Shown: positions 1-64,000 of the stretch, piece by piece | Numbering within the stretch: the first letter of the stretch is position 1 | How the letters are laid out: the number at the start of each line of letters is the position of its first letter | Origin: Candidatus Parcubacteria bacterium | GTDB lineage: Bacteria; Patescibacteriota; Patescibacteriia; Patescibacteriales; BM507 | Reading direction: 5' to 3' | Length of the DNA: 64,000 nucleotides | Assembly (NCBI GenBank): GCA_002869265.1 | Contig: PKTH01000003.1 | Location: 8,190-72,189 of the forward strand | Position numbers and translations under genes: made by a program | The notes under the pieces: model-generated | What the model saw: the letters and a program-made list of their open reading frames with translations, nothing else | Told to the model about the DNA's origin: nothing | The model's database searches: none

Positions 1-7
1 ATTTGTA

Positions 8-1144
8 GTGTCTGTCGCGGTGTACACTTATCCAGAAGAATTTAAAAGTTTAAAACTATCTTTTAGATCTTCTCCAAAGTATGCTCTAGGTTTAGCAGCT
101 ATTTTCTTAACAGTTTCTGCGGGAGTTGTTGTATTGTTTACAGTCGGACTTAAGATGTATATGGCTGATATTTATGCAACCAAAGCAGTGCAAGCTAAAA
201 CGCAAGAGCAAAGAATTCAATACTTAAATAAAGCAATTGCCATGAATGCAAGTGAAGATGAATATCATCTAAGTCTTGCAAACGCTTATATGGGTCTAGC
301 AAATAGAGGAGTAATATCGAACGCTAGTCCTGATGAAATCAGACTCAACCTATCAAATGCTATAGACGCTAGTAAAAAAGCTGCTGAGCTTTCTCCAAAT
401 AAAGCTAGAAATAATGAATCAGTCGCTCTGATATATGAAAATGCTTCTTTCTACACAAAAGGCGCGCTTGAGCTTGCTGATAACTACTACAATGAAGTAG
501 CAAGACTTGATCCACACAACCCAACACCATATCTCAGATTGGCTCTCGTTAACGTTGCTCGAGCAAATTCTGAAAACGATCAAGCTGAAAAGAATTATTA
601 TTACGAAGAAGCTCTCAAACAATACGATAAAGCTATTGCTCAAAAAGGAGACCTAGCTTCCGCGCATTATGGTAAAGCTGTGGTTTATGAGAAAATGAAT
701 CAAATAGATAATTCAATTGCTAATCTATCTAGCGCTAATTTATTTTCACCAAATAACATAGATTATAGATTTGAGCTCGGTAGACTTTACTTCAATAAAG
801 GAATTGCCACCCTAGGCCTTAAACAAACTCAATCAGCGCAAATCATTCAAAGTGAAGCAAATAATGAAGGAGAAGATGGGGCAACAGAGAATTTAGTAGT
901 TCAGCCAAATGTTAATACCTCAAAAGTAGAAAAAAATGATGACCTGGCAAGAGCAGAACAGATATTCTTAAGTATAGTGGCGGCAAACAAGAAACATGCT
1001 AATGCTTTGTATAGTTTAGCAATTCTTTATCAGAAGATTGATAATACTGAACTAGCTTCTCAAAGAGTTAAGGAATTATTATCAATCCTAAGTGAGGGTC
1101 AAACCAAAGAGGCTGTAAAAAATCAATTCAGAGGACTTTACTAG
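8..1144 (+). CDS. TPR-repeat protein with one N-terminal TM helix; the frame is open to the window edge, so it may be 5'-truncated
   Basis: No stop upstream in frame. Hydrophobic segment LGLAAIFLTVSAGVVVLFTVGL followed by repeated A/Y/L-rich TPR-like helices. Strong terminator follows. Confidence 0.6.
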   Translation: MSVAVYTYPEEFKSLKLSFRSSPKYALGLAAIFLTVSAGVVVLFTVGLKMYMADIYATKAVQAKTQEQRIQYLNKAIAMNASEDEYHLSLANAYMGLANRGVISNASPDEIRLNLSNAIDASKKAAELSPNKARNNESVALIYENASFYTKGALELADNYYNEVARLDPHNPTPYLRLALVNVARANSENDQAEKNYYYEEALKQYDKAIAQKGDLASAHYGKAVVYEKMNQIDNSIANLSSANLFSPNNIDYRFELGRLYFNKGIATLGLKQTQSAQIIQSEANNEGEDGATENLVVQPNVNTSKVEKNDDLARAEQIFLSIVAANKKHANALYSLAILYQKIDNTELASQRVKELLSILSEGQTKEAVKNQFRGLY

Positions 1145-1158
1145 ATTTAGATATAAAA

Positions 1159-1189
1159 ACAGCCTGTTTATTGACAGGCTGTTTTTTTT
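1159..1189 (+). terminator. Rho-independent terminator
   Basis: Perfect 9-bp stem ACAGCCTGT/ACAGGCTGT, 6-nt loop, then T8. Confidence 0.85.
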
Positions 1190-1206
1190 ATACCATTATA
1201 TAGAGA

Positions 1207-2286
1207 ATGAAGAAAACAAATAAAAAAATAATTGTTGCAATGTCTGGAGGGGTTGACTCTTCAGTGGTTGCTAGTCTTTTGTCTAAAGAATACACAGGTA
1301 TAATGGGTATTTTTTTGAATTTTTGGAAAGATAGTGATGAGAAGAGTGCAAATGAAAACAAGTGTTGTTCAATCAAGTCATTAATGGATGCAAGAACAAT
1401 CGCGAGTAAATTTGGTTTTAAGTTTTACACTCTTAATTTCTCAGAAAAGTTTAAGAAAGATATAGTAGATTACTTTTTAGAAGAGTACGAAAATGGTCGA
1501 ACTCCAAACCCTTGTGTTAAGTGTAATAAGTTTATTAAACTGGGATATTTAATTGAGAGGGCGAAAGAGCTTGGTTATAACTACGTAGCCAGCGGACATT
1601 ATGCCAGTATTAAAAAAGTCGGTTCTAAGTATAAATTATATAAAGCAAAAGATGAACTAAAAGACCAGTCATATTTTCTTTATACTCTAAATCAAAAACA
1701 GCTCAGTTACTTACTTTTCCCACTTGGGGAGTATAAAAAAACTGAGGTAAGGAAAATTGCTAAAAGTATGGGGCTTGAGGTTGCTACAAAGAGTGATAGT
1801 CAAGAAATCTGTTTCGTTGCCGGCAAGACTCATAATGATTTTTTAAAAAAACACCTAGAACTCGTTCCCGGAAAGATAAAAGATGTTTCAGGGAAGATAC
1901 TTGGTTCTCACTCAGGACTTCCTCTCTATACTCTAGGTCAGAGGAAGGGGATAGAGCTTGGTGGTAATGGTCCCTTTTACGTAGTTGAGCTGGATTACAA
2001 AACAAACACGCTTATAGTCTCAAACACTCATGATGATTTAAATATTTTAAAGGATGAGTTTATAATTGAAAATACTAACTGGATTTCTGGGCTTGAGCCA
2101 AAATTTCCTCTAAAAACCACTGTAGTAATAAGGTATCATCACAAACCTGTAGCATGTCTAGTAAATAAAATAAAAAATGATTTATTTGAGGTCAAACTAG
2201 ACTCTAGGCAACGAGCAGTTACTCCAGGTCAAAGTGCGGTTTTTTATGAAAATGATGAAGTACTTGGTGGTGGAATTATTAAATAA
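1207..2286 (+). CDS. mnmA: tRNA-specific 2-thiouridylase MnmA
   Basis: PP-loop SGGVDSS near the N-terminus, NPCVKCNKFIK motif, about 360 aa. Confidence 0.9.
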   Translation: MKKTNKKIIVAMSGGVDSSVVASLLSKEYTGIMGIFLNFWKDSDEKSANENKCCSIKSLMDARTIASKFGFKFYTLNFSEKFKKDIVDYFLEEYENGRTPNPCVKCNKFIKLGYLIERAKELGYNYVASGHYASIKKVGSKYKLYKAKDELKDQSYFLYTLNQKQLSYLLFPLGEYKKTEVRKIAKSMGLEVATKSDSQEICFVAGKTHNDFLKKHLELVPGKIKDVSGKILGSHSGLPLYTLGQRKGIELGGNGPFYVVELDYKTNTLIVSNTHDDLNILKDEFIIENTNWISGLEPKFPLKTTVVIRYHHKPVACLVNKIKNDLFEVKLDSRQRAVTPGQSAVFYENDEVLGGGIIK

Positions 2287-2290
2287 AATT

Positions 2291-3313
2291 ATGAAACTAA
2301 AACTATTAATTTTTGTTCTACTTTTATCTACGCCCTATATCATTAATGCTCAAAGTATCAATGAAAAATTGTTTGGTAAAATACTTCTATCCGTTGAAGA
2401 AAACGGTGAAGCTTGGTATGTCAATCCAGAGAATAGTAGAAGATACTATCTAGGAAGGCCCTCAGATGCTTTTGAAATTATGCGAGAACTGTCACTGGGT
2501 ATTAGTAATGAGGATTTTGATAAATACTCAAATACACCCCCTGAAAGGTTCTCAGGTAGAATCCTATTGAAAGTAGAAGACTCTGGAAAAGCATATTATG
2601 TAAACCCAGATGACCTTGTTTTTCATTTTCTGGGAAGACCCAGTGATGCTTTCTGGGTAATGAGAAACCTAGGTCTTGGGATAACAAAAAACGATTTAGA
2701 TAATATTCAAATATACTCACCTACAGAAGTATTTAATAAAAACATTCAACACATCGTTGCTTTCACATCGCAAGCACCAGATGCAGATTGGGGAAGCTCA
2801 GTTTTTCAGGATGGTTGTGAAGAGGCGAGTGCTCTAATGGCTGTTTCTTGGGCTCTGGATGATTTATCCCAAATGCAAAATCCAAAAAATACAATAGTAA
2901 AAATTTCCGCTTGGGAATCAGAAAGGTTCGGAGAATTTAGGGATATTTCTGTTGAGGATACTACAACAATGATAAAAGAATATTTTTCTTACGATAAAAT
3001 AGAAATTCATGATCTTAAAAATGTCGAAGAACTGATAGCGCTTCTTCAAGAAGGGGTGGTGATTATGCCTGCTAACGGTCAATTACTAGGGAATGTGTAT
3101 TTTACACCACCAGGCCCAATAAATCACATGTTGCTCGTGACTGGCTATAATCAAGAGGAAGGGATTTTCACAACAAATGATCCCGGGACAAAAAGAGGAA
3201 AGGGGTATAGATACAAAAAGAATGTTTTATTCAATTCTATACGAGACTATCCAACTGGTTACCATCTCCCAAACCAAGACCCATCTAAAAAAGTAATTTT
3301 GGTAAAAAAATAA
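2291..3313 (+). CDS. Secreted protein: signal peptide, two ~50-aa tandem repeats, then a peptidase C39-like (papain-fold) domain
   Basis: Start moved to MKLKLLIFVLLL (signal peptide) just after the mnmA stop. Repeats GKILLSVEENGEAWYVNP..YYLGRPSDAF and GRILLKVEDSGKAYYVNP..FLGRPSDAF. Candidate catalytic Cys in DGCEEASALMAVSW and His in HMLLVTGY. Confidence 0.65.
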   Translation: MKLKLLIFVLLLSTPYIINAQSINEKLFGKILLSVEENGEAWYVNPENSRRYYLGRPSDAFEIMRELSLGISNEDFDKYSNTPPERFSGRILLKVEDSGKAYYVNPDDLVFHFLGRPSDAFWVMRNLGLGITKNDLDNIQIYSPTEVFNKNIQHIVAFTSQAPDADWGSSVFQDGCEEASALMAVSWALDDLSQMQNPKNTIVKISAWESERFGEFRDISVEDTTTMIKEYFSYDKIEIHDLKNVEELIALLQEGVVIMPANGQLLGNVYFTPPGPINHMLLVTGYNQEEGIFTTNDPGTKRGKGYRYKKNVLFNSIRDYPTGYHLPNQDPSKKVILVKK

Positions 3314-3337
3314 TACCCACCTTTTGGTGGGTATTTT
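3313..3337. terminator. Bidirectional terminator between convergent genes
   Basis: ATACCCACC-TTTT-GGTGGGTAT hairpin flanked by A-run and T-run. Confidence 0.8.
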
Positions 3338-3340
3338 AAT

Positions 3341-4387
3341 TTATGATAATTCCATTCCGAGAGAATAGCCGTATCGAGCTAGCTCTAGTTTTACCTCATG
3401 CAAACAACTTTCTCCGAAATTTCGAATTCCGAACATCAATTCGGACTCTGTTTTTTTAACCAGATCTGCAACGGTGAGTATATTAGCTTTTCTTAGAGCA
3501 TTTTTTGCTCTCCTAGAGATAAGTATTCCTTCGACTTTCCATGAAAGAACATAGCAGCTTTCTTTTTTAAAATAATGATTTGCCCCTTGAAATTCATCCA
3601 CTTGCAGAATTGTCCAAAGATGTTTCAAGCTTTCTCTGGTAGAGTCAGTATTTATCTTTTCAATAATATCTTCATATTTCTGTTGAATAGCTTGGTAAGC
3701 AAGTTTTTTTATTCGAGCAATTTCTCTAAAAGACATGCTCTCTTGGTTTATCCCATGATACATTTCCAAGAGTTCGATTTCTTTGGAATTGAGAATAATA
3801 CTTAAGATTTCATCTATCTGTTCCGAAGCATTGCTGGGCCAAATTGGTGAAAGGATTTTTCTATTAGAACTGACTAAATACTTCGAAGAAGCATCCATGA
3901 ACTCATCGTGATTTCTAGGAATTGCTTGGGCTATATCGGTACGACATCTAAAAAATGACATCAGATACGCTTCAAAATCATTTTCTATTGATTTTTTAGG
4001 AAAAATTGCAGACAGTAGACCTAGGTAACCTTGGCTATTAGTACCAAAATCAGGTTCAATAAGATTTTTTAAAAGTTTGCTCTTTGACACAAAATCTTTT
4101 TCAATAATATCAAGTTCAAGCCATTTTTTCAGAGCTAAAACCTCTGGTTTGCTTAAATTATCCAGAAATAGATTCTTTATGTATTTGCGTAGAGCTAAAG
4201 GAAAAACATTCCTGGATAGCTTGCTTGGTTTTTCAGAATCAGCTAAGTTTAACCGAGAAACATATTTACTAACTGTTCGAACGTTTATTTTTAAATGCTT
4301 TGATATCCATGTGCCCTTTATCCCAAGAGTCGCTAAAAATTGAATCAATTTTATATTATTCTCTGAAAGATTTTGACCTTTTTTCAT
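3341..4387 (-). CDS. Putative transcription factor: N-terminal HTH, sigma-70 region-4-like HTH, C-terminal RNA polymerase alpha-CTD-like domain
   Basis: C-terminal 65 aa (ILISRRAKNALRKANILTVADLVKKTESELMFGIRNFGESCLHEVKLELARYGYSLGMELS) resemble the alphaCTD helix-hairpin-helix. IELLEMYHGINQESMSFREIARIKKLAYQAIQQKYEDII resembles sigma region 4. GGAGG sits 5 nt before the ATG at 4387; the longest ORF starts at 4399. Confidence 0.6.
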   Translation of the reverse strand: MKKGQNLSENNIKLIQFLATLGIKGTWISKHLKINVRTVSKYVSRLNLADSEKPSKLSRNVFPLALRKYIKNLFLDNLSKPEVLALKKWLELDIIEKDFVSKSKLLKNLIEPDFGTNSQGYLGLLSAIFPKKSIENDFEAYLMSFFRCRTDIAQAIPRNHDEFMDASSKYLVSSNRKILSPIWPSNASEQIDEILSIILNSKEIELLEMYHGINQESMSFREIARIKKLAYQAIQQKYEDIIEKINTDSTRESLKHLWTILQVDEFQGANHYFKKESCYVLSWKVEGILISRRAKNALRKANILTVADLVKKTESELMFGIRNFGESCLHEVKLELARYGYSLGMELS

Positions 4388-4497
4388 CATTGCCTCCATT
4401 TGGTGAATGTATTATTTTAATGTTCAAGAGACTAGATTATCAATAGCAATAAAGATTGTCAAATATATTCTGCACAAGAAAGACAACAGAATTTTAT

Positions 4498-4526
4498 TTG
4501 ACAAAAATATGCAATTATTATAATAT
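4498..4526 (+). promoter_or_regulatory. Candidate sigma-70-type promoter of the rpsB-tsf operon
   Basis: TTGACA at 4498-4503 with TATAAT or TAATAT 15 to 17 nt downstream. Leaves a ~135-nt leader. Confidence 0.45.
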
Positions 4527-4617
4527 TAGTGCTAATAAACTCAATTGCAGAGTTTATTAATTTATTTATAAAAAACTAATTAAATCACAAATCACTCATA
4601 CTCTTAAAAAATTTCCT

Positions 4618-4633
4618 TCCCTAATATTAGGGA
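4618..4633. promoter_or_regulatory. Perfect 16-bp palindrome TCCCTAATATTAGGGA in the rpsB leader
   Basis: Read directly; 32 nt upstream of the rpsB ATG. Contains the CTAATATTAG core that recurs at 42974, 43556 and 43586. Confidence 0.5.
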
Positions 4634-4664
4634 CAAAAGAGTAGAGGATTAAAGGAAAAACAAT

Positions 4665-5357
4665 ATGGTTAAAATTCCTACAGTAGAGGAGATGCTTAAG
4701 GCAGGAATGCATTTTGGGCATCGAACAAGCAAATGGCATCCAAAGATGGAGCCTTTTATTTTTGGCGCAAGAAATGGCGTCCACATTATTGACCTAATTA
4801 AATCTAGATCTTATCTTGAAAAAGCTCTTGAATACATGAAACAAGCAGCTTCTGAAGATAAGGTTATTTTATTTGTTGGGACAAAATCACAAGTTAAAAA
4901 ATCAATGAAAGAAATGGCTCTAGAACTTGAAATGCCATACATTACAGAAAAATGGATGGGTGGTCTATTGACTAACTTTCCGGTTGTAAGAAAACTTATT
5001 AAAAAATACAAAGACTTAAATACAGAAAAAGCTAGTGGTAAATTAGCTAAATACACCAAGAAAGAGCAACTTAACTTTGACAGAGAGATTGCAAAATTAG
5101 AAACCAAGGTGGGTGGTCTTGTTAATATGACAAAACTTCCTGACTTAATTTTTGTTTGGGACATTAGAGAAGAGAAAAACGCTGTTCTTGAAGCCAAGAA
5201 GAAAAATATTCCAGTAGTTGCAATTTGCGATTCAAACGTAAATCCAAGTGACGTCAACTACATCATTCCTTCAAATGACGATGCAACTAAGACAATTAAA
5301 TTAATGCTTAGTGTTATAAAGGATGCTGTCTCTGAAGGTAAAAAGGCTAAAAAATAA
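4665..5357 (+). CDS. rpsB: 30S ribosomal protein S2
   Basis: MLKAGMHFGHRTSKWHPKM..GVHIIDL, the typical S2 N-terminus. Confidence 0.95.
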   Translation: MVKIPTVEEMLKAGMHFGHRTSKWHPKMEPFIFGARNGVHIIDLIKSRSYLEKALEYMKQAASEDKVILFVGTKSQVKKSMKEMALELEMPYITEKWMGGLLTNFPVVRKLIKKYKDLNTEKASGKLAKYTKKEQLNFDREIAKLETKVGGLVNMTKLPDLIFVWDIREEKNAVLEAKKKNIPVVAICDSNVNPSDVNYIIPSNDDATKTIKLMLSVIKDAVSEGKKAKK

Positions 5358-5403
5358 CATATAATTATTTAATTTGATTTTATAAAATAAACTAGGTAAA
5401 AGT

Positions 5404-6201
5404 ATGGAAAAAATAAAAGAATTAAGAGATAAAACTGGCGCAGGGATTGTTGATTGCAAGAAGGCTCTTGAAGAGTCTGGGGGAGATATTGAAAAAGCCG
5501 TTGAAATACTTAGAAAAAAAGGAATCTCAAAGGCAGCCAAGAGAAGTGAGAGAGAAACCTCTGAGGGTGTTGTTAAATTTGCAGTTAACGACACAAATAC
5601 AGAAGGGTACATGGTTAAAATTGGCTCAGAAACAGATTTTGTTGCCAGAAATGAAAAGTTTCAAAGCTTTGGAGACGATGTTCTAAAGGTTATCGCAGAA
5701 AACACCCCTGAGAGCCTGGATGATTTGTTTGCTTTAAAAATGAAGGAGCTTACAGTAAAAGACACTCTAGATACAATGAGCGGCGTTATAGGTGAAAAAC
5801 TAGAAATAGTTGACTTTAAAGTTTTGAAGTCTAGTGGCTCAGTTGAGGGTTACTCTCATATGGACGGAAGAATTTGTGTTTTAGTATCTCTAGACAAGTC
5901 AGGGGAGACTGAATTAGCAAGAGATATTGCAATGCATATCGCAGCAAGTGATCCTAAATACATGAGCCCCGAAGAAGTCCCAGCTGAAGAACTGGAGAAA
6001 GAAAAGGGAGTATATAGAGAGCAGTTATTAAAGGAAGGTAAGCCGGAAGCGATGTTAGATAAAATTATCGAAGGGAAAATTAATAAATACTACGAAGAAG
6101 TTTGTCTTCTGAAACAAGAATTTATTAAAGACGACAAAAAGAAAGTCGAACAAATTTTAGGTGATGCTAAAATCGAGAAATTTACTAGACTTGCTCTATA
6201 A
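5404..6201 (+). CDS. tsf: Elongation factor Ts
   Basis: IKELRDKTGAGIVDCKKALEESGGDIEKAVEILRKKG (UBA-like N-terminal domain); follows rpsB. Confidence 0.93.
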   Translation: MEKIKELRDKTGAGIVDCKKALEESGGDIEKAVEILRKKGISKAAKRSERETSEGVVKFAVNDTNTEGYMVKIGSETDFVARNEKFQSFGDDVLKVIAENTPESLDDLFALKMKELTVKDTLDTMSGVIGEKLEIVDFKVLKSSGSVEGYSHMDGRICVLVSLDKSGETELARDIAMHIAASDPKYMSPEEVPAEELEKEKGVYREQLLKEGKPEAMLDKIIEGKINKYYEEVCLLKQEFIKDDKKKVEQILGDAKIEKFTRLAL

Positions 6202-7064
6202 TGCAAAAAATAAAAGTACAAATATCACAATGGGATAGAGATGGTTTATTTGATTGTGATGATATTGAACTAAAGTTAGGAGACAAGGTACTTGTTTCAA
6301 TTGATGACGAGAGAGAAGTGGGTACAGTGATAGATTTTCTTGATAGAGAAATAAGGGAAAACACTGTTACAGCTAATTCACAAGATGATCAAGAGCTTAC
6401 CAAAATTCAACACAATGAAGCTCAAGAGAGGGTAATAGTTAGGAGAGCAGAGCCTGAGGATCTGTCTAGACTTCCAGATGCTCACACCAAACAAGCTATG
6501 CTTGGTAGATGTAAACAGCTTATCTCTGAACATGAGCTTCCTATGAAGCTGGTCGATGTTCATATTTCACTTGATAATTCGAAAGCTACTTTTGCCTTCA
6601 TTGCAGATGGCCGTGTTGATTTTCGAAATCTAGTTCGTGATCTGACAAGAACCTTCAATAAAACTATTAGGCTCCAACAGCTTGGTATTCGAGATGAGGC
6701 AAGGATTGCTGGTGATGTCGGCCATTGCGGCAGAAATCTTTGTTGTAAAACACATCTTACTGAGCTAGTTTCAATAACCTCAGAAATGGCCGAAGTTCAA
6801 CAATGTGCCCATAGAGGCTCTGATAGAATATCAGGAATTTGTGGTAGATTAATGTGTTGTCTTTCTTATGAAGAACTTGGTTACAAAGAGCTAGATAAGA
6901 AAATGCCAAAGATTGGAACAAAAGTAAGTGTAGATGGTAAAAAGGGTGTAATCATCTCTCAACATCATCTAAAAGAATCGGTTGATGTTGAATTCAAGAA
7001 CAAAGACGGCTCCACTTCTCGTGTTGAAGTTGATCTCAATAGACATAAAAATAAGAAAAAATAG
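6201..7064 (+). CDS. PSP1 C-terminal domain protein (YaaT/RicT-like)
   Basis: Cys-rich PSP1 region GHCGRNLCCKTHL..GICGRLMCCLSYE. Start overlaps the tsf stop by 1 nt. Confidence 0.8.
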   Translation: MQKIKVQISQWDRDGLFDCDDIELKLGDKVLVSIDDEREVGTVIDFLDREIRENTVTANSQDDQELTKIQHNEAQERVIVRRAEPEDLSRLPDAHTKQAMLGRCKQLISEHELPMKLVDVHISLDNSKATFAFIADGRVDFRNLVRDLTRTFNKTIRLQQLGIRDEARIAGDVGHCGRNLCCKTHLTELVSITSEMAEVQQCAHRGSDRISGICGRLMCCLSYEELGYKELDKKMPKIGTKVSVDGKKGVIISQHHLKESVDVEFKNKDGSTSRVEVDLNRHKNKKK

Positions 7065-7076
7065 GAAATTAAAAAA

Positions 7077-7103
7077 CAGATATCCGAAAGATATCTGTTT
7101 TTT
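7077..7103 (+). terminator. Rho-independent terminator
   Basis: CAGATATC-CGAAA-GATATCTG followed by T6. Confidence 0.85.
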
Positions 7104-7117
7104 AATTGAAATTATTA

Positions 7118-7126
7118 TGTTATAAT
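7118..7126 (+). promoter_or_regulatory. Extended -10 element TGTTATAAT upstream of gap
   Basis: Read directly, 29 nt before the gap ATG. The same 9-mer recurs before cca and the M23 peptidase gene. Confidence 0.45.
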
Positions 7127-7154
7127 ATTTATATTAATAATAATTATATTTAAA

Positions 7155-8165
7155 ATGAATATCGCAATTAATGGTTTCGGCAGAATTGGCCGGGCAGTCT
7201 TTAAAGCAATTATTGAAAACAAAGTCAAGGTTAATATTGTTGCTATTAATGATCTAACTGACACTAAAACACTAGCTCATTTACTACAGTATGACAGTGC
7301 CTATGGTAGATACACAAAAGAAGTCACCTATACTAAGGATGCGTTAGTAGTTGCTGGTAAAAAATACCCTGTTTACGCTGAGAGAAATCCTGAAGATTTA
7401 CCTTGGGAAGAAAAAAAGGTGGAAATTGTTATGGAATGTACCGGGCTCTTTAGAACAAAAGAAAGCGCTGCAGCGCATATTAAAGCTGGCGCTAAGAAGG
7501 TTATAATTTCTGCCCCTGCCAAGGATGATAAAGTAAAAACCTTTGTTATGGGTGTTAATGAAGCTAAATTAAAGAAAACAGACAACATTATTTCAAACGC
7601 CTCTTGTACAACAAACTGTTTAGCCCCCGTGACAGACGTTATTCGGCAAAACTTTGGTATTAAAAATGCCATGATGACAACTATCCACTCATACACTGCT
7701 GACCAAAACATAGTTGACGGACCACACAAAGACTTAAGAAGAGCCAGGGCCGCGGCCGTAAACATAGTTCCCACAACTACAGGAGCGGCTATAGCAACAA
7801 CCAATGTAATTCCTCAATTAAAAGGAAAATTTGACGGTATGGCTGTTAGAGTTCCTACTCCAGTTGGCTCCCTTTGTGATGTGACTTTTATTACTAACAA
7901 GAAGGTAACTGAAGAATTGGTAAACTCTACTCTAAAAAAAACTTCTAGACTATCTAAATATAAACACATCATTGAGGTTGATGAAGGTCATCTGGTATCT
8001 TCTGATATAGTTGGAAACCCATCAAGTTCAATAGTTGACGCTGGCTGCACAAAAGTCTCGGGGGATAATCTTCTTAAGCTTATTGTTTGGTATGACAACG
8101 AATGGGGTTATTCTAATAGGATGATTGATTTAATGGAATACATCATTAAAAAGAAGTTTGTATAA
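7155..8165 (+). CDS. gap: Glyceraldehyde-3-phosphate dehydrogenase, type I
   Basis: INGFGRIGR NAD-binding motif; active-site SNASCTTNCLAP; WYDNEWGYS. Confidence 0.95.
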   Translation: MNIAINGFGRIGRAVFKAIIENKVKVNIVAINDLTDTKTLAHLLQYDSAYGRYTKEVTYTKDALVVAGKKYPVYAERNPEDLPWEEKKVEIVMECTGLFRTKESAAAHIKAGAKKVIISAPAKDDKVKTFVMGVNEAKLKKTDNIISNASCTTNCLAPVTDVIRQNFGIKNAMMTTIHSYTADQNIVDGPHKDLRRARAAAVNIVPTTTGAAIATTNVIPQLKGKFDGMAVRVPTPVGSLCDVTFITNKKVTEELVNSTLKKTSRLSKYKHIIEVDEGHLVSSDIVGNPSSSIVDAGCTKVSGDNLLKLIVWYDNEWGYSNRMIDLMEYIIKKKFV

Positions 8166-9187
8166 TGACAAAACTTTTAGATAAAATAAAAAAAGCAGAA
8201 CTAAGAGGAAAGGGGGGAGCTTCTTACCCGGTATATTTAAAGTGGGAAAAAGTGGCTAAGGCCAGATCTAGAAAAAAGTTTGTAATTTGCAATGCTTCAG
8301 AGGGAGAGCCTGATGTAATGAAAGATGAATACATTATTGAGCATCATCCAGAAAAACTTATCGAAGGTATGAAGCTGTGTATGAAAGAAGTGTCTTCTGA
8401 CAAAGCTTTTTTATTTATAAATCAAGATTACTATAAAAAATACTCCAAAAGATTAAAAGGTTTAATAAGGGATGATAATATTGAATTGTTTAAAAAACCT
8501 CATCCAGCCGGTTATATTGCCGGAGAAGAATCCTCTCTAATAAACACAATAGCAGGTGAGAGAGCAGAGCCAGAGCTAAAACCGCCATTCCCGAGCACAA
8601 AAGGCTTATACGGCGCACCAACAATAGTAAATAATGTAGAGACTTTTTATGACGTTAGTCTTCTAAACTCTAATCAATTTAACAATACACGTCTATATTC
8701 AATCACAGGCGACTGCGTTTGGTCAGGTGTTTATGAATTTGCTGACGATGAGACAATTGAAGATATTCTAAAAAACACAAACAACTATCCAAGTTTTGAG
8801 TTTTTTGTACAAATTGGTGGAGGAGCTTGTGGTGAAGTTTTGAATTCAGACCAATTAAACAGGCCCGTTACCGGATCTGGCTCTATTACTATTTATTCTA
8901 AATCTAAACACAAGCCAGTTTCAGTCTTAAAAAATTGGATTGATTTTTTCATGAATGAGTCATGTGGTAAGTGTACTCCTTGCAGAGAAGGAACCTATCG
9001 TCTTCATGAGATACTTAAAGACAAGCAGCCTGACTGGTATATGTTTTTTGCTATATTGGCCGATCTTCCCGAAACTTCTTTTTGCGCTCTTGGTAAATCA
9101 GTTTCAATCCCAGTTATATCATATTTTCAAAATGTCCTAAAAGATGATACAAAATTTTCCAGTATTTATAACATCAACAAACAATAA
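8165..9187 (+). CDS. NuoF/HydB-like NADH-binding flavoprotein subunit (short form, 340 aa)
   Basis: GKGGASYPVYLKW, CNASEGEPDVMKD, GEESSLINTIAG..KPPFP..NNVETF. C-terminal 4Fe-4S ligands ESCGKCTPCREG..FCALG. TAATG overlap with gap. Confidence 0.8.
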   Translation: MTKLLDKIKKAELRGKGGASYPVYLKWEKVAKARSRKKFVICNASEGEPDVMKDEYIIEHHPEKLIEGMKLCMKEVSSDKAFLFINQDYYKKYSKRLKGLIRDDNIELFKKPHPAGYIAGEESSLINTIAGERAEPELKPPFPSTKGLYGAPTIVNNVETFYDVSLLNSNQFNNTRLYSITGDCVWSGVYEFADDETIEDILKNTNNYPSFEFFVQIGGGACGEVLNSDQLNRPVTGSGSITIYSKSKHKPVSVLKNWIDFFMNESCGKCTPCREGTYRLHEILKDKQPDWYMFFAILADLPETSFCALGKSVSIPVISYFQNVLKDDTKFSSIYNINKQ

Positions 9188-9188
9188 T

Positions 9189-9974
9189 ATGGGAAACTTG
9201 AATGACCAAAAAAATAAAAAAATTCCCTTAAAAGATTTTCAAGTTCTTTTAAAAGAAGCTTGGGATATTTATTATCCGAAATTTCTAAAGATTATCGGCT
9301 TGCAACTCTTACCATTGATTCCTTTAGCCCTATTTTCTAGTCTAGTTCTTTTCCTGGGAATTAGTATGTTTTCTAATCTTTTTTCTAAGAGTGACTTTGC
9401 TCAAGACTTAATTTATTTTGGCTTATTAGTTTTTATTTTGTTTTTAGTTCTTATTTATTTTATGTCTGTTTTTATAACCGCAATATATATAATACTTCAA
9501 GATAGTGAAGGGAAAGTTACTTTAAGCCAGGCAATAAGAAAATCTTTTAAACACGCCCTGCCTTTTTTCTGGGTATATTTCCTTTCAGGTCTTGCTATGT
9601 TTTTTGGTTTAATCCTTTTTATAATCCCAGGAATTTTGATTGCCGTCCTTTTTTCTTTTTCAAAATGGGCTTACGTGCTTGAGGGTTTTCGAGGGACAAA
9701 AGCCTTAAAAAGAAGCAAGGAGCTCATTGATGGTTATTTTGGAGATGTTTTAGGTCGGTACTTAGTTATTGCTATTCCATATGTTCTTTTCCCTTCCATG
9801 GTCGGAATACTTACCAGTAATTCATCTTCTATTAATAGTTTATTTTTCGCTGGCCCCTTAATTCTAGTTTTCCAGATATTCAATTTTCTATTACCGCCAT
9901 TCATTTTTACATATATCCTAGTTATATATAGAGACCTCTATCGAATAAAAGGTCAATCTACTATCCAAAAATAA
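9189..9974 (+). CDS. Multi-pass membrane protein of unknown function (DUF975/GPDPase-membrane-domain-like)
   Basis: Start set at MGNLND, 1 nt after the nuoF-like stop. About 6 hydrophobic helices. Embedded in the hydrogenase operon. Confidence 0.5.
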   Translation: MGNLNDQKNKKIPLKDFQVLLKEAWDIYYPKFLKIIGLQLLPLIPLALFSSLVLFLGISMFSNLFSKSDFAQDLIYFGLLVFILFLVLIYFMSVFITAIYIILQDSEGKVTLSQAIRKSFKHALPFFWVYFLSGLAMFFGLILFIIPGILIAVLFSFSKWAYVLEGFRGTKALKRSKELIDGYFGDVLGRYLVIAIPYVLFPSMVGILTSNSSSINSLFFAGPLILVFQIFNFLLPPFIFTYILVIYRDLYRIKGQSTIQK

Positions 9975-11678
9975 ATGCCAAAAAACACTATAAAAATAAA
10001 CAAAAAAGATTATAAGTTTGAAAAAGACGAAACTATTTTAAATGTTGCCAGACGCAACAATATTTCCATCCCTTCTCTTTGTGATCACGCTGATTTCTGT
10101 GCGAAAGAGAATTGCAGAGTTTGTGTAGTAGAAATAAAGGGGGAGCATGGTCTCTCAACTTCTTGCGGAACAAAAGCCAAAAGTGGAATGGAGGTTTTTA
10201 CGGACACTGATAGAGTTGAAAAATCAAGAGGCCTAAATCTAGAAATGATTTTTGCTGAGCATATTGAAAAATGCGCTACCTGTATCTGGAGATTTGAATG
10301 TAAACTTTTAAAATATGCCCGTGAATACAACTTACTTATAAACACATTCCCAGACAGAAAAGGTAAAAGACCTGTATACAAGTTTAAAAACGCTGTTGAG
10401 CTTGATTCTAGTCAGTGTATTGATTGTCGTAACTGTATAGATGCTTGCTCTATCCTGCAAGGAATCGATTATCTTGAGATAAAAGGAAAAGGGCACAATC
10501 AAGAAGTTGCTCCTACTTCCGATAGACGAAAACACTGTATTCTTTGTGGGCAATGTGCCCTACATTGCCCAGTCTCAGCTGCTCAGGAACAAGCTAATTG
10601 GCAAGATGTGGAAAAAGAGATCTTAAATGACAAAAAAACTGTTGTTGTCCAGTTTGCGCCTTCTATCAGGGTAAGTATTGGAGAGGATTTCGGTATGGAT
10701 TACGGAGAAATAGTTACTGAGAAATTAGTTTCTAGCTTACGGGCACTTGGATTTGATTTTGTTTTTGATGTTTCGTATTTTGCGGACATAACTACAATAG
10801 TTGAAGCTGAAGAGCTTCTCGAACGCATAACTAAAAAAGGGACCCTCCCTATGATGACTTCCTGTTGTCCAGGGTGGGTTAACTACGTTGAACACTACAA
10901 CCCGGAACTAATTCCAAATTTAACAACTGCCAGATCCCCACAAATTCATGGTGGAGGAGTAATAAAAACATACTGGGCAAATAAGATGGGAATCGACCCA
11001 AAAGACATCGTAGTAGTTTCAATAATGCCCTGTACAGCAAAAAAATACGAAGCCTCTCGTGAGGAGATGACTATTAACAATCAATTGCCGGTTGATTATG
11101 TTTTGACAACAAGAGAGCTCTCCTTTATGATTAAGAAAAGCAAAATAGACTTTGTTAATATTAAAGAAACTAAAGCAGATAATCCACTTGGGGAATATAC
11201 TGGGGCTGGAGTTATTTTTGGAGGTTCTGGCGGAGTAATGGAGTCTGCTCTTAGAACAGCTCAGTACATATTAGAAGGCGATAATGCTAAACTTAGTAAA
11301 AAAAGAATTGATTTTCACGATGTTAGAGGTCTAGAGGATATAAAAGAAGCAGAAATTGATATAGCCGGTAATAAAGTAAGGGTAGGAATTGTTAACGGAA
11401 TAAAGCACATCAAAGAGATTATCCCGAGATTGAAAGACTTTGATTATATAGAAATAATGACATGCCCTGGAGGTTGCATTGGTGGCGGAGGTCAACCTAT
11501 CCCAACAAGCAGAGCAATTGTTAAAGAGAGAATAGCTGCCTTATATAGAGATGACAAAAACAAAAAAGTCAGAGTTTCTGCTGAGAATGAAAGTGCTAAA
11601 GAAATTCTAGACTGGCTAAAAGAAAACAACCTAGAACATAAAACATTACATACTAGGTATTTTAAAAATTTAGACTAA
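9975..11678 (+). CDS. hydA: [FeFe]-hydrogenase catalytic subunit (CpI-like domain layout)
   Basis: H-cluster motifs TSCCPGW, MPCTAKKYE and EIMTCPGGCIGGGGQP. N-terminal 2Fe-2S region plus two CxxCxxCxxxCP ferredoxin motifs. Confidence 0.9.
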   Translation: MPKNTIKINKKDYKFEKDETILNVARRNNISIPSLCDHADFCAKENCRVCVVEIKGEHGLSTSCGTKAKSGMEVFTDTDRVEKSRGLNLEMIFAEHIEKCATCIWRFECKLLKYAREYNLLINTFPDRKGKRPVYKFKNAVELDSSQCIDCRNCIDACSILQGIDYLEIKGKGHNQEVAPTSDRRKHCILCGQCALHCPVSAAQEQANWQDVEKEILNDKKTVVVQFAPSIRVSIGEDFGMDYGEIVTEKLVSSLRALGFDFVFDVSYFADITTIVEAEELLERITKKGTLPMMTSCCPGWVNYVEHYNPELIPNLTTARSPQIHGGGVIKTYWANKMGIDPKDIVVVSIMPCTAKKYEASREEMTINNQLPVDYVLTTRELSFMIKKSKIDFVNIKETKADNPLGEYTGAGVIFGGSGGVMESALRTAQYILEGDNAKLSKKRIDFHDVRGLEDIKEAEIDIAGNKVRVGIVNGIKHIKEIIPRLKDFDYIEIMTCPGGCIGGGGQPIPTSRAIVKERIAALYRDDKNKKVRVSAENESAKEILDWLKENNLEHKTLHTRYFKNLD

Positions 11679-11682
11679 AATT

Positions 11683-11946
11683 ATGGACAAAGTTCACTTA
11701 GCAACAATTACAATCCTTATAAAGGATAGACAAAGTCATGCCAAGGATGTGAACCAATTACTCACAGATAATGGTCATCTAATTATGGCTCGACTAGGAG
11801 TGAATGTTCAAAAAAGTTGTGTTGAACATTGCACAGGCTTAATAACCATAGCTGTTGAAGCTACTGCCACTGAAATCTCTAGGCTAACAAAAGAGCTAGA
11901 TGATTTGTATGGTATTGTAGCAAAATCTTCAGTAGTAACTGATTAA
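11683..11946 (+). CDS. Small ACT/NikR-C-like protein resembling the TM1266 family (putative iron-only hydrogenase system regulator)
   Basis: 87 aa. The pattern ATITILIKDRQSHAKDVNQLL..ARLGV..GLITIAVEA..LYGIVAKS resembles TM1266, compared from memory. Immediately follows hydA. Confidence 0.55.
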   Translation: MDKVHLATITILIKDRQSHAKDVNQLLTDNGHLIMARLGVNVQKSCVEHCTGLITIAVEATATEISRLTKELDDLYGIVAKSSVVTD

Positions 11947-11947
11947 T

Positions 11948-12478
11948 ATGCAATATTTAAAAGAAAAAACATTTTCAAGAGTTAACTCTATCGCCGCTTC
12001 AAAATTTCTAGCCATTGGAGGACTAGCAACTCTAATTCCATTTTTTATCCACATACAGTGGTTAACCGGTCCAGTAATTAATGCTCTTTTGATTCTTGCT
12101 TTATTTGTTATTGGTCTCAGGGCGGCGGTTTTTATAGCTCTTATCCCAAGTGTGGTGGCCTTGTCAGCTGGGCTCTTGCCAGCCCTTCTTGCACCGATGG
12201 TTCCATTTATCATGCTAAGCAATATACTTTTTGTTCTGAGCATTGATTTTCTTCACGATAAATTTGCAAATAAAGAGTTAGGCTATTGGGCCTCTATCCT
12301 TATTTCAGCTTTTCTTAAGTTTGCTCTTCTATTTTTTAGCGTTAGTGTTATCTCAAAACTGCTTATTAAAAGTGAACTTGCCGTAAAAGTTGCTCAAATT
12401 CTATCTTGGCCTCAATTCTACACAGCAGTTTTAGGTGGAATAATTGCTTACGTTATACTAAAATTTTTAAAGAAGTAA
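11948..12478 (+). CDS. Integral membrane protein, possibly ECF-transporter S-component-like
   Basis: Five to six TM helices. Last gene of the hydrogenase operon (1-nt gap). Family assignment is weak. Confidence 0.45.
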   Translation: MQYLKEKTFSRVNSIAASKFLAIGGLATLIPFFIHIQWLTGPVINALLILALFVIGLRAAVFIALIPSVVALSAGLLPALLAPMVPFIMLSNILFVLSIDFLHDKFANKELGYWASILISAFLKFALLFFSVSVISKLLIKSELAVKVAQILSWPQFYTAVLGGIIAYVILKFLKK

Positions 12479-12517
12479 TTTAATATTTTTCTAACTTTCT
12501 CGTGCTATAAATGTAGT

Positions 12518-12690
12518 ATGTAAAAGGCACTAAGCAGTTTCAACTACTTGTTGTTAAACCACAGGAAATTATTTAATTGTTATTTGTGTTAATTATTATT
12601 CGCCTAATTGACACAATTCTATAATTATTTAGCACCACGGTGTGTTTTCTGGGCAGCTAGTAAAGGGATACTGAATAATGCCTTTTTTCA
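12518..12690 (+). ncRNA. Candidate ~170-nt structured RNA in the 296-bp gap after the hydrogenase operon
   Basis: TGCTATAAA -10-like element at 12503-12511. 5' AAAAGGCA (12522-29) pairs with 3' TGCCTTTT (12679-86), followed by a T-run. Internal 12-bp hairpin TTGTGTTAATTA/TAATTGACACAA. No family recognised. Confidence 0.2.
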
Positions 12691-12733
12691 ATTGTAAAAA
12701 TTGACTAATATTTAAATATTTTTTAAGATAAAG

Positions 12734-12757
12734 AGAGCTAATAGATTTAGCTCTTTT
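12734..12757 (+). terminator. Rho-independent terminator
   Basis: AGAGCTAA-TAGAT-TTAGCTCT followed by TTTT. Confidence 0.7.
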
Positions 12758-12758
12758 A

Positions 12759-12767
12759 TGTTATAAT
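12759..12767 (+). promoter_or_regulatory. Extended -10 TGTTATAAT placed 7 nt before the cca ATG (leaderless mRNA predicted)
   Basis: Read directly; no SD sequence between the -10 element and the ATG. Confidence 0.5.
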
Positions 12768-12774
12768 TTATATT

Positions 12775-14268
12775 ATGAATATTCCGGAATACATAAAACA
12801 CACTCTTCTAGAGCTCGAAAAAAACAATTTCGAGTCTTTTATCGTTGGAGGTTGCGTTAGAGATATTCTGCGAGAAAAAACCCCTAATGACTGGGATATT
12901 ACAACTATTGCTAGGCCTGAAGATATTTTAAAAATATTTCCGGACGGAAAGTACGAGAACTCTTTTGGCACTGTGATTCTTCCAATAAGAGATGAGAACG
13001 AGGAGCTTGTTGATGTTGTTGAAATAACAACTTACCGCTCAGAGTCTGGTTATTCCAATAACAGACACCCCGACGAAGTCTTGTTTGAGGATAAACTTGA
13101 AAAAGATCTAGCTAGGCGAGATTTTACTGTAAATGCCATGGCTATGAAAACAATCGACTCTAAATTAAAAATAGATTCTGACCTCGAAAAACACTCTTTT
13201 ATAAATGATAATTTTATAATTGTTGATCTCTATGGTGGACAAAAAGATTTGAAAAGTAAGGTATTAAGAGCAGTTGGTGAGCCAGAGAATAGATTTAAAG
13301 AAGACGCCCTAAGAATGATGAGGGGAATTAGACTCTCTTCTCAATTGTCTTTCACTATAGAACCAAAAACAGAAAGGGCAATCAATAAGCTTTCAGGAAA
13401 TATTAAATTTATCTCTAAAGAAAGAATAAGAGATGAGCTTATTAGGATCCTATCATCTGAAAACCCTTACGGTGGGATAGTTAGTTTACATGAATTAGGT
13501 TTACTTCAATATATAATCCCTGAAATAGAGCAGGGGATTGGTGTTGAACAAAACCATCACCACACCTTCACTGTTTTTAAACACTCATTGATGTCTCTCA
13601 AAAGATGTCCCAGTAAAGATTGGCGAGTTCGTTTTGCAGCATTAACTCATGATATTGCAAAACCAAAAACAAAAAAGATTATCGATGGAGGGGCAACTTT
13701 TTACAATCATGAAATTATCGGAGCTAAAATGATTCGAAAAATAATGACTAGAATGAAATTCTCAAATGTTGATACAGATAAGGTGGTTAATCTTATATCA
13801 AATCACATGTTCTATTACAATGTTGACGAGGTAACAGCCACCTCAGTTAGAAGACTTCTTAGAAAGGCTGGTCCTGAAAACATGAAAGACCTCATGGATC
13901 TTCGTATTGCAGATAGACTAGGTTCTAATGTACCGAAGGGGAAGCCATATAAACTACGTCACCTAGAATATATGATCGAGAAAGTTAAGAATGATCCTAT
14001 TTCAGTAAAAATGTTAAAAATAAACGGCAATGATCTTATGGAAAAGTTTGGTATGAAACCTGGTCCAAAAATTGGCACTATTTTAGATGTTTTACTCTCT
14101 GAAGCGATTGAGGACCCAAGTATAAATAATCAAGAGTATTTAGAAAAAAGGGTGGCCGAACTAAATAAACTTGACTTAACTGAACTCAGAAAAAAAGCCA
14201 AGGAAAAAATTGAAGAAAAGAGAGAAGCGGATGATACTACGATGAAAAAAGATTTTTGGGTAAAATAA
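12775..14268 (+). CDS. cca: CCA-adding tRNA nucleotidyltransferase with C-terminal HD domain
   Basis: FIVGGCVRDIL..DWDITT polymerase-beta motif, RDFTVNAM, HD region HDIAKP. Confidence 0.85.
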   Translation: MNIPEYIKHTLLELEKNNFESFIVGGCVRDILREKTPNDWDITTIARPEDILKIFPDGKYENSFGTVILPIRDENEELVDVVEITTYRSESGYSNNRHPDEVLFEDKLEKDLARRDFTVNAMAMKTIDSKLKIDSDLEKHSFINDNFIIVDLYGGQKDLKSKVLRAVGEPENRFKEDALRMMRGIRLSSQLSFTIEPKTERAINKLSGNIKFISKERIRDELIRILSSENPYGGIVSLHELGLLQYIIPEIEQGIGVEQNHHHTFTVFKHSLMSLKRCPSKDWRVRFAALTHDIAKPKTKKIIDGGATFYNHEIIGAKMIRKIMTRMKFSNVDTDKVVNLISNHMFYYNVDEVTATSVRRLLRKAGPENMKDLMDLRIADRLGSNVPKGKPYKLRHLEYMIEKVKNDPISVKMLKINGNDLMEKFGMKPGPKIGTILDVLLSEAIEDPSINNQEYLEKRVAELNKLDLTELRKKAKEKIEEKREADDTTMKKDFWVK

Positions 14269-14292
14269 GAGCCCTGTGTATACACAAGGCTC
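14269..14292. terminator. Hairpin between convergent genes
   Basis: GAGCCCTGTGTA/TACACAAGGCTC near-perfect palindrome; T-run only on the minus side. Confidence 0.5.
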
Positions 14293-14677
14293 AAGTGATG
14301 GTCTCCAGCAAACTGATCCCAAGTTCGATCACACCCCTTTTTTCTTTTAAGGGCTTTTCAAGAAGGTAGGATCTAATATAATTTGCTTCCAGTTTAAAAT
14401 CTGGGTCTTTAATCTTTAAAACCCAGGAAAGCCTCCACCCTCCATCTACTTTTACAAGAGATGAATTTTCAAAATTCAAGTAGCCTACAATTTGCTCACT
14501 ATTCTTGTTTTTTATACCAATTGAATTGATATAAGTAAGCATAATCTCCTGTTGTAAATCAATGATTCTTTCTTTCGTTTGAGGGTGAACATATATATAG
14601 CCAAGTTCAGCCAACACAACTTCGAGATCCATTAAATAACCAAGTTTTGCTGATTTTAATATACTTACTTTGACCAC
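14291..14677 (-). CDS. Hypothetical protein
   Basis: 128-aa ORF; AGGAGG-like sequence upstream (aaaggaggaatt); no recognisable domain. Confidence 0.45.
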   Translation of the reverse strand: MVKVSILKSAKLGYLMDLEVVLAELGYIYVHPQTKERIIDLQQEIMLTYINSIGIKNKNSEQIVGYLNFENSSLVKVDGGWRLSWVLKIKDPDFKLEANYIRSYLLEKPLKEKRGVIELGISLLETIT

Positions 14678-14744
14678 AATAATTCCTCCTTTCCATATGT
14701 ATTTTTTAGAGAGCGATTTATAACTCTAACACATTATAACAATT

Positions 14745-15344
14745 ATGTCAATAGAAAGCAAATATAGTTATAAAAAAATAAAAGAAAAAGTCTTTAAATT
14801 AGCTAAAAATGCTTGTTTTAACCCAGCAAATGAGTACACGGATACAGCCTGGGAACACCATGTTATTCCAGTAACAAATTTTGCACTAAAATTAGGTAAA
14901 AAGCTAGGTGGAGACTTGGAAGTTTTGGAACTTGCGGCATTACTTCATGACTACTCGGCAATGCTTGATATAAAAAATGCCAAGGATCACCATATTCATA
15001 GTGCTAGAATGGCCACTGATATATTGAACTCTGAAGGATATGACAAAAAGAAGATTAAAAAGGTAGAGAAGGCCATTTTGTCACACAGGGGAAGTGTGAA
15101 TGTCTTAAAAGATGACTTAGAATCAAAGATATTAGCATCAGCTGACGCAATGTCACATATTTCAGAGCTAGCAGATATGTTTTACTTAACCTACGGAGTC
15201 CACAAGCACAAGACAGAGGAAGGTGCCGAATGGCTTTTAGCAAAACTTGAAAGAAGTTGGTCAAAAATAATGCCTGAAGGAAAAGATGAAATTATCGAAG
15301 ACTATAAAATTGCTAAAAAAATACTCGAAAAAGCAATTGTCTGA
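14745..15344 (+). CDS. HD-domain metal-dependent phosphohydrolase
   Basis: H..LAALLHDYS HD motif; about 200 aa. Confidence 0.75.
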   Translation: MSIESKYSYKKIKEKVFKLAKNACFNPANEYTDTAWEHHVIPVTNFALKLGKKLGGDLEVLELAALLHDYSAMLDIKNAKDHHIHSARMATDILNSEGYDKKKIKKVEKAILSHRGSVNVLKDDLESKILASADAMSHISELADMFYLTYGVHKHKTEEGAEWLLAKLERSWSKIMPEGKDEIIEDYKIAKKILEKAIV

Positions 15345-15390
15345 TTAAATATTTTATTGTATTATAAGTCTAGTAAGTAACAAAAAATTT

Positions 15391-16071
15391 ATGAAAAATA
15401 TACCACTAATATTAATTCTACTTTTCACTTTAAGTGCCTGTGCGACTACAAACCTAACAACTGAAAAAAATGCCCCAGAAAATCTAAATAACTATAACGA
15501 CTCGGAACTTGTACAAAAAATTGGACAGCTCAGTAGGAATAGCAGTTCAGAAAACACAACAAATTCTGACAGCTTGAGCAATTCATTCAATGGAGCGATT
15601 TTAAAAACAAATTTAGGAGATATTAAGGTTAAATTTTTCTCTGAAGAATCACCAAATACTGTAAACAATTTTCTGCAACTTGCAAAAAGCGGTTTTTATG
15701 ATAAAACAAAATTTCATAGAGTAATTTCTGGCTTCATGATTCAAGGTGGGGATCCCAACTCCAAGGATGATAATTGGGCAGACGATGGCACTGGTGGCCC
15801 AGGATATAAATTTGCTGACGAATTTAACTCAAAAAAACTAGTTGCGGGTAATCTGGCGATGGCCAACTCAGGACCAAACACAAACGGTTCTCAGTTCTTT
15901 ATTGTAACAGCCCAAGCAACGCCTTGGCTTGATGGTAGACACACAAACTTTGGCGAAGTAGTTGAGGGAATGCCAGTAGTAAAAATGATAGAAGCTGTAA
16001 AAACAAACGAACGTGATCATCCCATGGATGATGTAATTATAAATTCTATTGAGCTTATAAATATAAAATAA
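15391..16071 (+). CDS. Cyclophilin-type peptidyl-prolyl isomerase, lipoprotein
   Basis: Lipobox LSAC. FHRVISGFMIQGGDP, SGPNTNGSQFFI. Confidence 0.9.
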   Translation: MKNIPLILILLFTLSACATTNLTTEKNAPENLNNYNDSELVQKIGQLSRNSSSENTTNSDSLSNSFNGAILKTNLGDIKVKFFSEESPNTVNNFLQLAKSGFYDKTKFHRVISGFMIQGGDPNSKDDNWADDGTGGPGYKFADEFNSKKLVAGNLAMANSGPNTNGSQFFIVTAQATPWLDGRHTNFGEVVEGMPVVKMIEAVKTNERDHPMDDVIINSIELINIK

Positions 16072-16412
16072 TGTTAATGAAAATTATTATTACAGTATTT
16101 TCTGTAATAATCACAGCCTATTTTATCCCTGGAGTGCTTATATCTGGACCTTGGGCCGCCCTCTGGACTGCTTTAATACTTGGCATAGTTAATGTTTTCT
16201 TGAGACCGCTTTTTATTCTTTTTACACTTCCGTTAAACATTTTAACACTGGGGCTTTTTACATTTGTTATAAATGCTGTAATGATTATGTTGGTTGCTTC
16301 TATTGTCGAGGGTTTTTCAGTTAGTGGTTTTCTGCCAGCGCTTTTCTTTAGTATAGCCCTTTCTCTACTGACAGCTATTCTTAATAAATTTATTGCTGAT
16401 AAAGCTATCTAA
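16071..16412 (+). CDS. DUF360 / phage-holin-4_2 family small membrane protein
   Basis: 113 aa, 4 TM helices, motif VNVFLRPLFILFTLPLNILTLGLFTFVINA. Confidence 0.7.
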   Translation: MLMKIIITVFSVIITAYFIPGVLISGPWAALWTALILGIVNVFLRPLFILFTLPLNILTLGLFTFVINAVMIMLVASIVEGFSVSGFLPALFFSIALSLLTAILNKFIADKAI

Positions 16413-16421
16413 ACTGCCAAA

Positions 16422-17618
16422 ATGAATATTAAGAAATTACGAAAAGATTTTTACTTTTTACAGAAGAAAAATTATATATATTTTGATAATGCCTGTAACT
16501 CACTTAGGCCTGATTGCGTTGTAGAAAAAATAAATGAGTATTACAAAGAGTACCCAGTCTGTGCCGGTAGAAGCAATTACGCTTTAGCTGAAAAATTAAC
16601 CACTGATCTTTTGGGCGTGAGAAAAAACATTGCTAAATTTATTTCCGCAAAAGAAGATGAGATTATTTTCACTAAAAACACCACAGAATCAATTAATCTC
16701 CTGGCAAATTCCCTAGATCTTAAAGAAGGGGACATTGTCCTAACAACCGACAAAGAACACAACTCCAATCTTATCCCATGGATAAAGCTAAAAAGCAAGG
16801 GGGTTATTCACAAAACAATTAACTCAAACCCAGATAACACCTTTAATATTGAAAGACTATCCAAAGTTTTATGCCCAGAGGTAAAATTATTAGCTCTCGG
16901 AATGTCTTCTAATCTAGACGGGGTTAGTATCCCGGCTAAAGAGATTATTGATCTTGCACACAAAAACGGTTCTCTAGTCCTTCTGGATGCAGCTCAAAGT
17001 GCGATCTCTGAAAAAATTGATGTAAAATATTTAGATGTAGACTTTCTTGCATTTTCAGGGCACAAAATACTTGGTCCAAGTGGAACAGGGGTGTTATTTG
17101 GTAAAAAGGATCTTCTTGAAAAACTTGGTTCATTTTTAGTTGGTGGCTCTACTGTTCACAGCTCTAGTTATGATGATTTTGAATTAGCTGACATACCAGA
17201 AAGGTTCGAAGCTGGTCTTCAAAACTTTTCAGGGATTCTTGGCTTAGGAGAAGCTATAAAATATTTAGAAAAAATTGGTTTAAAAAATATTCAAAAACAA
17301 AAACTAGTTTTGAATGAATATTTAAGTAATGAGTTATTAAAAATAGACAAACTACACATTATTGGTCCCGAAGAAGCATCGAGGCGTTCAGGGATAGTTT
17401 CTTTCTATATTGACGATATAGATTCTCATCAGCTATCTATTATGTTAGACAGAAGTGCTGGAATAATGACCAGGTCTGGTCAACACTGCGTGCATTCTTG
17501 GTTTAAAAGCAGAGAAGTGGCGTCATCACTGCGTGTTTCAATGTCATTCTACAACACACTTGATGAAGTAAAAAAGTTTGTTGATGAATTAAATAATATA
17601 ATTAAAATTTTAAGATAA
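16422..17618 (+). CDS. Class V aminotransferase / cysteine desulfurase (SufS/CsdA-like)
   Basis: PLP lysine in FSGHKILGP; catalytic Cys in TRSGQHCV. Confidence 0.85.
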   Translation: MNIKKLRKDFYFLQKKNYIYFDNACNSLRPDCVVEKINEYYKEYPVCAGRSNYALAEKLTTDLLGVRKNIAKFISAKEDEIIFTKNTTESINLLANSLDLKEGDIVLTTDKEHNSNLIPWIKLKSKGVIHKTINSNPDNTFNIERLSKVLCPEVKLLALGMSSNLDGVSIPAKEIIDLAHKNGSLVLLDAAQSAISEKIDVKYLDVDFLAFSGHKILGPSGTGVLFGKKDLLEKLGSFLVGGSTVHSSSYDDFELADIPERFEAGLQNFSGILGLGEAIKYLEKIGLKNIQKQKLVLNEYLSNELLKIDKLHIIGPEEASRRSGIVSFYIDDIDSHQLSIMLDRSAGIMTRSGQHCVHSWFKSREVASSLRVSMSFYNTLDEVKKFVDELNNIIKILR

Positions 17619-17619
17619 T

Positions 17620-18537
17620 ATGTTCTGTTTTATTGCGTTATTGGTTTTTTCAGTGCTCGGAATATTTTCGGCCACCCATAGGAAATTTGCCAAAGAGGCT
17701 TTTGACTGTGTGTTTAGAAGAATTACTTTTAGACCATGCAATACTGGTTTTAGAGAAAAAGTTAGAGGAATTATTCTTGTTAAATTAATGAAGCGTTCAT
17801 CATTTTTTGCTAAAGTATTTAATAAATATTTTGAACTAATAGCCTGGATCTTTTTTGTTTTGATGATTGTCAGCACCTTCTATGTCGGCAGGGGAGCCTA
17901 TAATTTTTATCTCTATGGAAATTGCAATGGGGTAAATGAAGAAGGTTTCTGTCTTTTTGACCCGACGGGAGAGAATAATAAAATCTCTCCAGTGGCCCCT
18001 ACTTGTGGTCTAGACACACCGACCGTTGATGACCTAAGTTTGGCTAATACAGATTTAGATAAATTTTTCTTTATAGATAACAATTCTGAAGATACAGTTG
18101 TGTTTATTGGTTGTTATGTATGTGACTTTACTAGAAAAGCTTTCCCTGATATAGAAAAGCTTCTTGAAAAGAAAAAACCAAACTTTTATTTTGGCCACCT
18201 CCCGGTTAAGCATGGCTCAGATTTTATTTCTAGCTATGATTACTGTGCTCGAGAAGATACTAGTGGTGATTACTGGAAATTTGTCGAGCTAATGTTTACC
18301 TCAGATATAGAAAATATTAACGACCAAAACTATCTTCAAGAAGTTGTCGATAAAGCAGGTTATGATAAATCAAAAATAGATGAGTGCTTGGCAGACCCAG
18401 AGACATTAGCCTCAATAGAACAGAATATATTCAACATCGGAAATACAAATATTTATGGAACCCCACTTGTTTTTGTAAACAATAAAGCAATTGTCGGACC
18501 AAAGCCATATCGAGTTTATAAAGGATTTTTAAAATAA
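17620..18537 (+). CDS. Membrane-anchored DsbA-like thiol:disulfide oxidoreductase
   Basis: Two N-terminal TM helices with extra Cys pairs. Thioredoxin-fold CYVC motif; C-terminal GTPLVFVNNK. Confidence 0.6.
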   Translation: MFCFIALLVFSVLGIFSATHRKFAKEAFDCVFRRITFRPCNTGFREKVRGIILVKLMKRSSFFAKVFNKYFELIAWIFFVLMIVSTFYVGRGAYNFYLYGNCNGVNEEGFCLFDPTGENNKISPVAPTCGLDTPTVDDLSLANTDLDKFFFIDNNSEDTVVFIGCYVCDFTRKAFPDIEKLLEKKKPNFYFGHLPVKHGSDFISSYDYCAREDTSGDYWKFVELMFTSDIENINDQNYLQEVVDKAGYDKSKIDECLADPETLASIEQNIFNIGNTNIYGTPLVFVNNKAIVGPKPYRVYKGFLK

Positions 18538-19742
18538 TGAAAAAAATAATTTTTTTTACAGCTTTTCTTCTAATTTTTCCCCTCTATTCTGCGTCTGCTA
18601 GTCTAGGGGGTTCTTTATCAGGAAAGATACTTCTGGATGTCGAAAGAAACGGTGAGGCTTGGTATGTTTACCCTAAAGACAAAAAACGCTATTATCTTGG
18701 CAGACCAAAAGATGCCTTTTCTCTTATGCGGGAATTAGGTCTTGGTATAACTGAGGTAGATTTTCAAAAAATTGCTCATGAAAATAGCCCAGCAGATGGA
18801 GACCTGCAACTTGCAAAAAGGCTTGCCGGGCAAATAATTATTCAGGTTGAAGAGAATGGAGAGGCCTGGTATATAAACCCTGACGATCTCAAAAAATATT
18901 ATTTAGGCAGACCCGATGATGCATTTTCCGTTATGAGAAGGCTGGGTCTTGGTATTAGCCGAGAAAACTTAGCCAAAATCCACAAACCAGGACTAGAAGA
19001 GTCTATTAATAGTTTTAGCCGATATGCACACGAAAGAGTTTTAACTTCAGATGGAACTTTCTCGGTTGATTACGTTGAAATTGACCTTGACTCAAAAGAT
19101 ATAGAAATTATTACCGACACAACACAAAGTGTAGACTGTGATAATAATTGCCAAGCACAAACTTTAGCCTCCTTTGCCTTTGAGAATAACGCCTTTGCAG
19201 CTATAAACGGTTCATATTTTTGTTCTTCTTCAGGTTGCTCACAAAATTATTATTTCTCCCCAGTCTACAATTCAGAAGAAAAAGTCTTAATAAACGCCGA
19301 CCAACTAAAATACTGGACAACGGGCCCAGTTATTGCCTTTGATCACGACAATAAATATTATTATTTTAAAGACTCTAGAGAATTCGAAGGGGTTTCAAAC
19401 TTCAAAAGTACTTACAATAAAGAATTACAAGCAGCCATTAGTAATAAACCAAGACTAATTGAGGAAGGAAAAAATATTCTAATAGAATGGGATATCGACG
19501 AAAAGCAAAGAAATGTAAAAGCTACGAGAAATGCTCTGGCTTTTAAGGAAAATAAAATGTTCTTAATTGTCACTTACAATTCAACCATCTTGAATTTAGC
19601 CAATGTTTTAAAAGCTATGCAAATGGACTACGCGCTAAATCTAGATGGAGGGTATTCAGCTGCTCTTTACTATAACGATGAGTATATGGTTGGCCCAGGA
19701 AGAGATATACCAAACGCACTTTTAATAAGAGAAAGACAATAA
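18537..19742 (+). CDS. Secreted protein: the same two-repeat N-terminal module as 2291..3313, plus a phosphodiester glycosidase (DUF2233/NAGPA-like) domain
   Basis: Signal peptide. Repeats GKILLDVERNGEAWYVYP..YYLGRPKDAF and GQIIIQVEENGEAWYINP..YYLGRPDDAF. C-terminal ALNLDGGYSAALYY. Confidence 0.6.
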   Translation: MKKIIFFTAFLLIFPLYSASASLGGSLSGKILLDVERNGEAWYVYPKDKKRYYLGRPKDAFSLMRELGLGITEVDFQKIAHENSPADGDLQLAKRLAGQIIIQVEENGEAWYINPDDLKKYYLGRPDDAFSVMRRLGLGISRENLAKIHKPGLEESINSFSRYAHERVLTSDGTFSVDYVEIDLDSKDIEIITDTTQSVDCDNNCQAQTLASFAFENNAFAAINGSYFCSSSGCSQNYYFSPVYNSEEKVLINADQLKYWTTGPVIAFDHDNKYYYFKDSREFEGVSNFKSTYNKELQAAISNKPRLIEEGKNILIEWDIDEKQRNVKATRNALAFKENKMFLIVTYNSTILNLANVLKAMQMDYALNLDGGYSAALYYNDEYMVGPGRDIPNALLIRERQ

Positions 19743-19744
19743 TT

Positions 19745-20017
19745 ATGTTTAAAAAAGAAAAGAAAAGCTTAGAAGAAAAAGGCGAAACATATTTAAAAGT
19801 AAAAGCAAACCCCAATTCAGGCAAAACAGAAGTTGCTGGTATTTTAGATGACGATACTATAAAAATTAATATCAAAGCGGTCCCTGAAAAAGGAAAAGCC
19901 AATAAAGAACTAATAAAATTTCTCGCCAAAGAGTTTTCAATTTCAAAGGATAATGTTAATATTATCAGTGGAGGTTTTGATAGAGTAAAATTGATAAAAT
20001 TAACTAAAAATAGCTAA
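19745..20017 (+). CDS. DUF167 / YggU family protein
   Basis: VKANPNSGKTEV..IKAVPEKGKANKELIKFLAKEF pattern. Confidence 0.75.
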   Translation: MFKKEKKSLEEKGETYLKVKANPNSGKTEVAGILDDDTIKINIKAVPEKGKANKELIKFLAKEFSISKDNVNIISGGFDRVKLIKLTKNS

Positions 20018-20024
20018 AATAAAA

Positions 20025-20732
20025 ATGAAAAACGATAACAAAGTTGAAATAAAGGTTCCAAAACATATTGCTATCATTATGGATGGTAATAGGAGGTGGG
20101 CAAAAGAAAGAAACCTTCCAAGCATGGAGGGTCATCTAATGGGGTACGAAAAAGTTAAAAGCCTTACTGACTGGGCATTCGCTAGGGGAGTAGAGGTTGT
20201 TTCAGTTTATGCATTTTCGACAGAAAATTGGAATAGAAGCCAAGAAGAAGTTAACTATCTAATGAAGCTACTTGAAAAAGCCATCAAGGAAGAAGTAGAA
20301 GTTGCAAAAGAGAAAAATTTTAAAATATTAATCTCAGGGAGAATTACAGAACTTCCTGGAGATTTACCTGATTCATGCCAGGATGCTATGAACGAAACCA
20401 AAGCCGGGATTAAAGGCACTCTAAATATTTGTCTAAACTACGGGGGGCGTGCCGAGATAATTGATGCAGTCAAAAAGATGATCCATAATAAGATTCAGAT
20501 CGATCAAGTTCATGAAGGCATGCTAAAAAAGTATTTATATAACTCAAACATCCCCGAACCAGATATAATAGTTAGAACCTCTGGGGAACAAAGACTCTCA
20601 GGTTTTCTTCTTTGGGCTAGCGCCTACTCAGAACTAATGTTTATGGAAAAATATTGGCCAGATTTTGAAGAAAACGATGTTGACAAGATTATCAATGAAT
20701 ATAATAATAGGGCAAGGAGATTTGGAGAATAA
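20025..20732 (+). CDS. uppS: Undecaprenyl diphosphate synthase
   Basis: HIAIIMDGNRRWA, FSTENWNR, RTSGEQRLSGFLLW. Confidence 0.93.
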   Translation: MKNDNKVEIKVPKHIAIIMDGNRRWAKERNLPSMEGHLMGYEKVKSLTDWAFARGVEVVSVYAFSTENWNRSQEEVNYLMKLLEKAIKEEVEVAKEKNFKILISGRITELPGDLPDSCQDAMNETKAGIKGTLNICLNYGGRAEIIDAVKKMIHNKIQIDQVHEGMLKKYLYNSNIPEPDIIVRTSGEQRLSGFLLWASAYSELMFMEKYWPDFEENDVDKIINEYNNRARRFGE

Positions 20733-20769
20733 TTTGATCTTTTAATATACTTTCACCAAGGAGAAAATC

Positions 20770-21021
20770 ATGTCTGAAAATCAAGGTTGCCTAGTAAACG
20801 CTCGGACACCATGGAACGGTCTTTCCCTTCTTGAAACTAAGAAGCTCCCTGTAGGGAAATACAACAAGAAAGACGATCAAAAACCAGTTTTCAGCCTAGC
20901 CATAAACCCAGTTGACCTGCAAATTCAGTCAATGAAAAATTTTAAAACAGGCCCAATTAGAAAAAAACGTCCAAATAGTTCTAAGAGAACATTTGAATTT
21001 CCTACCGTTCCAATAACCTAA
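20770..21021 (+). CDS. Hypothetical small protein
   Basis: AAGGAG SD 7 nt upstream. First gene of a two-ORF cassette ending in a strong terminator. Confidence 0.45.
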   Translation: MSENQGCLVNARTPWNGLSLLETKKLPVGKYNKKDDQKPVFSLAINPVDLQIQSMKNFKTGPIRKKRPNSSKRTFEFPTVPIT

Positions 21022-21030
21022 GGAGGCACC

Positions 21031-21222
21031 ATGACCCTGAAAGAAAGTTTTAAAGGCTTTAAAGGACCTACCATAAGTAAAGAACAAGCTGCTAAGCTTC
21101 AAGAAGTGATGACCGACCACGAACCACCTGTGCCCATGATCTTAAATCGACCTGTAGGGGAGTATGTCGAAGCGCTTGATGATTATTACTCGAAACACCC
21201 GAGTGAAGTCCGTCGTTTTTAA
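21031..21222 (+). CDS. Hypothetical small protein
   Basis: AAGGAGG SD 5 nt upstream; terminator directly downstream. Confidence 0.45.
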   Translation: MTLKESFKGFKGPTISKEQAAKLQEVMTDHEPPVPMILNRPVGEYVEALDDYYSKHPSEVRRF

Positions 21223-21227
21223 ACTCA

Positions 21228-21256
21228 ACCCCCGCGTAAAGTGGGGGTTTTTCTTT
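21228..21256 (+). terminator. Rho-independent terminator
   Basis: ACCCCCGC-GTAAA-GTGGGGGT followed by a T-run. Confidence 0.85.
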
Positions 21257-21271
21257 GCAATATTTCCTCTT

Positions 21272-21280
21272 TGTGATAAT
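21272..21280 (+). promoter_or_regulatory. Extended -10 TGTGATAAT placed 8 nt before the rarA ATG (leaderless predicted)
   Basis: Read directly; no SD. Confidence 0.45.
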
Positions 21281-21288
21281 ATTTTTTT

Positions 21289-22500
21289 ATGGAAAATAAC
21301 CCAAATTCCAACAAACCCTTAGCTGATAGAGCAAGGCCTAAAAGCCTTGATGCTTTTTTTGGTCAAGATGATATAGTGGGGGAGGGAAAACTGCTTAGAA
21401 AAGCAATTGAGGACGATAAATTACCTTCTATTATCCTTTGGGGGCCACCAGGGACAGGTAAAACAACTCTAGCTAAAATTATTACCAACAAAACTAATTC
21501 AGAATTTGTCCAATTGAGCGCTGTTACTTCAGGAGTAAAAGACCTAAGAGAGGTAATAAGAAAAGCGAAGGAGAATGAAATGTATGAGAAAAAAACTATT
21601 CTTTTTGTTGATGAGATTCATAGATGGAATAAGTCTCAACAGGATGCACTACTGCCTCACATTGAAGACGGGACTATCACTCTAATCGGTGCTACAACAG
21701 AAAACCCTAGTTTCGAAATAAGAAATGCTCTTCTTTCAAGATGTCGCGTTTTTACTCTAAAAGCACTCGACAAAAAAAGTCTTAAATCAATTATACAAAC
21801 AGTTCTCAAAGACAAGAATCTTGGTCTAGATAAAATTAAAATTAAGCCCGATAATATTCAGATACTAGCTGAAATGAGCAACGGGGATGCTAGAACATCA
21901 TTAAATATTTTAGAATATGCAGCTTCACTAAATTCAGAAATTTCAAAAGACACCCTAAAAGAAGCTTTTCAAATGGTCCAGTTACAGTATGATAAGAATG
22001 GTGAAGAACATTATAATATTATATCCGCTCTTCATAAATCAATGCGTGGTTCAGACCCCAATGCTGCCCTCTATTGGCTCGCTAGAATGCTTGAAGCTGG
22101 AGAGGACCCACTTTATATAGCTCGTCGCCTAGTTCGCTTTGCTTCTGAAGATATTGGATTAGCAAATTCCAGGGCCCTAGAGCAAGCGGTTTCTGCCTAC
22201 CAAGCTTGTCACTTTATTGGCATGCCAGAATGTAGTGTAATTCTAACTCAGGCTGTAATTTACATGGCTAAGTGTGAAAAATCTAATGAATTATATACTG
22301 CCTACAAAAGTGCTGCACGTGATGTAAAAGATTTTGGTAATCTTCCTGTTCCTATGCATATCAGAAATGCTCCAACCAAACTAATGAACGACCTTGGATA
22401 CGGTGCAGGTTATAAATACAGCCCCGATCACAATTATCAAGAAAAACAAACATATCTTCCAGATGAATTAATAAATAAGAAATACTTAAAAAGTAAATAA
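21289..22500 (+). CDS. rarA: Replication-associated recombination protein A (AAA+ ATPase)
   Basis: Walker A GPPGTGKTT, FVDEIHRWNK, C-terminal MgsA region YDKNGEEHYN..SALHKSMRGSD. Confidence 0.9.
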   Translation: MENNPNSNKPLADRARPKSLDAFFGQDDIVGEGKLLRKAIEDDKLPSIILWGPPGTGKTTLAKIITNKTNSEFVQLSAVTSGVKDLREVIRKAKENEMYEKKTILFVDEIHRWNKSQQDALLPHIEDGTITLIGATTENPSFEIRNALLSRCRVFTLKALDKKSLKSIIQTVLKDKNLGLDKIKIKPDNIQILAEMSNGDARTSLNILEYAASLNSEISKDTLKEAFQMVQLQYDKNGEEHYNIISALHKSMRGSDPNAALYWLARMLEAGEDPLYIARRLVRFASEDIGLANSRALEQAVSAYQACHFIGMPECSVILTQAVIYMAKCEKSNELYTAYKSAARDVKDFGNLPVPMHIRNAPTKLMNDLGYGAGYKYSPDHNYQEKQTYLPDELINKKYLKSK

Positions 22501-22505
22501 TCAAT

Positions 22506-23645
22506 ATGCCATTCAAAAAAAGATCGATTACTCTTCATAAAAAAGCAAAAGGAAAAATCGAAACAAAATTAAAAGTTCCACTAAAGACTAGTGATGACTT
22601 ATCTCTTGCCTATACCCCAGGAGTTGGAGCTGTTTGTATGGAAATTCATAAAAACATTAAAAATTCATGGGAAATGACCAATAGAGCAAACTTGGTAGCA
22701 ATTGTCTCTGATGGGACTGCCGTCTTAGGACTTGGAGATATCGGAGCAGAGGCAGGAATGCCTGTTATGGAAGGTAAATCTGCTATATTTAAAGAATTTG
22801 CCAATGTAGATTCAACCCCACTGTGTATCAATACAAAAGATCCAGATGAGATTATAAAATTCTGCAAACAGATAGAGCCAAGCTTCGGAGGTATAAATCT
22901 AGAGGACATTTCTGCTCCACGATGTTTTGATATTTTGGAAAAACTAGAAAAAGAATTATCGATTCCTGTTTTTCATGATGATCAGGACGGCACAGCTATA
23001 GTTACCTTGGCCGCTCTTATTAATTCTTGTCGTGTTTCAGGGAAAGTTCTAAAAGAACTGAGTATTGTCGTAAATGGTGCCGGAGCGGCCGGAATTTCTA
23101 TTACTAGGCTATTACTTTCTCAAGGAGTAAAGGACATTATTCTTCTAGATAGTAGGGGTGCTATATACAAAGGCCGAGCAAATTTAAACAAGTACAAAAA
23201 AGCAATTGCCGAAAAAACCAATAAAATGAAATACAAAGGAAATTTAGAAGGAGCCCTTCTGGGTGCAGATGTGTTTATCGGGGTATCCCAACCAAACTTA
23301 GTTTCTAAAAAAATGGTTAAAAATATGGCTGAAAATCCGTTTATTTTTGCTATGTCGAACCCTCACCCAGAGATTCTGCCTGCCGATGCTCAAGGTGCAG
23401 GTGCTTTTATAGTTGGAACTGGTAGATCAGATTTCCCTAATCAAATCAATAATGCCTTGGTATTCCCTGGTCTCTTTAGAGGGCTCCTTGATTCTAGGGC
23501 AAAAAAAGTAACTCAGAAAATGAAAATTTCAGCTGCTATTGCCCTAGCTTATACAGTAAAATCCCCAACAAAAGTGAAGATTTTACCTAAAGTTACTGAT
23601 AAAAAGGCAGTCATGGCAATTGCGGCCGCGATAGCCAAGAAATAG
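22506..23645 (+). CDS. NAD(P)-dependent malic enzyme (short form)
   Basis: LSLAYTPGVG, VSDGTAVLGLGDIG, FHDDQDGTA, NGAGAAG. Confidence 0.88.
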   Translation: MPFKKRSITLHKKAKGKIETKLKVPLKTSDDLSLAYTPGVGAVCMEIHKNIKNSWEMTNRANLVAIVSDGTAVLGLGDIGAEAGMPVMEGKSAIFKEFANVDSTPLCINTKDPDEIIKFCKQIEPSFGGINLEDISAPRCFDILEKLEKELSIPVFHDDQDGTAIVTLAALINSCRVSGKVLKELSIVVNGAGAAGISITRLLLSQGVKDIILLDSRGAIYKGRANLNKYKKAIAEKTNKMKYKGNLEGALLGADVFIGVSQPNLVSKKMVKNMAENPFIFAMSNPHPEILPADAQGAGAFIVGTGRSDFPNQINNALVFPGLFRGLLDSRAKKVTQKMKISAAIALAYTVKSPTKVKILPKVTDKKAVMAIAAAIAKK

Positions 23646-23673
23646 TTGACATTTATCTAGTTTTAGCTATAAT
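23646..23673 (+). promoter_or_regulatory. Consensus-like promoter of rplU
   Basis: TTGACA, 16-nt spacer, TATAAT. Followed at about +1 by the hairpin GCTTGA-GGAA-TTCAAGC and a T-rich tract (23681-23709). Confidence 0.6.
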
Positions 23674-23732
23674 ATATTTAGCTTGAGGAATTCAAGCGTC
23701 TTTTATTTTATAAATATTCAAATATTACTAAT

Positions 23733-24050
23733 ATGGCTGCAAAAATTGCTGTTATCAAAACTGGCGGAAAACAATACAAAGTTAAACAAGGTGATACTAT
23801 AAAAGTAGAAAAACTTGAAGCAAAAGAAGGGGATGTAGTGAAATTCGAAACTCTACTTATCTCAAGTGAAGATGGAAAAGATCTTGATCTTGGAAAACCA
23901 AGTCTTAAAACAAAAGTTGAAGGAAAAGTTTTAGAACAAGGAAAAGATAAGAAGGTTAACGTTGTAAAATACAAGAATAAAACTAGATATACCAGAAACC
24001 TGGGTCACAGACAAATGTTTACAACTGTAGAAATCTCAAAAATTTCGTAA
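23733..24050 (+). CDS. rplU: 50S ribosomal protein L21
   Basis: AVIKTGGKQYKVKQGDTIKVEKL. Confidence 0.93.
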   Translation: MAAKIAVIKTGGKQYKVKQGDTIKVEKLEAKEGDVVKFETLLISSEDGKDLDLGKPSLKTKVEGKVLEQGKDKKVNVVKYKNKTRYTRNLGHRQMFTTVEISKIS

Positions 24051-24065
24051 AAATTTTTCAAATAA

Positions 24066-24093
24066 AAAAGACGCCAATAATGGTGTCTTTTTT
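24066..24093. terminator. Bidirectional terminator (rplU / recR)
   Basis: AAAGACGCC-AATAAT-GGTGTCTTT flanked by A-run and T-run. Confidence 0.8.
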
Positions 24094-24102
24094 TGTACTC
24101 AA

Positions 24103-24705
24103 TTATTTTAATTTATTTCTGTATTTCAAAGCGTTAGAGATAGTTATATTGTCTGCATACTCTATATCTGACCCAGCAGGAAGACCGCGTGCAATTCTGC
24201 TTATATTTACTTTTGTTTCTGAAAGTATTTTCTGTAAATACATGGAAGTTGTTTCTCCTTCAATTGTTGGATTTAGAGCAATAATAACTTCTGATATTTT
24301 ATTTTGACTAATTCTGGATAGCAGATTCTTGATATTTAGCCTATCTGGACCAACATCGTTAATCTGGTCAATCAATCCACCAAGTATATGATACACCCCG
24401 GAAAACTCGTGGGTATCCTCGATAGTAATCATATCTCTAGTATTTGCGACTATGCAAAGAACTGAGTAATTTCTGCTTTTATCAGAACAAATATCGCAAA
24501 TATCTTTTTCGGCTACAGCGCCACAACTTTTACAAATTTTTATATCACTTTTAAGCTTAGCAATGGCTTCAGAAAATTCGCCTAGATATTCTTTATTTTG
24601 TTTAAGCAGATAAAAAACATATCGTTCAGCCGTTCTGGGCCCAACTGTTGGAAGTTTTGAAAATTGTTCGACAAGTTTTTTTATCGACTTTGGATAATGC
24701 ATCAA
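24103..24705 (-). CDS. recR: Recombination protein RecR
   Basis: LPTVGPRTAERYVFYLL; C4 zinc finger CKSCG..CDICSD; Toprim region. Confidence 0.93.
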   Translation of the reverse strand: MMHYPKSIKKLVEQFSKLPTVGPRTAERYVFYLLKQNKEYLGEFSEAIAKLKSDIKICKSCGAVAEKDICDICSDKSRNYSVLCIVANTRDMITIEDTHEFSGVYHILGGLIDQINDVGPDRLNIKNLLSRISQNKISEVIIALNPTIEGETTSMYLQKILSETKVNISRIARGLPAGSDIEYADNITISNALKYRNKLK

Positions 24706-24707
24706 TA

Positions 24708-24986
24708 CTACATTCCAAGACCAGAAAGACCTCCCATTTCTTGCATTTTTGTGGCCATTAATTTTTGGACCTTCTTAACGCAATCATTTACTGTCTCCTT
24801 CATATATCTTGAAATCTCTTCATTGTTTAATGATTCAGGAATGTTAAGTTCCGTAATTTCCATGTTTCCATTCATGGTAATTTTTATTCCTTTTTTTTCT
24901 AAAGTTATAGACTCATCAGCCAAAGCGTTTTGCATTGTTTTAGCTTGATCTCTTAAGTCTTTAAATTGTTTTAGTTTGTTGAACAT
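24708..24986 (-). CDS. ybaB: YbaB/EbfC nucleoid-associated protein
   Basis: 92 aa, upstream of recR, typical MQNAL.. pattern. Confidence 0.85.
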   Translation of the reverse strand: MFNKLKQFKDLRDQAKTMQNALADESITLEKKGIKITMNGNMEITELNIPESLNNEEISRYMKETVNDCVKKVQKLMATKMQEMGGLSGLGM

Positions 24987-25000
24987 ATATTTTTTTAATT

Positions 25001-26389
25001 TTAAAATTCAGGTACTTCATCGTAACCCGATCTATCTAAATTTTTATAACTAGCTGTATCTTCATCAAAAAAGAGATGAACTGTTCCTGTCGGACCATTT
25101 CTGTGTTTTGAAACAAACAATTGACCGCTGTATCTTTCATCTTGAGGTAAGTCTTCTTTTTCATAGTTTCTGTCAGCTGCTTTTCTATAGAGAAACATAA
25201 CAATATCAGCATCCTGCTCAATTGAACCAGACTCTCTAAGGTGAGATAGCTTTGGTATGGCTGGTTTAGATTGTTCAACCATACGCGAAAGCTGAGAAAG
25301 GGCTACCACTGGTACATTGAGCTCTTTCGCTAGACCTTTTAGTCCTCTAGATATCTCTGAAACCTCTTGCACACGATTATCCTTATAAGTACCCTTACCT
25401 TGCATCAATTGAAGATAGTCAACGATAATTAGGTCTAGACCGTGCTCTGTTTGCAGTCTTCTAGACTTGGTACGTATTTCCGTAATAGAACAATCAGCTG
25501 AATCGTCAATGAATATTTTGGCATCAGAAAGTATTCCCATACCCTCGGCTATTTTGGCAAAATCATTGTCTTCTTCTTTATCAGAAAGATTTCCAGTTCT
25601 CATTTTCCAAAGATTTACTCCAGCCTGCGCACAAAGCATTCTATCCACTAGTTGTTCTTTACTCATCTCCAGTGAAAATAAACCAACAGATGCTTTACCT
25701 TTAATGGCTGCATTTCGAGCCATATCGAGCGCAAGAGAAGTTTTACCCACACTCGGTCTAGCGGCAAGTATAACAAGATCTGACTTTTGCATTCCAGAAG
25801 TCAGGCTATCGAGGTCATCAAAGCCAGTCGGGATACCCTTTAGTTTACCACTCTGTTTATGAAGATCATCAATTCTATCAAAAGCACTATTAAGCATGTT
25901 AGTAATTGGCTCAAAAGAATTTTTGAGGAACTTTTGGGAAACTCCAAATACCTTGTTTTCAGCCATGTCAAGCAAGTCATCAATGTCCGTATCTTCTTGG
26001 AAGCCGAGTTCACCAATCTCACCAGCAACATGAAGCAGTCTTCTGAGGGTAGCTTTTTTCTGAATAATCTGAGCATAGTGAACAACATTAGATGCTGTAG
26101 CTACAGTATTTGATAACTTCGTTAAGTAAGATTTACCACCGATTTTTTCAATTTCACCCTTGTCTTCTAATTTATTTGAAACACTAACAATATCGATTGG
26201 CTCTTGTTTAGAAAAAAGCTCCATCATCGCTCTATAGATAAACTTGTTTGCATCTCTATAAAAATCATTTTCATTCATAAAATCGGCAATTTTTATCATT
26301 GCGTCTTTATCAATTAAAAGACAACCGAGAACCGATTCTTCAGCCTCGATGTTTTGTGGTGGTATCTTGTCTATGATTTTATCTGCCAT
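25001..26389 (-). CDS. dnaB: Replicative DNA helicase DnaB
   Basis: PPQNIEAEESVLG; Walker A ARPSVGKTS; DYLQLM; SQLSR. Confidence 0.95.
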   Translation of the reverse strand: MADKIIDKIPPQNIEAEESVLGCLLIDKDAMIKIADFMNENDFYRDANKFIYRAMMELFSKQEPIDIVSVSNKLEDKGEIEKIGGKSYLTKLSNTVATASNVVHYAQIIQKKATLRRLLHVAGEIGELGFQEDTDIDDLLDMAENKVFGVSQKFLKNSFEPITNMLNSAFDRIDDLHKQSGKLKGIPTGFDDLDSLTSGMQKSDLVILAARPSVGKTSLALDMARNAAIKGKASVGLFSLEMSKEQLVDRMLCAQAGVNLWKMRTGNLSDKEEDNDFAKIAEGMGILSDAKIFIDDSADCSITEIRTKSRRLQTEHGLDLIIVDYLQLMQGKGTYKDNRVQEVSEISRGLKGLAKELNVPVVALSQLSRMVEQSKPAIPKLSHLRESGSIEQDADIVMFLYRKAADRNYEKEDLPQDERYSGQLFVSKHRNGPTGTVHLFFDEDTASYKNLDRSGYDEVPEF

Positions 26390-26595
26390 ATTTACTTTAT
26401 AATATTATACCAATATAGATTTATTGACAAGTGAATTTTATCTTAATAATATGTGCAAAATACAGCTAATAATAAAGGAAAATCAATATTTGACTAGAGA
26501 GCTCTTTTAGGGCTTGCCAAAGACATAAATTTTTGCTATTATTCACATAAATTGAATTAATCTGCAATTGCAGTTTATTTTTTTTGTTAAATTTT

Positions 26596-26668
26596 GCGCT
26601 GTTAGCTCAGTAGGTAGAGCAGCTGCCTTTTAAGCAGACGGTCACAGGTTCGAATCCTGTACGGCGCA
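26596..26668 (+). tRNA. tRNA-Lys (anticodon UUU); CCA not encoded
   Basis: Cloverleaf folded by hand. Acceptor GCGCTGT/ACGGCGC, D-arm GCTC/GAGC, anticodon loop CTTTTAA, T-arm ACAGG-TTCGAAT-CCTGT, discriminator A. Confidence 0.9.
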
Positions 26669-26740
26669 CAGCAAAAAGTCCACTTTCTGTGGTCTTTTTT
26701 TGTTTGAGTGATTTATAGCTAAAGCACTTTTAACAATGCA

Positions 26741-26765
26741 CCCTGGGAATTCCAGGGGGTTTTTA
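26741..26765 (+). terminator. Terminator-like hairpin ~75 nt downstream of the tRNA
   Basis: CCCTGG-GAATT-CCAGGG followed by GGTTTTTATTTT. Confidence 0.5.
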
Positions 26766-26864
26766 TTTTAGTCTAATTTTAAATTAATTCATTTTTAATA
26801 TAAAATATGTTATTATTTAAGTATAGAAGGAGGAATAGATAAATTTTAAATTAACAAGAATTAT

Positions 26865-28265
26865 ATGAAAAAGTTCCATGCTTATCTAATAATTTTCATT
26901 TTTGTTTTCCTTCCTTTCTCACCACTCGCAGCAAGCGGAGGACAAATTGATTTTAGGTCAACCCAAATGGGGACTAGTGTCCGCAATACTAGCGGTTGGG
27001 TTTATGATATAGTAGGGGAGCGGAGTAATTTTAGCACGGGTGATGACTTCCATGTATTAACAAGGGTCTACAATATTAGAAGCGTTGACCATTTTCAAAT
27101 AAAACAAGTAATCACATCTTCAAATACAAATGAAACACTTTATTCTCCAGTTTATCGCCCTTACGGAGCATATTGGGCAGAAACATACTCTTGGGTAAAC
27201 TTTGGTAAACTAAATTCTGGATCATATACCCTAAGAACCTACTTAAGTACGGACAATAGTTATTATAAAGAAGTTTCAAGTAAAAGCTTTTCAGTTGGAT
27301 CCACTTATAACAATAATTATAATTACGACCATGATTACAATTATAATTATGACTACAACTATAATTACAACAACAACTATTCACCAAACTATAGCTACCA
27401 ATGGATCAGAACTGGTTTAGGGGTAAACACATCAAATGACTCAAAAAATGTAACTGACCCAAGAACTAGTTTTAGAACCACTGACAATATTCGTACTCTC
27501 ATCAAACTAACAAAGATCAGAGATGTTCAGAGTTTTAGGGTGAAACAAGAAGTTTACAACTCAAGTAATAATAGAGTTCGAAGTAGCGAATCAAACACAT
27601 ATTACCCCAATAATAGATATTGGGAATATTCATTTATTGACAACAATCTAGGAAAACTATCGGAAGGTGACTACACTATAAGGACTTTTGTTAAAGTAAA
27701 TAATGGTTCATATAGACAGGTCAGCACAACCAATATCGATGTTTATAACTATAGGTACAATCAATACTATTCTCCTCGATATGACTATAGCTGGACCCAT
27801 TCTGATAACTACCTAAGACATGATGGTGGTTATGTTTATTCTCTAGACAATCCGAAAACAAGCTTTAGAACAAACGAAGATGTTGTTGTTCTTACTAAGC
27901 TTTCAAATATTAGAGATGTAAATACTCTTCAGATCAAGCACGAATTATTTAAAAACGGAAGCACTAGATACAAAACTCTAACAAGCCCAATTAGAAACCC
28001 AAATGGAGATGACTGGCAGTATAATTACAACTATTCAAACTTTGGAAGAGTGCCAGCGGGAAACCACAAAATAAAAGTCTATCTAAAGATAAACAACGCC
28101 ACCTGGAAACTTCTAGACACCATTTCCATAACAGTCAGAGACTATAATAATTATTCAAACAATTACTATAATGACCCTTATTACCACTATGATTGGACCA
28201 AAACAGGAACAGAGATTAGCGCTACAATGAATGCATACTATAACTACGCCTATTATAACTACTAA
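26865..28265 (+). CDS. Secreted protein with three ~115-aa repeated domains joined by Asn/Tyr-rich linkers
   Basis: Signal peptide. Repeats share SF(R/S)T.D....L.K...IR.V...(I/V)K.E..., G.Y.(I/L)R.(F/Y). Linkers such as YNNNYNYDHDYNYNYDYNYNYNNNY. Confidence 0.6.
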   Translation: MKKFHAYLIIFIFVFLPFSPLAASGGQIDFRSTQMGTSVRNTSGWVYDIVGERSNFSTGDDFHVLTRVYNIRSVDHFQIKQVITSSNTNETLYSPVYRPYGAYWAETYSWVNFGKLNSGSYTLRTYLSTDNSYYKEVSSKSFSVGSTYNNNYNYDHDYNYNYDYNYNYNNNYSPNYSYQWIRTGLGVNTSNDSKNVTDPRTSFRTTDNIRTLIKLTKIRDVQSFRVKQEVYNSSNNRVRSSESNTYYPNNRYWEYSFIDNNLGKLSEGDYTIRTFVKVNNGSYRQVSTTNIDVYNYRYNQYYSPRYDYSWTHSDNYLRHDGGYVYSLDNPKTSFRTNEDVVVLTKLSNIRDVNTLQIKHELFKNGSTRYKTLTSPIRNPNGDDWQYNYNYSNFGRVPAGNHKIKVYLKINNATWKLLDTISITVRDYNNYSNNYYNDPYYHYDWTKTGTEISATMNAYYNYAYYNY

Positions 28266-28277
28266 TTCTTCCAATAA

Positions 28278-28307
28278 GAAAAGCCCGTCATTTTGGCGGG
28301 CTTTTTT
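28278..28307. terminator. Bidirectional terminator
   Basis: AGCCCGTC-ATTTT-GGCGGGCT flanked by A-run and T-run. Confidence 0.8.
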
Positions 28308-28309
28308 GT

Positions 28310-28756
28310 TTAGGGAAAATAATCATTAATTAGTGCTTTTTTAATATTATCCATCTCTCTGTCAGGTTCTATATGATTTCTTGTTTTTCCAGGACTACTA
28401 ATCATAATTATCCTTGCAGTTCGATATTCATCGCCATCAGGGAAGGGGGTTTTATATCCAACTTCAATTTTAACAAAAGATCTGTTGTTCTCTTGATAAG
28501 CATCATTTAGGTCATAACCAGACTCTGCAAGGAATCTTTGGAGCCTCTGGCACTCCATTATCGATTCGATATTATTGCCAGTTTCAAAGAAACTACATTC
28601 TAGTCTAACTATTGAGTCCTTACCAAAATACTCAGTTCCAAAAGTGTGGGTTTTGGTTTGAGGAACTTGACTATACCAAGAGTCAAAAGCAAAAACATTG
28701 CTTGTAGCATAAGTTACTAAAACAACGAACAGGCCAACACCTAAAATGTTTTTCAT
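28310..28756 (-). CDS. Hypothetical secreted protein
   Basis: AAGGAG SD; signal peptide MKNILGVGLFVVLVTYATSNVFA. Confidence 0.5.
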   Translation of the reverse strand: MKNILGVGLFVVLVTYATSNVFAFDSWYSQVPQTKTHTFGTEYFGKDSIVRLECSFFETGNNIESIMECQRLQRFLAESGYDLNDAYQENNRSFVKIEVGYKTPFPDGDEYRTARIIMISSPGKTRNHIEPDREMDNIKKALINDYFP

Positions 28757-28848
28757 GACTATCTCCTTTAATTATCGGTTGATAAAATGAACAAAGAAAG
28801 ATTCTTTTTAGCATATATATTTAATTCTGTCAAATACCTTCCTGTCTA

Positions 28849-28877
28849 TTGACTTTCGTTTTTTGTTCGTATATAAT
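28849..28877 (+). promoter_or_regulatory. Candidate lexA promoter
   Basis: TTGACT, 17-nt spacer, TATAAT. CTGTCA and CTGTCT half-site-like hexamers lie just upstream at 28827 and 28842. Confidence 0.5.
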
Positions 28878-28904
28878 ATTAGTATAAATATTTACTCTAA
28901 TTAT

Positions 28905-29513
28905 ATGGGGGACAACTTAACAAAAAGACAGCGCCAAATTCTTGATTTTATCAATGAATTTAGCGAAAAAAATGGCTATTCACCAAGTTATCGTGAAATT
29001 GGTGAACATTTCAATCTTTCAAGTACAGCCACTATTCATGCTCATGTTTCTGCTCTTGAGAAAAAAGGCTTAGTCAAACGTTCTCACAACGAAGCTCGCT
29101 CTATTGAGCTCGTGAACACGACTATAGACTGGCCCCAGGCCGTAGAATTGCCCCTAGCAGGGCTTATCACCGCCGGAGAACCAATTGAGGCCGTAGAGAC
29201 TCACGATACTATAGCAGTCCCTGCAGACCTTGTAACGGACAATGTAAATTCATATGTCTTAAAGGTTCAGGGTGAGTCTATGATAGATGAAGGTATCCTG
29301 AGCGGGGACTATGTAATAATCGAGAGAAACCCATCCCCAAAAAACGGAGACATAGTTGTAGCTCTCCTGGATAATGCCTTCGCTACTCTTAAAAAGTTTT
29401 TTCGCGAAAAAGACTTTATTCGTCTCCAACCAGCCAACTCTAGCATGGAACCAATTTTTGTAAAAGACTTGGCTATTCAGGGAGTAGTTAAAGGCGTCAT
29501 TAGGAAGTTTTAA
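28905..29513 (+). CDS. lexA: LexA repressor (S24 peptidase)
   Basis: N-terminal winged HTH LTKRQRQILDFI..GYSPSYREI; cleavage region; GESMIDEGILSGDYVIIE; Lys in ATLKKF. Start set at MGDNLTKRQ. Confidence 0.88.
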   Translation: MGDNLTKRQRQILDFINEFSEKNGYSPSYREIGEHFNLSSTATIHAHVSALEKKGLVKRSHNEARSIELVNTTIDWPQAVELPLAGLITAGEPIEAVETHDTIAVPADLVTDNVNSYVLKVQGESMIDEGILSGDYVIIERNPSPKNGDIVVALLDNAFATLKKFFREKDFIRLQPANSSMEPIFVKDLAIQGVVKGVIRKF

Positions 29514-29606
29514 TCTTTATTTACAAAATAGATGAGCTATGTTAACTTTCTATATTATTGATCATTTATAAACGGCACTTTTAAAAACAATAAATAGGAG
29601 ATTGTA

Positions 29607-29750
29607 GTGTTTAAAGATATCCATCCAAGCTATTTAGCAATTGCGTTGGTCCTTGTTCTTATACTTTTTCATGATTTTGTGATTCCTTTTGCAAAATATC
29701 TGATTGAGCTGAGAAGGTCAATTTTAAAAAAAGAAAACAACAAAAACTAA
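29607..29750 (+). CDS. Candidate 47-aa single-TM peptide (not in the ORF track)
   Basis: GTG start 6 nt after TAGGAG. Translation VFKDIHPSYLAIALVLVLILFHDFVIPFAKYLIELRRSILKKENNKN, translated by hand. Confidence 0.35.
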   Translation: MFKDIHPSYLAIALVLVLILFHDFVIPFAKYLIELRRSILKKENNKN

Positions 29751-29905
29751 TCTCAAAACATGGAGGAATCAATGAATATTACCAACAATGCCTCATTTCC
29801 AATCCAATAATCGCTTTTTGTAGTTCTTCCGATGTCGGGCATGGTGATGATCACAGAATCGAACCTGGTTAGACAGAAAATGTCATTGGTCCATATATTG
29901 GAGAA

Positions 29906-30115
29906 ATGGATGGCGGATCATGCTACATCGTAGTAGAGGGAGAAATAACTTGTCACGAATCAGATGATGATGATTACGCATTTCAGGTGCTGAAAAGCAG
30001 ATCCCTTTCTCTCGGATGCAATGGCCCCAAGAGCATCTCAGTTCGTCATTTCGAAGATGATGCAGAAGAGCATGTTCTCGAATGGAGACGGAGAACAAAA
30101 ACAACCCAACACTAA
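29906..30115 (+). CDS. Hypothetical acidic 69-aa protein
   Basis: GGAGA SD; strong terminator starts 12 nt after the stop. An antisense ORF (29883..30125) competes with it. Confidence 0.35.
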   Translation: MDGGSCYIVVEGEITCHESDDDDYAFQVLKSRSLSLGCNGPKSISVRHFEDDAEEHVLEWRRRTKTTQH

Positions 30116-30126
30116 AAAACACCATA

Positions 30127-30152
30127 ACCGCAAGTTAACTTGCGGTTTTTTT
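30127..30152 (+). terminator. Rho-independent terminator
   Basis: CCGCAAG-TTAA-CTTGCGG followed by T7. Confidence 0.85.
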
Positions 30153-30153
30153 A

Positions 30154-30183
30154 TAAAAAAATCCCTAGAGCTTTACTCTAGGG
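30154..30183 (-). terminator. Rho-independent terminator for the minus-strand coiled-coil gene
   Basis: CCCTAGAG-CTTTA-CTCTAGGG with an A7 run on the plus strand (T7 on minus). Confidence 0.85.
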
Positions 30184-30207
30184 AGTGGGCCGGAATGAAT
30201 TCATTCC

Positions 30208-30693
30208 TTATTTTTTTTCGTTGTTTTTGGCAATACCACCAACCTTTTTAATGCATTTTTCCAAGTCCGTTTTTAGACGTTTTTCAGGGATGGAAGCAAT
30301 AATCTGCAAAATCATATAGAACGAATCTTGCAGAGAATCAATTTGATTCATACGTTCACTTGTGCCTTGTGCTTGAGCCTGCAGATTCTTCACCATTTCA
30401 TGATGTTTTTCATGAAACTTTTGATCCCGTTTATTCAGGCGATCAATTTCCAGTTCATTAGCACTCAGAACTCTCTTAAATTGTTCAATTTTTTCTTCGA
30501 GTTCCTTGACTTCTGTTTCTCCCTCCTTCATCTTTCTAAAGAGAGCAAAAGCCAAACCGCGCAGGATTGCAACTTCATGCTTTATGCCCTCCATAGTACT
30601 ATCCTTAAGCATGACTTGAAGTTCGTCAGGTAAATCGTCCGTATTACCAACACCACGGCGCGCACCAAGCATTTCGCGAAGCAGTTCTTCCAT
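30208..30693 (-). CDS. Hypothetical coiled-coil protein
   Basis: GAGGAGG SD 6 nt before MEELLREML. Heptad-rich E/K/L middle segment. Own promoter, operator-like palindrome and terminator. Confidence 0.5.
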   Translation of the reverse strand: MEELLREMLGARRGVGNTDDLPDELQVMLKDSTMEGIKHEVAILRGLAFALFRKMKEGETEVKELEEKIEQFKRVLSANELEIDRLNKRDQKFHEKHHEMVKNLQAQAQGTSERMNQIDSLQDSFYMILQIIASIPEKRLKTDLEKCIKKVGGIAKNNEKK

Positions 30694-30719
30694 TATAACC
30701 TCCTCGTTTGAGATAATTA

Positions 30720-30737
30720 CTGTCATTAATTTGACAG
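30720..30737. promoter_or_regulatory. Operator-like inverted repeat CTGTCA-TTAATT-TGACAG at the predicted transcription start of the coiled-coil gene
   Basis: Perfect 6-bp arms read directly. Lies 7 nt downstream of the minus-strand -10 element. Confidence 0.5.
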
Positions 30738-30744
30738 ATATTTT

Positions 30745-30772
30745 ATCATAACATAAAAAATATTTTTGTCAA
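30745..30772 (-). promoter_or_regulatory. Promoter of the coiled-coil gene
   Basis: Minus strand reads TTGACA, 16-nt spacer, TGTTATGAT (extended -10). Confidence 0.55.
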
Positions 30773-30846
30773 TAATAAAAAAGCATTATTTAGTTAAAAT
30801 TAATATCTCATTAATCTAAATTAAATATAATTAAAACATGCACTAT

Positions 30847-30875
30847 TTGTAAATTTTCTTTAAAGTTGGTATAAT
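30847..30875 (+). promoter_or_regulatory. Promoter of the response-regulator/ABC operon; leaderless mRNA predicted
   Basis: TTGTAA, 17-nt spacer, TGGTATAAT. Only 6 nt separate the -10 element from the ATG, with no SD. Confidence 0.5.
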
Positions 30876-30881
30876 TCAAGT

Positions 30882-31283
30882 ATGAAAAAAAGATTTTTTA
30901 TCGTTGAAGACGATGTTAATATTCTTTATGCTGTCCAAGCCCAGTTAAGAGTAAAAGGATTTGATGCGTTTGTAGATAACGGAGCCCATGGGATTGAAAC
31001 CCTTATCGACAGCATGGAAACGGAGCAGCCAGATTTTATCATACTAGATTTGATACTTCCTCATATCGATGGTTTTGAATTGCTTTCATCTATTAAAGCA
31101 AATAATATGATTTCTTCTATCCCAGTTTTTGTTTTCACAAATCTCAGCGATGAAGACACCAAAACAATAGTGGAAAAAATGGGTGTCGATTATCACTTTA
31201 TAAAATCAGAAATGAATGTTGAAGAATTTGTTAGAAAGGTTGTTAAAATAATTCATAATAAATCAAAACTACAAATGCTATGA
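30882..31283 (+). CDS. Stand-alone response regulator receiver domain (CheY-like)
   Basis: EDD, phospho-acceptor in IILDLILP, T in VFTNL, K in FIKSE. No output domain. Confidence 0.88.
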   Translation: MKKRFFIVEDDVNILYAVQAQLRVKGFDAFVDNGAHGIETLIDSMETEQPDFIILDLILPHIDGFELLSSIKANNMISSIPVFVFTNLSDEDTKTIVEKMGVDYHFIKSEMNVEEFVRKVVKIIHNKSKLQML

Positions 31284-33193
31284 AAAAAATATCTGTAAAA
31301 AAAGCATTGATCATCCTTTCTGTTTTGGCAGTGATAGCTATTATTATTATTTCTGCTATGGCAAGAGGCAGCAAAGATTTAAATGAATATACTACAATAA
31401 CATTAGAAAGGGGAGACCTTATCCAGACAGTTTCTGAAACAGGAATAATAAAAACAAGCGACTCCTTTGATTTAAGTTTTGAGCAGGGTGGGAAAATATC
31501 AGTTATTCAAACCGAAGTCGGTCAAGAGGTGGAAAAAGATCAAGTAATCGCCGAGCTTGATCACAGTGCCCTTGATATTCGCTTAGCACAAACTAGGGCT
31601 AGCCTTGATATAGCAAACGCAAATCTAACTAAACTTCGCACAGGAGCCACTTCTCAAGAAATTGCAATTTATGAAGCTAGTTACAACCGTGCAAAATCAG
31701 CATATGATTCTAGTCTTACTGAACTAGAAACCTATCAAAAATCCTTAGACGAAAGTATCGCCCAGGCCACAAAAACATTATATGATCTGGAAAATACTGG
31801 AGCTGGTACACCTACAGTTTATGAACAAGCTCTAGATGCAGCTGAAACAAACCTTGAAAACACCGAAACAACCTATCAACAAGGAATTGATAATTCAATA
31901 ACTAGTTCTCTCAACATAGTTGAAACTCAAACGTCTGCAATTAACAATTCTCTTGATCAGATCAATTCTATTATCAATGAAGATGATTATGAGGATTATT
32001 TATCTGTAAAAAATAAAACATACTTAAGTAATGCTAGAAAATCTTACGATGAGGCCATAGTTCTTCTAGATCAAACAAACCTAAATACCCCAAAAGTTAA
32101 AGCAGCCCCCCATAGAGATAATGTAAAAAACTTACTTCAGGAAACATTAGACACCTTAAATAAAACTTATCTTTCTCTCAATAACTCTTTTTCCGCTCTT
32201 GAGAATTCAGTCACTGGTTCTGCTTTTTCAAAAACAACTCTTGATGGATTAAAAACAATTATAAATACTCAGATTGGAATAATCAGCGCAAGCATCACAA
32301 GCACTCAATCAGCTATCCAGTCTCTCGATAGCGCCATCCTAACATATGACACCCGTGTTGATACTGCTAATGATACATATACACAAGCTAAAACAAATCT
32401 AGACAATGCTATAACAACTGCCAAGAACAATCTAACAAACGTAAAAAACAATGGAGACCAACAATTAGCTAGCCTCGAGGGAAGAGTGGAATCAGCAAAC
32501 CAGTCCTTGTTTGTAGCTCAGGCAGAGCTAAATAGAGTAAAATCTCCCGCCAGAGCTGAAGACATAAGTCTTTATCAAGCGCAATACAGACAAGCCGAGG
32601 CCGAACTCAACTCAGTTACAAATCAAATAGAAAAGACAAAGCTCAAGGCACCTATAGACGGAGTTGTTTCAAAAATCAACTTTGAAGTTGGTGAACAATA
32701 CAATGTTGGCAGAGTGGTTGCTACTGTAATCTCAGAAACTGAGTATAGAATAGATGTGGATATTTCAGAGTCTGATATACCAAAAGTAAAGATTGGAGAT
32801 GAGGTTTCAATAACTCTAGACGCCCTATCGGAAGACGTGAAATTCATCGGGTCAGTTAGCTTTATTGAGCCAGCTGAAACTGTTATCCAAGATGTTATTT
32901 ACTATAAAGTTGAAATAACTTTTGACTCGGCTAACGGGAACCTCAAACTAGTTAAACCAGGAATGACAGCGAACGTGGAAATAACCACCAATGAAAAAAT
33001 AAGTATTTTAGCAATCCCAGGTAGAGCAATTATAGATCGAAATGGCGATGGAAAATTTGTTAAAACTTATAACAATAACGTTATTGAAGAAAAAAAAGTT
33101 AAAATAGGAATAATCGGAGACGGTGGAATGGTTGAGATAATATCTGGTCTGGAAGAAGGAGATGAAGTTGTTACATTCACCAAAGAAAAATAA
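31280..33193 (+). CDS. HlyD/MacA-family periplasmic adaptor with a greatly expanded alpha-helical hairpin (637 aa)
   Basis: N-terminal TM helix. Barrel-sandwich motif VEKDQVIAELD..; about 340 aa of helical Q/N/T/L-rich sequence; C-terminal beta-barrel LKAPIDGVV..GMTANVEI. ATGA overlap with the response regulator. Confidence 0.8.
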   Translation: MKKISVKKALIILSVLAVIAIIIISAMARGSKDLNEYTTITLERGDLIQTVSETGIIKTSDSFDLSFEQGGKISVIQTEVGQEVEKDQVIAELDHSALDIRLAQTRASLDIANANLTKLRTGATSQEIAIYEASYNRAKSAYDSSLTELETYQKSLDESIAQATKTLYDLENTGAGTPTVYEQALDAAETNLENTETTYQQGIDNSITSSLNIVETQTSAINNSLDQINSIINEDDYEDYLSVKNKTYLSNARKSYDEAIVLLDQTNLNTPKVKAAPHRDNVKNLLQETLDTLNKTYLSLNNSFSALENSVTGSAFSKTTLDGLKTIINTQIGIISASITSTQSAIQSLDSAILTYDTRVDTANDTYTQAKTNLDNAITTAKNNLTNVKNNGDQQLASLEGRVESANQSLFVAQAELNRVKSPARAEDISLYQAQYRQAEAELNSVTNQIEKTKLKAPIDGVVSKINFEVGEQYNVGRVVATVISETEYRIDVDISESDIPKVKIGDEVSITLDALSEDVKFIGSVSFIEPAETVIQDVIYYKVEITFDSANGNLKLVKPGMTANVEITTNEKISILAIPGRAIIDRNGDGKFVKTYNNNVIEEKKVKIGIIGDGGMVEIISGLEEGDEVVTFTKEK

Positions 33194-33906
33194 TGTTAAT
33201 TAAACTAGAAAATATAAAAAAAGAATTTTCCAATGATGAGATAGTTACTAAAGTCTTACATGGGATTTCTTTTGATATTGAAAAAGGTGATTTTGTCTCA
33301 ATTATGGGACCATCTGGTTCAGGAAAATCAACTCTAATGCACATAGTCGGACTCCTTGATAAAACCACTTCAGGCAAGTACTACCTGGAGGGGAGAGACG
33401 TTACTACTCTAGATGACACCGAATTAGCCCTTCTTAGAAACGAAAAAATTGGCTTTGTTTTCCAATCATTTAACCTCTTGGCAAAATCCACAGTTCTCGA
33501 GAACGTCATGCTTCCCTTAGTCTATTCAACGAAAAAAGGAGATGCAGAAAAAAAAGCCAGGAATGTTTTGGAACAAGTAGGTTTGAAACATCGTATTGAC
33601 TATATGCCCAACCAAATATCTGGAGGTGAGAAACAAAGAGTAGCTATTGCTCGTGCTCTAGTTAACGAGCCATCTGTTATATTTGCAGATGAGCCCACAG
33701 GAAATCTAGACTCAAAGTCAGGAATTCAGGTCATGGAAATACTACAAAAATTGAACGAAGAAGGGAACACTATTATCTTAGTTACTCACGAAACATTTAC
33801 AGCCGAACATGCTAAAAGAATTATTTATATAAGAGACGGACTCTTAGAGTCTGATACCCTAGTTAAAAAACGAAGATTTGCTCACGACGGTGACATGTTA
33901 AAGTAA
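33193..33906 (+). CDS. ABC transporter ATP-binding protein (MacB/LolD type)
   Basis: [34 protein letters not shown]. Confidence 0.93.
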
Positions 33907-35156
33907 TGATTCTTCAAATTAAACAAGCAATAAGAAGCCCGATTCAATCTCTCTTGGCCAATAAAGTCAGGAGTTTTTTGACAATCCTCGGAATAGTTAT
34001 CGGCGTAAGTGCTGTTGTTGTTATTATGGCAGTCGGAGCCGGTGCTCAAAGTTTAATCCTGGGTCAAATCGAAAGTCTTGGTTCAGACTTGGTTGGAGTT
34101 CTCCCTGGAAACTCTGGTGATGGAGCTCCAGCTTCTGCTATGGGAATAGTTGTCACCACTCTGACTTATGACGACTTGCTGGCCATTAAAAATAAAAATA
34201 ACGCACCAAACATAAAAGAAGCCACTGCTTATGTAAAAGGTTTTTCAAGTGTTTCATGGGGGTCCAACTCATACGATACAAATATCTCGGGGACTACTGC
34301 AAGTTACCTAGACGTCGAAGGTGGCGAGGTTGAATTTGGAAGATTTTTTACTGAAGCTGAAGAAAAATCTACTAGCAAGATAGTAGTTCTGGGTAGCACT
34401 GTGGCAAAAGAGGTCTTTGGCCAATCTGACCCTATTGGTAAAAAAGTGAAAATTAAAAAAAGGACCTTTGAGGTCATTGGTGTTATGAAAGAAAGGGGGA
34501 CAGTAGCTTTTCAAAATTATGATGACCAGGTTTTTATACCAATTGTTACTATGCAAAAAACAGTTGAAGGGATTGATCATATTACTATGATGAGAATGAA
34601 AATTAGTCATGAAGATAACACAGAGATTGCTATTGAGGAAGTAAAAGCTACCCTCAGGGAGGAACACGGCATAAAAGATACGACTGGAACAGAAGATGAC
34701 TTCACCGTCAGAGGCGCTGCTCAAGCCCTAGACATCATAACAACAATCACAGACTCTCTAAAATTCTTTTTAGCGGCCATGGCTGCTATTTCTCTCATTG
34801 TAGGAGGCATAGGGATTATGAATATAATGCTTATTAGTGTTAATGAAAGGACGAGAGAAATTGGCTTACGCAAAGCAGTCGGAGCTAATAACAGACATAT
34901 ACTAATTCAGTTTTTATTAGAGTCAATAGTATTAACCATCCTCGGTGGTCTATTTGGACTAGTGGCGGGAACCTTATTTTCTTTTTTGGTTGCTGTTGTT
35001 GCAAATGCTCTAGGATATGATTGGACCTTTCATGTTTCCTTATTTTCTATAATCTTATCAGTGACTGTCTCAATGTTAATTGGTCTAATTTTCGGTATAG
35101 TCCCTGCTAAAAAAGCTTCCCAATTAGAACCAATAGAAGCTCTAAGATATGAATAA
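33906..35156 (+). CDS. ABC transporter permease, MacB/FtsX family (copy 1)
   Basis: TM1, large extracytoplasmic domain, then 3 TM helices with RTREIGLRKAVGA. Confidence 0.88.
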   Translation: MILQIKQAIRSPIQSLLANKVRSFLTILGIVIGVSAVVVIMAVGAGAQSLILGQIESLGSDLVGVLPGNSGDGAPASAMGIVVTTLTYDDLLAIKNKNNAPNIKEATAYVKGFSSVSWGSNSYDTNISGTTASYLDVEGGEVEFGRFFTEAEEKSTSKIVVLGSTVAKEVFGQSDPIGKKVKIKKRTFEVIGVMKERGTVAFQNYDDQVFIPIVTMQKTVEGIDHITMMRMKISHEDNTEIAIEEVKATLREEHGIKDTTGTEDDFTVRGAAQALDIITTITDSLKFFLAAMAAISLIVGGIGIMNIMLISVNERTREIGLRKAVGANNRHILIQFLLESIVLTILGGLFGLVAGTLFSFLVAVVANALGYDWTFHVSLFSIILSVTVSMLIGLIFGIVPAKKASQLEPIEALRYE

Positions 35157-36419
35157 ATGTCTATAATAAATGATTTTAAAATTGCCACTAGTGCAATAAA
35201 TAGTAACCGAAGCAGAACAGCATTGACTATTACTGGTCTTGTTATTGGTGTTGCTAGTATATTTATGGTTTTTTCTGCTGGGGAGGGACTAGAGAGTTTA
35301 ATCTTAGGTCAAATTGAATCATTTGGAACAGACTTTATTCAGACCGAAATAAAAGTTCCAACAGGGAAAACCCCTGGAAGCGCTGCCGATGAATCCGCTA
35401 GTGGACAAGCCCTTGTTCAAGGTGTGCAAGTTACATCTTTGACCCTAGATGATATGGACGACCTTAAAAAGCTAGACAATATTGTTGATTCATATGGAGC
35501 CCTAATGTCTCAGGGTGTAGCTACATATAAAGCAGAGAAAGAGCCTGTTACAATCTTTGGAGTAAGCCCTAGTTATATTGATATTGACAGTAGTGAAGTT
35601 GAGTATGGTAGTTTTTACACTGATATGGAAGACAAATCTCTTGCCCAGGTTGTCGTTCTAGGCTCAGAATTAAAAGATAAATTATTTGGGGAGTCAGAAG
35701 CCGTAGGGAAAACAATTAAAATAAAAAAGAAAAATTTTACAGTTGTTGGTGTAATGGAAAAAAGAGGCGCTGTGATGACACTTGATTTCGACAATTTTAT
35801 CTATGTTCCTGTTCGCACACTCCAAAAGAAAATGATGGGGATTGATCATGTCTTATATATCACTTCAAAAGTAGCTGACCTAAGTCTTTCCTATGACACG
35901 GCCGAAGAAATGAGGTATATCTTAAGAGAGAATCATGACATTGTTGACGTGACAAAAGATGATTTTAGGGTAACAACTATGGATGAAATGATGGAAATGC
36001 TAGGAACAATTACCGGCGCAATTACGCTACTTCTACTAGCAATAGTTGTTATATCTTTAGTAGTCGCAGGGGTTGGTATTACAAATGTTATGTATGTTAT
36101 TATTTCTGAGCGAACAACAGAAATTGGATTAAGAAAAGCGGTCGGAGCTAATTACTATCATATAATAAGGCAATTTTTAATAGAATCTATAATGATAACA
36201 TTACTAGGCTTTATTTTTGGTTTTTTAATTGGTGGTCTCTTCTCGTTCGTCATTGCAATAGGTGCTCAATACAGCGGACTTGACTGGCAGTTCAGTATTC
36301 CTTTAAAATCAATTATCACTGCTTTTGTATTTTCCGTTTTCGCTGGGGTAATATTTGGCTATTTCCCTGCAAGAAAAGCAGCTTTAATGGAGCCTGTCAC
36401 CGCCCTTAGAAAAGAATAA
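35157..36419 (+). CDS. ABC transporter permease, MacB/FtsX family (copy 2)
   Basis: Same layout, RTTEIGLRKAVGA. Paralogous to the previous gene. Confidence 0.88.
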   Translation: MSIINDFKIATSAINSNRSRTALTITGLVIGVASIFMVFSAGEGLESLILGQIESFGTDFIQTEIKVPTGKTPGSAADESASGQALVQGVQVTSLTLDDMDDLKKLDNIVDSYGALMSQGVATYKAEKEPVTIFGVSPSYIDIDSSEVEYGSFYTDMEDKSLAQVVVLGSELKDKLFGESEAVGKTIKIKKKNFTVVGVMEKRGAVMTLDFDNFIYVPVRTLQKKMMGIDHVLYITSKVADLSLSYDTAEEMRYILRENHDIVDVTKDDFRVTTMDEMMEMLGTITGAITLLLLAIVVISLVVAGVGITNVMYVIISERTTEIGLRKAVGANYYHIIRQFLIESIMITLLGFIFGFLIGGLFSFVIAIGAQYSGLDWQFSIPLKSIITAFVFSVFAGVIFGYFPARKAALMEPVTALRKE

Positions 36420-36420
36420 A

Positions 36421-37620
36421 ATGAAAGTTGTAAATATTTTAGGAATCAATTTAGTAAAAGCGAGCAAGGATGAAATTCTTGATAAGATTCATTCTTTTTT
36501 GCGTGGTGATAAGGTTAGATATATTGTCACACCAAATCCCGAAAATATTTTAAAGGCAGTTCATGACGAAGAACTTTGGTATATCACCAATAACGCTGAC
36601 TTATCATTAGCTGATGGAATAGGTCTGAAACTAGCCGGAATTCTCATGGGAAAATATTTAAAAAGATTTACTGGATCTGACCTAACTAACTATTTAATAG
36701 ACTATGCGGAGAAAAACAGTCTCAAGATAGCTATTCTAAATTGGCGAGGGGGGCTATCGCTGGGCTCAACCATTTCAGAAACTCTAAACAAGAAACATCC
36801 GAAACTTAATTTTTATATTCAAGACATTGATAGACAAGGGACTCTTATCAACTATGAAAAATTAAACAAATTTTCACCCGATATTTTATTTTCCTCACTA
36901 GGCTGCCCCTACCAAGAAAAAAATATCTACGAGGTAAAAGATAAGGTCTCCGGACTCAAATTAGCCCTAGCAATTGGAGGAAGTTTTGACTTTATTACAG
37001 AAAGAAAAAAAAGAGCTCCGCTATTTTTTAGAAAAATTGGCCTAGAGTGGTTTTGGAGACTATTGATTCAGCCCAACAGGGTGGGACGTATATTTAATGC
37101 AACTTTTGTTTTTATGTACCGCTTCCTAATCTGGAGATTTATCCACCCTTTCTTATATAGACCTTCAGTGGCATGTCTCCTATATAAAAAAGAGCATGGT
37201 AGAATAAAAATACTCATGGTCAGGAGAAACGAGGGAAGCCATGAAGAACACTGGCAGATTCCTCAAGGGGGAACAGACGGCGAAAGTCTTTCTATTGCCG
37301 GCAGACGAGAACTTAATGAAGAATTAGGTAATAGTAATTTCAAGAACATCGCTGTCTTTAAGTCTATCCATAAATACTTATTCCCAAACGGCCTTCGTTC
37401 TAAGTACAATACTAATGCCAAAGCTCCTCAGGGATACAAGGGCCAAAAGCAAGGATTATTCATCGCAGAATTCAATGGAAAAGACAGTGATATAAGTTTA
37501 AATTTCTGGGAACACGATAGATGGAAATGGGTTGACCTAGAAAATGCAATCGAAACTACTCACCAAACCAGAAAAAAATCCCTGTCATTGTTTATTCAAA
37601 AGCTAAAAACTAAATTATAG
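36421..37620 (+). CDS. Fusion protein: WecB/TagA/CpsF glycosyltransferase (N-terminal) plus NUDIX hydrolase (C-terminal)
   Basis: IVTPNPENIL..LADGIGL..GLEWFWRLLIQPNRVGRI (TagA family). Nudix box GGTDGESLSIAGRRELNEELG from about residue 245. Confidence 0.75.
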   Translation: MKVVNILGINLVKASKDEILDKIHSFLRGDKVRYIVTPNPENILKAVHDEELWYITNNADLSLADGIGLKLAGILMGKYLKRFTGSDLTNYLIDYAEKNSLKIAILNWRGGLSLGSTISETLNKKHPKLNFYIQDIDRQGTLINYEKLNKFSPDILFSSLGCPYQEKNIYEVKDKVSGLKLALAIGGSFDFITERKKRAPLFFRKIGLEWFWRLLIQPNRVGRIFNATFVFMYRFLIWRFIHPFLYRPSVACLLYKKEHGRIKILMVRRNEGSHEEHWQIPQGGTDGESLSIAGRRELNEELGNSNFKNIAVFKSIHKYLFPNGLRSKYNTNAKAPQGYKGQKQGLFIAEFNGKDSDISLNFWEHDRWKWVDLENAIETTHQTRKKSLSLFIQKLKTKL

Positions 37621-37621
37621 T

Positions 37622-37813
37622 ATGAAACTAAAATTTAAAAAATATATCTTTCTAGTTAACGATATAACAAATCTTATCTTAAAAAAAGAAATCGAAACAA
37701 ATCACGAATTGGCTCTTGATTTGCATAAAAAGCTCAAAATTGTTAGTATTTTTTTGGCAATCTCTTTGATTGTCAATATCATTTTATTAACTAAATACTG
37801 TATATATGGATAA
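37622..37813 (+). CDS. Hypothetical small membrane protein
   Basis: 63 aa with a C-terminal TM helix; overlaps the gltX start by 8 nt. Confidence 0.35.
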   Translation: MKLKFKKYIFLVNDITNLILKKEIETNHELALDLHKKLKIVSIFLAISLIVNIILLTKYCIYG

Positions 37814-39275
37814 AAATGTTAGAGTCAGATTCGCTCCATCGCCGACTGGATTTTTGCATATCGGAAGTCTTAGAACTGTTTTATTTAACTACGTTTTTGC
37901 AAAAAAATACGGAGGGAAATTTATATTAAGAATTGAAGACACAGACGAAAAAAGAAAAGTCGAAGGGTCAGTAGAAAATCTTATAGATATTTTCTCTTGG
38001 TTGGGCTTTGATTACGATGAGGGACCAGATAAAGATATGGGCTTTGGACCATATATCCAGAGTCAAAGAAACGATATATATACAAAATATATAAACCAAC
38101 TACAAAATGAAGGCAAGGCGTATAAATGTTTTTGTACGCCTGAAAGATTGCAAGAAATGAGAGAAAAACAACAAGCAGAAAAAAAAGCCCCAGGATATGA
38201 TGGGAAATGTTTACACCTAACAAAAGAAGAAATTGAAAAAAATCTTAAAGAAGGTAAGCCTTTTGTAGTAAGACAAAAAATACCAAAAGAAGGAGAGGTA
38301 ATTGTTTATGATGAATTGAAAGGCGAAATAGTATTTAAGGCTGAAGGCCTAGACGATCATGTTCTTCTTAAAGCAACCGGCACCCCGACATATCAATTTG
38401 CTAATGTAGTCGATGACCATCTAATGGAGATAAGCCATGTAATGCGTGGTGATGAATGGATACCATCCGCTCCTAAAAATGTCCTTTTGTATAGAGATCT
38501 TGGTTGGGAGCCCCCAAAATATATTCATTTACCTCTTATTATGAATAAAGAGGGTGGAAAATTAAGCAAAAGACAAGGAGACGTAACTGTTGAAGATTAC
38601 AAAGCTAAAGGCTACCTGCCAGAAGCCCTAATAAACTTTACAGCTCTTCTTGGTTGGCATCCAAAAGGAGATGAAGAAATCTTAAGCCTAGATGACATCA
38701 TTAAAAATTTCTCAATAGAGGGAATGGGCGTAAGCCCAAGTGTTTTTGATGTGGAGAAGCTCGATTTTTTTAACTCTCATTATATTAAGAATCTTAGTTC
38801 AGACAAATTACTAGAGCTTGCTAAACCTTTTATTGAAAAAAATACAAAGCTTAGTTCTAAGACTCATAAGAGTGAGGATGCTTTTCTCATAAAGGTAATT
38901 GCCACCGAGAAAGAAAGAGTCAAAAAATTATCTGACTTAGAAGAGGCGACTAAACTATTTTTTACTGACGAACTAGATTATTCTCCAGAGTTGTTGATAT
39001 GGAAAAAACTAGGAAAAGAACAAATTAAGTCTAATCTAGAAACAGTTTATGAACTAATCGAAAAGATTCCCGAGGAAAATTGGACCGAAGCAAGTTTAAA
39101 TGATGCAATATTTACTCACATTAAAGCTAAGGAACTAAAAGTAGGGGACTATCTATGGCCAATGAGAGTTTCACTCTCAGGTCAAGAAAAAAGCCCTGGC
39201 CCATACGAGATAGCTCAAGCTCTAGGTAAATCAGAATCACTCCTCAAAATACAAAAAGCAATTACTTTGCTCTAA
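37806..39275 (+). CDS. gltX: Glutamyl-tRNA synthetase
   Basis: RFAPSPTGFLHIGS (HIGH motif), KLSKRQG (KMSKS motif). Confidence 0.93.
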   Translation: MDKNVRVRFAPSPTGFLHIGSLRTVLFNYVFAKKYGGKFILRIEDTDEKRKVEGSVENLIDIFSWLGFDYDEGPDKDMGFGPYIQSQRNDIYTKYINQLQNEGKAYKCFCTPERLQEMREKQQAEKKAPGYDGKCLHLTKEEIEKNLKEGKPFVVRQKIPKEGEVIVYDELKGEIVFKAEGLDDHVLLKATGTPTYQFANVVDDHLMEISHVMRGDEWIPSAPKNVLLYRDLGWEPPKYIHLPLIMNKEGGKLSKRQGDVTVEDYKAKGYLPEALINFTALLGWHPKGDEEILSLDDIIKNFSIEGMGVSPSVFDVEKLDFFNSHYIKNLSSDKLLELAKPFIEKNTKLSSKTHKSEDAFLIKVIATEKERVKKLSDLEEATKLFFTDELDYSPELLIWKKLGKEQIKSNLETVYELIEKIPEENWTEASLNDAIFTHIKAKELKVGDYLWPMRVSLSGQEKSPGPYEIAQALGKSESLLKIQKAITLL

Positions 39276-39324
39276 GTTGCCTAATATTAAATATAATATT
39301 TGGCTGTTAGACTAACTCTAAAAA

Positions 39325-39333
39325 TGTTATAAT
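39325..39333 (+). promoter_or_regulatory. Extended -10 TGTTATAAT upstream of the M23 peptidase gene
   Basis: Read directly; 15-nt leader containing AAAGGA. Confidence 0.45.
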
Positions 39334-39348
39334 ATAGAAAAAGGATTA

Positions 39349-40596
39349 ATGAAAAAGATTTTATTTCTACTTGCAATAATTATTGTTAGTGGTGCTATTA
39401 TTAGGACCTCAGATTTTGCATACCTTGCTGAAGAGGAGAGCTACTCAACACCAGAATCAGCTAAGATAAACAATGAAATAAAAACAATCAATGAAGAAAT
39501 AGAAGATAGAAAGAATCGGATGCAAAAGATACAAGACAAACAAAAAAGCTACACTCAAGCTATTGCCCAAAAACAGAAAGACAAATCCACTCTTAATAGC
39601 CAGCTAGCTATACTTGATAATAGACTTGCCAAGGCTGAACTTGATATAGAATCAGTTGAAATTGATATTGAAAAAGTCTCTCTGGAGATTTCAAAAACAA
39701 ATCTTTCCATTCTGGATAAAGAAGCTGAGATAGAAGTAGAAAAAAGTAAAATTGAAAAAGTTATCCAGCTGCTTTATAAAGAGGGGAATATAGACACACT
39801 CCAAATATTACTTTTGAACAACTCCTTATCAGATTTTTTAACCCAAGTTAAATACCTTGAGAATGTTAACCAAGCAGTTAAAGAAAGTCTCGACAATTTA
39901 GTTTCCTTGAAAGAAAATTTAGAAGAAGAGAAGATCCAACTGGGAAAAAAGAATGACAATCTTGAATTACTTAAGAGTGACCTTATAGATAAAAAAGAGC
40001 TACTCAAAGCTGAACTTGAATCCAAAGAAACCCTACTAACTCAAGTAAATTCATCTGAAGCTGAATATCAAAAATTACTTGCTCAATCCAAAGAAGAACA
40101 ACAAGACGCTGCAGCAGAGATTGCCAGTATGGAAAAGCTTATCAGGGCTAAATTAGCAGCTCTTCAAGGGAAAAAACTAGAGTTCAACGAAAATGGTTTT
40201 GTTTGGCCGGTCAAAAAAAATGTCATAACTGCTTATTTTCATGATCCAGACTACCCATATAAAAATATTTTTGAACATCCCGCTATTGATATTCGGGCAG
40301 GGCAGGGGAGTACTCTAAAAGCAGCCGCTTCTGGCTATGTGGCCAGAGCAAAAGACGCTGGAATGGGATACAGTTATATCATGATAATACACGGAGATGG
40401 GCTCTCTACGGTATATGGACACGTTTCCAAGCTTTATGTCCAAGATGACGAATACGTCGTTCAGGGGCAAACTATAGGCCTCTCAGGAGGTATGCCTGGA
40501 ACACCAGGAGCTGGTAGACTGACAACTGGACCTCATCTTCATTTTGAGGTTAGAAAAGACGGAATCCCTGTAAACCCCCTAAACTATTTACAATAA
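39349..40596 (+). CDS. M23 family metallopeptidase with a long N-terminal coiled coil (EnvC-like)
   Basis: HPAIDI, HGDGLSTVYGH, GPHLHFEV. About 250 aa of coiled coil. Confidence 0.85.
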   Translation: MKKILFLLAIIIVSGAIIRTSDFAYLAEEESYSTPESAKINNEIKTINEEIEDRKNRMQKIQDKQKSYTQAIAQKQKDKSTLNSQLAILDNRLAKAELDIESVEIDIEKVSLEISKTNLSILDKEAEIEVEKSKIEKVIQLLYKEGNIDTLQILLLNNSLSDFLTQVKYLENVNQAVKESLDNLVSLKENLEEEKIQLGKKNDNLELLKSDLIDKKELLKAELESKETLLTQVNSSEAEYQKLLAQSKEEQQDAAAEIASMEKLIRAKLAALQGKKLEFNENGFVWPVKKNVITAYFHDPDYPYKNIFEHPAIDIRAGQGSTLKAAASGYVARAKDAGMGYSYIMIIHGDGLSTVYGHVSKLYVQDDEYVVQGQTIGLSGGMPGTPGAGRLTTGPHLHFEVRKDGIPVNPLNYLQ

Positions 40597-40660
40597 TATT
40601 TTTTTTAGTTATACTTTTTTTACTATTTTGCTCTTTAACCCAATATAAAAGGGGACTCTT

Positions 40661-40843
40661 ATGCGTTCACTAATGGACCAAGTTCTTTCGCTTAAAACAG
40701 TCAAAGGAAAAACTATCCCTTCACCAACAAAACCCGGATATGAAAAGCTTGCCAGAGAAGCAGACGAAAGAATTGACAACATTATTTCAAGTCGACTTAG
40801 AGGATTAGCAAAAGCAGCTACCGTAATGGTAAGAGGAGTGTGA
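40661..40843 (+). CDS. Hypothetical small protein
   Basis: AAAGGGG SD-like sequence; 1-nt gap to the next ORF. Confidence 0.35.
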   Translation: MRSLMDQVLSLKTVKGKTIPSPTKPGYEKLAREADERIDNIISSRLRGLAKAATVMVRGV

Positions 40844-40844
40844 C

Positions 40845-41042
40845 ATGATCTTAAATTTTGTTATGAATAACAACTTGTTCAGCATTATTTATCTTTTACT
40901 GTCTTTCGTCGCCCTTTCACTTGGAGCTATAATAACAATCCTTACTTCAACTCTCTTTTTCTCTATAAATGTAATTGCCCTTTTGTTTGCTGGAGTCTCA
41001 AATTTTCTCTACCAGGTTACCACTCATCCGGAACTAGAATAA
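40845..41042 (+). CDS. Hypothetical small membrane protein (2 TM helices)
   Basis: Hydrophobic 65 aa; coupled to the previous ORF. Confidence 0.4.
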   Translation: MILNFVMNNNLFSIIYLLLSFVALSLGAIITILTSTLFFSINVIALLFAGVSNFLYQVTTHPELE

Positions 41043-41077
41043 GTATTAGAACTCAAAGCAAGAAAAATTTTGCAATT

Positions 41078-41111
41078 AAAAAAGCACTGAAAATATTCAG
41101 TGCTTTGTTTT
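41078..41111. terminator. Bidirectional terminator
   Basis: AGCACTGAA-AATA-TTCAGTGCT with flanking A and T runs. Confidence 0.8.
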
Positions 41112-41487
41112 AGCTTAAAAACAATTTTTCTCCAATCGTGTAAGTTTTATCTTGAGAATTATCGAAATGAAGAAATGGGACAAACAAAAGAGAAAAGAAC
41201 GAAATAGAAATCCATAAGAAAAGAACAGGTAAACAATTTCTACTTTTATCAAAAAAATAATAAAATAATAACCTAATAAATGCATACAAGGCTACTAAAT
41301 ACAAAAGTATTAATACTACTTGAAGAACCATGGATAGCTCAGAAACATGATACAGCATACCAGTTACCCTTGTTTCGAATTTACTTGCCGGGTGAATATA
41401 CAAGGAGGCATTTATCAAGACGAGATAGATAGCAACAGTAAAAATTATAGCGACTAACAAACTTACAGAATGATATTTCTTACTCAT
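41110..41487 (-). CDS. Hypothetical membrane protein (about 4 TM helices)
   Basis: AGGAGGAA SD upstream; hydrophobic profile. Confidence 0.45.
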   Translation of the reverse strand: MSKKYHSVSLLVAIIFTVAIYLVLINASLYIHPASKFETRVTGMLYHVSELSMVLQVVLILLYLVALYAFIRLLFYYFFDKSRNCLPVLFLWISISFFSLLFVPFLHFDNSQDKTYTIGEKLFLS

Positions 41488-41574
41488 TTATTCCTCCTGT
41501 GAAATATAGTATAAGAAAAGAACAGAGTATATTACTCTGACATATCACCATTTATTTGTCAATAGTGGTTTTTA

Positions 41575-42531
41575 CTAATTTTTTAAGTTTTTCCCACTGT
41601 GAAATTTTTTATGGACATCTCTTAGCTGCTTATTAGTAACGTGCGTATAGATCTGTGTTGTAGCTATATTTTGATGTCCTAAGAATTCTTGTACTAAACG
41701 TAGGTCTACTCCTTGAGCAAGCAAATCAGTAGCGTAAGAGTGTCTAAGGGTGTGGGGGGTTGTCACTATGGGGAGGCCAGCTATTTTAACATATTTTTTG
41801 ACTATTTCTTCAACACTTTTAGTGGTAAGTCTACGTGGATTTGAGGTTTTTTCAATACCTGGTTTGTAATTTATAAAAAGTGCTGGATCCATATCTTGTC
41901 TTTTATTTATATATGCCCGCAACCACATAGTGGCTCTTTCTGAAAAATAAATAGCTCGAACTTTTGATCCTTTTCCGATGACAGAAACCTCCATGTCTTT
42001 AGTTTTTTCTGTTATTCTAAACTGCTCAGAGTCAAGTGCAACTAACTCTGCCACACGTAACCCAGTAGAAAATAATACCTCTAAAATCACTCTATCCCGC
42101 AGTCCAATTCTTGTTTCTATATTAGGCGCCAATAATAATTTTTCAACCTGATCCAAACTCAAAAATTTTATTTCTTTATCTGCTTTATCTTTAGCAAGTT
42201 TTATTTTGTCTGGGGGGAGAGAGGGGATATCTCTTTCAATGAAATACTCTAAAAAACTCCTCAGGGCTATAAGGTAATAATTTTGAGTAGATTTTTTTAA
42301 GGTTTTTTTTGTCCTGGGGTCAGTATGTCTTGAGAGGAAAACTCTGTATTTCAACACATGCTTATCAGTTAATTTTTCCGGTGATAATTTATCTAATCCT
42401 GAATCCTTTAACCATAAAAAAAATTTATTTAAAAATCGGGAATAATTTTCTTGCGTTTTAGAAGAAAGTCCTCTTTCAATTTCTAAAAAATCAAGATAGT
42501 CTGTAAGATGTTTTGATATTGCTTTTGCCAT
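41575..42531 (-). CDS. Tyrosine recombinase, XerC/XerD family
   Basis: Catalytic region HTLRHSYATDLLAQG..LGHQNIATTQIYTHV. N-terminal SAM-like domain FLEIERGLSSKTQENY. Confidence 0.88.
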   Translation of the reverse strand: MAKAISKHLTDYLDFLEIERGLSSKTQENYSRFLNKFFLWLKDSGLDKLSPEKLTDKHVLKYRVFLSRHTDPRTKKTLKKSTQNYYLIALRSFLEYFIERDIPSLPPDKIKLAKDKADKEIKFLSLDQVEKLLLAPNIETRIGLRDRVILEVLFSTGLRVAELVALDSEQFRITEKTKDMEVSVIGKGSKVRAIYFSERATMWLRAYINKRQDMDPALFINYKPGIEKTSNPRRLTTKSVEEIVKKYVKIAGLPIVTTPHTLRHSYATDLLAQGVDLRLVQEFLGHQNIATTQIYTHVTNKQLRDVHKKFHSGKNLKN

Positions 42532-42569
42532 ACAAACATTATAGCACTTATATTATGCGAAGTATATTG

Positions 42570-42598
42570 TTGACATAAAGTTCTATATAGAATATATT
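42570..42598 (+). promoter_or_regulatory. Candidate promoter
   Basis: TTGACA, 17-nt spacer, TATATT, upstream of 42654..42908. Confidence 0.4.
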
Positions 42599-42653
42599 TA
42601 TAACTGTTGCTCATTTTACAAATCCCAAAATACTCATACGGAGAAAAAGAAAA

Positions 42654-42908
42654 ATGAAAATGTTTATTATCCTAATAGTAATATTTTCTATTACAAACAT
42701 CTGTTATGCAGAAGAACAAGATAATGATTATATCTTAATCGATCATAACAGCGCTCAAGCAAAAAAAGAAAATAAAGAACTATTTAGTCTCAAAGTCAAA
42801 GAAACAGAAAACATCACTTATTCTCTTTTTGTTGGTTGTAATGACAATCAGGAATTTGATCTATTTAAATGGGAAAAAATTGGCGCTAAAATGATTATTA
42901 GATTCTAA
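42654..42908 (+). CDS. Hypothetical small secreted protein
   Basis: GGAGAAAAAG SD; signal peptide MKMFIILIVIFSITNICYA. Confidence 0.4.
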   Translation: MKMFIILIVIFSITNICYAEEQDNDYILIDHNSAQAKKENKELFSLKVKETENITYSLFVGCNDNQEFDLFKWEKIGAKMIIRF

Positions 42909-43314
42909 AATGCGCAAAAATACACGAGAGGACTAAAAACCCTCTTTTTTTTCTTAAAAATGCCATTTATTGACTAATATTAGCTATTTAGCTCAAAATG
43001 GCTTTCTAAGAGATTTTTCTGTCTTTTTGGTATAAATACACATAACTTTAAGCATGCTTTTATAGAAAGTACCTAGAAAGCGCGAGATAGAGCCTAGATT
43101 TAAAAGAAATATATCTATTTATTTCAATTAAATTTTTAAGTCTAAAAAAACCTTAACGAATTATGAAATAATATGGAGACACTTAAGAAGTAGGGGTTAA
43201 TGAATAAATGTATAAACCGACTTTAATAACTACTTAGATTTATGAGTTTTTATATAAAAAGGAGGGTAGAGTATTTGATTGACGGGAAGGCACCTTATTT
43301 ATAGTATTGATAGT

Positions 43315-43342
43315 ACTTCGCATAATGTAGATTAATCAACGT
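43315..43342. other. Candidate dif (Xer recombination) site ACTTCGCATAA-TGTAGA-TTAATCAACGT
   Basis: Arms are 7/11 self-complementary. 18/28 identity to each of the E. coli and B. subtilis dif sequences as I recall them. Lies in the convergent gap ~0.8 kb from xer. Confidence 0.4.
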
Positions 43343-43602
43343 ACTATATGTATTTAAAAGGCTTTTTAAGGCCTTTATAATACTTTCTAAAAATATTAAT
43401 ATTATGCGTCTGTTATTAACATCCCAAATATATTTATATCTGGATTGAACATCAACAGGAACTTTAAAAACAAAAGAAAGAATCCAATAACGACTAAGCA
43501 AAAAACAATAATGGCTAATACGAATAAAGTTTTAAATAACCCCTCCATAGTTTTGGCTAATATTAGCAAATAATGCTATAATTTACCTAATATTAGATTA
43601 AT

Positions 43603-44484
43603 TTATCTATAGTATATCATGTCTCCGAAACGAAGATCTATATACGTTTTTGAAAATAACTCATCTCTTAATTTCTCATTTCTCAAGAGAATAAGTTTCT
43701 GAATTTGTTGATCAATACCCTCCTCGACATTAAAGTATACATCAGGACCATCCATTATTTTCATAGTTAAGGTGTTGTCATTCTCATTTCCTACTGTAAA
43801 CTTTTCTACATTAAAAATATTTGTATCTCTTAACTCTTGATAAAGTTTAATAGCATATTCAAAATGCTTTTCTTTACCCGCGACCCTTTGATCAAGAATT
43901 AATAATCTGCCCTTGTTTTCAATAAGTGGAAAAATCTGTTTAAGCTCTTCGGGTAAGACTTCTATTATAATCTCTCCATTTGTTGTTATGTAATAATATC
44001 TTGAATCTTCAAACCAGACCAAGGCATAAGAAACTTCTTTCAAGTCTAGCTCCAGTTTATTGGGGAATTTTTTATTAACGACAATTGACTCAAAGGCTAA
44101 ATCTTCTTTTAGTTTATCATAAAGAGCATTTTCTTTAAACAAAAAGAAGTTATTACCGGGGAAAAATACATACTTTGACCGTAATTGCTCACGGGCAATC
44201 CTTTCTATCTGTTCCTCCCCTATTCCTCCTATATCATTTACACGGTCAAAGTTAATGCTTATGTCATATATTAAAAAATACTTTGAATAAATAAAAAACC
44301 AAAATAACAATGCAAATAAAGCAAAAAAGAACAAAACACTAAACTTGGTTTTCCATGAAAAATGGCTAAGAAGAGGTTTAGAACTTTTTTTATTAGCTTC
44401 ATTAAAATAGGGGTTGGTATATGATTTATGACTTACATATTGCCTACGACTATTTGTTCTCAGTTTTTTTTTATTTTTAAACAT
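43603..44484 (-). CDS. ftsQ: Cell division protein FtsQ/DivIB-like (TM helix plus POTRA)
   Basis: Single TM helix, POTRA-like I.I.F....I, downstream of ddl. Confidence 0.65.
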   Translation of the reverse strand: MFKNKKKLRTNSRRQYVSHKSYTNPYFNEANKKSSKPLLSHFSWKTKFSVLFFFALFALLFWFFIYSKYFLIYDISINFDRVNDIGGIGEEQIERIAREQLRSKYVFFPGNNFFLFKENALYDKLKEDLAFESIVVNKKFPNKLELDLKEVSYALVWFEDSRYYYITTNGEIIIEVLPEELKQIFPLIENKGRLLILDQRVAGKEKHFEYAIKLYQELRDTNIFNVEKFTVGNENDNTLTMKIMDGPDVYFNVEEGIDQQIQKLILLRNEKLRDELFSKTYIDLRFGDMIYYR

Positions 44485-44508
44485 AATTACAAATTATGCC
44501 TTAGAATT

Positions 44509-45459
44509 TTATTTTTCACTTCTATTTTTAATGGCCTCTGTAATTATCCTTTCTAAAAGTTCAGAAAATGGGATCCCAGATTCTTTGGCTGCTTTAGGTA
44601 AAAGACTATTCTTTGTCATTCCAGGAATAGTATTCATTTCAATAAAGTGTATTAGGTTTGTAGTAGAATCAACTATGAAGTCAGCTCTCGCCAAGTCTCG
44701 ACAGTCTAAGATTTTAAAAATATCTACAGCCGCTTGTTGAAGAGAGTTTTTTAAGTCATCAGGAACAACTGCTGGGCATATTTCATCTGCGCCTCCATCT
44801 TCATACTTAGCTTTGTAATCAAACCAAGAAGAAACCTTCGGAATTATTTCGATCACTGGAAGAGCTTCTGGCATTTTATTGCCCATAACTGCAACTGTAA
44901 ATTCTCTACCCTTAATATATGACTCAAGTAGAGCGCTAAGACTATGGTCGTGCGCATTCTTTATAGCATCTTCCAACTCTTCTTTTGTATGAACAATTGA
45001 AACACCGATCGAAGATCCTTGTTCCATGGGCTTTACCACCAATGGTAAACCAAGGGTTGATATAATCTTTTTCACGTCAACACTCTCCCCTCTTTTTAGA
45101 ACCATGTCTTTAGCGACCGAGATGCCAAGGGTCTTAACAATCATCTTAGTACTATATTTATTCATAGCTATAGCACTAGTTAGGAGACCAGAAAAAAGAT
45201 AAGGAACTTTCAATAAATCCAACATCCCCTGCAAGCTGCCGTCTTCACCAGCAGTCCCGTATAGGGCGGGAAAAACAATATCAAATTTACCAGTACTCGC
45301 ATCAATAAAGAACTTCATTAAATCTTCTTTCGGATCATACCGAAAAACCTCATATTTTTCTTTATCCAGAGCATTAAAAATAACATCTCCTGCCCTTTGT
45401 GACACTTCTCTTTCTTGTGAACTACCTCCCGAGAGTAGGGCTAATTTAATTTTTTCCAT
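44509..45459 (-). CDS. ddl: D-alanine--D-alanine ligase
   Basis: GGSSQEREVS, YGTAGEDGSLQGMLDLLKVPY, EMNTIPGMT. Confidence 0.93.
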   Translation of the reverse strand: MEKIKLALLSGGSSQEREVSQRAGDVIFNALDKEKYEVFRYDPKEDLMKFFIDASTGKFDIVFPALYGTAGEDGSLQGMLDLLKVPYLFSGLLTSAIAMNKYSTKMIVKTLGISVAKDMVLKRGESVDVKKIISTLGLPLVVKPMEQGSSIGVSIVHTKEELEDAIKNAHDHSLSALLESYIKGREFTVAVMGNKMPEALPVIEIIPKVSSWFDYKAKYEDGGADEICPAVVPDDLKNSLQQAAVDIFKILDCRDLARADFIVDSTTNLIHFIEMNTIPGMTKNSLLPKAAKESGIPFSELLERIITEAIKNRSEK

Positions 45460-45466
45460 ACAATAC

Positions 45467-45898
45467 TTATTTTATTTTTTTTAAATCTTTGTATAAAATG
45501 ATTGGCTGCATCGCCCGGATTTCTTCCGTGTAAATCATTTCGGGAATATCATTAAAAAGATATATTTTTTTATTCAAAACATGAGCAAACCCCATCTCCA
45601 TTAAAGTATTACCGCCAATGTAATTTTTTATATTATTCTTATCAAAATTGGCGACCAATATAGCTTCAGAAGATTTTATTTTTTTATAGTGCTCTCTAAT
45701 AAGATCTTCTCTAATCACTCTTTCTACTATATCACCAGAGGTCTTATCTTTTTTTATCCCATCAAGAGAAATTTCTCCTTTGTGAATTTTTTCTGAGGTA
45801 CTAGGTATCAAAACCTCATTCTCAGTTTTCTGAAGTTCTTTTAAAATTTCTATTATGTTTGGTGTTAGCGCTATGCTACCACAAATAGTAATTTTCAT
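45467..45898 (-). CDS. Nucleoside 2-deoxyribosyltransferase-like superfamily protein
   Basis: ICGS...; YIGGNTLMEMGFA (Gly-x-x-x-E-x-G-x-A type motif); 143 aa. TAATG overlap with the Nudix gene. Confidence 0.5.
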   Translation of the reverse strand: MKITICGSIALTPNIIEILKELQKTENEVLIPSTSEKIHKGEISLDGIKKDKTSGDIVERVIREDLIREHYKKIKSSEAILVANFDKNNIKNYIGGNTLMEMGFAHVLNKKIYLFNDIPEMIYTEEIRAMQPIILYKDLKKIK

Positions 45899-46290
45899 TA
45901 TTTAATATTAAATTTATCAAACCAATATTTCCAAACTGGCTCTAGATCATCAGGGTTTATCTTACTAGCATCTTTCCATGCCCAGTCCTTAGCCTCTTCT
46001 TCTTCTATTATCACTTCACCCTTCCAGCTCAAAACCTCATAGAGGTACCAATGATGCCCCTGTGCAGTTCTGCACTCATTCCACTCAATATACTCCTCTG
46101 CCAAAATCTTATAAGAAAGTATATCTAAACCAGTCTCCTCTTTTGCCTCACGGAGCATTGCGTTCTCAGGAGTCTCTCCCTCATCAATGTGCCCAGCAGG
46201 ACAAGCCCAGCCATAAGGAATATTAGATCTATCAATCATTAGTATTTCATCTTTTTGGTTGCGTATTATAACGCCAACACTTTTATGCAT
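45898..46290 (-). CDS. NUDIX hydrolase
   Basis: Nudix box GHIDEGETPENAMLREAKEETG. ATG at 46290 preferred over the TTG at 46326, which would overlap the CYTH gene. Confidence 0.8.
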   Translation of the reverse strand: MHKSVGVIIRNQKDEILMIDRSNIPYGWACPAGHIDEGETPENAMLREAKEETGLDILSYKILAEEYIEWNECRTAQGHHWYLYEVLSWKGEVIIEEEEAKDWAWKDASKINPDDLEPVWKYWFDKFNIK

Positions 46291-46300
46291 ACTAGTAGTT

Positions 46301-46876
46301 TTAATTAAACGGGTTTGGACTATCAAAGGTTATTAGCGGGGTGTTGTTGTTTATGACATTCTTTTCTACTCCATATTTTTTATTGTAAAAATAATCAATT
46401 CCATCAAATACTGCTTCCCCATAGTCAAAGCCGAGTATCTCTGAAATCTTTTTTACTGCTGACTCTGATTTTCCTTCAATCTCCACAATTGGTTCAAGGT
46501 AGGGCCAGGTGTCAATTAAAACTTCTACTTCATCTAAAATCCACTTCTCTCTTAGGGTTTCTTGATATGATTTAAAGATAAAACCTGTGTTCTTAAGAAA
46601 AGAAACTCCACCATCATAAGAATCTATAACAATTTCTGTTTCTTCTTGCCCTTCTATTGAACCAGCTTTTATAGTTTTTACACTCATTGTTATCTTATCC
46701 CCCTCATGTCTAACTCTTGCCCAAGAATGATTATCACTCACACCTTTAGGTAAATTAAAAGTAGAGCGTTTCTGAAGGAACTCCTTTTTTAGGAGGGTGG
46801 CATTTACTTTCATTAGGTCTTCCCTTAAGGCCTCTTTATCTTTAATAGGGAAAGTTGCTTCGTACTCAATATTCAT
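46301..46876 (-). CDS. CYTH-domain protein (CyaB/ThTPase triphosphate-tunnel family)
   Basis: N-terminal IEYEATF (ExE strand), RVRHEG.., EETE.., beta-rich ~190 aa. Starts 1 nt after the lysS stop. Confidence 0.6.
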   Translation of the reverse strand: MNIEYEATFPIKDKEALREDLMKVNATLLKKEFLQKRSTFNLPKGVSDNHSWARVRHEGDKITMSVKTIKAGSIEGQEETEIVIDSYDGGVSFLKNTGFIFKSYQETLREKWILDEVEVLIDTWPYLEPIVEIEGKSESAVKKISEILGFDYGEAVFDGIDYFYNKKYGVEKNVINNNTPLITFDSPNPFN

Positions 46877-46877
46877 T

Positions 46878-48986
46878 CTATAAGTTTAGTTTATCTGAAA
46901 TATTTTGTAAGGATTTTAAGCTAATTTCAAAAAATTCATCCAATGACAAACCTGTCTCTTCTATTTCTTTTATCAGTTCCCTATCGCAATTTGCGGCAAA
47001 GGATTTTGTTTTAAATTTCTTTTTCAGTGAGCTCAGTTTAACGCTAGCTAGCTTTTTATCTGGTTGCATTTTTGCTGAAGCAACGATTAGCCCAGTCAAA
47101 GTCTCAGCGGCAACCAATGCGTATTGAATTTTTGTTTCTCTTTTTCTATTAGGATTTTCTCCGCATTCTTTATTACCAAAAGTATGTGATTGAATCGTTT
47201 CAATTAAATAATCTGAGGCTCCTTCTCCTTTTAAAATTTCAGCTGCTCGTACGGTATGGTCTATAACCTTATTGCTTGTCTCATCCCAATCAATATCATG
47301 CAAGAGACCGACTATCCCCCACTGTTCTTCATCTTCCCCAAAATACTTTGCCAAATCGCGCATAATAGACTCTGTCTCAATGGAATGCAATTTTGTATTA
47401 TCGTCTTTTACATATTTTTCAAAAATAGCTTTTGCTTTTTTATAATCAATACCTAATTCCTGCCCCTCGCTTTCATTCATACCCCTTGGTGCAGAAACAG
47501 TCTGTAATCTTTTCATAGTTGGGAACATAACCATATCTCTAATGTTTTCTTCACCTTCCAGTAAGGCAAAAAATCTATCGAGGCCCATCCCCCAACCTGC
47601 CATAGGTGGCATACCGTATTCCATAGATTCAACAAAATCATGGTCGAAAGGCATAGCTTCTTCGTCCCCCTCTATCACAAGCCTCTCCTGAGCCTCAAAA
47701 CGCTCTCTTTGGTCGATTGGATCATTTAACTCGTTATATGCCTTAATCATTTCCCAAGTGTTTATTACAAGTTGAAAAGTGGCAACTTTTTCCGGCTCTT
47801 CTTCTTTGGTTTTGGCTAAAGCCATTAATTCCTTGGGGTAATCTGTAACAAATACTGGATTAATCAGTTTATTTCTTACAGTTTTCTTGTATAATTCATC
47901 AATCTTTGCAGGCCAGCCAATCTTATCTTTTACATTTACCTTATTCTCCAAGGATTTTTCCATAACAAATTTTTCTACTTTTTCTTCTGTGTCCAAGTCC
48001 TTAACTCCTACACCTAAATTTTCCTTAAGAAGCTCATCAAAAGTTTTTCTTGGGAAAGGTGGCTGAAAATTTATTTCATTATCACCATATTTAACAACAA
48101 AATTTTTATATACTTTTTCTACTACTTCTTTGATTAAGTTTTCAGTAAAATCCATTAAAAAATTATAATCAACATAAGGCCAATAGAATTCAAACATGGT
48201 AAACTCCTGCAAATGAGCAGGACCCATCCCTTCATTTCTAAAACATTTACCTATCTCAAATATTCTTTCAAAGCCACCAGCAACTGTTCTTTTCAAAAAC
48301 ATCTCTGGAGCGATTCTTAAATAAAAATCCTGATCAAGACCATGGTAATAAGTCGTGAATGGTTTGGCATAGGTCCCCCCGTAGACATTTTGCAAGATAG
48401 GTGTTTCAACTTCTACAAACTTGTTAGCCCACATATATTCTCTGATAGCACGAGTAGCTTCAAACCTCTTTTTGAATCTTTCATAAGCCCTACGGTCAGA
48501 AATCATTTCTAATTCCCTAAATCTTTGTTTCTTATCATCGTCTTGAAGTCCGTGCCATTTTTCCGGAAGTGGTCTAATTGCTTTACTTAGAACCCTCCAC
48601 TCACTAACCATGATAGATTTTTCATTTTTATGTGTTAAGAAACAAGAACCCCCTACTTCAACAAAGTCGCCCATGTCAATTAACTTAACAAAGTCTTTAT
48701 AAGAGTCGTCCCCTATTTCCTTTTTTGAAAAAGCTATTTGAATACTTGCACTTGAATCCTCAAGGTTGGCAAATGTTAAATTTCCATGAGTTCTCTTACT
48801 CTTAAGCCTCCCCGACAAGACAAAGGTTATAGATTTCACGAGGTTTTCGTCAAAATCATCTAAAACTTCACTAATATGGTTAGTTCTGTTGTTTTTAGAA
48901 GTATATGGATTTATCCCTTTTTCACGTATTGTATTTAATTTAATCTTCCGTTCTTCAAATTCACTAATTTTTTCATTTTGGCTCAT
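46878..48986 (-). CDS. lysS: Lysyl-tRNA synthetase (class II) fused to a C-terminal HD hydrolase domain
   Basis: Class II core (FRNEG, GGxGxGxDR-like GWGMGLDRF) in residues 1 to ~500. C-terminal ~200 aa with WGIVGLLHDIDWD resemble the stand-alone COG2316-type HD hydrolase (from memory). Confidence 0.9.
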   Translation of the reverse strand: MSQNEKISEFEERKIKLNTIREKGINPYTSKNNRTNHISEVLDDFDENLVKSITFVLSGRLKSKRTHGNLTFANLEDSSASIQIAFSKKEIGDDSYKDFVKLIDMGDFVEVGGSCFLTHKNEKSIMVSEWRVLSKAIRPLPEKWHGLQDDDKKQRFRELEMISDRRAYERFKKRFEATRAIREYMWANKFVEVETPILQNVYGGTYAKPFTTYYHGLDQDFYLRIAPEMFLKRTVAGGFERIFEIGKCFRNEGMGPAHLQEFTMFEFYWPYVDYNFLMDFTENLIKEVVEKVYKNFVVKYGDNEINFQPPFPRKTFDELLKENLGVGVKDLDTEEKVEKFVMEKSLENKVNVKDKIGWPAKIDELYKKTVRNKLINPVFVTDYPKELMALAKTKEEEPEKVATFQLVINTWEMIKAYNELNDPIDQRERFEAQERLVIEGDEEAMPFDHDFVESMEYGMPPMAGWGMGLDRFFALLEGEENIRDMVMFPTMKRLQTVSAPRGMNESEGQELGIDYKKAKAIFEKYVKDDNTKLHSIETESIMRDLAKYFGEDEEQWGIVGLLHDIDWDETSNKVIDHTVRAAEILKGEGASDYLIETIQSHTFGNKECGENPNRKRETKIQYALVAAETLTGLIVASAKMQPDKKLASVKLSSLKKKFKTKSFAANCDRELIKEIEETGLSLDEFFEISLKSLQNISDKLNL

Positions 48987-49068
48987 AAATATTTGGCTTT
49001 GCGATAATAAAATTCGCTTATTTTTGCTAATTTATTCTAATATTTTATAATATTTAATGTTTTAAGTC

Positions 49069-49101
49069 AAAAAAAGACCTCTCAATTAGAGAGGTCTTTT
49101 T
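49069..49101 (-). terminator. Terminator after greA
   Basis: GACCTCTC-AATTA-GAGAGGTC with A7/T5 flanks. Confidence 0.8.
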
Positions 49102-49113
49102 ATATATTGACGT

Positions 49114-49569
49114 TTAGGCTAATTTTGTGATTTTATATTTCGTCAAACCTCTTGGTGTCTCAACTTCTACCGTATCTCCCTTGCTTTTACCCAAAAAGGC
49201 TCTCCCTATAGGAGACTCATTTGAAATCTTTCCTTCAGCTGGATCAACTTCGTTAAAACTAACTATTTCAAATATTTTTTCTTTGCCATCTGATTTAACG
49301 GTTAGCTTTGAACCAAGAGATACCTCATTCTTTTTACATCCATCAACAACTGTAAGCGTTTTTAATAAATTCCCCACCTCAATAATTCTTCCCTCATTTA
49401 GGGCTTGGGCATCTTTAGCCTCGGAATATTCTGCATTTTCACTTAAATCCCCCATGTCCTTTGCCTTCTGTATTCTATCGGCAATTTCTCTTCTCTTGTT
49501 TTTTGTGAGGTCTTCGTACTCTTCTTGAAGTTTTTCGTAACCATCTTTTGAAATAATTTGATCTGACAT
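49114..49569 (-). CDS. greA: Transcription elongation factor GreA
   Basis: GDLSENAEYSEAKDAQ; C-terminal FKBP-like domain. Confidence 0.93.
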   Translation of the reverse strand: MSDQIISKDGYEKLQEEYEDLTKNKRREIADRIQKAKDMGDLSENAEYSEAKDAQALNEGRIIEVGNLLKTLTVVDGCKKNEVSLGSKLTVKSDGKEKIFEIVSFNEVDPAEGKISNESPIGRAFLGKSKGDTVEVETPRGLTKYKITKLA

Positions 49570-49702
49570 TTAGCTTATAAAAATACTTGATTTTACTCAA
49601 GTATTTGTCTTAGTGATTTTAAATATAGTAATGAATATACAATAAATGAAATATTTTTTCAAGAGTGATATAAATAGCTAATATTAAATAAATAAAAATA
49701 TT

Positions 49703-51250
49703 CTAATCATTATTTAACAATTCCCTATCAAATATTATAGAAATTAAAATAAGATAAGCTATACCTAAGGGATGATTAAAATATGGACTAAAAAAATTAA
49801 CAGCCGATAAGGCAAAAAGTCCAATTGCCATAGAATAGATAAAAACACTATTTATATTATTGGGTTTCATTTTCTTGGAAAATGGAAAAATAAATATTTT
49901 AAAGAGTAAATACAGATAAAAGAGTAATCCAAAAAATCCAAATTTTAACCATATATCGAGCCACCCCCACTCAAAAGCATAGGTAGTATATTCACCACTA
50001 GGACTCATTTCCAAGACTCTAGGATCAGAAGAAACATAAGTTACCGTGCTACCGAAGCCAGATCCCATGATGGGATGATTCCCTATTTCAGAAATCAATG
50101 GTTTTAGAAGAGACCACCTTGAGGAAACACCCGCTTCGCTACTTATTTGCTTTGCTCTTTCAGACAAGAGCCCACTTGTGCTAAACTCCGCACTTGGATC
50201 TGGAAAGGGAAACTTCACTATAAGGCTAATCAAGCCCACCGAAAACATAAACATTGACGCAATGAGAATAAAAGAAAGAACAGTTTTTTTGATTTTAAAA
50301 AATATTAAAACAAACAAAAAGATTAAAGCTAGACTCAATACCACTCCAACCCAGTTACTCCTGGATAGCGTTATCAGGTTGATAGACAGTGAAACTATCG
50401 AAGAAAAATATAAAAATTTAAATAAAACAGATTTTTTATACTTATTGTTTATAAAATAATACAAAGAGATCGAAACCAAAAAAATAAAGAGAGGGATAAA
50501 ATAAATATGTGATTGAAAAAATATTCTTGAAAACCCACTGTCCATTCTTGTAATCTCCCCCACTCCGCTTTTCCTAACCCAGCTATATACAGCTGGCAGA
50601 ATACTAATAATATTATGAGAAAAAATGTACAAGAGAAAAAATGTCTTAAAAGACACCCATGAGAGAGCTCCTATTATTATAGAATAAAGATTAGCTAAGT
50701 CGTTTCTTTTGAGGTGATAAGCAAAATATACTGGGAAAATATAACTCAAAAACATCCAAGCATTAAAATCAAAAAATATATTCTTATTATCGTTACCTGA
50801 AATAAAAGCAACTATCAATGAATAGAGAATAAAAAGAAATAGCACGAAAAAATATTTTAAATAATAGGTTGATTTTAGAAAGTTTTGTAGTATTTCAAGT
50901 ATGTATGACGGTCTCTTTACTAAGTCCTTGTAATATTTTTCTTTTAATAATTTAGACAGCTTAATAAAAAATGCCAGCATAACAAAGAACCAAATGCCTA
51001 TTCTAATAGAAAGACTTAAGCCCCCTATCCCTATATAGAATAAGTATCCTTTAGAACCAATTATCAGTTCTGCGAAGGAAAACCACAAACCATATTCTAT
51101 TTTTTTTAGTGAAACAATAAATACAAACAAAACGATTGTAACAAAAAATATCGAGTTTAGCTCCGGAAAAAGAAATGAAAATAGTGAAAATATTTCTAAT
51201 AAAAATATAATCGAAAATGCTAGTTTAATTTTCTTTTTATCTAGACTCAT
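49703..51250 (-). CDS. O-antigen ligase/polymerase-like (Wzy_C) membrane protein
   Basis: About 12 TM helices; LITLSRSNWVG motif and a large loop. Confidence 0.7.
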   Translation of the reverse strand: MSLDKKKIKLAFSIIFLLEIFSLFSFLFPELNSIFFVTIVLFVFIVSLKKIEYGLWFSFAELIIGSKGYLFYIGIGGLSLSIRIGIWFFVMLAFFIKLSKLLKEKYYKDLVKRPSYILEILQNFLKSTYYLKYFFVLFLFILYSLIVAFISGNDNKNIFFDFNAWMFLSYIFPVYFAYHLKRNDLANLYSIIIGALSWVSFKTFFLLYIFSHNIISILPAVYSWVRKSGVGEITRMDSGFSRIFFQSHIYFIPLFIFLVSISLYYFINNKYKKSVLFKFLYFSSIVSLSINLITLSRSNWVGVVLSLALIFLFVLIFFKIKKTVLSFILIASMFMFSVGLISLIVKFPFPDPSAEFSTSGLLSERAKQISSEAGVSSRWSLLKPLISEIGNHPIMGSGFGSTVTYVSSDPRVLEMSPSGEYTTYAFEWGWLDIWLKFGFFGLLFYLYLLFKIFIFPFSKKMKPNNINSVFIYSMAIGLFALSAVNFFSPYFNHPLGIAYLILISIIFDRELLNND

Positions 51251-51683
51251 CTTTTAAAATATTAAATATTATTTTATCGCCAACTTTTATATCATTCTCG
51301 CTAGTAAAACCTCCATTTACCTCTAAAACTCTTGTTATTGCTCTCTCTGAAGAATAATAGTTACTCACTTCATGACCTTCAGGTGGTAATTTTTCGTCAA
51401 TCTTGATTACTACATCATCATCTATCCATATAATATCCAATGAGAACATCATGTCTCTCATTACAAAAGTCTTTTGGCTTTTTTCATTAAACTCAAATAA
51501 CATCCCACAATTTTCGCAAATTGATTCTCTAAAGCTTAAACCTAAATATGTTTCCTCATCTGAACTAAGAACGTCGATTAGGTTTACTTTTGTATTATTT
51601 ATTGTTAAATAATCTGAACTACGAGAGCAGGCAATTATCAATATTGGCAATAGTAAGATTAAAATGTAGATCTTTTTACTCAT
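51237..51683 (-). CDS. DUF192 (COG1430) protein, lipoprotein
   Basis: Lipobox IIAC; GLSFRE..GMLF..M.DM.FSLDIIWID..V. Confidence 0.7.
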   Translation of the reverse strand: MSKKIYILILLLPILIIACSRSSDYLTINNTKVNLIDVLSSDEETYLGLSFRESICENCGMLFEFNEKSQKTFVMRDMMFSLDIIWIDDDVVIKIDEKLPPEGHEVSNYYSSERAITRVLEVNGGFTSENDIKVGDKIIFNILKDESR

Positions 51684-51684
51684 A

Positions 51685-52368
51685 CTACAATAAATTATGC
51701 TTCTTTTTTATAGTTTCAACTGACTTTTTATATTTTTTTACTGAAGGCAAAAAAGGAAACAGCTTATAGGCAAAACTAGGAAGCCATGTACTCATCGTAC
51801 CACCATCTTTTACCTCAAATAGAACCTCGTCTATCCAGGTGCCTTTTTTGCTTTTCTCAAGCATACTTAGCCACAGATCCCAGTCCTGTAATCTTTTAAC
51901 GCTCTCATCAAAACCAGGAAAATCTGAACGTTTTATTAAGGAGCTTGTATGTATATATGGCATCTGCCTTAATCGTTCTTCATCAAACTCCCATAATCGA
52001 AAAATTTTTGGTCCAAATTTATGAGATGAGTATACATAAGATCTGTCAGAACTTTTTATTTTGTTAAACATTTTTTCTAGCATATCCTCTCTCATCACAA
52101 TATCAGCATCGCAAAATAACAGATATTCTCCATTAGATTGTTTAAAACCATTATTCCTTGCTGCCTGAGCTCCCTGGTTTACTTGATTAATCACCTTAAA
52201 CTTGTCAAACTTATTTTTAAATCCTGCTAAGACTTTCTCGATATTATCATCTGAACCATCATTCACAACAATAATCTCGTAATCCTTAAAACACTGATTA
52301 AGAATACTGTCTAAACAAAAAGATATTTTATCAGCCTGGTTATAAACAGGTATTATTATTGATATCAT
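51685..52368 (-). CDS. Glycosyltransferase family 2
   Basis: SIIIPVYNQ..; VVNDGSDD; FCDADI. Confidence 0.85.
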   Translation of the reverse strand: MISIIIPVYNQADKISFCLDSILNQCFKDYEIIVVNDGSDDNIEKVLAGFKNKFDKFKVINQVNQGAQAARNNGFKQSNGEYLLFCDADIVMREDMLEKMFNKIKSSDRSYVYSSHKFGPKIFRLWEFDEERLRQMPYIHTSSLIKRSDFPGFDESVKRLQDWDLWLSMLEKSKKGTWIDEVLFEVKDGGTMSTWLPSFAYKLFPFLPSVKKYKKSVETIKKKHNLL

Positions 52369-53453
52369 TGATTTATTCTATTAAAAATTTTCTTTACTTG
52401 CTCGTTCCATAAGAACTTTTCATAAACCCTCTTTTTCCCCTTTTCCCCCAAATCTTTGGCAAGACCTCTGTTATTATACAATTTCATTATTGCTTCTTTT
52501 ATTTCAAAGGGTTTATCATTCTCAAGCAATAAGCCACTTAGATTATTTTCGACAGCGTCCGAAACTCCTCCACTGTTCGTAGCGATCACTGGAGTCCCAG
52601 CTAGATTTGCTTCTATATAGACGATACCAAAACCTTCAAAATCTCCATCAATATTTCTTGAACAAGTTATAAAAACATCTGCTTCTTTCATATACTTCCA
52701 TTTTTCATTATCGCTAATGCGACCAAGAAATTCAATTCTAGAATCATTTGTTAATGATTTGAAATACTCTTCGTCTGGCCCAGTGCCAGCAATTTGATAT
52801 TTCAAGTCTGGAAACTTTTTTTGATCAATTAGGCCAAGAGCTTCTATAACCTTATCTACTCCTTTCCGCTTTACTAAACGACCTATAAAAAATAATTTAA
52901 AGTCATCGTGACCCTTTTCTTTATCAATCGCATCATTGATTTGTTCAATATCCGTTGATACACCAGGGTTAACTACTAATATTTTATCACTCTGTGAAGG
53001 CAGGTCTGCTATCAAGAGAGCTTGAAGATATGAATTGCCTAAGAAAATATGTTTAGCTTTTTTAATTATATTATATGCTAAAATTCTCTTTCTTTTTTTT
53101 CTTTTTGCAAATTCGTAGTCCATCCCATGCATAACAATACTATATTCAAAGCCCATTAAGTAAGAAAGAAAAAAAACGACTGTGCCTATTGGTAGAACCT
53201 GGCCAATGACTACATGTTCAATTTTGTTTTTTCTGATAGTTTGAAAAACATGAAAAAATGAAATTAACCATGAAAATATTGGGATTATCAATTTTTTTCT
53301 TACCACCCTACTCTCGTCTTCTCTTTCTACTTTTGTGCTTCCAGCTAAAACAAAAAAGTTATTATCAGGCCAGTGCTTGTAAAGATTGAAATAATATTCT
53401 GCCACTCCACCATTAAATGGCGGGTATTCAAGTGTTACCAATAAAGTCCTCAT
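52365..53453 (-). CDS. Glycosyltransferase family 4 (GT-B)
   Basis: EGFGIVYIEANLAGTPVIATNSGG. Confidence 0.85.
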   Translation of the reverse strand: MRTLLVTLEYPPFNGGVAEYYFNLYKHWPDNNFFVLAGSTKVEREDESRVVRKKLIIPIFSWLISFFHVFQTIRKNKIEHVVIGQVLPIGTVVFFLSYLMGFEYSIVMHGMDYEFAKRKKRKRILAYNIIKKAKHIFLGNSYLQALLIADLPSQSDKILVVNPGVSTDIEQINDAIDKEKGHDDFKLFFIGRLVKRKGVDKVIEALGLIDQKKFPDLKYQIAGTGPDEEYFKSLTNDSRIEFLGRISDNEKWKYMKEADVFITCSRNIDGDFEGFGIVYIEANLAGTPVIATNSGGVSDAVENNLSGLLLENDKPFEIKEAIMKLYNNRGLAKDLGEKGKKRVYEKFLWNEQVKKIFNRINQ

Positions 53454-54892
53454 GTTTTTTTAAATACTGAATTATAAATACTCTCAATATCATCTCTCTT
53501 AAATCCTTTTAAAATATACAAAGCAACAAAATATACAAGAGCTGACAGAAAAACAACCAAAAATATATTTAAAGTATTTTTCAGTAAAAAAACAATCGCG
53601 CTCATAATAAGTGAAGATAGGACAACTTTGAAACTGATGCTAAATAAATTTGAAAACTTAATATCAATAATTCTTGGAATCTGAAACATCCCCAAGAGAA
53701 ACATAATAACATTAGTAACCAAAACGCTTATACTAGCCCCTAAAGCTTGAAATTTTGGTATTAACAATAAGTTAAGAGCCACGCTAAAAAAAAGAGCTAT
53801 TCCCATATTCATAGTATTGAGCTTTTGTCTGTCACAAGCATTCAAAAGAGAACCAATCGGAAAATTTAGAAAAATAAAAGGGAGAGAAAACATTATAATT
53901 ATTAGAGGTAAATTTGCATCATTATAACTAGAGGTAAAGACGAGAATAATTTGTCTCGACAAAAATGCAACCCCAAAACTAATAGGGACTGAGATGATCA
54001 GCAAATAAGAAAAAGCTCTTTGAAAAGTTATTAAAAGCTGACTCTTATTTTCCTTCCAATAGGCACTCATGGCAGGATAGAGAGAGGCAGTAAAAGCCAT
54101 TGGTAAAAACTGAAGTGAAAAAATTATCTTAAAAGCTACTTGATAAAGGCCAACATAGTAATCGCCGGCAAGGACCTTTAATAGAACTGAATCCAAGTAA
54201 AGATATAGCCTTTGGAATATTGCAAAAAGCCCAAAGGGAAAACTGATCAGAAGAATATGCTTGATGACCTTGGGCTGTATTTTTTTAAAAAACGAAATTT
54301 TCCACTTAAATTTCAAAAGTGATGAAGAATAAAGAAAGTTAAAAGCGCTAGCTAACAAGAGTGCGCTCATCACATAAATAATACTGAATCCAAAAAAAAG
54401 AGAATAGAAACCCAAACTAAGAACAATCAACTGAAAAATTATTGAAGAAACACTTTCAAACGCCAGGTTATGATGCCCCCTGCTAACGGCATAAAAAGTA
54501 TACGTAAAAGAATCAAGTGTGACAGCTAAGGTGGACATCATAATTAAATACACCAAAACACCATGATATCCCAAAAAGAAAACAAATGCAGATATCATAG
54601 ACCATGACAAGATCATTAGAGGGATTTTGATTGCCAATATATTTGAAAGTAGTTCGGAAGAAGTCTCTTGATTCTTAGCAACTTCTCTCGTGAGAACGTT
54701 TGCTATACCTATGTCAATAACAATCCCAAATATGCTAGCAAAGGATATTGCAAAAAAATACTGACCTAAGTTTTCAGGCCCTAAATATCTTGCCAAAAGA
54801 GTGAAATATGTAAAAGAAATCACCTTCTGAAAAATAAGTGCAAAGGTGAAATATGAGGTATTTTTAGCTATATTTTGTACTTTTCCCGACAT
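53450..54892 (-). CDS. Wzx-type polysaccharide flippase (MOP superfamily)
   Basis: 480 aa, about 12 to 14 TM helices, typical N-terminal KNTSYFTFA..ARYLGPE. Confidence 0.8.
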   Translation of the reverse strand: MSGKVQNIAKNTSYFTFALIFQKVISFTYFTLLARYLGPENLGQYFFAISFASIFGIVIDIGIANVLTREVAKNQETSSELLSNILAIKIPLMILSWSMISAFVFFLGYHGVLVYLIMMSTLAVTLDSFTYTFYAVSRGHHNLAFESVSSIIFQLIVLSLGFYSLFFGFSIIYVMSALLLASAFNFLYSSSLLKFKWKISFFKKIQPKVIKHILLISFPFGLFAIFQRLYLYLDSVLLKVLAGDYYVGLYQVAFKIIFSLQFLPMAFTASLYPAMSAYWKENKSQLLITFQRAFSYLLIISVPISFGVAFLSRQIILVFTSSYNDANLPLIIIMFSLPFIFLNFPIGSLLNACDRQKLNTMNMGIALFFSVALNLLLIPKFQALGASISVLVTNVIMFLLGMFQIPRIIDIKFSNLFSISFKVVLSSLIMSAIVFLLKNTLNIFLVVFLSALVYFVALYILKGFKRDDIESIYNSVFKKT

Positions 54893-55044
54893 TTATTTAT
54901 TTGAGCTATTACTTATAATACTATCTTATTATAATACATTTTATTCTAACTTTAAAGTAAAATATTTATAATTTATGAAAAATCATACAACAAAAAACCA
55001 CAGAACAAACTGTAGCTTTTTGAAGTATAATAAAGGGGTGCGAA

Positions 55045-55524
55045 TTAACGTTTTGACCATTGCGGAGCTTTTCTCGCCTTCTTGAGTCCCGGTTTCTTTC
55101 TTTCTTTTGATCTAGAGTCTCTTGTTGTCCAGCCCTTAGCTTTTAATGATGGTTTTAGCTCTTCGTTGATAAGAAGTAGAGCTCTTGAAACACCATGTCT
55201 TGTGGCTTCTGCTTGGGCTTTTTTGCCTCCACCACTCACTACAACTGACAGATCAGCGCTTTCAATAAGACCAGCCAAGTCTAGAGCTTGAGTTGCAATT
55301 TCAGAATAATTATCAGTAAAATAATCTTGAAAAGACATTCCGTTTACCACAAAAACACCTTTTCCACTTTTATATATTCTAACTTGAGCAACTGAGGTTT
55401 TTCTTCTTCCAACAGCATAAGTATATTTACCTTTAAATTTGGCGTCTTTTACGTCTGCTTTTGGTGTCTTAGGAGCTTTTTCTTCAGTCACTTCCTTTTT
55501 ATTTGTGGTTTCTTTTTTGTCCAT
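55045..55524 (-). CDS. rpsI: 30S ribosomal protein S9 with a ~30-aa lysine-rich N-terminal extension
   Basis: GRRKTSVAQV..; C-terminal RKKPGLKKARKAPQWSKR. Confidence 0.93.
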   Translation of the reverse strand: MDKKETTNKKEVTEEKAPKTPKADVKDAKFKGKYTYAVGRRKTSVAQVRIYKSGKGVFVVNGMSFQDYFTDNYSEIATQALDLAGLIESADLSVVVSGGGKKAQAEATRHGVSRALLLINEELKPSLKAKGWTTRDSRSKERKKPGLKKARKAPQWSKR

Positions 55525-55542
55525 ATATTATAAAATATTAAA

Positions 55543-55902
55543 TTATCTAATAATTAATCTTTTCAACATGTCAGTTCTAAACTTTACAGGAGGAAGCATT
55601 TCTCTCACTGCTCTTTTTAATACTTCAGCCGGATTTGATTTATTTAGATCTTTAAGATTAGTTTCTTTTAGTCCACCTGGATATCCTGAATATCTAAAAT
55701 ATTTTTTTTGTTCGAGTTTTTTACCTGAAAAAGTTAACTCTTTAATTCCAGTAACTTCAACAATATCGCCACAATCATTATGGGGTTGAAACTCTGGTTT
55801 ATTCTTTCCACGCAAAATCAATGCGATTTCAGTAGCAACTCTACCAACTGCTTTCCCAGCAACATCGATTTTATGTAATTTTCTTTCTACTTTAGTAGCC
55901 AT
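55543..55902 (-). CDS. rplM: 50S ribosomal protein L13 (short, 119 aa)
   Basis: GRVATEIALILRGKNKPEF.P..D.GD.V.V. Confidence 0.9.
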   Translation of the reverse strand: MATKVERKLHKIDVAGKAVGRVATEIALILRGKNKPEFQPHNDCGDIVEVTGIKELTFSGKKLEQKKYFRYSGYPGGLKETNLKDLNKSNPAEVLKRAVREMLPPVKFRTDMLKRLIIR

Positions 55903-55909
55903 ATTATTC

Positions 55910-56260
55910 TTAAATTAATTCAATTTGAGCAACTTGTGCACCGTCTCCTTGTCTAACGCCAAGTTTTACAATTCTAGTATAGCCTCCTGGTCTTTCCTTA
56001 TATCTTTTACCAAGAACCTCCATAGCTTTTTTAACAGCCATTTTTTGAGGCAAGGTATCAATAAGCTTTCTCCTAGAAACCAAGTCCCCACCTTTTGAAG
56101 CTGTAATTAGCTTTTCAACCATAGGTCTTACTGCTTTTGCTTTAGCTTCTGTAGTTTTTACTTTTTCGTAAATCAAAATACTAGAAGCTAGATTTCTAAG
56201 CATCATTTCTCTCGGAGCCTTCTTTCTATCTAAAATTTTTCCTTTTTTTCTATGTCTCAT
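55910..56260 (-). CDS. rplQ: 50S ribosomal protein L17
   Basis: MRHRKKG.KL.R....R..MLRNLA; follows rpoA. Confidence 0.92.
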   Translation of the reverse strand: MRHRKKGKILDRKKAPREMMLRNLASSILIYEKVKTTEAKAKAVRPMVEKLITASKGGDLVSRRKLIDTLPQKMAVKKAMEVLGKRYKERPGGYTRIVKLGVRQGDGAQVAQIELI

Positions 56261-56281
56261 ATTTTTTTATAATAAAATTCT

Positions 56282-57115
56282 TTATTCAGATTTTTTTGGT
56301 CTGCCTCTCTTCTTTGTAGTTTTTTCCTCTTCCTCCTCTTCCTTCTTCTCTACTTCTTCCTCCTCTTCCTTCTTCTCTACTTCTTCCTCCTCTTCCTTCT
56401 CTTCTGCTTCTTCCTTCTTTTCATCTTTTTTTTCTTCAGAAAGGGCTGAAAATTGATCAATCAATATTTGGTTTGCTTTCTTAAAAGCATCAGCAGGACT
56501 AATAGTGCAGTCCGTTTCAATATTTAAAACTAATTTATCCCAGTTAGTCATTTTACCAACACGAACGTTTTCAATATCATATCCGATATTCAAAACAGGA
56601 GAATAGATTGAATCAATTTCCAGGTAACCAAGTTCGTTTGTTTTTCCTTCTCTTGCTTCAATAGTTTCATAACCAATACCCTTTTTAACAAAAATCTCCA
56701 TGTTTAAGTTTCCTGACATATCTGTCAGATTTGCAATTACCAAATCTTTATTTACAATTTCAACGCTTGAATCATTTTTAATATCAGAAGCTTTTACTGC
56801 TTTCTTGCCAACAGCTTTCAACTCTAATTTAACTACTTCGTCAGTGTGAACTTTAATTCTTAAAAGTTTTAAGTTCATTAAGATTTCCAGAATATCTTCC
56901 TTAACATGTGACAATGACATAAACTCATGGTCAACACCTTCAATCTTAACACCAACAACAGCTGCACCCTCTAGTGAAGATAAAAGAACTCTTCTAAGAG
57001 AATTACCAATTGTAGCACCATAGCCAGGAAAACAAGGCTCAATAATAACCTGTCCAACGTTTTCTTTATCGCCATCTTTAAATGTGATTTTATTTGGTAG
57101 GGCAATGTTTTGCAT
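56282..57115 (-). CDS. rpoA: RNA polymerase alpha subunit: NTD only, with an acidic repeat tail and terminal AT-hook; no alphaCTD
   Basis: GNSLRRVLLSS, alpha-NTD insert domain. After about residue 228 only EEEEEVEKK repeats and KKRGRPKKSE. rplQ starts 21 nt downstream. Confidence 0.9.
   Translation of the reverse strand: MQNIALPNKITFKDGDKENVGQVIIEPCFPGYGATIGNSLRRVLLSSLEGAAVVGVKIEGVDHEFMSLSHVKEDILEILMNLKLLRIKVHTDEVVKLELKAVGKKAVKASDIKNDSSVEIVNKDLVIANLTDMSGNLNMEIFVKKGIGYETIEAREGKTNELGYLEIDSIYSPVLNIGYDIENVRVGKMTNWDKLVLNIETDCTISPADAFKKANQILIDQFSALSEEKKDEKKEEAEEKEEEEEVEKKEEEEEVEKKEEEEEEKTTKKRGRPKKSE
56327..56407. repeat. 3 x 27-bp tandem repeat inside the rpoA 3' end
   Basis: Units at 56327-53, 56354-80 and 56381-407. 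Units 1 and 2 are 26/27 identical; unit 3 shares its first 20 nt. Encodes EEEEEVEKK. Confidence 0.85.
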
Positions 57116-57150
57116 AATTTTTAAATAAATTTGTAATTATATTGAAACAA

Positions 57151-57783
57151 TTATTTAGAGTAAAACTCAACAATCATTTGCGCGTTAATCTTAGTATTAA
57201 TGTCTTCCTTTGAAGGCTCGTGTAGAATCTTCGCTTCCATAGCCTTTAAATCAAAGTTCAACCATCCTGGAATTTCTCTGCCTTTTACTTTTTCTGAAAT
57301 GTCTCTGAAATATTTGTTTGAAGAACTTGATTTTCTTATCTTGATCACTTCACCAGTTTTTAGAGAATATGAAGGAATATTTACCTTTTTCCCATCAACA
57401 GTGATATGTGCATGACTAACAATTTGTCTTGCCTGATTTCTTGATGAAGCAAGACCAAGTCTATAAATCACATTATCTAATCTAAGTTCTAACAATTTAA
57501 ATAGGTTATCACCTGCATTTCCTTGTGTTTTCTGAGCTCTATCAAAAGTAAGCTTAAACTGCTTTTCTAGTAACATGTATGTTCTTTTTGCTTTTTGCTT
57601 TTCAATAAGCTGAGTAGCGTATTCTGTAAGTCTTTTTCTTCCCTGTGATGAACCATGGAATCCTGGAGGATAATTTCTTTTTACAATAGCGCATTTTGCA
57701 GTATTACATCTCTCTCCTTTTAGAAAAAGCTTTTCCCCTGCTCTTCGACATTGTTTACATTTTGCGTCTAAATTTTTAGCCAT
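57151..57783 (-). CDS. rpsD: 30S ribosomal protein S4
   Basis: CKQCRRAGEKLFLKGERC; S4 domain LDNVIYRLGLA.SR.QARQ. Confidence 0.93.
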   Translation of the reverse strand: MAKNLDAKCKQCRRAGEKLFLKGERCNTAKCAIVKRNYPPGFHGSSQGRKRLTEYATQLIEKQKAKRTYMLLEKQFKLTFDRAQKTQGNAGDNLFKLLELRLDNVIYRLGLASSRNQARQIVSHAHITVDGKKVNIPSYSLKTGEVIKIRKSSSSNKYFRDISEKVKGREIPGWLNFDLKAMEAKILHEPSKEDINTKINAQMIVEFYSK

Positions 57784-57806
57784 AATATTTTAAATTATCT
57801 TGTTTA

Positions 57807-58379
57807 TTATACTCTTCTAGGTCTTCTTGCCCTACAACCATTATGAGGTACCGGAGTAACATCCTTAATTGAAGTAACATTTAAACCATTAGAATTAAGT
57901 GCCCTTACTGCTGATTCTCTGCCAGTTCCAACTCCTTTAACAAAAACACTTACTTCCTCTAAACCACATTCCCTTGCTTTTCCTACAGCGATTCTAGTGA
58001 TGATTTGAGCTGCGTATGGTGTTGATTTTTTTGGACCTTTAAAGCCTGCCACACCAGCAGATCCCCAAGAAATAACATTTCCGTTTAGATCAGTTAGCGT
58101 AACAATCGTGTTATTATAAGTAGCTTTCACAAAAGCCTTCCCAACTGTAACTTTTTTTGCAACCTTTTTCTTTTTCTTTTTTACTTTTGCTTTTTTAGCA
58201 TTTTCTGCTTTTTTCTTTTCAAGCTTTAATCTAATGTCCTCAGGTAGTTCTTCCAAACCTTTGATTCCATTTTCTTCAACTTTTTCTTGTTTTGTAACAG
58301 CCTCATCGTCAGTAGTAAGATCTAAATCTTTTTTTTCTACCTCGTCTTGAGATTCTGCTGTTTTTTTCTCATCACTCAT
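57807..58379 (-). CDS. rpsK: 30S ribosomal protein S11 with a ~70-aa acidic/lysine-rich N-terminal extension
   Basis: Core [28 protein letters not shown]-terminus [31 protein letters not shown]. Confidence 0.92.
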
Positions 58380-58406
58380 ATTGTGTATTAAAAATATATT
58401 TATTTA

Positions 58407-58799
58407 TTAAGTGGTTTGCGCTGTTGGCTTTTTATTTCCTCCAACAGTAACTCTTTTTCCTCCTCTAACTGTTCTTGAATTTGTTTTTGTTCTCTGTCCT
58501 CTAACTGTAAGGTTTTTTGTATGTCTTAAACCTCTGTATGAATTAATTTCTTTCAGTCTTTTTACGTTACTAGCAACATCTCTCCTTAAATCACCTTCTA
58601 CTTTATGTGTTTTTTCAATTTCTGTTCTTAACTTATTCCCATCATCTTCACTAATATCTTTAACCCTTGTGTCAGGGTTAATATTTAGTTTTTCTAGAAT
58701 TTTTTGTGATCTGAAAAGTCCAATGCCATAGATATATGTCAATGCTACTTCTAGTCTTTTGTGATTTGGAATTGTAACTCCTGCAATTCTTAGTGCCAT
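58407..58799 (-). CDS. rpsM: 30S ribosomal protein S13
   Basis: [24 protein letters not shown]. Confidence 0.93.
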
Positions 58800-58833
58800 A
58801 TTTTTAAAATATACTTAATATACTTGTTAATAA

Positions 58834-58947
58834 TTATCCTTGTCTTTGTTTATGTTTAGGATTTGGGCAAATAACCCAAACACGACCATTTCTTCTAATA
58901 GTTTTACAATCTTTACAGATTTTTTTTGCTGATGCTCTAACTTTCAT
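58834..58947 (-). CDS. rpmJ: 50S ribosomal protein L36 (not in the ORF track)
   Basis: Hand translation [37 protein letters not shown], between infA and rpsM. Confidence 0.88.
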
Positions 58948-59025
58948 ATTTAAAATTTATAATTATTTTTGACAAAAATTCAGCCTTGAATACCTCAAGA
59001 CTAATATTACTAAATCCTTAATGAA

Positions 59026-59268
59026 TTACAGTCTAAAGGTAATTCTCCCCTTGCTTAAATCATAAGGACTGATTTGAACCTTAACCTTATCTCCTGGCAG
59101 AAGTCTGATTTTATGCATTCTCATTTTCCCAGAAAGATGTGCTAATATCTCGTGTTCGTTTTCAAGGATAACCTTAAAGGTCCCAGCAGGCATTAGTTCT
59201 AAAATCTCTCCTTTGATCTCGATAAAATCTTTAGAACTGGCTGTGTTTTGATTTGTGTCTTTTCCCAT
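59026..59268 (-). CDS. infA: Translation initiation factor IF-1
   Basis: S1-like fold: G.I.E..P...F.V.LEN.H.ILAH.SGKMR...IR.L.GD.V.V..SPYDL.KGRI. Confidence 0.9.
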
Positions 59269-59290
59269 TAAATGAAATTCTCTTTAATTT

Positions 59291-59318
59291 AAAAAAGTTT
59301 ACCAATTACCTTGGTAAA
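59291..59318 (-). terminator. Terminator-like hairpin inside the infA leader
   Basis: Minus strand reads TTTACCA-AGGTAAT-TGGTAAA followed by CTTTTTT, 23 nt before the infA ATG and downstream of the promoter at 59352-80. Confidence 0.4.
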
Positions 59319-59351
59319 TTTAAATTAGTCGAAATTTTTATTTCTTTGATA

Positions 59352-59380
59352 ATTATATAGCTATTTATATTTCTTGTCAA
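59352..59380 (-). promoter_or_regulatory. Consensus promoter of the infA-rpmJ-rpsM... operon
   Basis: Minus strand reads TTGACA, 17-nt spacer, TATAAT. Confidence 0.6.
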
Positions 59381-59411
59381 GCTTTCCCTGGTAAGCAATG
59401 ATACGACCAAA

Positions 59412-59441
59412 TAAAAAAGCTATTTCAAAAATAAAATAGCT
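59412..59441 (-). terminator. Terminator after alaS
   Basis: AGCTATTT / AAATAGCT 8-bp stem, with a T-run on the minus strand. Confidence 0.7.
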
Positions 59442-59456
59442 AATTTTAGCAATATA

Positions 59457-61334
59457 TTATTCTAAAGTTGCTTTTATTCTTCTTACTCCAGCTGAAGAGC
59501 TTTCTTCTTTTTTTATCTTAAATTCACCTAAATCTCCAATATTATCAACATGAGGGCCTCCGCAGATTTCCTGGGAAAACCTATCAGCTCCCTGGCCAAT
59601 AGAATACACCTTTACAACATCTGAATATTTTGAATCAAACACACCTGTAGCCCCATTGTCTTTCGCCACTTGAAGAGGAAGTTCTTGAAATGAAACAGTA
59701 AGTGCTTTCTTGATTTGAGCATTAACCATATCTTCGATTTCCTGTTTTTGCCCTGGACTCAGTTTTTCAGGGTGTGAAAAGTCAAAACGGAGTCTCTCTG
59801 CTGTTATGTTACTCCCTTTTTGAGTGACATGACTACCAAGGACCCTCCTCATGGCCTCCAATAAAAGATGGGCGGCTGTATGAAGCTTCTTAGTTTCCTC
59901 TGATGAATCAGCTAAACCACCTTTAAATTTCCCAGCACTCGCTGTTCTTGAAAGATCTTGATGATTTTTCAGCTCCTCTTTAAATGATTCAAGATCAACA
60001 GATAGATTGTTCTCCTCTGCCATTTCCAATGTCATCTCTATGGGAAAGCCATAGGTAGCGAATAATTTAAAAGCAAAATCTCCGGAAATTACTTTAGAGC
60101 TAGAGTTCTTTTCTCTCCATTTATTATACTCTTTTAGGCCATTAGCCAGAGTTGCCCTGAACTTTTCTTCTTCATTTTTTATTTCTGCTAAAATTAGAAT
60201 TTCCTTAGTTAGTAAATCAGGATAATAACTAGAATACTCTTCAATAACCATTTTTGCTACATCTGCTGTAAAGTTATAATTTACATTTAGATCATATGCA
60301 TATCTAACAGCTCTTCTAATAAGTCTTCTAGTGAAATATCCTTGGTCCTTATTTGAAGGTATCGCTCCATCAGATATCAAAAATGTTGCCCCTCTTAGAT
60401 GGTCCATTATAACCCTAAAAGCCCGTGTTTCTTCTTCATTCTCCCCATATTTTTTACCTGTTACGTTCTCAATTTTTATTCTAAGAGTTTGAAATATGTC
60501 GGAAAGGAAAATATCAGGAGTGTCGTTTACTGCAACCGCAAGCCTTTCTAGTCCTCCCCCGAAATCAATATTCTTATTATCAAGAGGTTCAAAGCCTTCC
60601 TCTGTTTTCTTAAATTGCATAAAAACATTATTGCCAATTTCAAGGAATCTTCCACAATCGCATGCCGGGTGACATGGTTTGTCCTTCCATTTTGATTTTT
60701 CATGAAGTCCTAGGTTTTCTCCAAAATCCCAAAACATTTCTGAGTCAGGACCACCAGGTTCTCCAACAGGCATGTTCTCTGGAACTCCAACTCTACTCCA
60801 CCAGTTTTCTTTTTCCGGATAGTAAAAAATTCTCCCGCCTTGCATGCCTTCAATCTCTGCAAAATCAATATCATCTGCTTGTATCCCGACACTAGAAAAT
60901 TTCTTTTTCCAAAGATTTACAGATTCACTGTCTTTTTCGAGCTTATAGTCTTTATTTCCGCGATAAACAGAAACATAAAGTCTTTCAGGGTCTAAACCAA
61001 GGTCTTTAGTCAGGAATTCAAACATCCAATCTATCTGTTCTTCTTTAAAATAGTCACCTAAGCTCCAATTACCTAGCATTTCGAAAAAAGTAGTATGCCT
61101 ATTATCACCAACATCATCAATATCTCCTGCTCTGAAACATTTTTGTGAATCAGCCAACCTCACTCCTTCGGGATGTTTCTCTCCCAATAAATACGGAACC
61201 ATGGGTTGCATCCCCGAACCCGTAAAGAGAGTTGATGGATCGTTTTCCGGAAGTAAAGAAGCACTAGGGATAATCACGTGCCCTCGTTCTTTAAAAAAGT
61301 CTAAATATTTTTGTCTTAACTCACTAGCTTTCAT
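59457..61334 (-). CDS. alaS: Alanyl-tRNA synthetase, short form (625 aa; ends after the editing domain, no C-Ala domain)
   Basis: N-terminus RQKYLDFFKERGH..PS.SL; editing-domain HTAAHLL and CGGPHV. ORF ends at ..AGVRRIKATLE. Confidence 0.9.
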   Translation of the reverse strand: MKASELRQKYLDFFKERGHVIIPSASLLPENDPSTLFTGSGMQPMVPYLLGEKHPEGVRLADSQKCFRAGDIDDVGDNRHTTFFEMLGNWSLGDYFKEEQIDWMFEFLTKDLGLDPERLYVSVYRGNKDYKLEKDSESVNLWKKKFSSVGIQADDIDFAEIEGMQGGRIFYYPEKENWWSRVGVPENMPVGEPGGPDSEMFWDFGENLGLHEKSKWKDKPCHPACDCGRFLEIGNNVFMQFKKTEEGFEPLDNKNIDFGGGLERLAVAVNDTPDIFLSDIFQTLRIKIENVTGKKYGENEEETRAFRVIMDHLRGATFLISDGAIPSNKDQGYFTRRLIRRAVRYAYDLNVNYNFTADVAKMVIEEYSSYYPDLLTKEILILAEIKNEEEKFRATLANGLKEYNKWREKNSSSKVISGDFAFKLFATYGFPIEMTLEMAEENNLSVDLESFKEELKNHQDLSRTASAGKFKGGLADSSEETKKLHTAAHLLLEAMRRVLGSHVTQKGSNITAERLRFDFSHPEKLSPGQKQEIEDMVNAQIKKALTVSFQELPLQVAKDNGATGVFDSKYSDVVKVYSIGQGADRFSQEICGGPHVDNIGDLGEFKIKKEESSSAGVRRIKATLE

Positions 61335-61396
61335 ATATTAATTTTATTTTAACTATTTACTAAAATACTATAAGTTCTTTATTTTATCAAGAAATG

Positions 61397-62086
61397 CTAC
61401 ACTTTCTGAAGGTATGCTACTAAAAAATTCCTTTTATAGCTCTGATTACCAAATTTAGTGTAACCACTTTCCTTAACTATTTTTAGTATTTTAAAATATT
61501 TTGAATACATTTCCTCGAACTCCACCCTAGAAAAAACTCTTTCAATCAGGCCAAGTTCGGGCATTTTATAAGTATTATACTCAGGACCAGGAAAATTTTT
61601 TACTAGATTTTTGGCATTTTTATCACCATCTATACAAAGTGCTCTTACAAAGAAACACCCACCCGGCCTTAAAATTCTATGGACCTCTGATATAAAAACA
61701 TTTCTTCCCTTCTCATCAAGAGAATTTGAACTAGTAACATCTATGACTAGATCAAAAGAAGAATCCTCAAACCACTGCTTTTCTGAAAGATCTGAAACAA
61801 AATAATCAATTTTTAAATCATTTTCTTTTGCTCTTTTTTTTGCTTCCCCTATAGCAGAGTGAGATATATCAGAAGCATAAACATCAAAACCAAGTTTTGA
61901 AAGATAGTTTGAATTCCTCCCAGTACCGCAACCCGCATCAAACGCCTTTTGGCCATGAAAATCTTTTGTAAAAATTTTTTTATAAAACTTTAAAAACCGC
62001 AAGAATGTAGCTTGAGGTTCATTGTGTTTAGTTATTAGCTGGGGCCTGCCATGATATTCCTTTTCCCAGACTTCTGCCTGTGTCAT
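61397..62086 (-). CDS. Class I SAM-dependent methyltransferase
   Basis: Motif I AFDAGCGTGRNS; LRPGG. Confidence 0.8.
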   Translation of the reverse strand: MTQAEVWEKEYHGRPQLITKHNEPQATFLRFLKFYKKIFTKDFHGQKAFDAGCGTGRNSNYLSKLGFDVYASDISHSAIGEAKKRAKENDLKIDYFVSDLSEKQWFEDSSFDLVIDVTSSNSLDEKGRNVFISEVHRILRPGGCFFVRALCIDGDKNAKNLVKNFPGPEYNTYKMPELGLIERVFSRVEFEEMYSKYFKILKIVKESGYTKFGNQSYKRNFLVAYLQKV

Positions 62087-62378
62087 ATTTTGAAAAAAAT
62101 GTTACTCCTTTTTTCACTTGCACTGATGTTGGGACCCCTCCACCTTTTCTAATCTCCTTTGATATATGCTTTATGGTGGTCTGCGGTCTAGTTTTTCTTA
62201 TAAGCTCAGGTTTTTGAGGGTCTTTTACACAATATAGAAAACCCTTTAGCTTCTTTTTGCCTCCTACAACAATAGATCTAACAACTATTTTCTTTTGCTG
62301 GTCGTCAACCTCCTCTTTTTGGATATGAACTTTTCTTTCCCCGTTTTTTGTTAGTTTATGTCTAGGTTTTTTTCTCAA
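62028..62378 (-). CDS. Hypothetical highly basic protein (TTG start)
   Basis: AAAGGAGG 6 nt before the TTG. K/R-rich 116 aa. The 3' end overlaps the methyltransferase start by 59 nt. Confidence 0.45.
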   Translation of the reverse strand: MRKKPRHKLTKNGERKVHIQKEEVDDQQKKIVVRSIVVGGKKKLKGFLYCVKDPQKPELIRKTRPQTTIKHISKEIRKGGGVPTSVQVKKGVTFFSKYDTGRSLGKGISWQAPANN

Positions 62379-62412
62379 TTAAACCTCCTTTAAAGAACTA
62401 AAATTTGTTAAT

Positions 62413-63174
62413 TTATTTTCTTATCTCATATAAAAAAATAGAAACCGCACTAGAAACATTTAAAGACTCAATCTTCTCAGAAATCTGTATATTTAACTTA
62501 TTTTGCGCTAAAGCTGTTACCTCTTTATCAACCCCGTGACTCTCTGATCCAAAAACCAAAACATATTTCTCAGGGAATGAAAAGTTAGATATTTTTTCTC
62601 CCACGGAAACATCAGAAACATAAATAGGCATAAATGTAGTTTTGAGAAAATTTAAATCATTGTCCTTCTCAACCCTAACCTTAAAGATACTATCCTTTGA
62701 CGCGCTAATTGTCTTAGGATTATAGATATCTGCACATTTAGCATCACAAACTATATTTTCAAATCCAAAGGCTACGCAAGTTCTTAATATCGTCCCCAGG
62801 TTCCCGGGATCACTAACACCATTCAGATATATCACTGATTTTTCAGTATTGACTTTTTTTTCTGAAATTCCAAATACAGCTACAAGTCCTGATGGTGTAT
62901 CCAGACTAGATACATGTTTGTTTATCTTGGTATCTATAACATATATTTTATTTTCATCTACTCTTTCTTTGATATATTCGTACTTGTCTGCGTCCTTTGT
63001 AATAAATATTTTAGTTAAGTATACCTCCTCTGGTTCCTCTCCACTCTCAAGTGCGTCTTTTAAAATAACAAAATTTTCCACCAAAAATAAAGCATATTGT
63101 TCTCTATACTTTTTTAAACTTAGCTTTTTAAGCTTTTTTATTTTTTGATTTTCTAGACTTGAAATGTTTTCCAT
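62413..63174 (-). CDS. TrmH/SpoU-family RNA 2'-O-methyltransferase
   Basis: DPGNLGTILRT, VFGSESHGV, ESLNVSSAVSIFLYE. Confidence 0.85.
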   Translation of the reverse strand: MENISSLENQKIKKLKKLSLKKYREQYALFLVENFVILKDALESGEEPEEVYLTKIFITKDADKYEYIKERVDENKIYVIDTKINKHVSSLDTPSGLVAVFGISEKKVNTEKSVIYLNGVSDPGNLGTILRTCVAFGFENIVCDAKCADIYNPKTISASKDSIFKVRVEKDNDLNFLKTTFMPIYVSDVSVGEKISNFSFPEKYVLVFGSESHGVDKEVTALAQNKLNIQISEKIESLNVSSAVSIFLYEIRK

Positions 63175-63252
63175 GTATATATAATACCTTATTGTTTTTT
63201 AAAATAATAGACCCAAAAGTACACATTAATCTGTGCTTTTTTATTAAATCTT

Positions 63253-63972
63253 TTACAAGCTTATTTTCTTATACTTATGGAAAAAATCGTCGTTAACAAC
63301 AGGGCTAATAGTGTAACCGATTGTTTTTGTATTTTGACGAATTTCTACATAATCAACACCAAGTTCTGTGAGCATATTACCTATATCACTAATTGAATTG
63401 TTTTCTAGATCAAAGAACTGCACATCCCTATCTCCATGAAGCCAGTCATAAAGCTCTGGTTCAAGTTTGTTCGTATTTCCATTAACTTTTTTTATACACC
63501 TAGAGAGAAGGTTTGTAGATGACTTTATCCCAATATTTACCAAAGCACTTTTCTTAACCGAACTTTTCTTAATCAAAAAATTCATAGTAAATCTCTTTTT
63601 GATTATACCCAGAGTTACACCCGGGATAGCCATGCCTACTATACCTACAACTAGATTTTTTGCCTGTTCATCTTCATATGATTTTGACCAGGATATTAAA
63701 GGGGCCAAAGCCTCCTCATTTTCAAGCTCTAATAACCAATCAAATTTTCTGATTGCCATATCAGTTGAAGACGGCATTAAAACATAAGCATATTCTCCAG
63801 CTTTAACATTTTTACTAAATTTAAAATCTCTGCCAAGAAACTTCTCTGAAATGTATTTTGCTAGAGTTTTGTCTTCTTTAGCAGCTAAGACAATAGCTGA
63901 ACTTAAATTGCTCAAATATTTATCTTTTTGAGCAACTTTCTTTTTTGTATAAGTCTTATTATTTTTTTTCAT
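63253..63972 (-). CDS. Hypothetical protein
   Basis: 239-aa ORF; no domain recognised. Confidence 0.45.
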   Translation of the reverse strand: MKKNNKTYTKKKVAQKDKYLSNLSSAIVLAAKEDKTLAKYISEKFLGRDFKFSKNVKAGEYAYVLMPSSTDMAIRKFDWLLELENEEALAPLISWSKSYEDEQAKNLVVGIVGMAIPGVTLGIIKKRFTMNFLIKKSSVKKSALVNIGIKSSTNLLSRCIKKVNGNTNKLEPELYDWLHGDRDVQFFDLENNSISDIGNMLTELGVDYVEIRQNTKTIGYTISPVVNDDFFHKYKKISL

Positions 63973-64000
63973 ATAATTAATTTACTTATATTTATGATTT

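Follow-up and report, generated by a model that had tools for sequence, protein, structure and literature searches.

The window, that is, the whole 64,000-nucleotide stretch of DNA analysed here, very probably carries the module by which a Parcubacteria bacterium resolves its chromosome dimers, situated where the two replichores converge. The core of this module is a 28-bp dif site, which is unique in the window, conserved among relatives, linked to a gene for a XerD-like tyrosine recombinase and coincident with the switch in gene orientation (Table 1). Circular bacterial chromosomes all need a terminus and a means of resolving dimers; the feature is of an ordinary kind and adds one more member to the dif/Xer family. 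We found no paper in the indexed literature that links Xer/dif with this group of CPR bacteria. A sequence-only reading of the same DNA had proposed a replication terminus with dif beside xer, and this proposal is supported by the dif site itself, by its conservation and by the convergence of gene orientations in relatives.

Table 1. Features of the dif/xer locus and its flanks, in order of position in the window
Feature	Coordinates	Strand	Basis or remark
xer, 318-aa XerD-like tyrosine recombinase	41575-42531	-	Pfam, NCBIfam, structure match
Extended -10 element of xer, TGCTATAAT	42538-42546	-	read from sequence; 6 nt before ATG
Orphan Xer half-site, ATACTTCGCATAATAT	42550-42565	-	inverted repeat with dif, 16 nt, 94%
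Divergent sigma-70-like promoter of the 84-aa cargo gene, TTGACA-17-TATATT	42570-42598	+	11/12 consensus matches, best of the region
84-aa ORFan cargo gene, signal-peptide-like N-terminus	42654-42908	+	no family match
Hairpin and T-run, likely terminator of the cargo gene	42927-42952	+	terminator scan
dif, ACTTCGCATAA-TGTAGA-TTAATCAACGT	43315-43342	+	28 bp, 11-6-11; PWM, conservation
Conserved hairpin AAGGCC-loop-GGCCTT, likely ftsQ-micropeptide terminator	43358-43376	-	just before dif
48-aa hydrophobic membrane micropeptide gene (MEGLFKTLFVLAIIVFCLVVIGFFLLFLKFLLMFNPDINIFGMLITDA)	43402-43548	-	tblastx, codon-position entropy
ftsQ (POTRA and FtsQ/DivIB C-terminal domains)	43603-44484	-	Pfam; last large gene of the right-hand replichore
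ddl	44509-45459		follows ftsQ

The dif site has the format of an imperfect palindrome with two 11-bp arms around a 6-bp spacer and shows the inner (C)ATAA / TTA(T) core of such sites; palindromic flanks widen it to 43313-43344. Its arms are symmetrical at 7/11 positions, against 6/11 in the dif sites of both E. coli and B. subtilis. A PWM built from the relatives gives 47.4 bits at the site and less than 8 bits anywhere else on either strand of the 64 kb; across ~890 kb of related loci there is likewise one full site per locus. Upstream of xer the site recurs in 69 related loci, represented by 28 distinct 28-mers, at a median distance of 97 bp from the gene and within 150 bp of it in 47/69. 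In the window this distance is 785 bp, because the cargo gene intervenes. Both predictions of the sequence-only reading, namely a dif site at the convergence and its position beside xer, were thus borne out. Among the relatives there is hardly any variation in the left arm and in the spacer TGTA(G/T)A, including the positions that the search pattern had left free, and the consensus across the group is ATACTTCGCATAA-TGTA(G/T)A-TTAA..., while the symmetry of the arms ranges from 4 to 10 of 11, a range that fits one enzyme or two. A related site directly upstream of xer also occurs in distant lineages (L005, L007, L008 and probably L006), and these carriers include Nealsonbacteria (L007, a complete genome), Magasanikiibacteriota and one further CPR MAG; Kuenenbacteria show a probable variant of dif. 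A generic palindrome search detected no xer-adjacent palindromic site in Microgenomates or Saccharibacteria loci. A defined dif consensus is now available for a large group of uncultivated CPR bacteria with small genomes, and within the clade the motif offers a one-line test for terminus location, replichore orientation and the checking of MAG assemblies. Intergenic DNA of this AT-rich kind abounds in short repeats (94 inverted pairs in 3.5 kb), and one might ask whether operons merely happen to converge here beside an unrelated integrase, with a fortuitous motif between them. The recurrence of the 28-mer in so many loci and its uniqueness in the window effectively refute this explanation, to which we attach almost no probability, and the enzyme itself scores as Xer, not as a phage integrase.

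The recombinase combines a SAM-like N-terminal domain (PF02899) with a catalytic domain (PF00589, 1.1e-37) in Pfam searches. It is the sole tyrosine recombinase of the window, as the sequence-only reading had maintained, and its NCBIfam scores are Xer-like: it reaches 230.8 bits with XerD and 224.5 bits with XerC, both under the equivalog cut-offs, followed by XerA as the second-closest family (197 bits, equivalog cut-off 220), and only 115 bits with XerS (cut-off 267). The nearest solved structure is that of E. coli XerD (1a0p, E=3.4e-38), after which come XerA (4a8e, E=8e-31) and then XerH at only 8e-13. None of the catalytic residues R159, H260, R263, H286 and Y295 varies among 19 orthologs, and the full R-K-H-R-H-Y set is present, with lysines K187/K190 lying within a GKGxK motif.

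As in XerC/XerD-dif of E. coli and CodV/RipX-dif of B. subtilis, the site spans 28 bp in an 11-6-11 arrangement, is identical to each of these at 18/28 positions and lies at a convergence of gene orientations; its left arm and spacer (TTCGCATAA-TGTA[G/T]A) are nearly those of the proteobacterial XerC arm and central region, and E. coli XerD is the closest to the enzyme found here. In contrast to both systems, dif here adjoins the recombinase gene, as the short median distance in the clade attests, and the protein stays under the equivalog cut-offs for XerC and XerD alike. Furthermore, the invariant arm is the one that aligns with the XerC side, and the variable arm is the other one; across phyla the opposite pattern is reported (PMC3025954). 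A dif site that adjoins the recombinase gene, as this one does, is typical of single-recombinase modules (PMC5357621), and in XerS/difSL of streptococci and lactococci and XerH/difH of Helicobacter and Campylobacter the site and the gene likewise form one terminus module (PMC5357621, PMC1914069). However, the protein belongs to neither family and the site is not atypical as theirs are: the XerS score and a length of 318 aa against ~355 aa set the enzyme apart from XerS, XerH is distantly related to it in comparison with XerD, and the spacer is of 6 bp against 11 bp in difSL. Archaeal XerA/dif also pairs an XerC/D-like enzyme of ordinary size with a 28-bp dif, but the organism here is bacterial and the protein scores under the XerA cut-off.

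Gene orientation switches at the dif site. In the curated gene list of the 64-kb window, the plus strand carries 36/44 genes to the left of ~43.3 kb (the other 8 are minus), whereas to the right of it 26/26 genes are on the minus strand and none on the plus strand, so that the strand switch described by the sequence-only reading stands, with about 26 minus-strand genes in place of the more than 30 that it had counted. This pattern persists across 82 kb assembled from the source contig, a bias that spans at least 52 kb on the left side and at least 30 kb on the right. In 24 close relatives with enough flanking sequence dif coincides with the identical convergence of gene orientations; 98% of the ftsQ-side genes in these loci point at dif and 33% of the xer-side genes are on the plus strand. 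The same clean convergence at dif was observed in 3 distant loci with enough flank, and in L005 and L007 it is kept although the flanking genes differ. As synteny is common to the relatives, these 24 and 3 loci do not constitute independent observations. A chimeric assembly join at the junction could be ruled out, since the same synteny is found in independent assemblies. A nearby oriC would have contradicted the proposed terminus; the window contains no dnaA gene and no cluster of DnaA boxes (22 matches against 18.8 expected, none of them in the gap), and hence the locus is not an origin. The 82 kb of contig contained no ftsK gene.

Across 16 phyla the positions of dif track the shift point of the skew (PMC3025954). 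At the junction the raw GC skew passes from +0.057 to -0.205, the cumulative skew, computed over the window and the 82 kb of contig, has its maximum at ~40.6 kb with a plateau up to 43.3 kb, and in 23/24 related loci the skew is higher to the left of the site than to its right. This flip is largely a by-product of the flip in gene orientation: the raw skew tracks local gene orientation, being negative at 23-31 kb, where the genes are on the minus strand, and the skews at third positions and at four-fold degenerate sites show no clean flip at the junction. The skew is therefore not independent evidence for a terminus, and the direction of the forks is read from gene orientation alone. In the window's own contig the coding-strand GC4 skew is -0.249 for the co-oriented genes on the left and +0.034 for those on the right, a gap of 0.28 between the two sets that is without explanation, while in the pooled relatives the replication component of the skew amounts to only about 0.015-0.04. 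That skew in these genomes is mostly an effect of gene orientation bears on the skew-based validation of assemblies. The same observations can be cited for a different reading of the locus, according to which the dif/Xer module is real but replication ends elsewhere, the convergence being a conserved boundary of two co-directional blocks, the end of the dcw cluster and the xer side. Such a reading would accommodate the lack of a clear fork-direction signal at four-fold sites, the dependence of raw skew on local orientation and the inheritance of synteny across relatives. It would further agree with the report of Kono et al. that termination does not necessarily take place strictly at dif (PMC3025954), and with the complete genome CP179888.1, where ~30 kb separate the site from the beginning of the record, a distance that would conflict with a terminus if oriC stands at that beginning. 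Nevertheless, we regard it as unlikely: it is established for all systems studied so far that dif sits where the replichores join and functions at no other place (see also PMC3025954), the orientation bias extends over the long distances given above on either side, and the convergence also holds in L005 and L007 with their different flanking genes. We accordingly retain the terminus as the preferred reading, under which the switch in orientation would mark the meeting point of the replication forks.

The interval at the junction (42909-43602) had been described as gene-free and as the longest non-coding stretch of the window. Neither description survived, as it harbors a conserved minus-strand ORF for the 48-aa micropeptide; with this gene in the gap only 493 bp remain non-coding, which is less than in the intervals 29514-30207 (694 bp) and 40597-41109 (513 bp). 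The ORF was found in 49 loci as 43 distinct sequences with in-frame conservation in tblastx comparisons, and the codon-position entropy over these 49 loci (1.02/0.43/1.47) is that of coding-type conservation; tblastn matches with 54-71% identity extend to 62 loci. The micropeptide belongs to no Pfam family, and the homology search gave self-matches only. It is unannotated, the metagenome gene caller having missed it, and it thus represents a conserved gene beside ftsQ of the kind that gene callers overlook. In 58 loci synteny preserves the order ftsQ-micropeptide-dif-xer. The hairpin between the micropeptide gene and dif has a fold energy of -10.6 kcal/mol (z-score -2.5), and in alignment A2 its stem is changed on both sides in L097 (GGAC/GTCC). 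An Rfam search in E-value mode recovered no RNA family in the 40.5-44.6 kb region.

On the other side of dif, the recombinase gene does lie ~0.4 kb from the edge of the gap, as had been noted, but the 84-aa cargo gene stands between the two. The predicted promoter of xer is marked by a TGnTATAAT element, which is kept at the same place upstream of xer in relatives, and its proximity to the ATG suggests that the xer mRNA is probably leaderless. Over the spacer/-35 region of this promoter lies the orphan half-site, which repeats the invariant arm of dif in the opposite orientation. The identical half-site recurs ~30 nt ahead of the start codon of xer in L085, L165, L166, L167 and L168, and 36-67 nt ahead of it in L086, L092, L097, L134 and L138. 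Homology between relatives ends immediately outside the half-site, and no conserved second arm was found at it among the relatives compared. We propose that this element is a putative autoregulatory operator of xer.

L085 matches the block 42538-42606 with 80% identity, and the segment that follows it (~42607-43294) gave no blastn match among 160 loci. The 84-aa cargo protein belongs to no Pfam or NCBIfam family and, in a search of 5.8 billion proteins, matched only itself. Its gene is followed by a terminator that we grade as weak because of its fold energy of -6.4 kcal/mol and z-score of -1.2. In relatives the same slot contains small genes that are unrelated or highly diverged; the cargo of the closest relatives consists of diverged homologs with 34-36% identity, although their Xer proteins are 87-91% identical. 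The cargo genes share one direction in 10/11 loci. The dif-xer interval is a fast-evolving slot for small secreted-protein genes.

Inverted repeats beside a recombinase gene also raise the question of whether the bracketed DNA is an invertible phase-variable segment, or a 'dif module' or IMEX cassette mobilized by Xer, instead of or besides a site of dimer resolution. A 16-nt inverted repeat of 94% identity (42549-42564 / 43314-43329) indeed brackets ~750 bp in which a small secreted-protein gene and a promoter lie, the two arms coincide exactly with the points where homology between relatives breaks off, close relatives differ in gene content between the arms, and inverted pdif sites are known to flank the dif modules of Acinetobacter (PMC12907356, PMC11705084), where variable genes likewise lie beside dif and the second Xer-binding sequence is inverted. 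Two complete sites with matching spacers, as an invertible segment, a dif module or an IMEX would have, are however not present: the counterpart of dif is a half-site only, one arm over the xer promoter that has no conserved partner arm, and the 6 bp adjoining the arms differ (TGTAGA versus TATAAG), making strand exchange between dif and the half-site unlikely. The constant direction of the cargo genes gives no sign of flipping, and on these three grounds we rejected inversion. IMEX insertion predicts direct repeats and a good chromosomal arm beside xer; since the repeats here face in opposite directions and the good arm is the one farther from xer, a simple model of IMEX integration was rejected too, and the locus shows neither direct repeats nor signs of mobility of the kind known from the Acinetobacter elements. 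Moreover, in L134 the half-site is present without cargo (24 bp apart) and it is absent from other subclades that have cargo. Cassette swapping is likewise weakened by the cargo of the nearest relatives being diverged homologs, vertically inherited and fast-diverging in contrast to that of pdif modules. Taken together, inversion or mobilization at this locus seems very improbable to us.

Based on these observations we favor dimer resolution as the function of the locus, with the 28-bp dif as the likely substrate of the XerD-like recombinase encoded beside it. Xer would bind both arms of dif and exchange strands over the 6-bp spacer, and this reaction would resolve a chromosome dimer into its two monomers when the cell divides. 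Transcription is predicted to stop just short of dif from either direction, that of the ftsQ-micropeptide unit arriving from the right and that of the cargo gene from the left. In the subclade with the extra invariant arm over the xer promoter, bound Xer probably regulates its own synthesis. We further raise, as a speculative and at present rather doubtful idea, that Parcubacteria/ABY1-type CPR may possess a self-contained Xer module of a third kind, where one XerD-like enzyme would act alone and its gene stands next to a dif of canonical format with one invariant and one free-running arm, an orphan half-site would control a leaderless xer, and the dif-xer interval would act as a privileged slot where small secreted or surface genes are gained, lost and diverge fast, possibly aided by Xer at the extra arm. 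A slot for secreted proteins beside dif may matter for how these episymbionts deal with their hosts.

We identified a 28-bp dif site beside the xer gene, found by way of a 16-nt inverted repeat that led to ACTTCGCATAAT, a sequence similar to the XerC arm with the spacer in proteobacterial dif sites. Comparison of related xer loci (80 metagenomic with Xer 65-87% identical, 80 listed genome loci and 4 from the closest relatives) recovered the site ACTTCGCATAA-TGTA(G/T)A-TTAA-N7 upstream of xer in at least 69 loci, as 28 distinct 28-mers, with the spacer and right-arm A29, T32 and A33 conserved though left free in the search pattern. A weight matrix from the relatives detects a single site in the window (47.4 bits), and no second dif-like site of at least 8 bits was found on either strand of the whole 64 kb; the dif that the sequence-only reading had predicted beside xer is thus present, unique in the window and shared with these loci. 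It lies at a median of 97 bp from the xer start codon, and within 150 bp in 47 of the 69 loci listed; loci without a match are mostly too short upstream, and two others have diverged variants. Related sites occur directly upstream of xer in a CPR MAG (L005), a complete Nealsonbacteria chromosome (L007) and a Magasanikiibacteriota MAG (L008), and a probable variant in the Kuenenbacteria locus L006, while no dif-type site was found in the Microgenomates or Saccharibacteria loci examined (Xer at most 49% identical). In the close clade (L085-L164) dif is always on the strand opposite xer; its orientation relative to xer is reversed in the former three distant lineages, with the convergence of the flanking genes unchanged.

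The xer product, correctly singled out earlier as the only recombinase of its family in the window, scores 230.8 bits to XerD and 224.5 bits to XerC, both under the equivalog cut-offs. Among solved structures E. coli XerD is nearest (E=3.4e-38), followed by archaeal XerA, with XerH far, and the catalytic arginines, histidines and tyrosine are invariant across 19 orthologs. The window dif shares 18 of 28 positions with the E. coli site and as many with that of B. subtilis, and by analogy the locus would work like XerCD/dif. The module organisation also resembles XerS/difSL and XerH/difH, from which the locus differs in having a protein that is not XerS or XerH and a spacer of the ordinary 6 bp. 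A dif placed next to the gene for its recombinase counts as a hallmark of modules with a single recombinase (PMC5357621). This adjacency, the equal XerC and XerD similarity and the near-perfect palindromes of some relatives (arm symmetry up to 10/11) suggest a single enzyme acting at the locus. However, symmetry falls to 4-5/11 in other relatives, and an invariant arm beside a variable one would also be expected from a two-enzyme system; the invariant arm is the XerC-aligned one, opposite to what is usually seen (PMC3025954). For Patescibacteria or the candidate phyla radiation, no indexed paper on Xer/dif was found.

Coordinates of features in the window and related loci
Feature	Coordinates	Strand	Remark
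Alpha C-terminal domain protein (PF03118), 352 aa	3341-4399	-	
Multi-pass membrane ORFan, 125 aa	41110-41487	-	just downstream of xer
xer, tyrosine recombinase	41575-42531	-	sole one found in window
Extended -10 box of xer, TGCTATAAT	42538-42546	-	6 nt ahead of ATG
dif	43315-43342		
Hydrophobic micropeptide gene, 48 aa, unannotated	43402-43548	-	directly downstream of ftsQ
Class II aminoacyl-tRNA synthetase, 702 aa	46878-48986	-	
Alpha N-terminal/dimerisation domains only, 277 aa	56282-57115	-	ribosomal cluster
Signal-peptide family in dif-xer slot (relatives)	L165 8634-9853; L167 1439-1948; L085 ~1000-2000		
dif in distant lineages	L005 ~9957-9984; L007 ~9909-9936; L008 ~9940-9967		same strand as xer
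Repeat-rich surface protein, then sortase gene	L003 2506-8708		past window right end, about window 64.5-70.7 kb

The window and its closest relatives carry on the xer strand an orphan copy of the invariant arm, ATACTTCGCATAATAT, which lies over the xer promoter. It precedes the ATG by ~30 nt in five relatives whose Xer is 87-91% identical, and by 36-67 nt in five more distant members. Directly after this half-site comes an extended -10 box, TGnTATAAT, conserved in relatives at ~6 nt from the xer start, a distance suggesting a leaderless mRNA. The half-site and the dif arm are separated by 24 bp to 1.4 kb among relatives, and homology ends immediately outside the half-site and immediately outside the left arm of dif. 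In the closest relatives the slot between dif and xer encodes signal-peptide proteins of 161-169 aa that form one family and share just 34-36% identity among themselves, as against 87-91% for Xer of the same genomes, which indicates that these secreted proteins evolve very fast; a 147-aa lipoprotein gene is added in a single lineage (L165). The window slot instead holds an 84-aa ORFan with a good divergent promoter, matching the consensus at 11 of 12 positions, and after the ORFan a non-coding stretch of 407 bp; neither the protein (in a protein search) nor the slot DNA (among related loci) has a match elsewhere. Other subclades have unrelated small genes in the same slot, without a half-site. 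It is unlikely that the stretch between dif and half-site is an invertible segment or a Xer-mobilised cassette: the second element consists of one arm only, with no conserved partner arm on comparison with relatives, and the adjoining 6 bp are mismatched (TGTAGA at dif, TATAAG at the half-site). Moreover, 10 of 11 loci have their small cargo genes in one orientation, L134 has the half-site without cargo, other loci have cargo without half-site, and the repeats are inverted, whereas IMEX insertion would leave direct repeats. We rather predict that the half-site is an operator, through which Xer would regulate its own promoter. On the other side of xer, a homolog of the 125-aa ORFan is absent from all ~160 related loci, and the closest relatives show there a different 131-aa gene on the opposite strand, or nothing; hence both xer flanks are variable.

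The gap at 42909-43602, originally described as gene-free, in fact contains a conserved micropeptide gene, which the metagenome gene caller had missed. Its 46-50-aa product is present in 49 loci (43 distinct sequences), with the stop codon at a median of 54 nt from dif, and its codon-position entropy (1.02/0.43/1.47) is typical of coding sequence under purifying selection. It belongs to no Pfam family and is nearly absent from the protein databases searched; tblastn gives matches in 62 loci with identities of 54-71%, better conservation than that of FtsQ (30-36% in most relatives). A conserved hairpin between this gene and dif, both stem sides of which are changed in the related locus L097, is probably a terminator.

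The window, which is the reverse complement of ~29,002-93,001 in a 125,582-bp metagenome contig (ENA ERZ794998, NODE_97), has a GC content of ~34% and an ordinary chromosomal gene content (gltX, ddl, ftsQ, aminoacyl-tRNA synthetases, ribosomal proteins, dnaB, recR, lexA and others). By a curated gene list, the plus strand carries 36 of the 44 genes left of 43.3 kb and the minus strand all 26 to its right; the strand switch of the sequence-only reading stands, its "more than 30" minus-strand genes being an overcount. This pattern holds throughout 82 kb, the length reached when two pieces of the contig that overlap the window were added to it. A chimeric assembly join at the locus is ruled out by the identical gene order recovered in independent assemblies. 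Across the 24 close relatives that have 5 kb or more on each flank, 98% of the genes on the ftsQ side point toward dif; on the xer side, 33% of the coding sequence, with xer itself counted in, is on the strand of the ftsQ-side genes. Clean convergence is likewise seen at L005, L007 and L008. Relatives do not count as independent replicates, since they inherit this gene order throughout the clade (58 loci have ftsQ to the left of dif).

The GC skew of the joined 82 kb is +0.057 left and -0.205 right of dif, and the cumulative maximum, which the proposal of a terminus had put forward as a check, falls at window 40,562 with a plateau reaching 43.3 kb. Skew is higher on the left in 23 of the 24 close relatives, with a sign change in 15, and goes from +0.217 to -0.147 across the site in the Nealsonbacteria genome. 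However, the flip is mainly coding-strand purine bias tracking gene orientation, and is therefore not independent evidence for a terminus. Raw skew is negative at 23-31 kb, the same interval as minus-strand genes, plus-strand skew at third codon positions stays below zero to the left and right of dif (-0.12, -0.20), and four-fold degenerate sites show a C-rich coding strand for every gene class of the window contig and 26 relatives. The latter, pooled, give -0.128 and -0.174 for the two co-oriented classes, against -0.204 for counter-oriented genes, at such sites, implying a replication component of just ~0.015-0.04; in the window contig the two co-oriented sets flanking dif differ by 0.28 (-0.249 vs +0.034). 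This behaviour of raw skew in the clade calls for caution in skew-based checks of CPR assemblies.

The proposal that the locus, at 41575-43602, is the replication terminus is supported by gene orientation together with the dif/Xer module. Nothing in the window indicates a nearby oriC: it has neither a dnaA gene nor a DnaA-box cluster (22 matches against 18.8 expected, zero in 39.7-45.3 kb). In published work on 16 phyla, with no CPR among them, the position of dif shows a strong correlation with the point of skew shift (PMC3025954). In the complete record CP179888.1 the site is ~30 kb from the record start, which is informative on the terminus only if that start is oriC. We regard it as quite improbable that the module is real and replication ends elsewhere.

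In the remainder of the window RNA polymerase alpha appears to be split into two separate genes, 52 kb apart, and a class II aminoacyl-tRNA synthetase (OB fold and tRNA-synt_2) shows a C-terminal HD phosphohydrolase fusion. Past its right end, the 1850-aa repeat-rich protein with LTD, CLIPPER and SdrD_B domains and the sortase gene that follows it are likely to constitute a cell-surface adhesin system.

What the first reader, a model, noticed from the sequence alone, without database searches (positions are those of the whole stretch)
43315..43342. dif-like 28-mer inside the convergent gap
Seen in sequence: ACTTCGCATAA-TGTAGA-TTAATCAACGT. The 11-bp arms are 7/11 complementary to each other, and TAGTAC/GTACTA extends the dyad (43311-43346). 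Compared from memory with E. coli dif (GGTGCGCATAATGTATATTATGTTAAAT), I count 18/28 identities, including the contiguous CGCATAATGTA. Compared with B. subtilis dif (ACTTCCTAGAATATATATTATGTAAACT), I count 18/28, including ACTTC at the outer end. The location fits the terminus inference.
Basis: partly seen in the sequence, partly recalled or inferred. Interest (0 to 1): 0.6.

Follow-up and report, generated by a model that had tools for sequence, protein, structure and literature searches.

The report
Chromosome dimer-resolution (dif) site, Patescibacteria
The 28-base motif is very likely the real site where this ultra-small bacterium (Patescibacteria, Falkowbacteria-like) separates fused daughter chromosomes: it lies next to its recombinase gene at the replication terminus and is conserved in about 170 related genomes, a familiar kind of system I could not find described for this group.

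Summary
ACTTCGCATAA-TGTAGA-TTAATCAACGT (43315-43342) is unique in the window. A matrix built from relatives scores it 46.8 bits against 1.5 for the next best. It lies at the GC-skew turning point, 783 bp upstream of a Xer-type tyrosine recombinase gene (41575-42531, minus strand).

The window comes from a Falkowbacteria-like Patescibacteria genome. In 76 of 80 related genomes, and at least 95 of 120 metagenome contigs, the same site sits upstream of the xer orthologue in the same orientation. Positions 1-21, 25 and 28 are nearly invariant, while the flanks are not conserved. The order ftsQ-dif-xer-M23 peptidase is conserved.

A polar heptamer, AGGGRAG, points at the site from both sides (752 toward, 33 away). 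It flips exactly at the site, is densest next to it, and keeps this polarity inside genes transcribed the other way. This is KOPS-like behaviour.

The right arm lacks the canonical XerD arm. It is variable and often mirrors the left arm. Together with the xer linkage, this favours a single-recombinase system, which is inferred and not proven.

Side findings are a half-site in the xer promoter and phage contigs that carry look-alike sites.

Verdict: a real feature and a new member of a known kind. No description for this phylum was found in the library searched.

The parts
43315..43342 (+). The dif-like recombination site. Left arm 43315-43325 ACTTCGCATAA (invariant in relatives); central region 43326-43331 TGTAGA; right arm 43332-43342 TTAATCAACGT (inner TTAA, A25 and T28 conserved; positions 22-24 free).
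   Evidence: It scores 46.8 bits on a weight matrix built from relatives. It is conserved in 76/80 genome loci, and at least 120 metagenome contigs carry its conserved 21-base core.
43311..43346 (.). Extended dyad (TAGT|site|ACTA). Only the two bases next to the site (-1/29 and -2/30) show symmetric covariation in relatives.
   Evidence: Complementarity at -1/29 is 62/75 against 52.4 expected; at -2/30 it is 52/75 against 43.2 expected.
41575..42531 (-). The xer gene: a 318-aa tyrosine recombinase transcribed away from the site. The conserved arm of the site faces it.
   Evidence: It scores 230.8 bits on the XerD model (cut-off 329.6) and 224.5 bits on the XerC model (cut-off 335.15). The closest solved structure is E. 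coli XerD (3.4e-38). The catalytic R, K, HxxR, H and Y all align.
42552..42563 (-). A second, exact copy of the conserved arm (ACTTCGCATAAT). It is inverted relative to the site and abuts the xer promoter. It is a candidate Xer operator, or a relic of a second site.
   Evidence: The same half-site is present in 16/67 loci where dif is more than 130 bp from xer, against 1/102 where dif is adjacent.
42538..42546 (-). TGCTATAAT, an extended -10-like box ending 6 nt before the xer ATG (42531). This suggests a leaderless xer mRNA.
   Evidence: TAnAAT ends 4-10 nt before the ATG in 83/177 orthologues, and only 1/177 has an SD-like motif.
42654..42908 (+). Variable cargo ORF (84 aa) with a hydrophobic, signal-peptide-like N-terminus, followed by a terminator-like hairpin at 42927-42945. 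It occupies the variable slot between xer and dif.
   Evidence: (no homologue in 80 related loci).
42212..42228 (+). G-rich polar cluster GGGGGGAGAGAGGGGAT, which contains the highly skewed GGGGAGAG. It lies on the antisense strand of xer and points toward the site.
   Evidence: Inside xer genes of relatives, AGGGRAG runs 137 toward dif and 3 away.
40304..40310 (+). The nearest strict AGGGRAG motif to the left of the site. There are 12 on the + strand and 2 on the - strand between 1 and 43314.
44215..44221 (-). The nearest strict AGGGRAG motif to the right of the site. There are 7 on the - strand and none on the + strand between 43343 and 64000.
43603..44484 (-). ftsQ/divIB-like cell-division gene, the conserved neighbour on the variable-arm side of the site.
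   Evidence: Found on that side in 54 of 58 loci with enough flank.
39349..40596 (+). M23 peptidase (EnvC/NlpD-like), the conserved neighbour beyond xer.
   Evidence: Found in 58 of 61 loci with enough flank.

Best explanation
The 28-mer is the chromosomal dif site of this Patescibacteria (Falkowbacteria-like) genome. It is the place near the replication terminus where the Xer tyrosine recombinase, encoded 783 bp away, makes one crossover to turn a chromosome dimer into two monomers.

Proposed mechanism:
1. One Xer monomer binds the invariant arm ACTTCGCATAA tightly.
2. A second monomer, most likely of the same protein, binds the weaker and partly mirrored right arm (TTAA...A..T) cooperatively.
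3. Two such sites pair, and the strands are cut and exchanged at the borders of the 6-bp centre TGTAGA.
4. The invariant asymmetries (A at both positions 8 and 21, and the non-palindromic centre) fix the alignment of the sites and the order of strand exchange.
5. The polar AGGGRAG motifs converge on the site. This suggests that a directional DNA translocase of the FtsK type is steered toward it, so recombination is confined to the terminus at cell division.

What is shown: the site is present and unique in the DNA examined, it is conserved, it is linked to xer, it sits at the terminus, the motif polarity converges on it, and the recombinase has intact catalytic residues.

What is inferred: binding, cleavage, use of a single recombinase, and involvement of FtsK.
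For: 1. Conservation restricted to the site. In 75 sequences with all-different flanks, whose Xer proteins are only 64-74% identical to the window's, positions 1-21, 25 and 28 are nearly invariant. The surrounding DNA has about 0 bits of information.

2. Linkage to xer. The site lies upstream of xer, with the conserved arm facing the gene, in 76/80 genome loci. Two of the four misses have less than 150 bp of upstream DNA. It is also linked in 92 of 120 metagenome contigs, plus 3 where site and gene overlap; most of the remainder have too little flank to tell. The median distance is about 90 bp.

3. Fixed chromosomal position. The order ftsQ-dif-xer-M23 peptidase is kept in 54/58 and 58/61 loci.

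4. Terminus location. In the window, cumulative G-C plateaus from 40.5 to 43.5 kb and then falls. In 52/54 relatives the skew is higher on the left of the site than on the right (means +0.10 and -0.057).

5. Converging polar motif. AGGGRAG runs 752 toward the site and 33 away across 196 loci.
- It flips exactly at the site: 126:2 in the last 500 bp on one side, and 5:151 in the first 1.5 kb on the other.
- It still points toward dif in genes transcribed away from it: 137:3 inside xer and 40:4 in other such genes.
- Control purine heptamers follow transcription instead.
- In the window the count is 19 toward and 2 away, against 10.2 +/- 2.7 expected on the toward strand under a Markov-1 model.

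6. Architecture. The 11-6-11 layout and positions 1-20 match canonical dif sites (PMC2731167).

7. The recombinase is Xer-like, and its catalytic residues align to those of E. coli XerD.

8. Evidence for a single recombinase.
- About a quarter of sites have a right arm, TTAAGCGAAGT, that mirrors the left arm at 10/11 positions. One site (L060) has perfectly mirrored arms.
- The invariant right-arm bases are a subset of the mirrored left arm.
- The outer flanks covary symmetrically.
- No second Xer homologue occurs in the window or in the 205 loci.
- Linkage of dif to xer is described as a possible hallmark of single-recombinase systems (PMC5357621).
- Unequal arm affinity with cooperative binding is documented for XerH and XerS (PMC5241119; PMC5357621).

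9. Phage contigs carry near-palindromic versions of the site, mostly without a recombinase of their own in the DNA held. This implies that a host enzyme acts on the sequence.
Against: - No biochemical or genetic test was possible.
- Uniqueness could be checked only over 64 kb of this genome and about 6-13 kb around the site in relatives, not over a whole chromosome.
- A second Xer encoded elsewhere cannot be excluded. The conserved A25 with variable positions 23-24 is also the pattern of canonical XerD arms (PMC2731167).
- The XerD residues said to contact FtsK (RQ...QQ) read RD...KK here (PMC5357621). No ftsK gene was seen among the window proteins examined. FtsK coupling therefore rests only on the polar motif.
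- G-rich words in general are skewed in these genomes. Over-representation of AGGGRAG within the window alone is modest.
- The related loci are phylogenetically non-independent, so the counts overstate the number of independent events.
Confidence: 0.82

Rival explanations
1. It is a dif site, but of the classical two-recombinase type. The linked gene encodes the XerC-like partner that binds ACTTCGCATAA. A second, XerD-like recombinase encoded elsewhere binds the diverged right arm.
For: Positions 1-20 are identical to XerCD-type dif sites of beta-proteobacteria. The right arm keeps T18, T19, A20, A25 and T28 and is variable at 22-24, as in canonical XerD arms. Only 64 kb of this genome and about 12 kb per relative could be searched for a paralogue.
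Against: - In XerCD systems the XerD arm is the better conserved one (PMC2731167). Here it is the variable one, and it lacks TGTTAAAT.
- About a quarter of sites have a right arm that copies the left arm, and one is perfectly symmetric.
- The protein scores equally on the XerC and XerD models and is below both cut-offs.
- Tight xer-dif linkage is reported for single-recombinase systems, not for XerCD.
Confidence: 0.25
2. The site and the adjacent recombinase belong to an integrated mobile element. The 28-mer would be an attachment-site junction or an element-borne resolution site, not the chromosome's own dif.
For: Tyrosine recombinase genes next to their target sites are typical of integrative elements. 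The interval between site and gene carries variable small genes. Phage contigs carry similar sites.
Against: - The module sits between the same housekeeping genes (ftsQ and an M23 peptidase) across the family.
- It lies at the skew switch in 52/54 loci and at the convergence point of a chromosome-wide polar motif.
- There is no second site in direct repeat in any of the 205 loci.
- No tRNA gene or element genes lie nearby.
Confidence: 0.03
3. The 28-mer is only a regulatory operator. Xer or another protein binds it to control xer or ftsQ transcription, and no recombination takes place.
For: An isolated copy of the conserved arm sits on the xer promoter in the window and in 16 other loci. In most genomes the site lies within about 100 bp of the xer start.
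Against: - An operator would not need a conserved 6-bp centre identical to the dif crossover region plus a second arm.
- It would not need to stay at the terminus after being separated from xer by up to 2 kb.
- It would not be the flip point of the polar motif.
- It would not be copied by phages next to their terminase genes.
Confidence: 0.03
4. A chance resemblance to dif in AT-rich intergenic DNA.
For: The genome is AT-rich. Short dif-like words such as ATTATGTAAACT with 2 mismatches occur at or below chance frequency.
Against: The site scores 46.8 bits against 0.5 or less in shuffles. It is conserved in about 170 independent contigs with unconserved flanks.
Confidence: 0.005

Closest known systems
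Canonical XerC/XerD-dif (E. coli; B. subtilis CodV/RipX-dif; beta-proteobacterial dif such as Thiobacillus ACTTCGCATAATGTATATTATGTTAAAT)
   Same: It is a 28-bp site with an 11-6-11 layout. The left arm and centre are identical or nearly so (positions 1-20). It is non-coding and AT-rich and lies at the GC-skew switch. G-rich polar motifs converge on it. The recombinase is most similar to XerD and XerC.
   Different: The outer right arm lacks the XerD consensus and is the variable arm, not the conserved one. Only one xer gene was found, and it is tightly linked to the site. The protein falls below both the XerC and XerD model cut-offs. The XerD RQ..QQ residues are not kept.
XerS/difSL of streptococci and lactococci
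   Same: A single recombinase gene sits immediately next to its site as one module. One arm is bound more strongly than the other. The system is FtsK/KOPS-guided, and the L. lactis KOPS is also a heptamer (PMC5357621; PMC3384302).
   Different: difSL is 31 bp with an 11-bp centre and an unrelated sequence. The window protein scores 115 bits on the XerS model against a cut-off of 267 and has 318 aa, not about 356.
XerH/difH of Helicobacter and Campylobacter
   Same: A single recombinase is linked to its site. The arms are nearly symmetric, with one higher-affinity arm that dictates the order of cleavage (PMC5241119).
   Different: The site sequence is unrelated. XerH is a much weaker match (8e-13) than XerD (3.4e-38).
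XerA/dif of Archaea
   Same: One XerC/D-like recombinase acts on a 28-bp site with an 11-6-11 layout. The window protein scores 197 bits on the XerA model (cut-off 220) and matches XerA structures at 1e-26 to 8e-31.
   Different: XerA is reported to act independently of FtsK, whereas here a KOPS-like motif converges on the site. The organism is bacterial. The score is below the model cut-off.
XerL/dif of Legionellales, and IMEX elements (LME-1, CTX-phi, VGJ-phi, TLC-phi, the gonococcal genetic island)
   Same: XerL/dif is a lineage-specific single-recombinase dif system that was recognised through mobile elements carrying dif mimics (PMC9765430). Here, phage contigs carry mimics of the site.
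   Different: Integration of these phages at dif has not been observed here, and they are tailed phages, not filamentous ones. No homology to XerL was tested.
'Cand' subgroup of Xer-related tyrosine recombinases (Smyshlyaev et al. 2021)
   Same: This is a named group of Xer-like recombinases from candidate phyla, proposed to stand in for Xer (PMC8138268).
   Different: The passages of that paper read here mention no target site, terminus location or polar motif. Whether the window protein belongs to that subgroup could not be tested with these tools.

Membership tests
dif/Xer chromosome dimer-resolution site (generic) | Two inverted ~11-bp recombinase-binding arms around a 6-8 bp central region | tested here: met
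   The layout is 11-6-11. The arms are 7/11 complementary in the window and up to 11/11 in relatives.
dif/Xer chromosome dimer-resolution site (generic) | Located at the replication terminus (GC-skew switch), in non-coding DNA | tested here: met
   The cumulative skew plateau ends at the site. In 52/54 relatives the skew is higher on the left than on the right. The site lies in an intergenic convergent gap; the overlapping 68-aa TTG ORF has no family match.
dif/Xer chromosome dimer-resolution site (generic) | One copy per chromosome | tested here: inconclusive
   The site is unique in the 64-kb window and in each of 205 related loci. No complete genome could be scanned.
dif/Xer chromosome dimer-resolution site (generic) | Conserved among related genomes while the flanks diverge | tested here: met
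dif/Xer chromosome dimer-resolution site (generic) | Cognate Xer-type tyrosine recombinase with a complete catalytic set | tested here: met
   R, K, HxxR, H and Y all align with E. coli XerD. Phage_integrase and SAM-like domains are present.
dif/Xer chromosome dimer-resolution site (generic) | Xer-dependent recombination between two sites; segregation defect when the site is deleted | not testable with these tools
   Needs in vitro or in vivo assays.
Canonical XerCD-dif | Highly conserved XerD-binding arm (TTATGTTAAAT or TTATGTAAACT) | tested here: not met
   The window arm TTAATCAACGT matches TTATGTAAACT at 6/11. The family consensus is TTAA-NNN-A-[CA]-[GC]-T, and this is the variable arm.
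Canonical XerCD-dif | Two paralogous recombinases (XerC and XerD), each passing its equivalog model | tested here: inconclusive
   Only one Xer was found in the window and the loci. It scores 230.8 bits on XerD (cut-off 329.6) and 224.5 bits on XerC (cut-off 335.15). The rest of the genome was not available.
XerS/difSL | 31-bp site with an 11-bp centre; XerS orthologue | tested here: not met
   The site is 28 bp with a 6-bp centre. The XerS model gives 115.2 bits against a cut-off of 267.
XerH/difH | XerH orthologue and a difH-type sequence | tested here: not met
   XerH structures match at only 8e-13, against 3.4e-38 for XerD. The site sequence is unrelated to the difH arms AGTTATGAAAA and AAAAGTTTGA.
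Single-recombinase Xer modules (as a class) | Recombinase gene genetically linked to its site | tested here: met
   Linked in 76/80 genome loci and at least 95/120 metagenome contigs, at a median distance of about 90 bp.
Single-recombinase Xer modules (as a class) | Only one Xer recombinase in the genome acts on both arms | tested here: inconclusive
   Supported indirectly by mirrored arms and symmetric flank covariation. Not testable without whole genomes or biochemistry.
KOPS / architecture-imparting polar motifs | Strong strand skew that points to dif and inverts at dif | tested here: met
   AGGGRAG is 96% oriented toward the site, flips within the 500-bp bins flanking it, and is densest there. 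In the window the count is 19 toward and 2 away.
KOPS / architecture-imparting polar motifs | Skew not explained by transcription direction or base composition | tested here: met
   In genes transcribed away from dif, the count is 137:3 inside xer and 40:4 in other genes. Control purine heptamers follow transcription. Over-representation in the window is modest: 19 against 10.2 +/- 2.7 expected.
KOPS / architecture-imparting polar motifs | Recognised by the gamma domain of the organism's FtsK | not testable with these tools
   No ftsK gene was seen among the window proteins examined. Binding needs experiments.
IMEX (mobile elements that integrate using host Xer) | Element carries a dif mimic, lacks its own integrase, and is found integrated at dif between two hybrid sites | tested here: inconclusive
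   Phage contigs carry mimics, and no recombinase homologue is seen in the DNA held except in L208. No integrated copy flanked by two sites was found in the 205 loci.

The most novel reading that the evidence does not exclude
Falkowbacteria-like Patescibacteria run a previously undescribed single-recombinase Xer/dif system. One XerC/D-like protein would act on a site with one invariant arm and one degenerate, mirrored arm. It would be steered by its own KOPS-type motif (AGGGRAG). It would regulate itself through a half-site on its leaderless promoter when cargo genes separate it from dif. Tailed phages lacking integrases would exploit it by carrying dif mimics next to their terminase genes; this would make them tailed-phage IMEX elements, or phages that depend on host Xer for multimer resolution.
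Probability: 0.3. Interest if true: 0.65.

Novelty: new member of a known kind. Interest (0 to 1): 0.5.

Why it matters
Patescibacteria (the candidate phyla radiation) are a large and almost uncultured part of bacterial diversity. Their chromosome biology is known only from gene lists.

A defined dif site, with its recombinase and a candidate translocase-guiding motif, has several practical uses:
- It marks the replication terminus in fragmentary metagenome-assembled genomes. This helps with assembly checks and with growth-rate estimates based on origin-to-terminus coverage.
- It gives a compact recombination module of about 1 kb plus 28 bp that could be tested heterologously.
- It offers a way to link phages that carry the site to Patescibacteria hosts.

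If the single-recombinase reading holds, this would be a further independent case of one-recombinase dimer resolution. In this case the site keeps the canonical XerC arm and centre but has lost the XerD arm, which bears on how two-recombinase and one-recombinase systems interconvert.

Tried and rejected
- A canonical Firmicute or E. coli-type dif elsewhere in the window: none at up to 3 mismatches, and XerD-arm-like 12-mers occur at or below chance.
- A hairpin, cruciform or RNA element: the site region folds no better than shuffles (z = -0.44). There is no Rfam match in 40.5-44 kb at E <= 1 and no tRNA nearby.
- A second Xer paralogue: none in the window or in 205 loci. The rest of the genome could not be reached with these tools.
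- An integrated element flanked by two sites: no second site of 12 bits or more in any locus.
- The half-site as a product of simple Xer-mediated integration: rejected, because it is inverted relative to the conserved arm of dif, and integration would give direct repeats.
- Cargo genes between dif and xer forming one conserved family: they do not. They form only small families of 2-3 members.
- A published description: three full-text searches found no paper in the library that joins dif, Xer or chromosome-dimer terms with Patescibacteria/CPR terms. The supplements of Smyshlyaev et al. 2021 gave nothing usable on Falkowbacteria.
- AGGGRAG as a Shine-Dalgarno or coding-strand artefact: rejected, because most copies in the window lie inside genes and the motif keeps its polarity in oppositely transcribed genes.
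Full report
**1. The observation**

It occurs once in the window even when 3 mismatches are allowed.
- 7/11 arm complementarity;
- the TAGTAC/GTACTA extension at 43311-43346;
- 18/28 identities to E. coli dif;
- 18/28 identities to B. subtilis dif.

The two reference sequences are printed verbatim in Kono et al. 2011 (PMC3025954). Several beta-proteobacterial dif sites listed by Carnoy & Roten 2009, such as Thiobacillus ACTTCGCATAATGTATATTATGTTAAAT (PMC2731167), share positions 1-20 with this family's consensus and 21/28 with the window site.

**2. Where the window comes from, and the surroundings**

Orthologues of the neighbouring proteins come from metagenome-assembled genomes. The most informative labels are Candidatus Falkowbacteria, Parcubacteria and Patescibacteria group. 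The recombinase itself is an NCBI 'hypothetical protein' from a Candidatus Parcubacteria bacterium, on a 125.6-kb contig. GC content is about 34%.

A 318-aa tyrosine recombinase gene lies at 41575-42531 on the minus strand, 783 bp from the site.
- It scores almost equally on the XerD model (230.8 bits) and the XerC model (224.5 bits), and is below both curated cut-offs.
- Its best solved-structure match is E. coli XerD (3.4e-38). XerA follows, and XerH is far weaker at 8e-13.
- The catalytic R, K, HxxR, H and Y all align.

On the other side of the site lie ftsQ and ddl. Beyond xer lie an M23 (EnvC-like) peptidase and gltX. Cumulative G-C rises to about 40.5 kb, is flat to about 43.5 kb, and then falls steeply. 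The site is therefore at the edge of the skew turning point, and genes converge on it.

**3. Conservation**

A scan of one genome per species returned 80 loci whose Xer proteins are 64-74% identical to the window's.
- In 76 of them the same 28-mer (23-27/28 identical) lies upstream of xer, always in the same orientation, with the conserved arm facing the gene. Two of the four misses have less than 150 bp of upstream DNA.
- In 75 sequences with all-different flanks, positions 1-21, 25 and 28 are nearly invariant, positions 22-24 are free, and positions 26-27 are restricted. The flanks carry essentially no information apart from a weak symmetric AYAAT/ATTAT.
- A weight matrix built without the window's own site scores the window site 46.8 bits. 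The runner-up scores 1.5 bits, and shuffles reach 0.5 at most.
92 contigs have xer on the expected side and strand, and 3 more have site and gene overlapping. Most of the remaining contigs have too little flank to tell.
- No locus among the 205 held (1.73 Mb) has a second site of 12 bits or more.
- The order ftsQ-dif-xer-M23 peptidase is kept in 54/58 and 58/61 loci with enough sequence. The module is therefore chromosomal and not mobile.
- In 52 of 54 loci with at least 3 kb on both sides, GC skew is higher on the left of the site than on the right (means +0.10 and -0.057).

**4. A converging polar motif**

I looked for words whose strand preference inverts at the site. The heptamers AGGGAAG and AGGGGAG stood out, each about 96% oriented toward the site. 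Taken together as AGGGRAG, the motif behaves as follows.
- It runs 752 toward the site and 33 away over 196 loci.
- It flips within the 500-bp bins flanking the site: 126:2 just on the xer side, then 3:20, 1:77 and 1:54 on the other side.
- It is two to four times denser within about 1 kb of the site than further out.
- It keeps pointing at the site inside genes that are transcribed away from it: 137:3 inside xer and 40:4 in other such genes. Control purine-rich heptamers such as GAAGAAG follow the coding strand instead.
- In the window itself, 12 copies lie on the + strand and 2 on the - strand left of the site. On the right there are none on the + strand and 7 on the - strand. The 19 copies on the toward strand compare with 10.2 +/- 2.7 expected under a Markov-1 model.
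- A G-rich cluster, GGGGGGAGAGAGGGGA, lies on the antisense strand of xer at 42212-42227.

This is the behaviour reported for KOPS/SRS motifs (GGGNAGGG, GAGNAGGG and the L. lactis heptamer GAAGAAG; PMC3384302). It is independent evidence that the site is the point toward which a directional translocase is steered. That FtsK reads the motif is an inference. No ftsK gene was seen among the window proteins examined. The XerD residues said to contact FtsK (RQ..QQ) read RD..KK here.

**5. One recombinase or two**

The left arm and centre are canonical, but the right arm is not an XerD arm.
- In proteobacteria the XerD arm is the better conserved of the two (PMC2731167). Here the right arm is the variable one.
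- Its commonest form, TTAAGCGAAGT, mirrors the left arm at 10/11 positions. It occurs in 18/75 genome sites and 17/121 sites from the metagenome and viral scans.
- One genome (L060) has perfectly mirrored arms.
- The invariant right-arm bases (T18, T19, A20, A25, T28) are exactly the mirrored left-arm bases. The two bases just outside each arm covary symmetrically.
- Position 21 is always A, where the mirror of the left arm would give T. This is a fixed asymmetry beside the centre.
- No second Xer homologue lies in the window or in any locus.
- Tight gene-site linkage is described as a possible hallmark of single-recombinase systems (PMC5357621).
- A strong arm paired with a weak arm, with cooperative binding, is how XerH and XerS work.

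I therefore favour a single-recombinase system at about 0.6. A distant XerD-like partner cannot be excluded, because whole genomes were out of reach. The pattern of a conserved A25 with variable 23-24 also fits canonical XerD arms.

**6. Rivals considered**

- A mobile-element junction. Against it: conserved synteny, the terminus position, the polar motif, and the absence of a second junction.
- A purely regulatory operator. Against it: the conserved crossover-type centre, the persistence of the site at the terminus when it is separated from xer by up to 2 kb, and its presence on phages.
- A structural hairpin or an RNA element. Against it: the fold statistics (z = -0.44), no Rfam match and no tRNA nearby.
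- Chance is excluded.

**7. Comparison with what is known**

Functionally this is a Xer/dif dimer-resolution site.
- It fails the membership tests for XerS/difSL (site length, centre length and protein model) and for XerH/difH (protein and site sequence).
- It fails the defining 'conserved XerD arm' test of canonical XerCD-dif.
- In architecture it is closest to archaeal XerA/dif, which pairs one XerC/D-like enzyme with a 28-bp site. The XerA model score (197 bits) is below its cut-off (220).
- Unlike XerA, which is reported to be FtsK-independent, this site has a KOPS-like motif converging on it.

Smyshlyaev et al. 2021 name a 'Cand' subgroup of Xer-related recombinases from candidate phyla. 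The passages read here describe no site, terminus position or polar motif. Three full-text searches found no paper in the library that connects dif, Xer or chromosome dimers with Patescibacteria. This limits the claim of novelty to that library.

I rate the finding as a new member of a known kind. A variant status as a single-recombinase system remains possible.

**8. Things seen on the way**

(a) An exact copy of the conserved arm (ACTTCGCATAAT, 42552-42563, minus strand) abuts the xer -10 box.
- The box, TGCTATAAT, ends 6 nt before the ATG.
- The copy is inverted relative to the site.
- The same half-site is present in close relatives.
- Overall it occurs in 16/67 loci where dif is more than 130 bp from xer, against 1/102 where dif is adjacent.
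- Autoregulation by Xer is my preferred reading. A decayed inverted second site is the alternative. Simple integration would not produce this geometry.

(b) The dif-xer interval is a variable slot that holds diverse small genes, mostly transcribed toward dif. In the window it holds an 84-aa ORF with a signal-peptide-like start and a terminator-like hairpin.

(c) Nine IMG/VR contigs and one metagenome contig carry look-alike sites with the invariant arm and near-mirrored right arms.
- All but L211, a near-duplicate of L210, show phage-type genes such as terminase, capsid, tail, primase or exonuclease.
- In four contigs the site lies 100-320 bp upstream of the large terminase gene.
- Only one contig has a recombinase of its own in the DNA held.
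- These phages may use host Xer for integration at dif or for resolving genome multimers. No integrated copy was seen.

(d) The xer mRNAs look leaderless. TAnAAT ends 4-10 nt before the ATG in 83/177 orthologues, and an SD-like motif is present in 1/177.

**9. Verdict**

The finding is real and correctly interpreted. It would not astonish a specialist, because Xer/dif systems are nearly universal. It does give Patescibacteria a concrete terminus marker, a compact and testable recombination module, a candidate KOPS motif and a possible phage-host link. Interest is 0.5.

Noticed in passing
window 42552-42563 (-), with -10 box 42538-42546 and xer ATG at 42531: An exact inverted copy of the conserved dif arm (ACTTCGCATAAT) sits on the xer promoter. 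The same half-site occurs in 16/67 related loci where dif is more than 130 bp from xer, against 1/102 where dif is adjacent. It may be an autoregulatory operator or a decayed second site.
   Followed up: partly
window 1-64000; nearest copies 40304-40310 (+) and 44215-44221 (-); cluster 42212-42228 (+): The polar heptamer AGGGRAG (extended form RRNAGGGRAG) points at the dif site from both sides, flips exactly there and is densest within about 1 kb. It keeps this polarity in genes transcribed the opposite way. It is a candidate KOPS/FtsK-orienting motif for this lineage.
   Followed up: yes
L085 10844-10871; L123 2024-2051; L206 1803-1830; L207 2792-2819; L209 1156-1183; L213 9754-9781 (also L208, L210-L212): Phage contigs carry dif look-alikes with the invariant arm and near-mirrored right arms. 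All but L211, a near-duplicate of L210, show phage-type genes such as terminase, capsid, tail, primase or exonuclease. In four contigs the site is 100-320 bp upstream of the terminase gene. Only L208 shows a tyrosine recombinase of its own. These may be host-Xer-dependent (IMEX-like) tailed phages of Patescibacteria.
   Followed up: partly
window 42564-43314 (84-aa ORF 42654-42908 +; terminator-like hairpin 42927-42945); L081-L084 equivalents: The interval between dif and xer is a variable slot. Even relatives with Xer 81-89% identical to the window's carry different small genes there (147+168, 161 and 202 aa). Across the family these ORFs form only families of 2-3 members and are mostly transcribed toward dif.
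   Followed up: partly
xer start regions of L001-L205 and window 42529-42546: The xer genes appear to be leaderless. A TAnAAT box ends 4-10 nt before the ATG in 83/177 orthologues, and a Shine-Dalgarno-like motif is present in only 1/177.
   Followed up: partly
L127 5101-5128, L128 798-825, L200 400-427: Some metagenome hits share positions 1-21 but have right arms TTAAGTTAAAT or TTAAGTCAAAT, one or two changes from the canonical XerD arm. No xer was found in the 3.5-3.9 kb of flank on the expected side in L127 and L128; L200 has only about 400 bp there. They are probably classical XerCD dif sites of other lineages.
   Followed up: no
L151 6218-6245; L173 7789-7816: These are chromosomal-looking contigs. 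L151 carries riboflavin genes and MetRS; L173 carries an arginase and an AIPR abortive-infection protein. The site is present, but no xer was found in the 2.9 kb (L151) and 7.8 kb (L173) of flank on the expected side. Linkage is therefore not universal.
   Followed up: no
window 46878-48986 (-): A lysyl-tRNA synthetase with a C-terminal HD/HDIG phosphohydrolase domain (702 aa). The same fusion is seen in the close relatives L081 and L082.
   Followed up: no
window 24000-32000: GC skew reverses locally inside the otherwise positive left arm. This stretch contains dnaB on the minus strand (25001-26389) and the window's only tRNA (tRNA-Lys, 26596-26669). It may be a small inversion or a block of lagging-strand genes.
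   Followed up: no
window 9975-11678 (+): An [FeFe]-hydrogenase large-subunit-type protein (567 aa, with Fe_hyd_lg_C plus ferredoxin-like domains) in this small genome.
   Followed up: no
L020 5961-5997: In one relative the site ends only about 6 nt before the position aligned to the xer start. The only nearby in-frame ATG lies inside the conserved arm (TT-ATG-CGAAGT), so the gene may start within dif.
   Followed up: no
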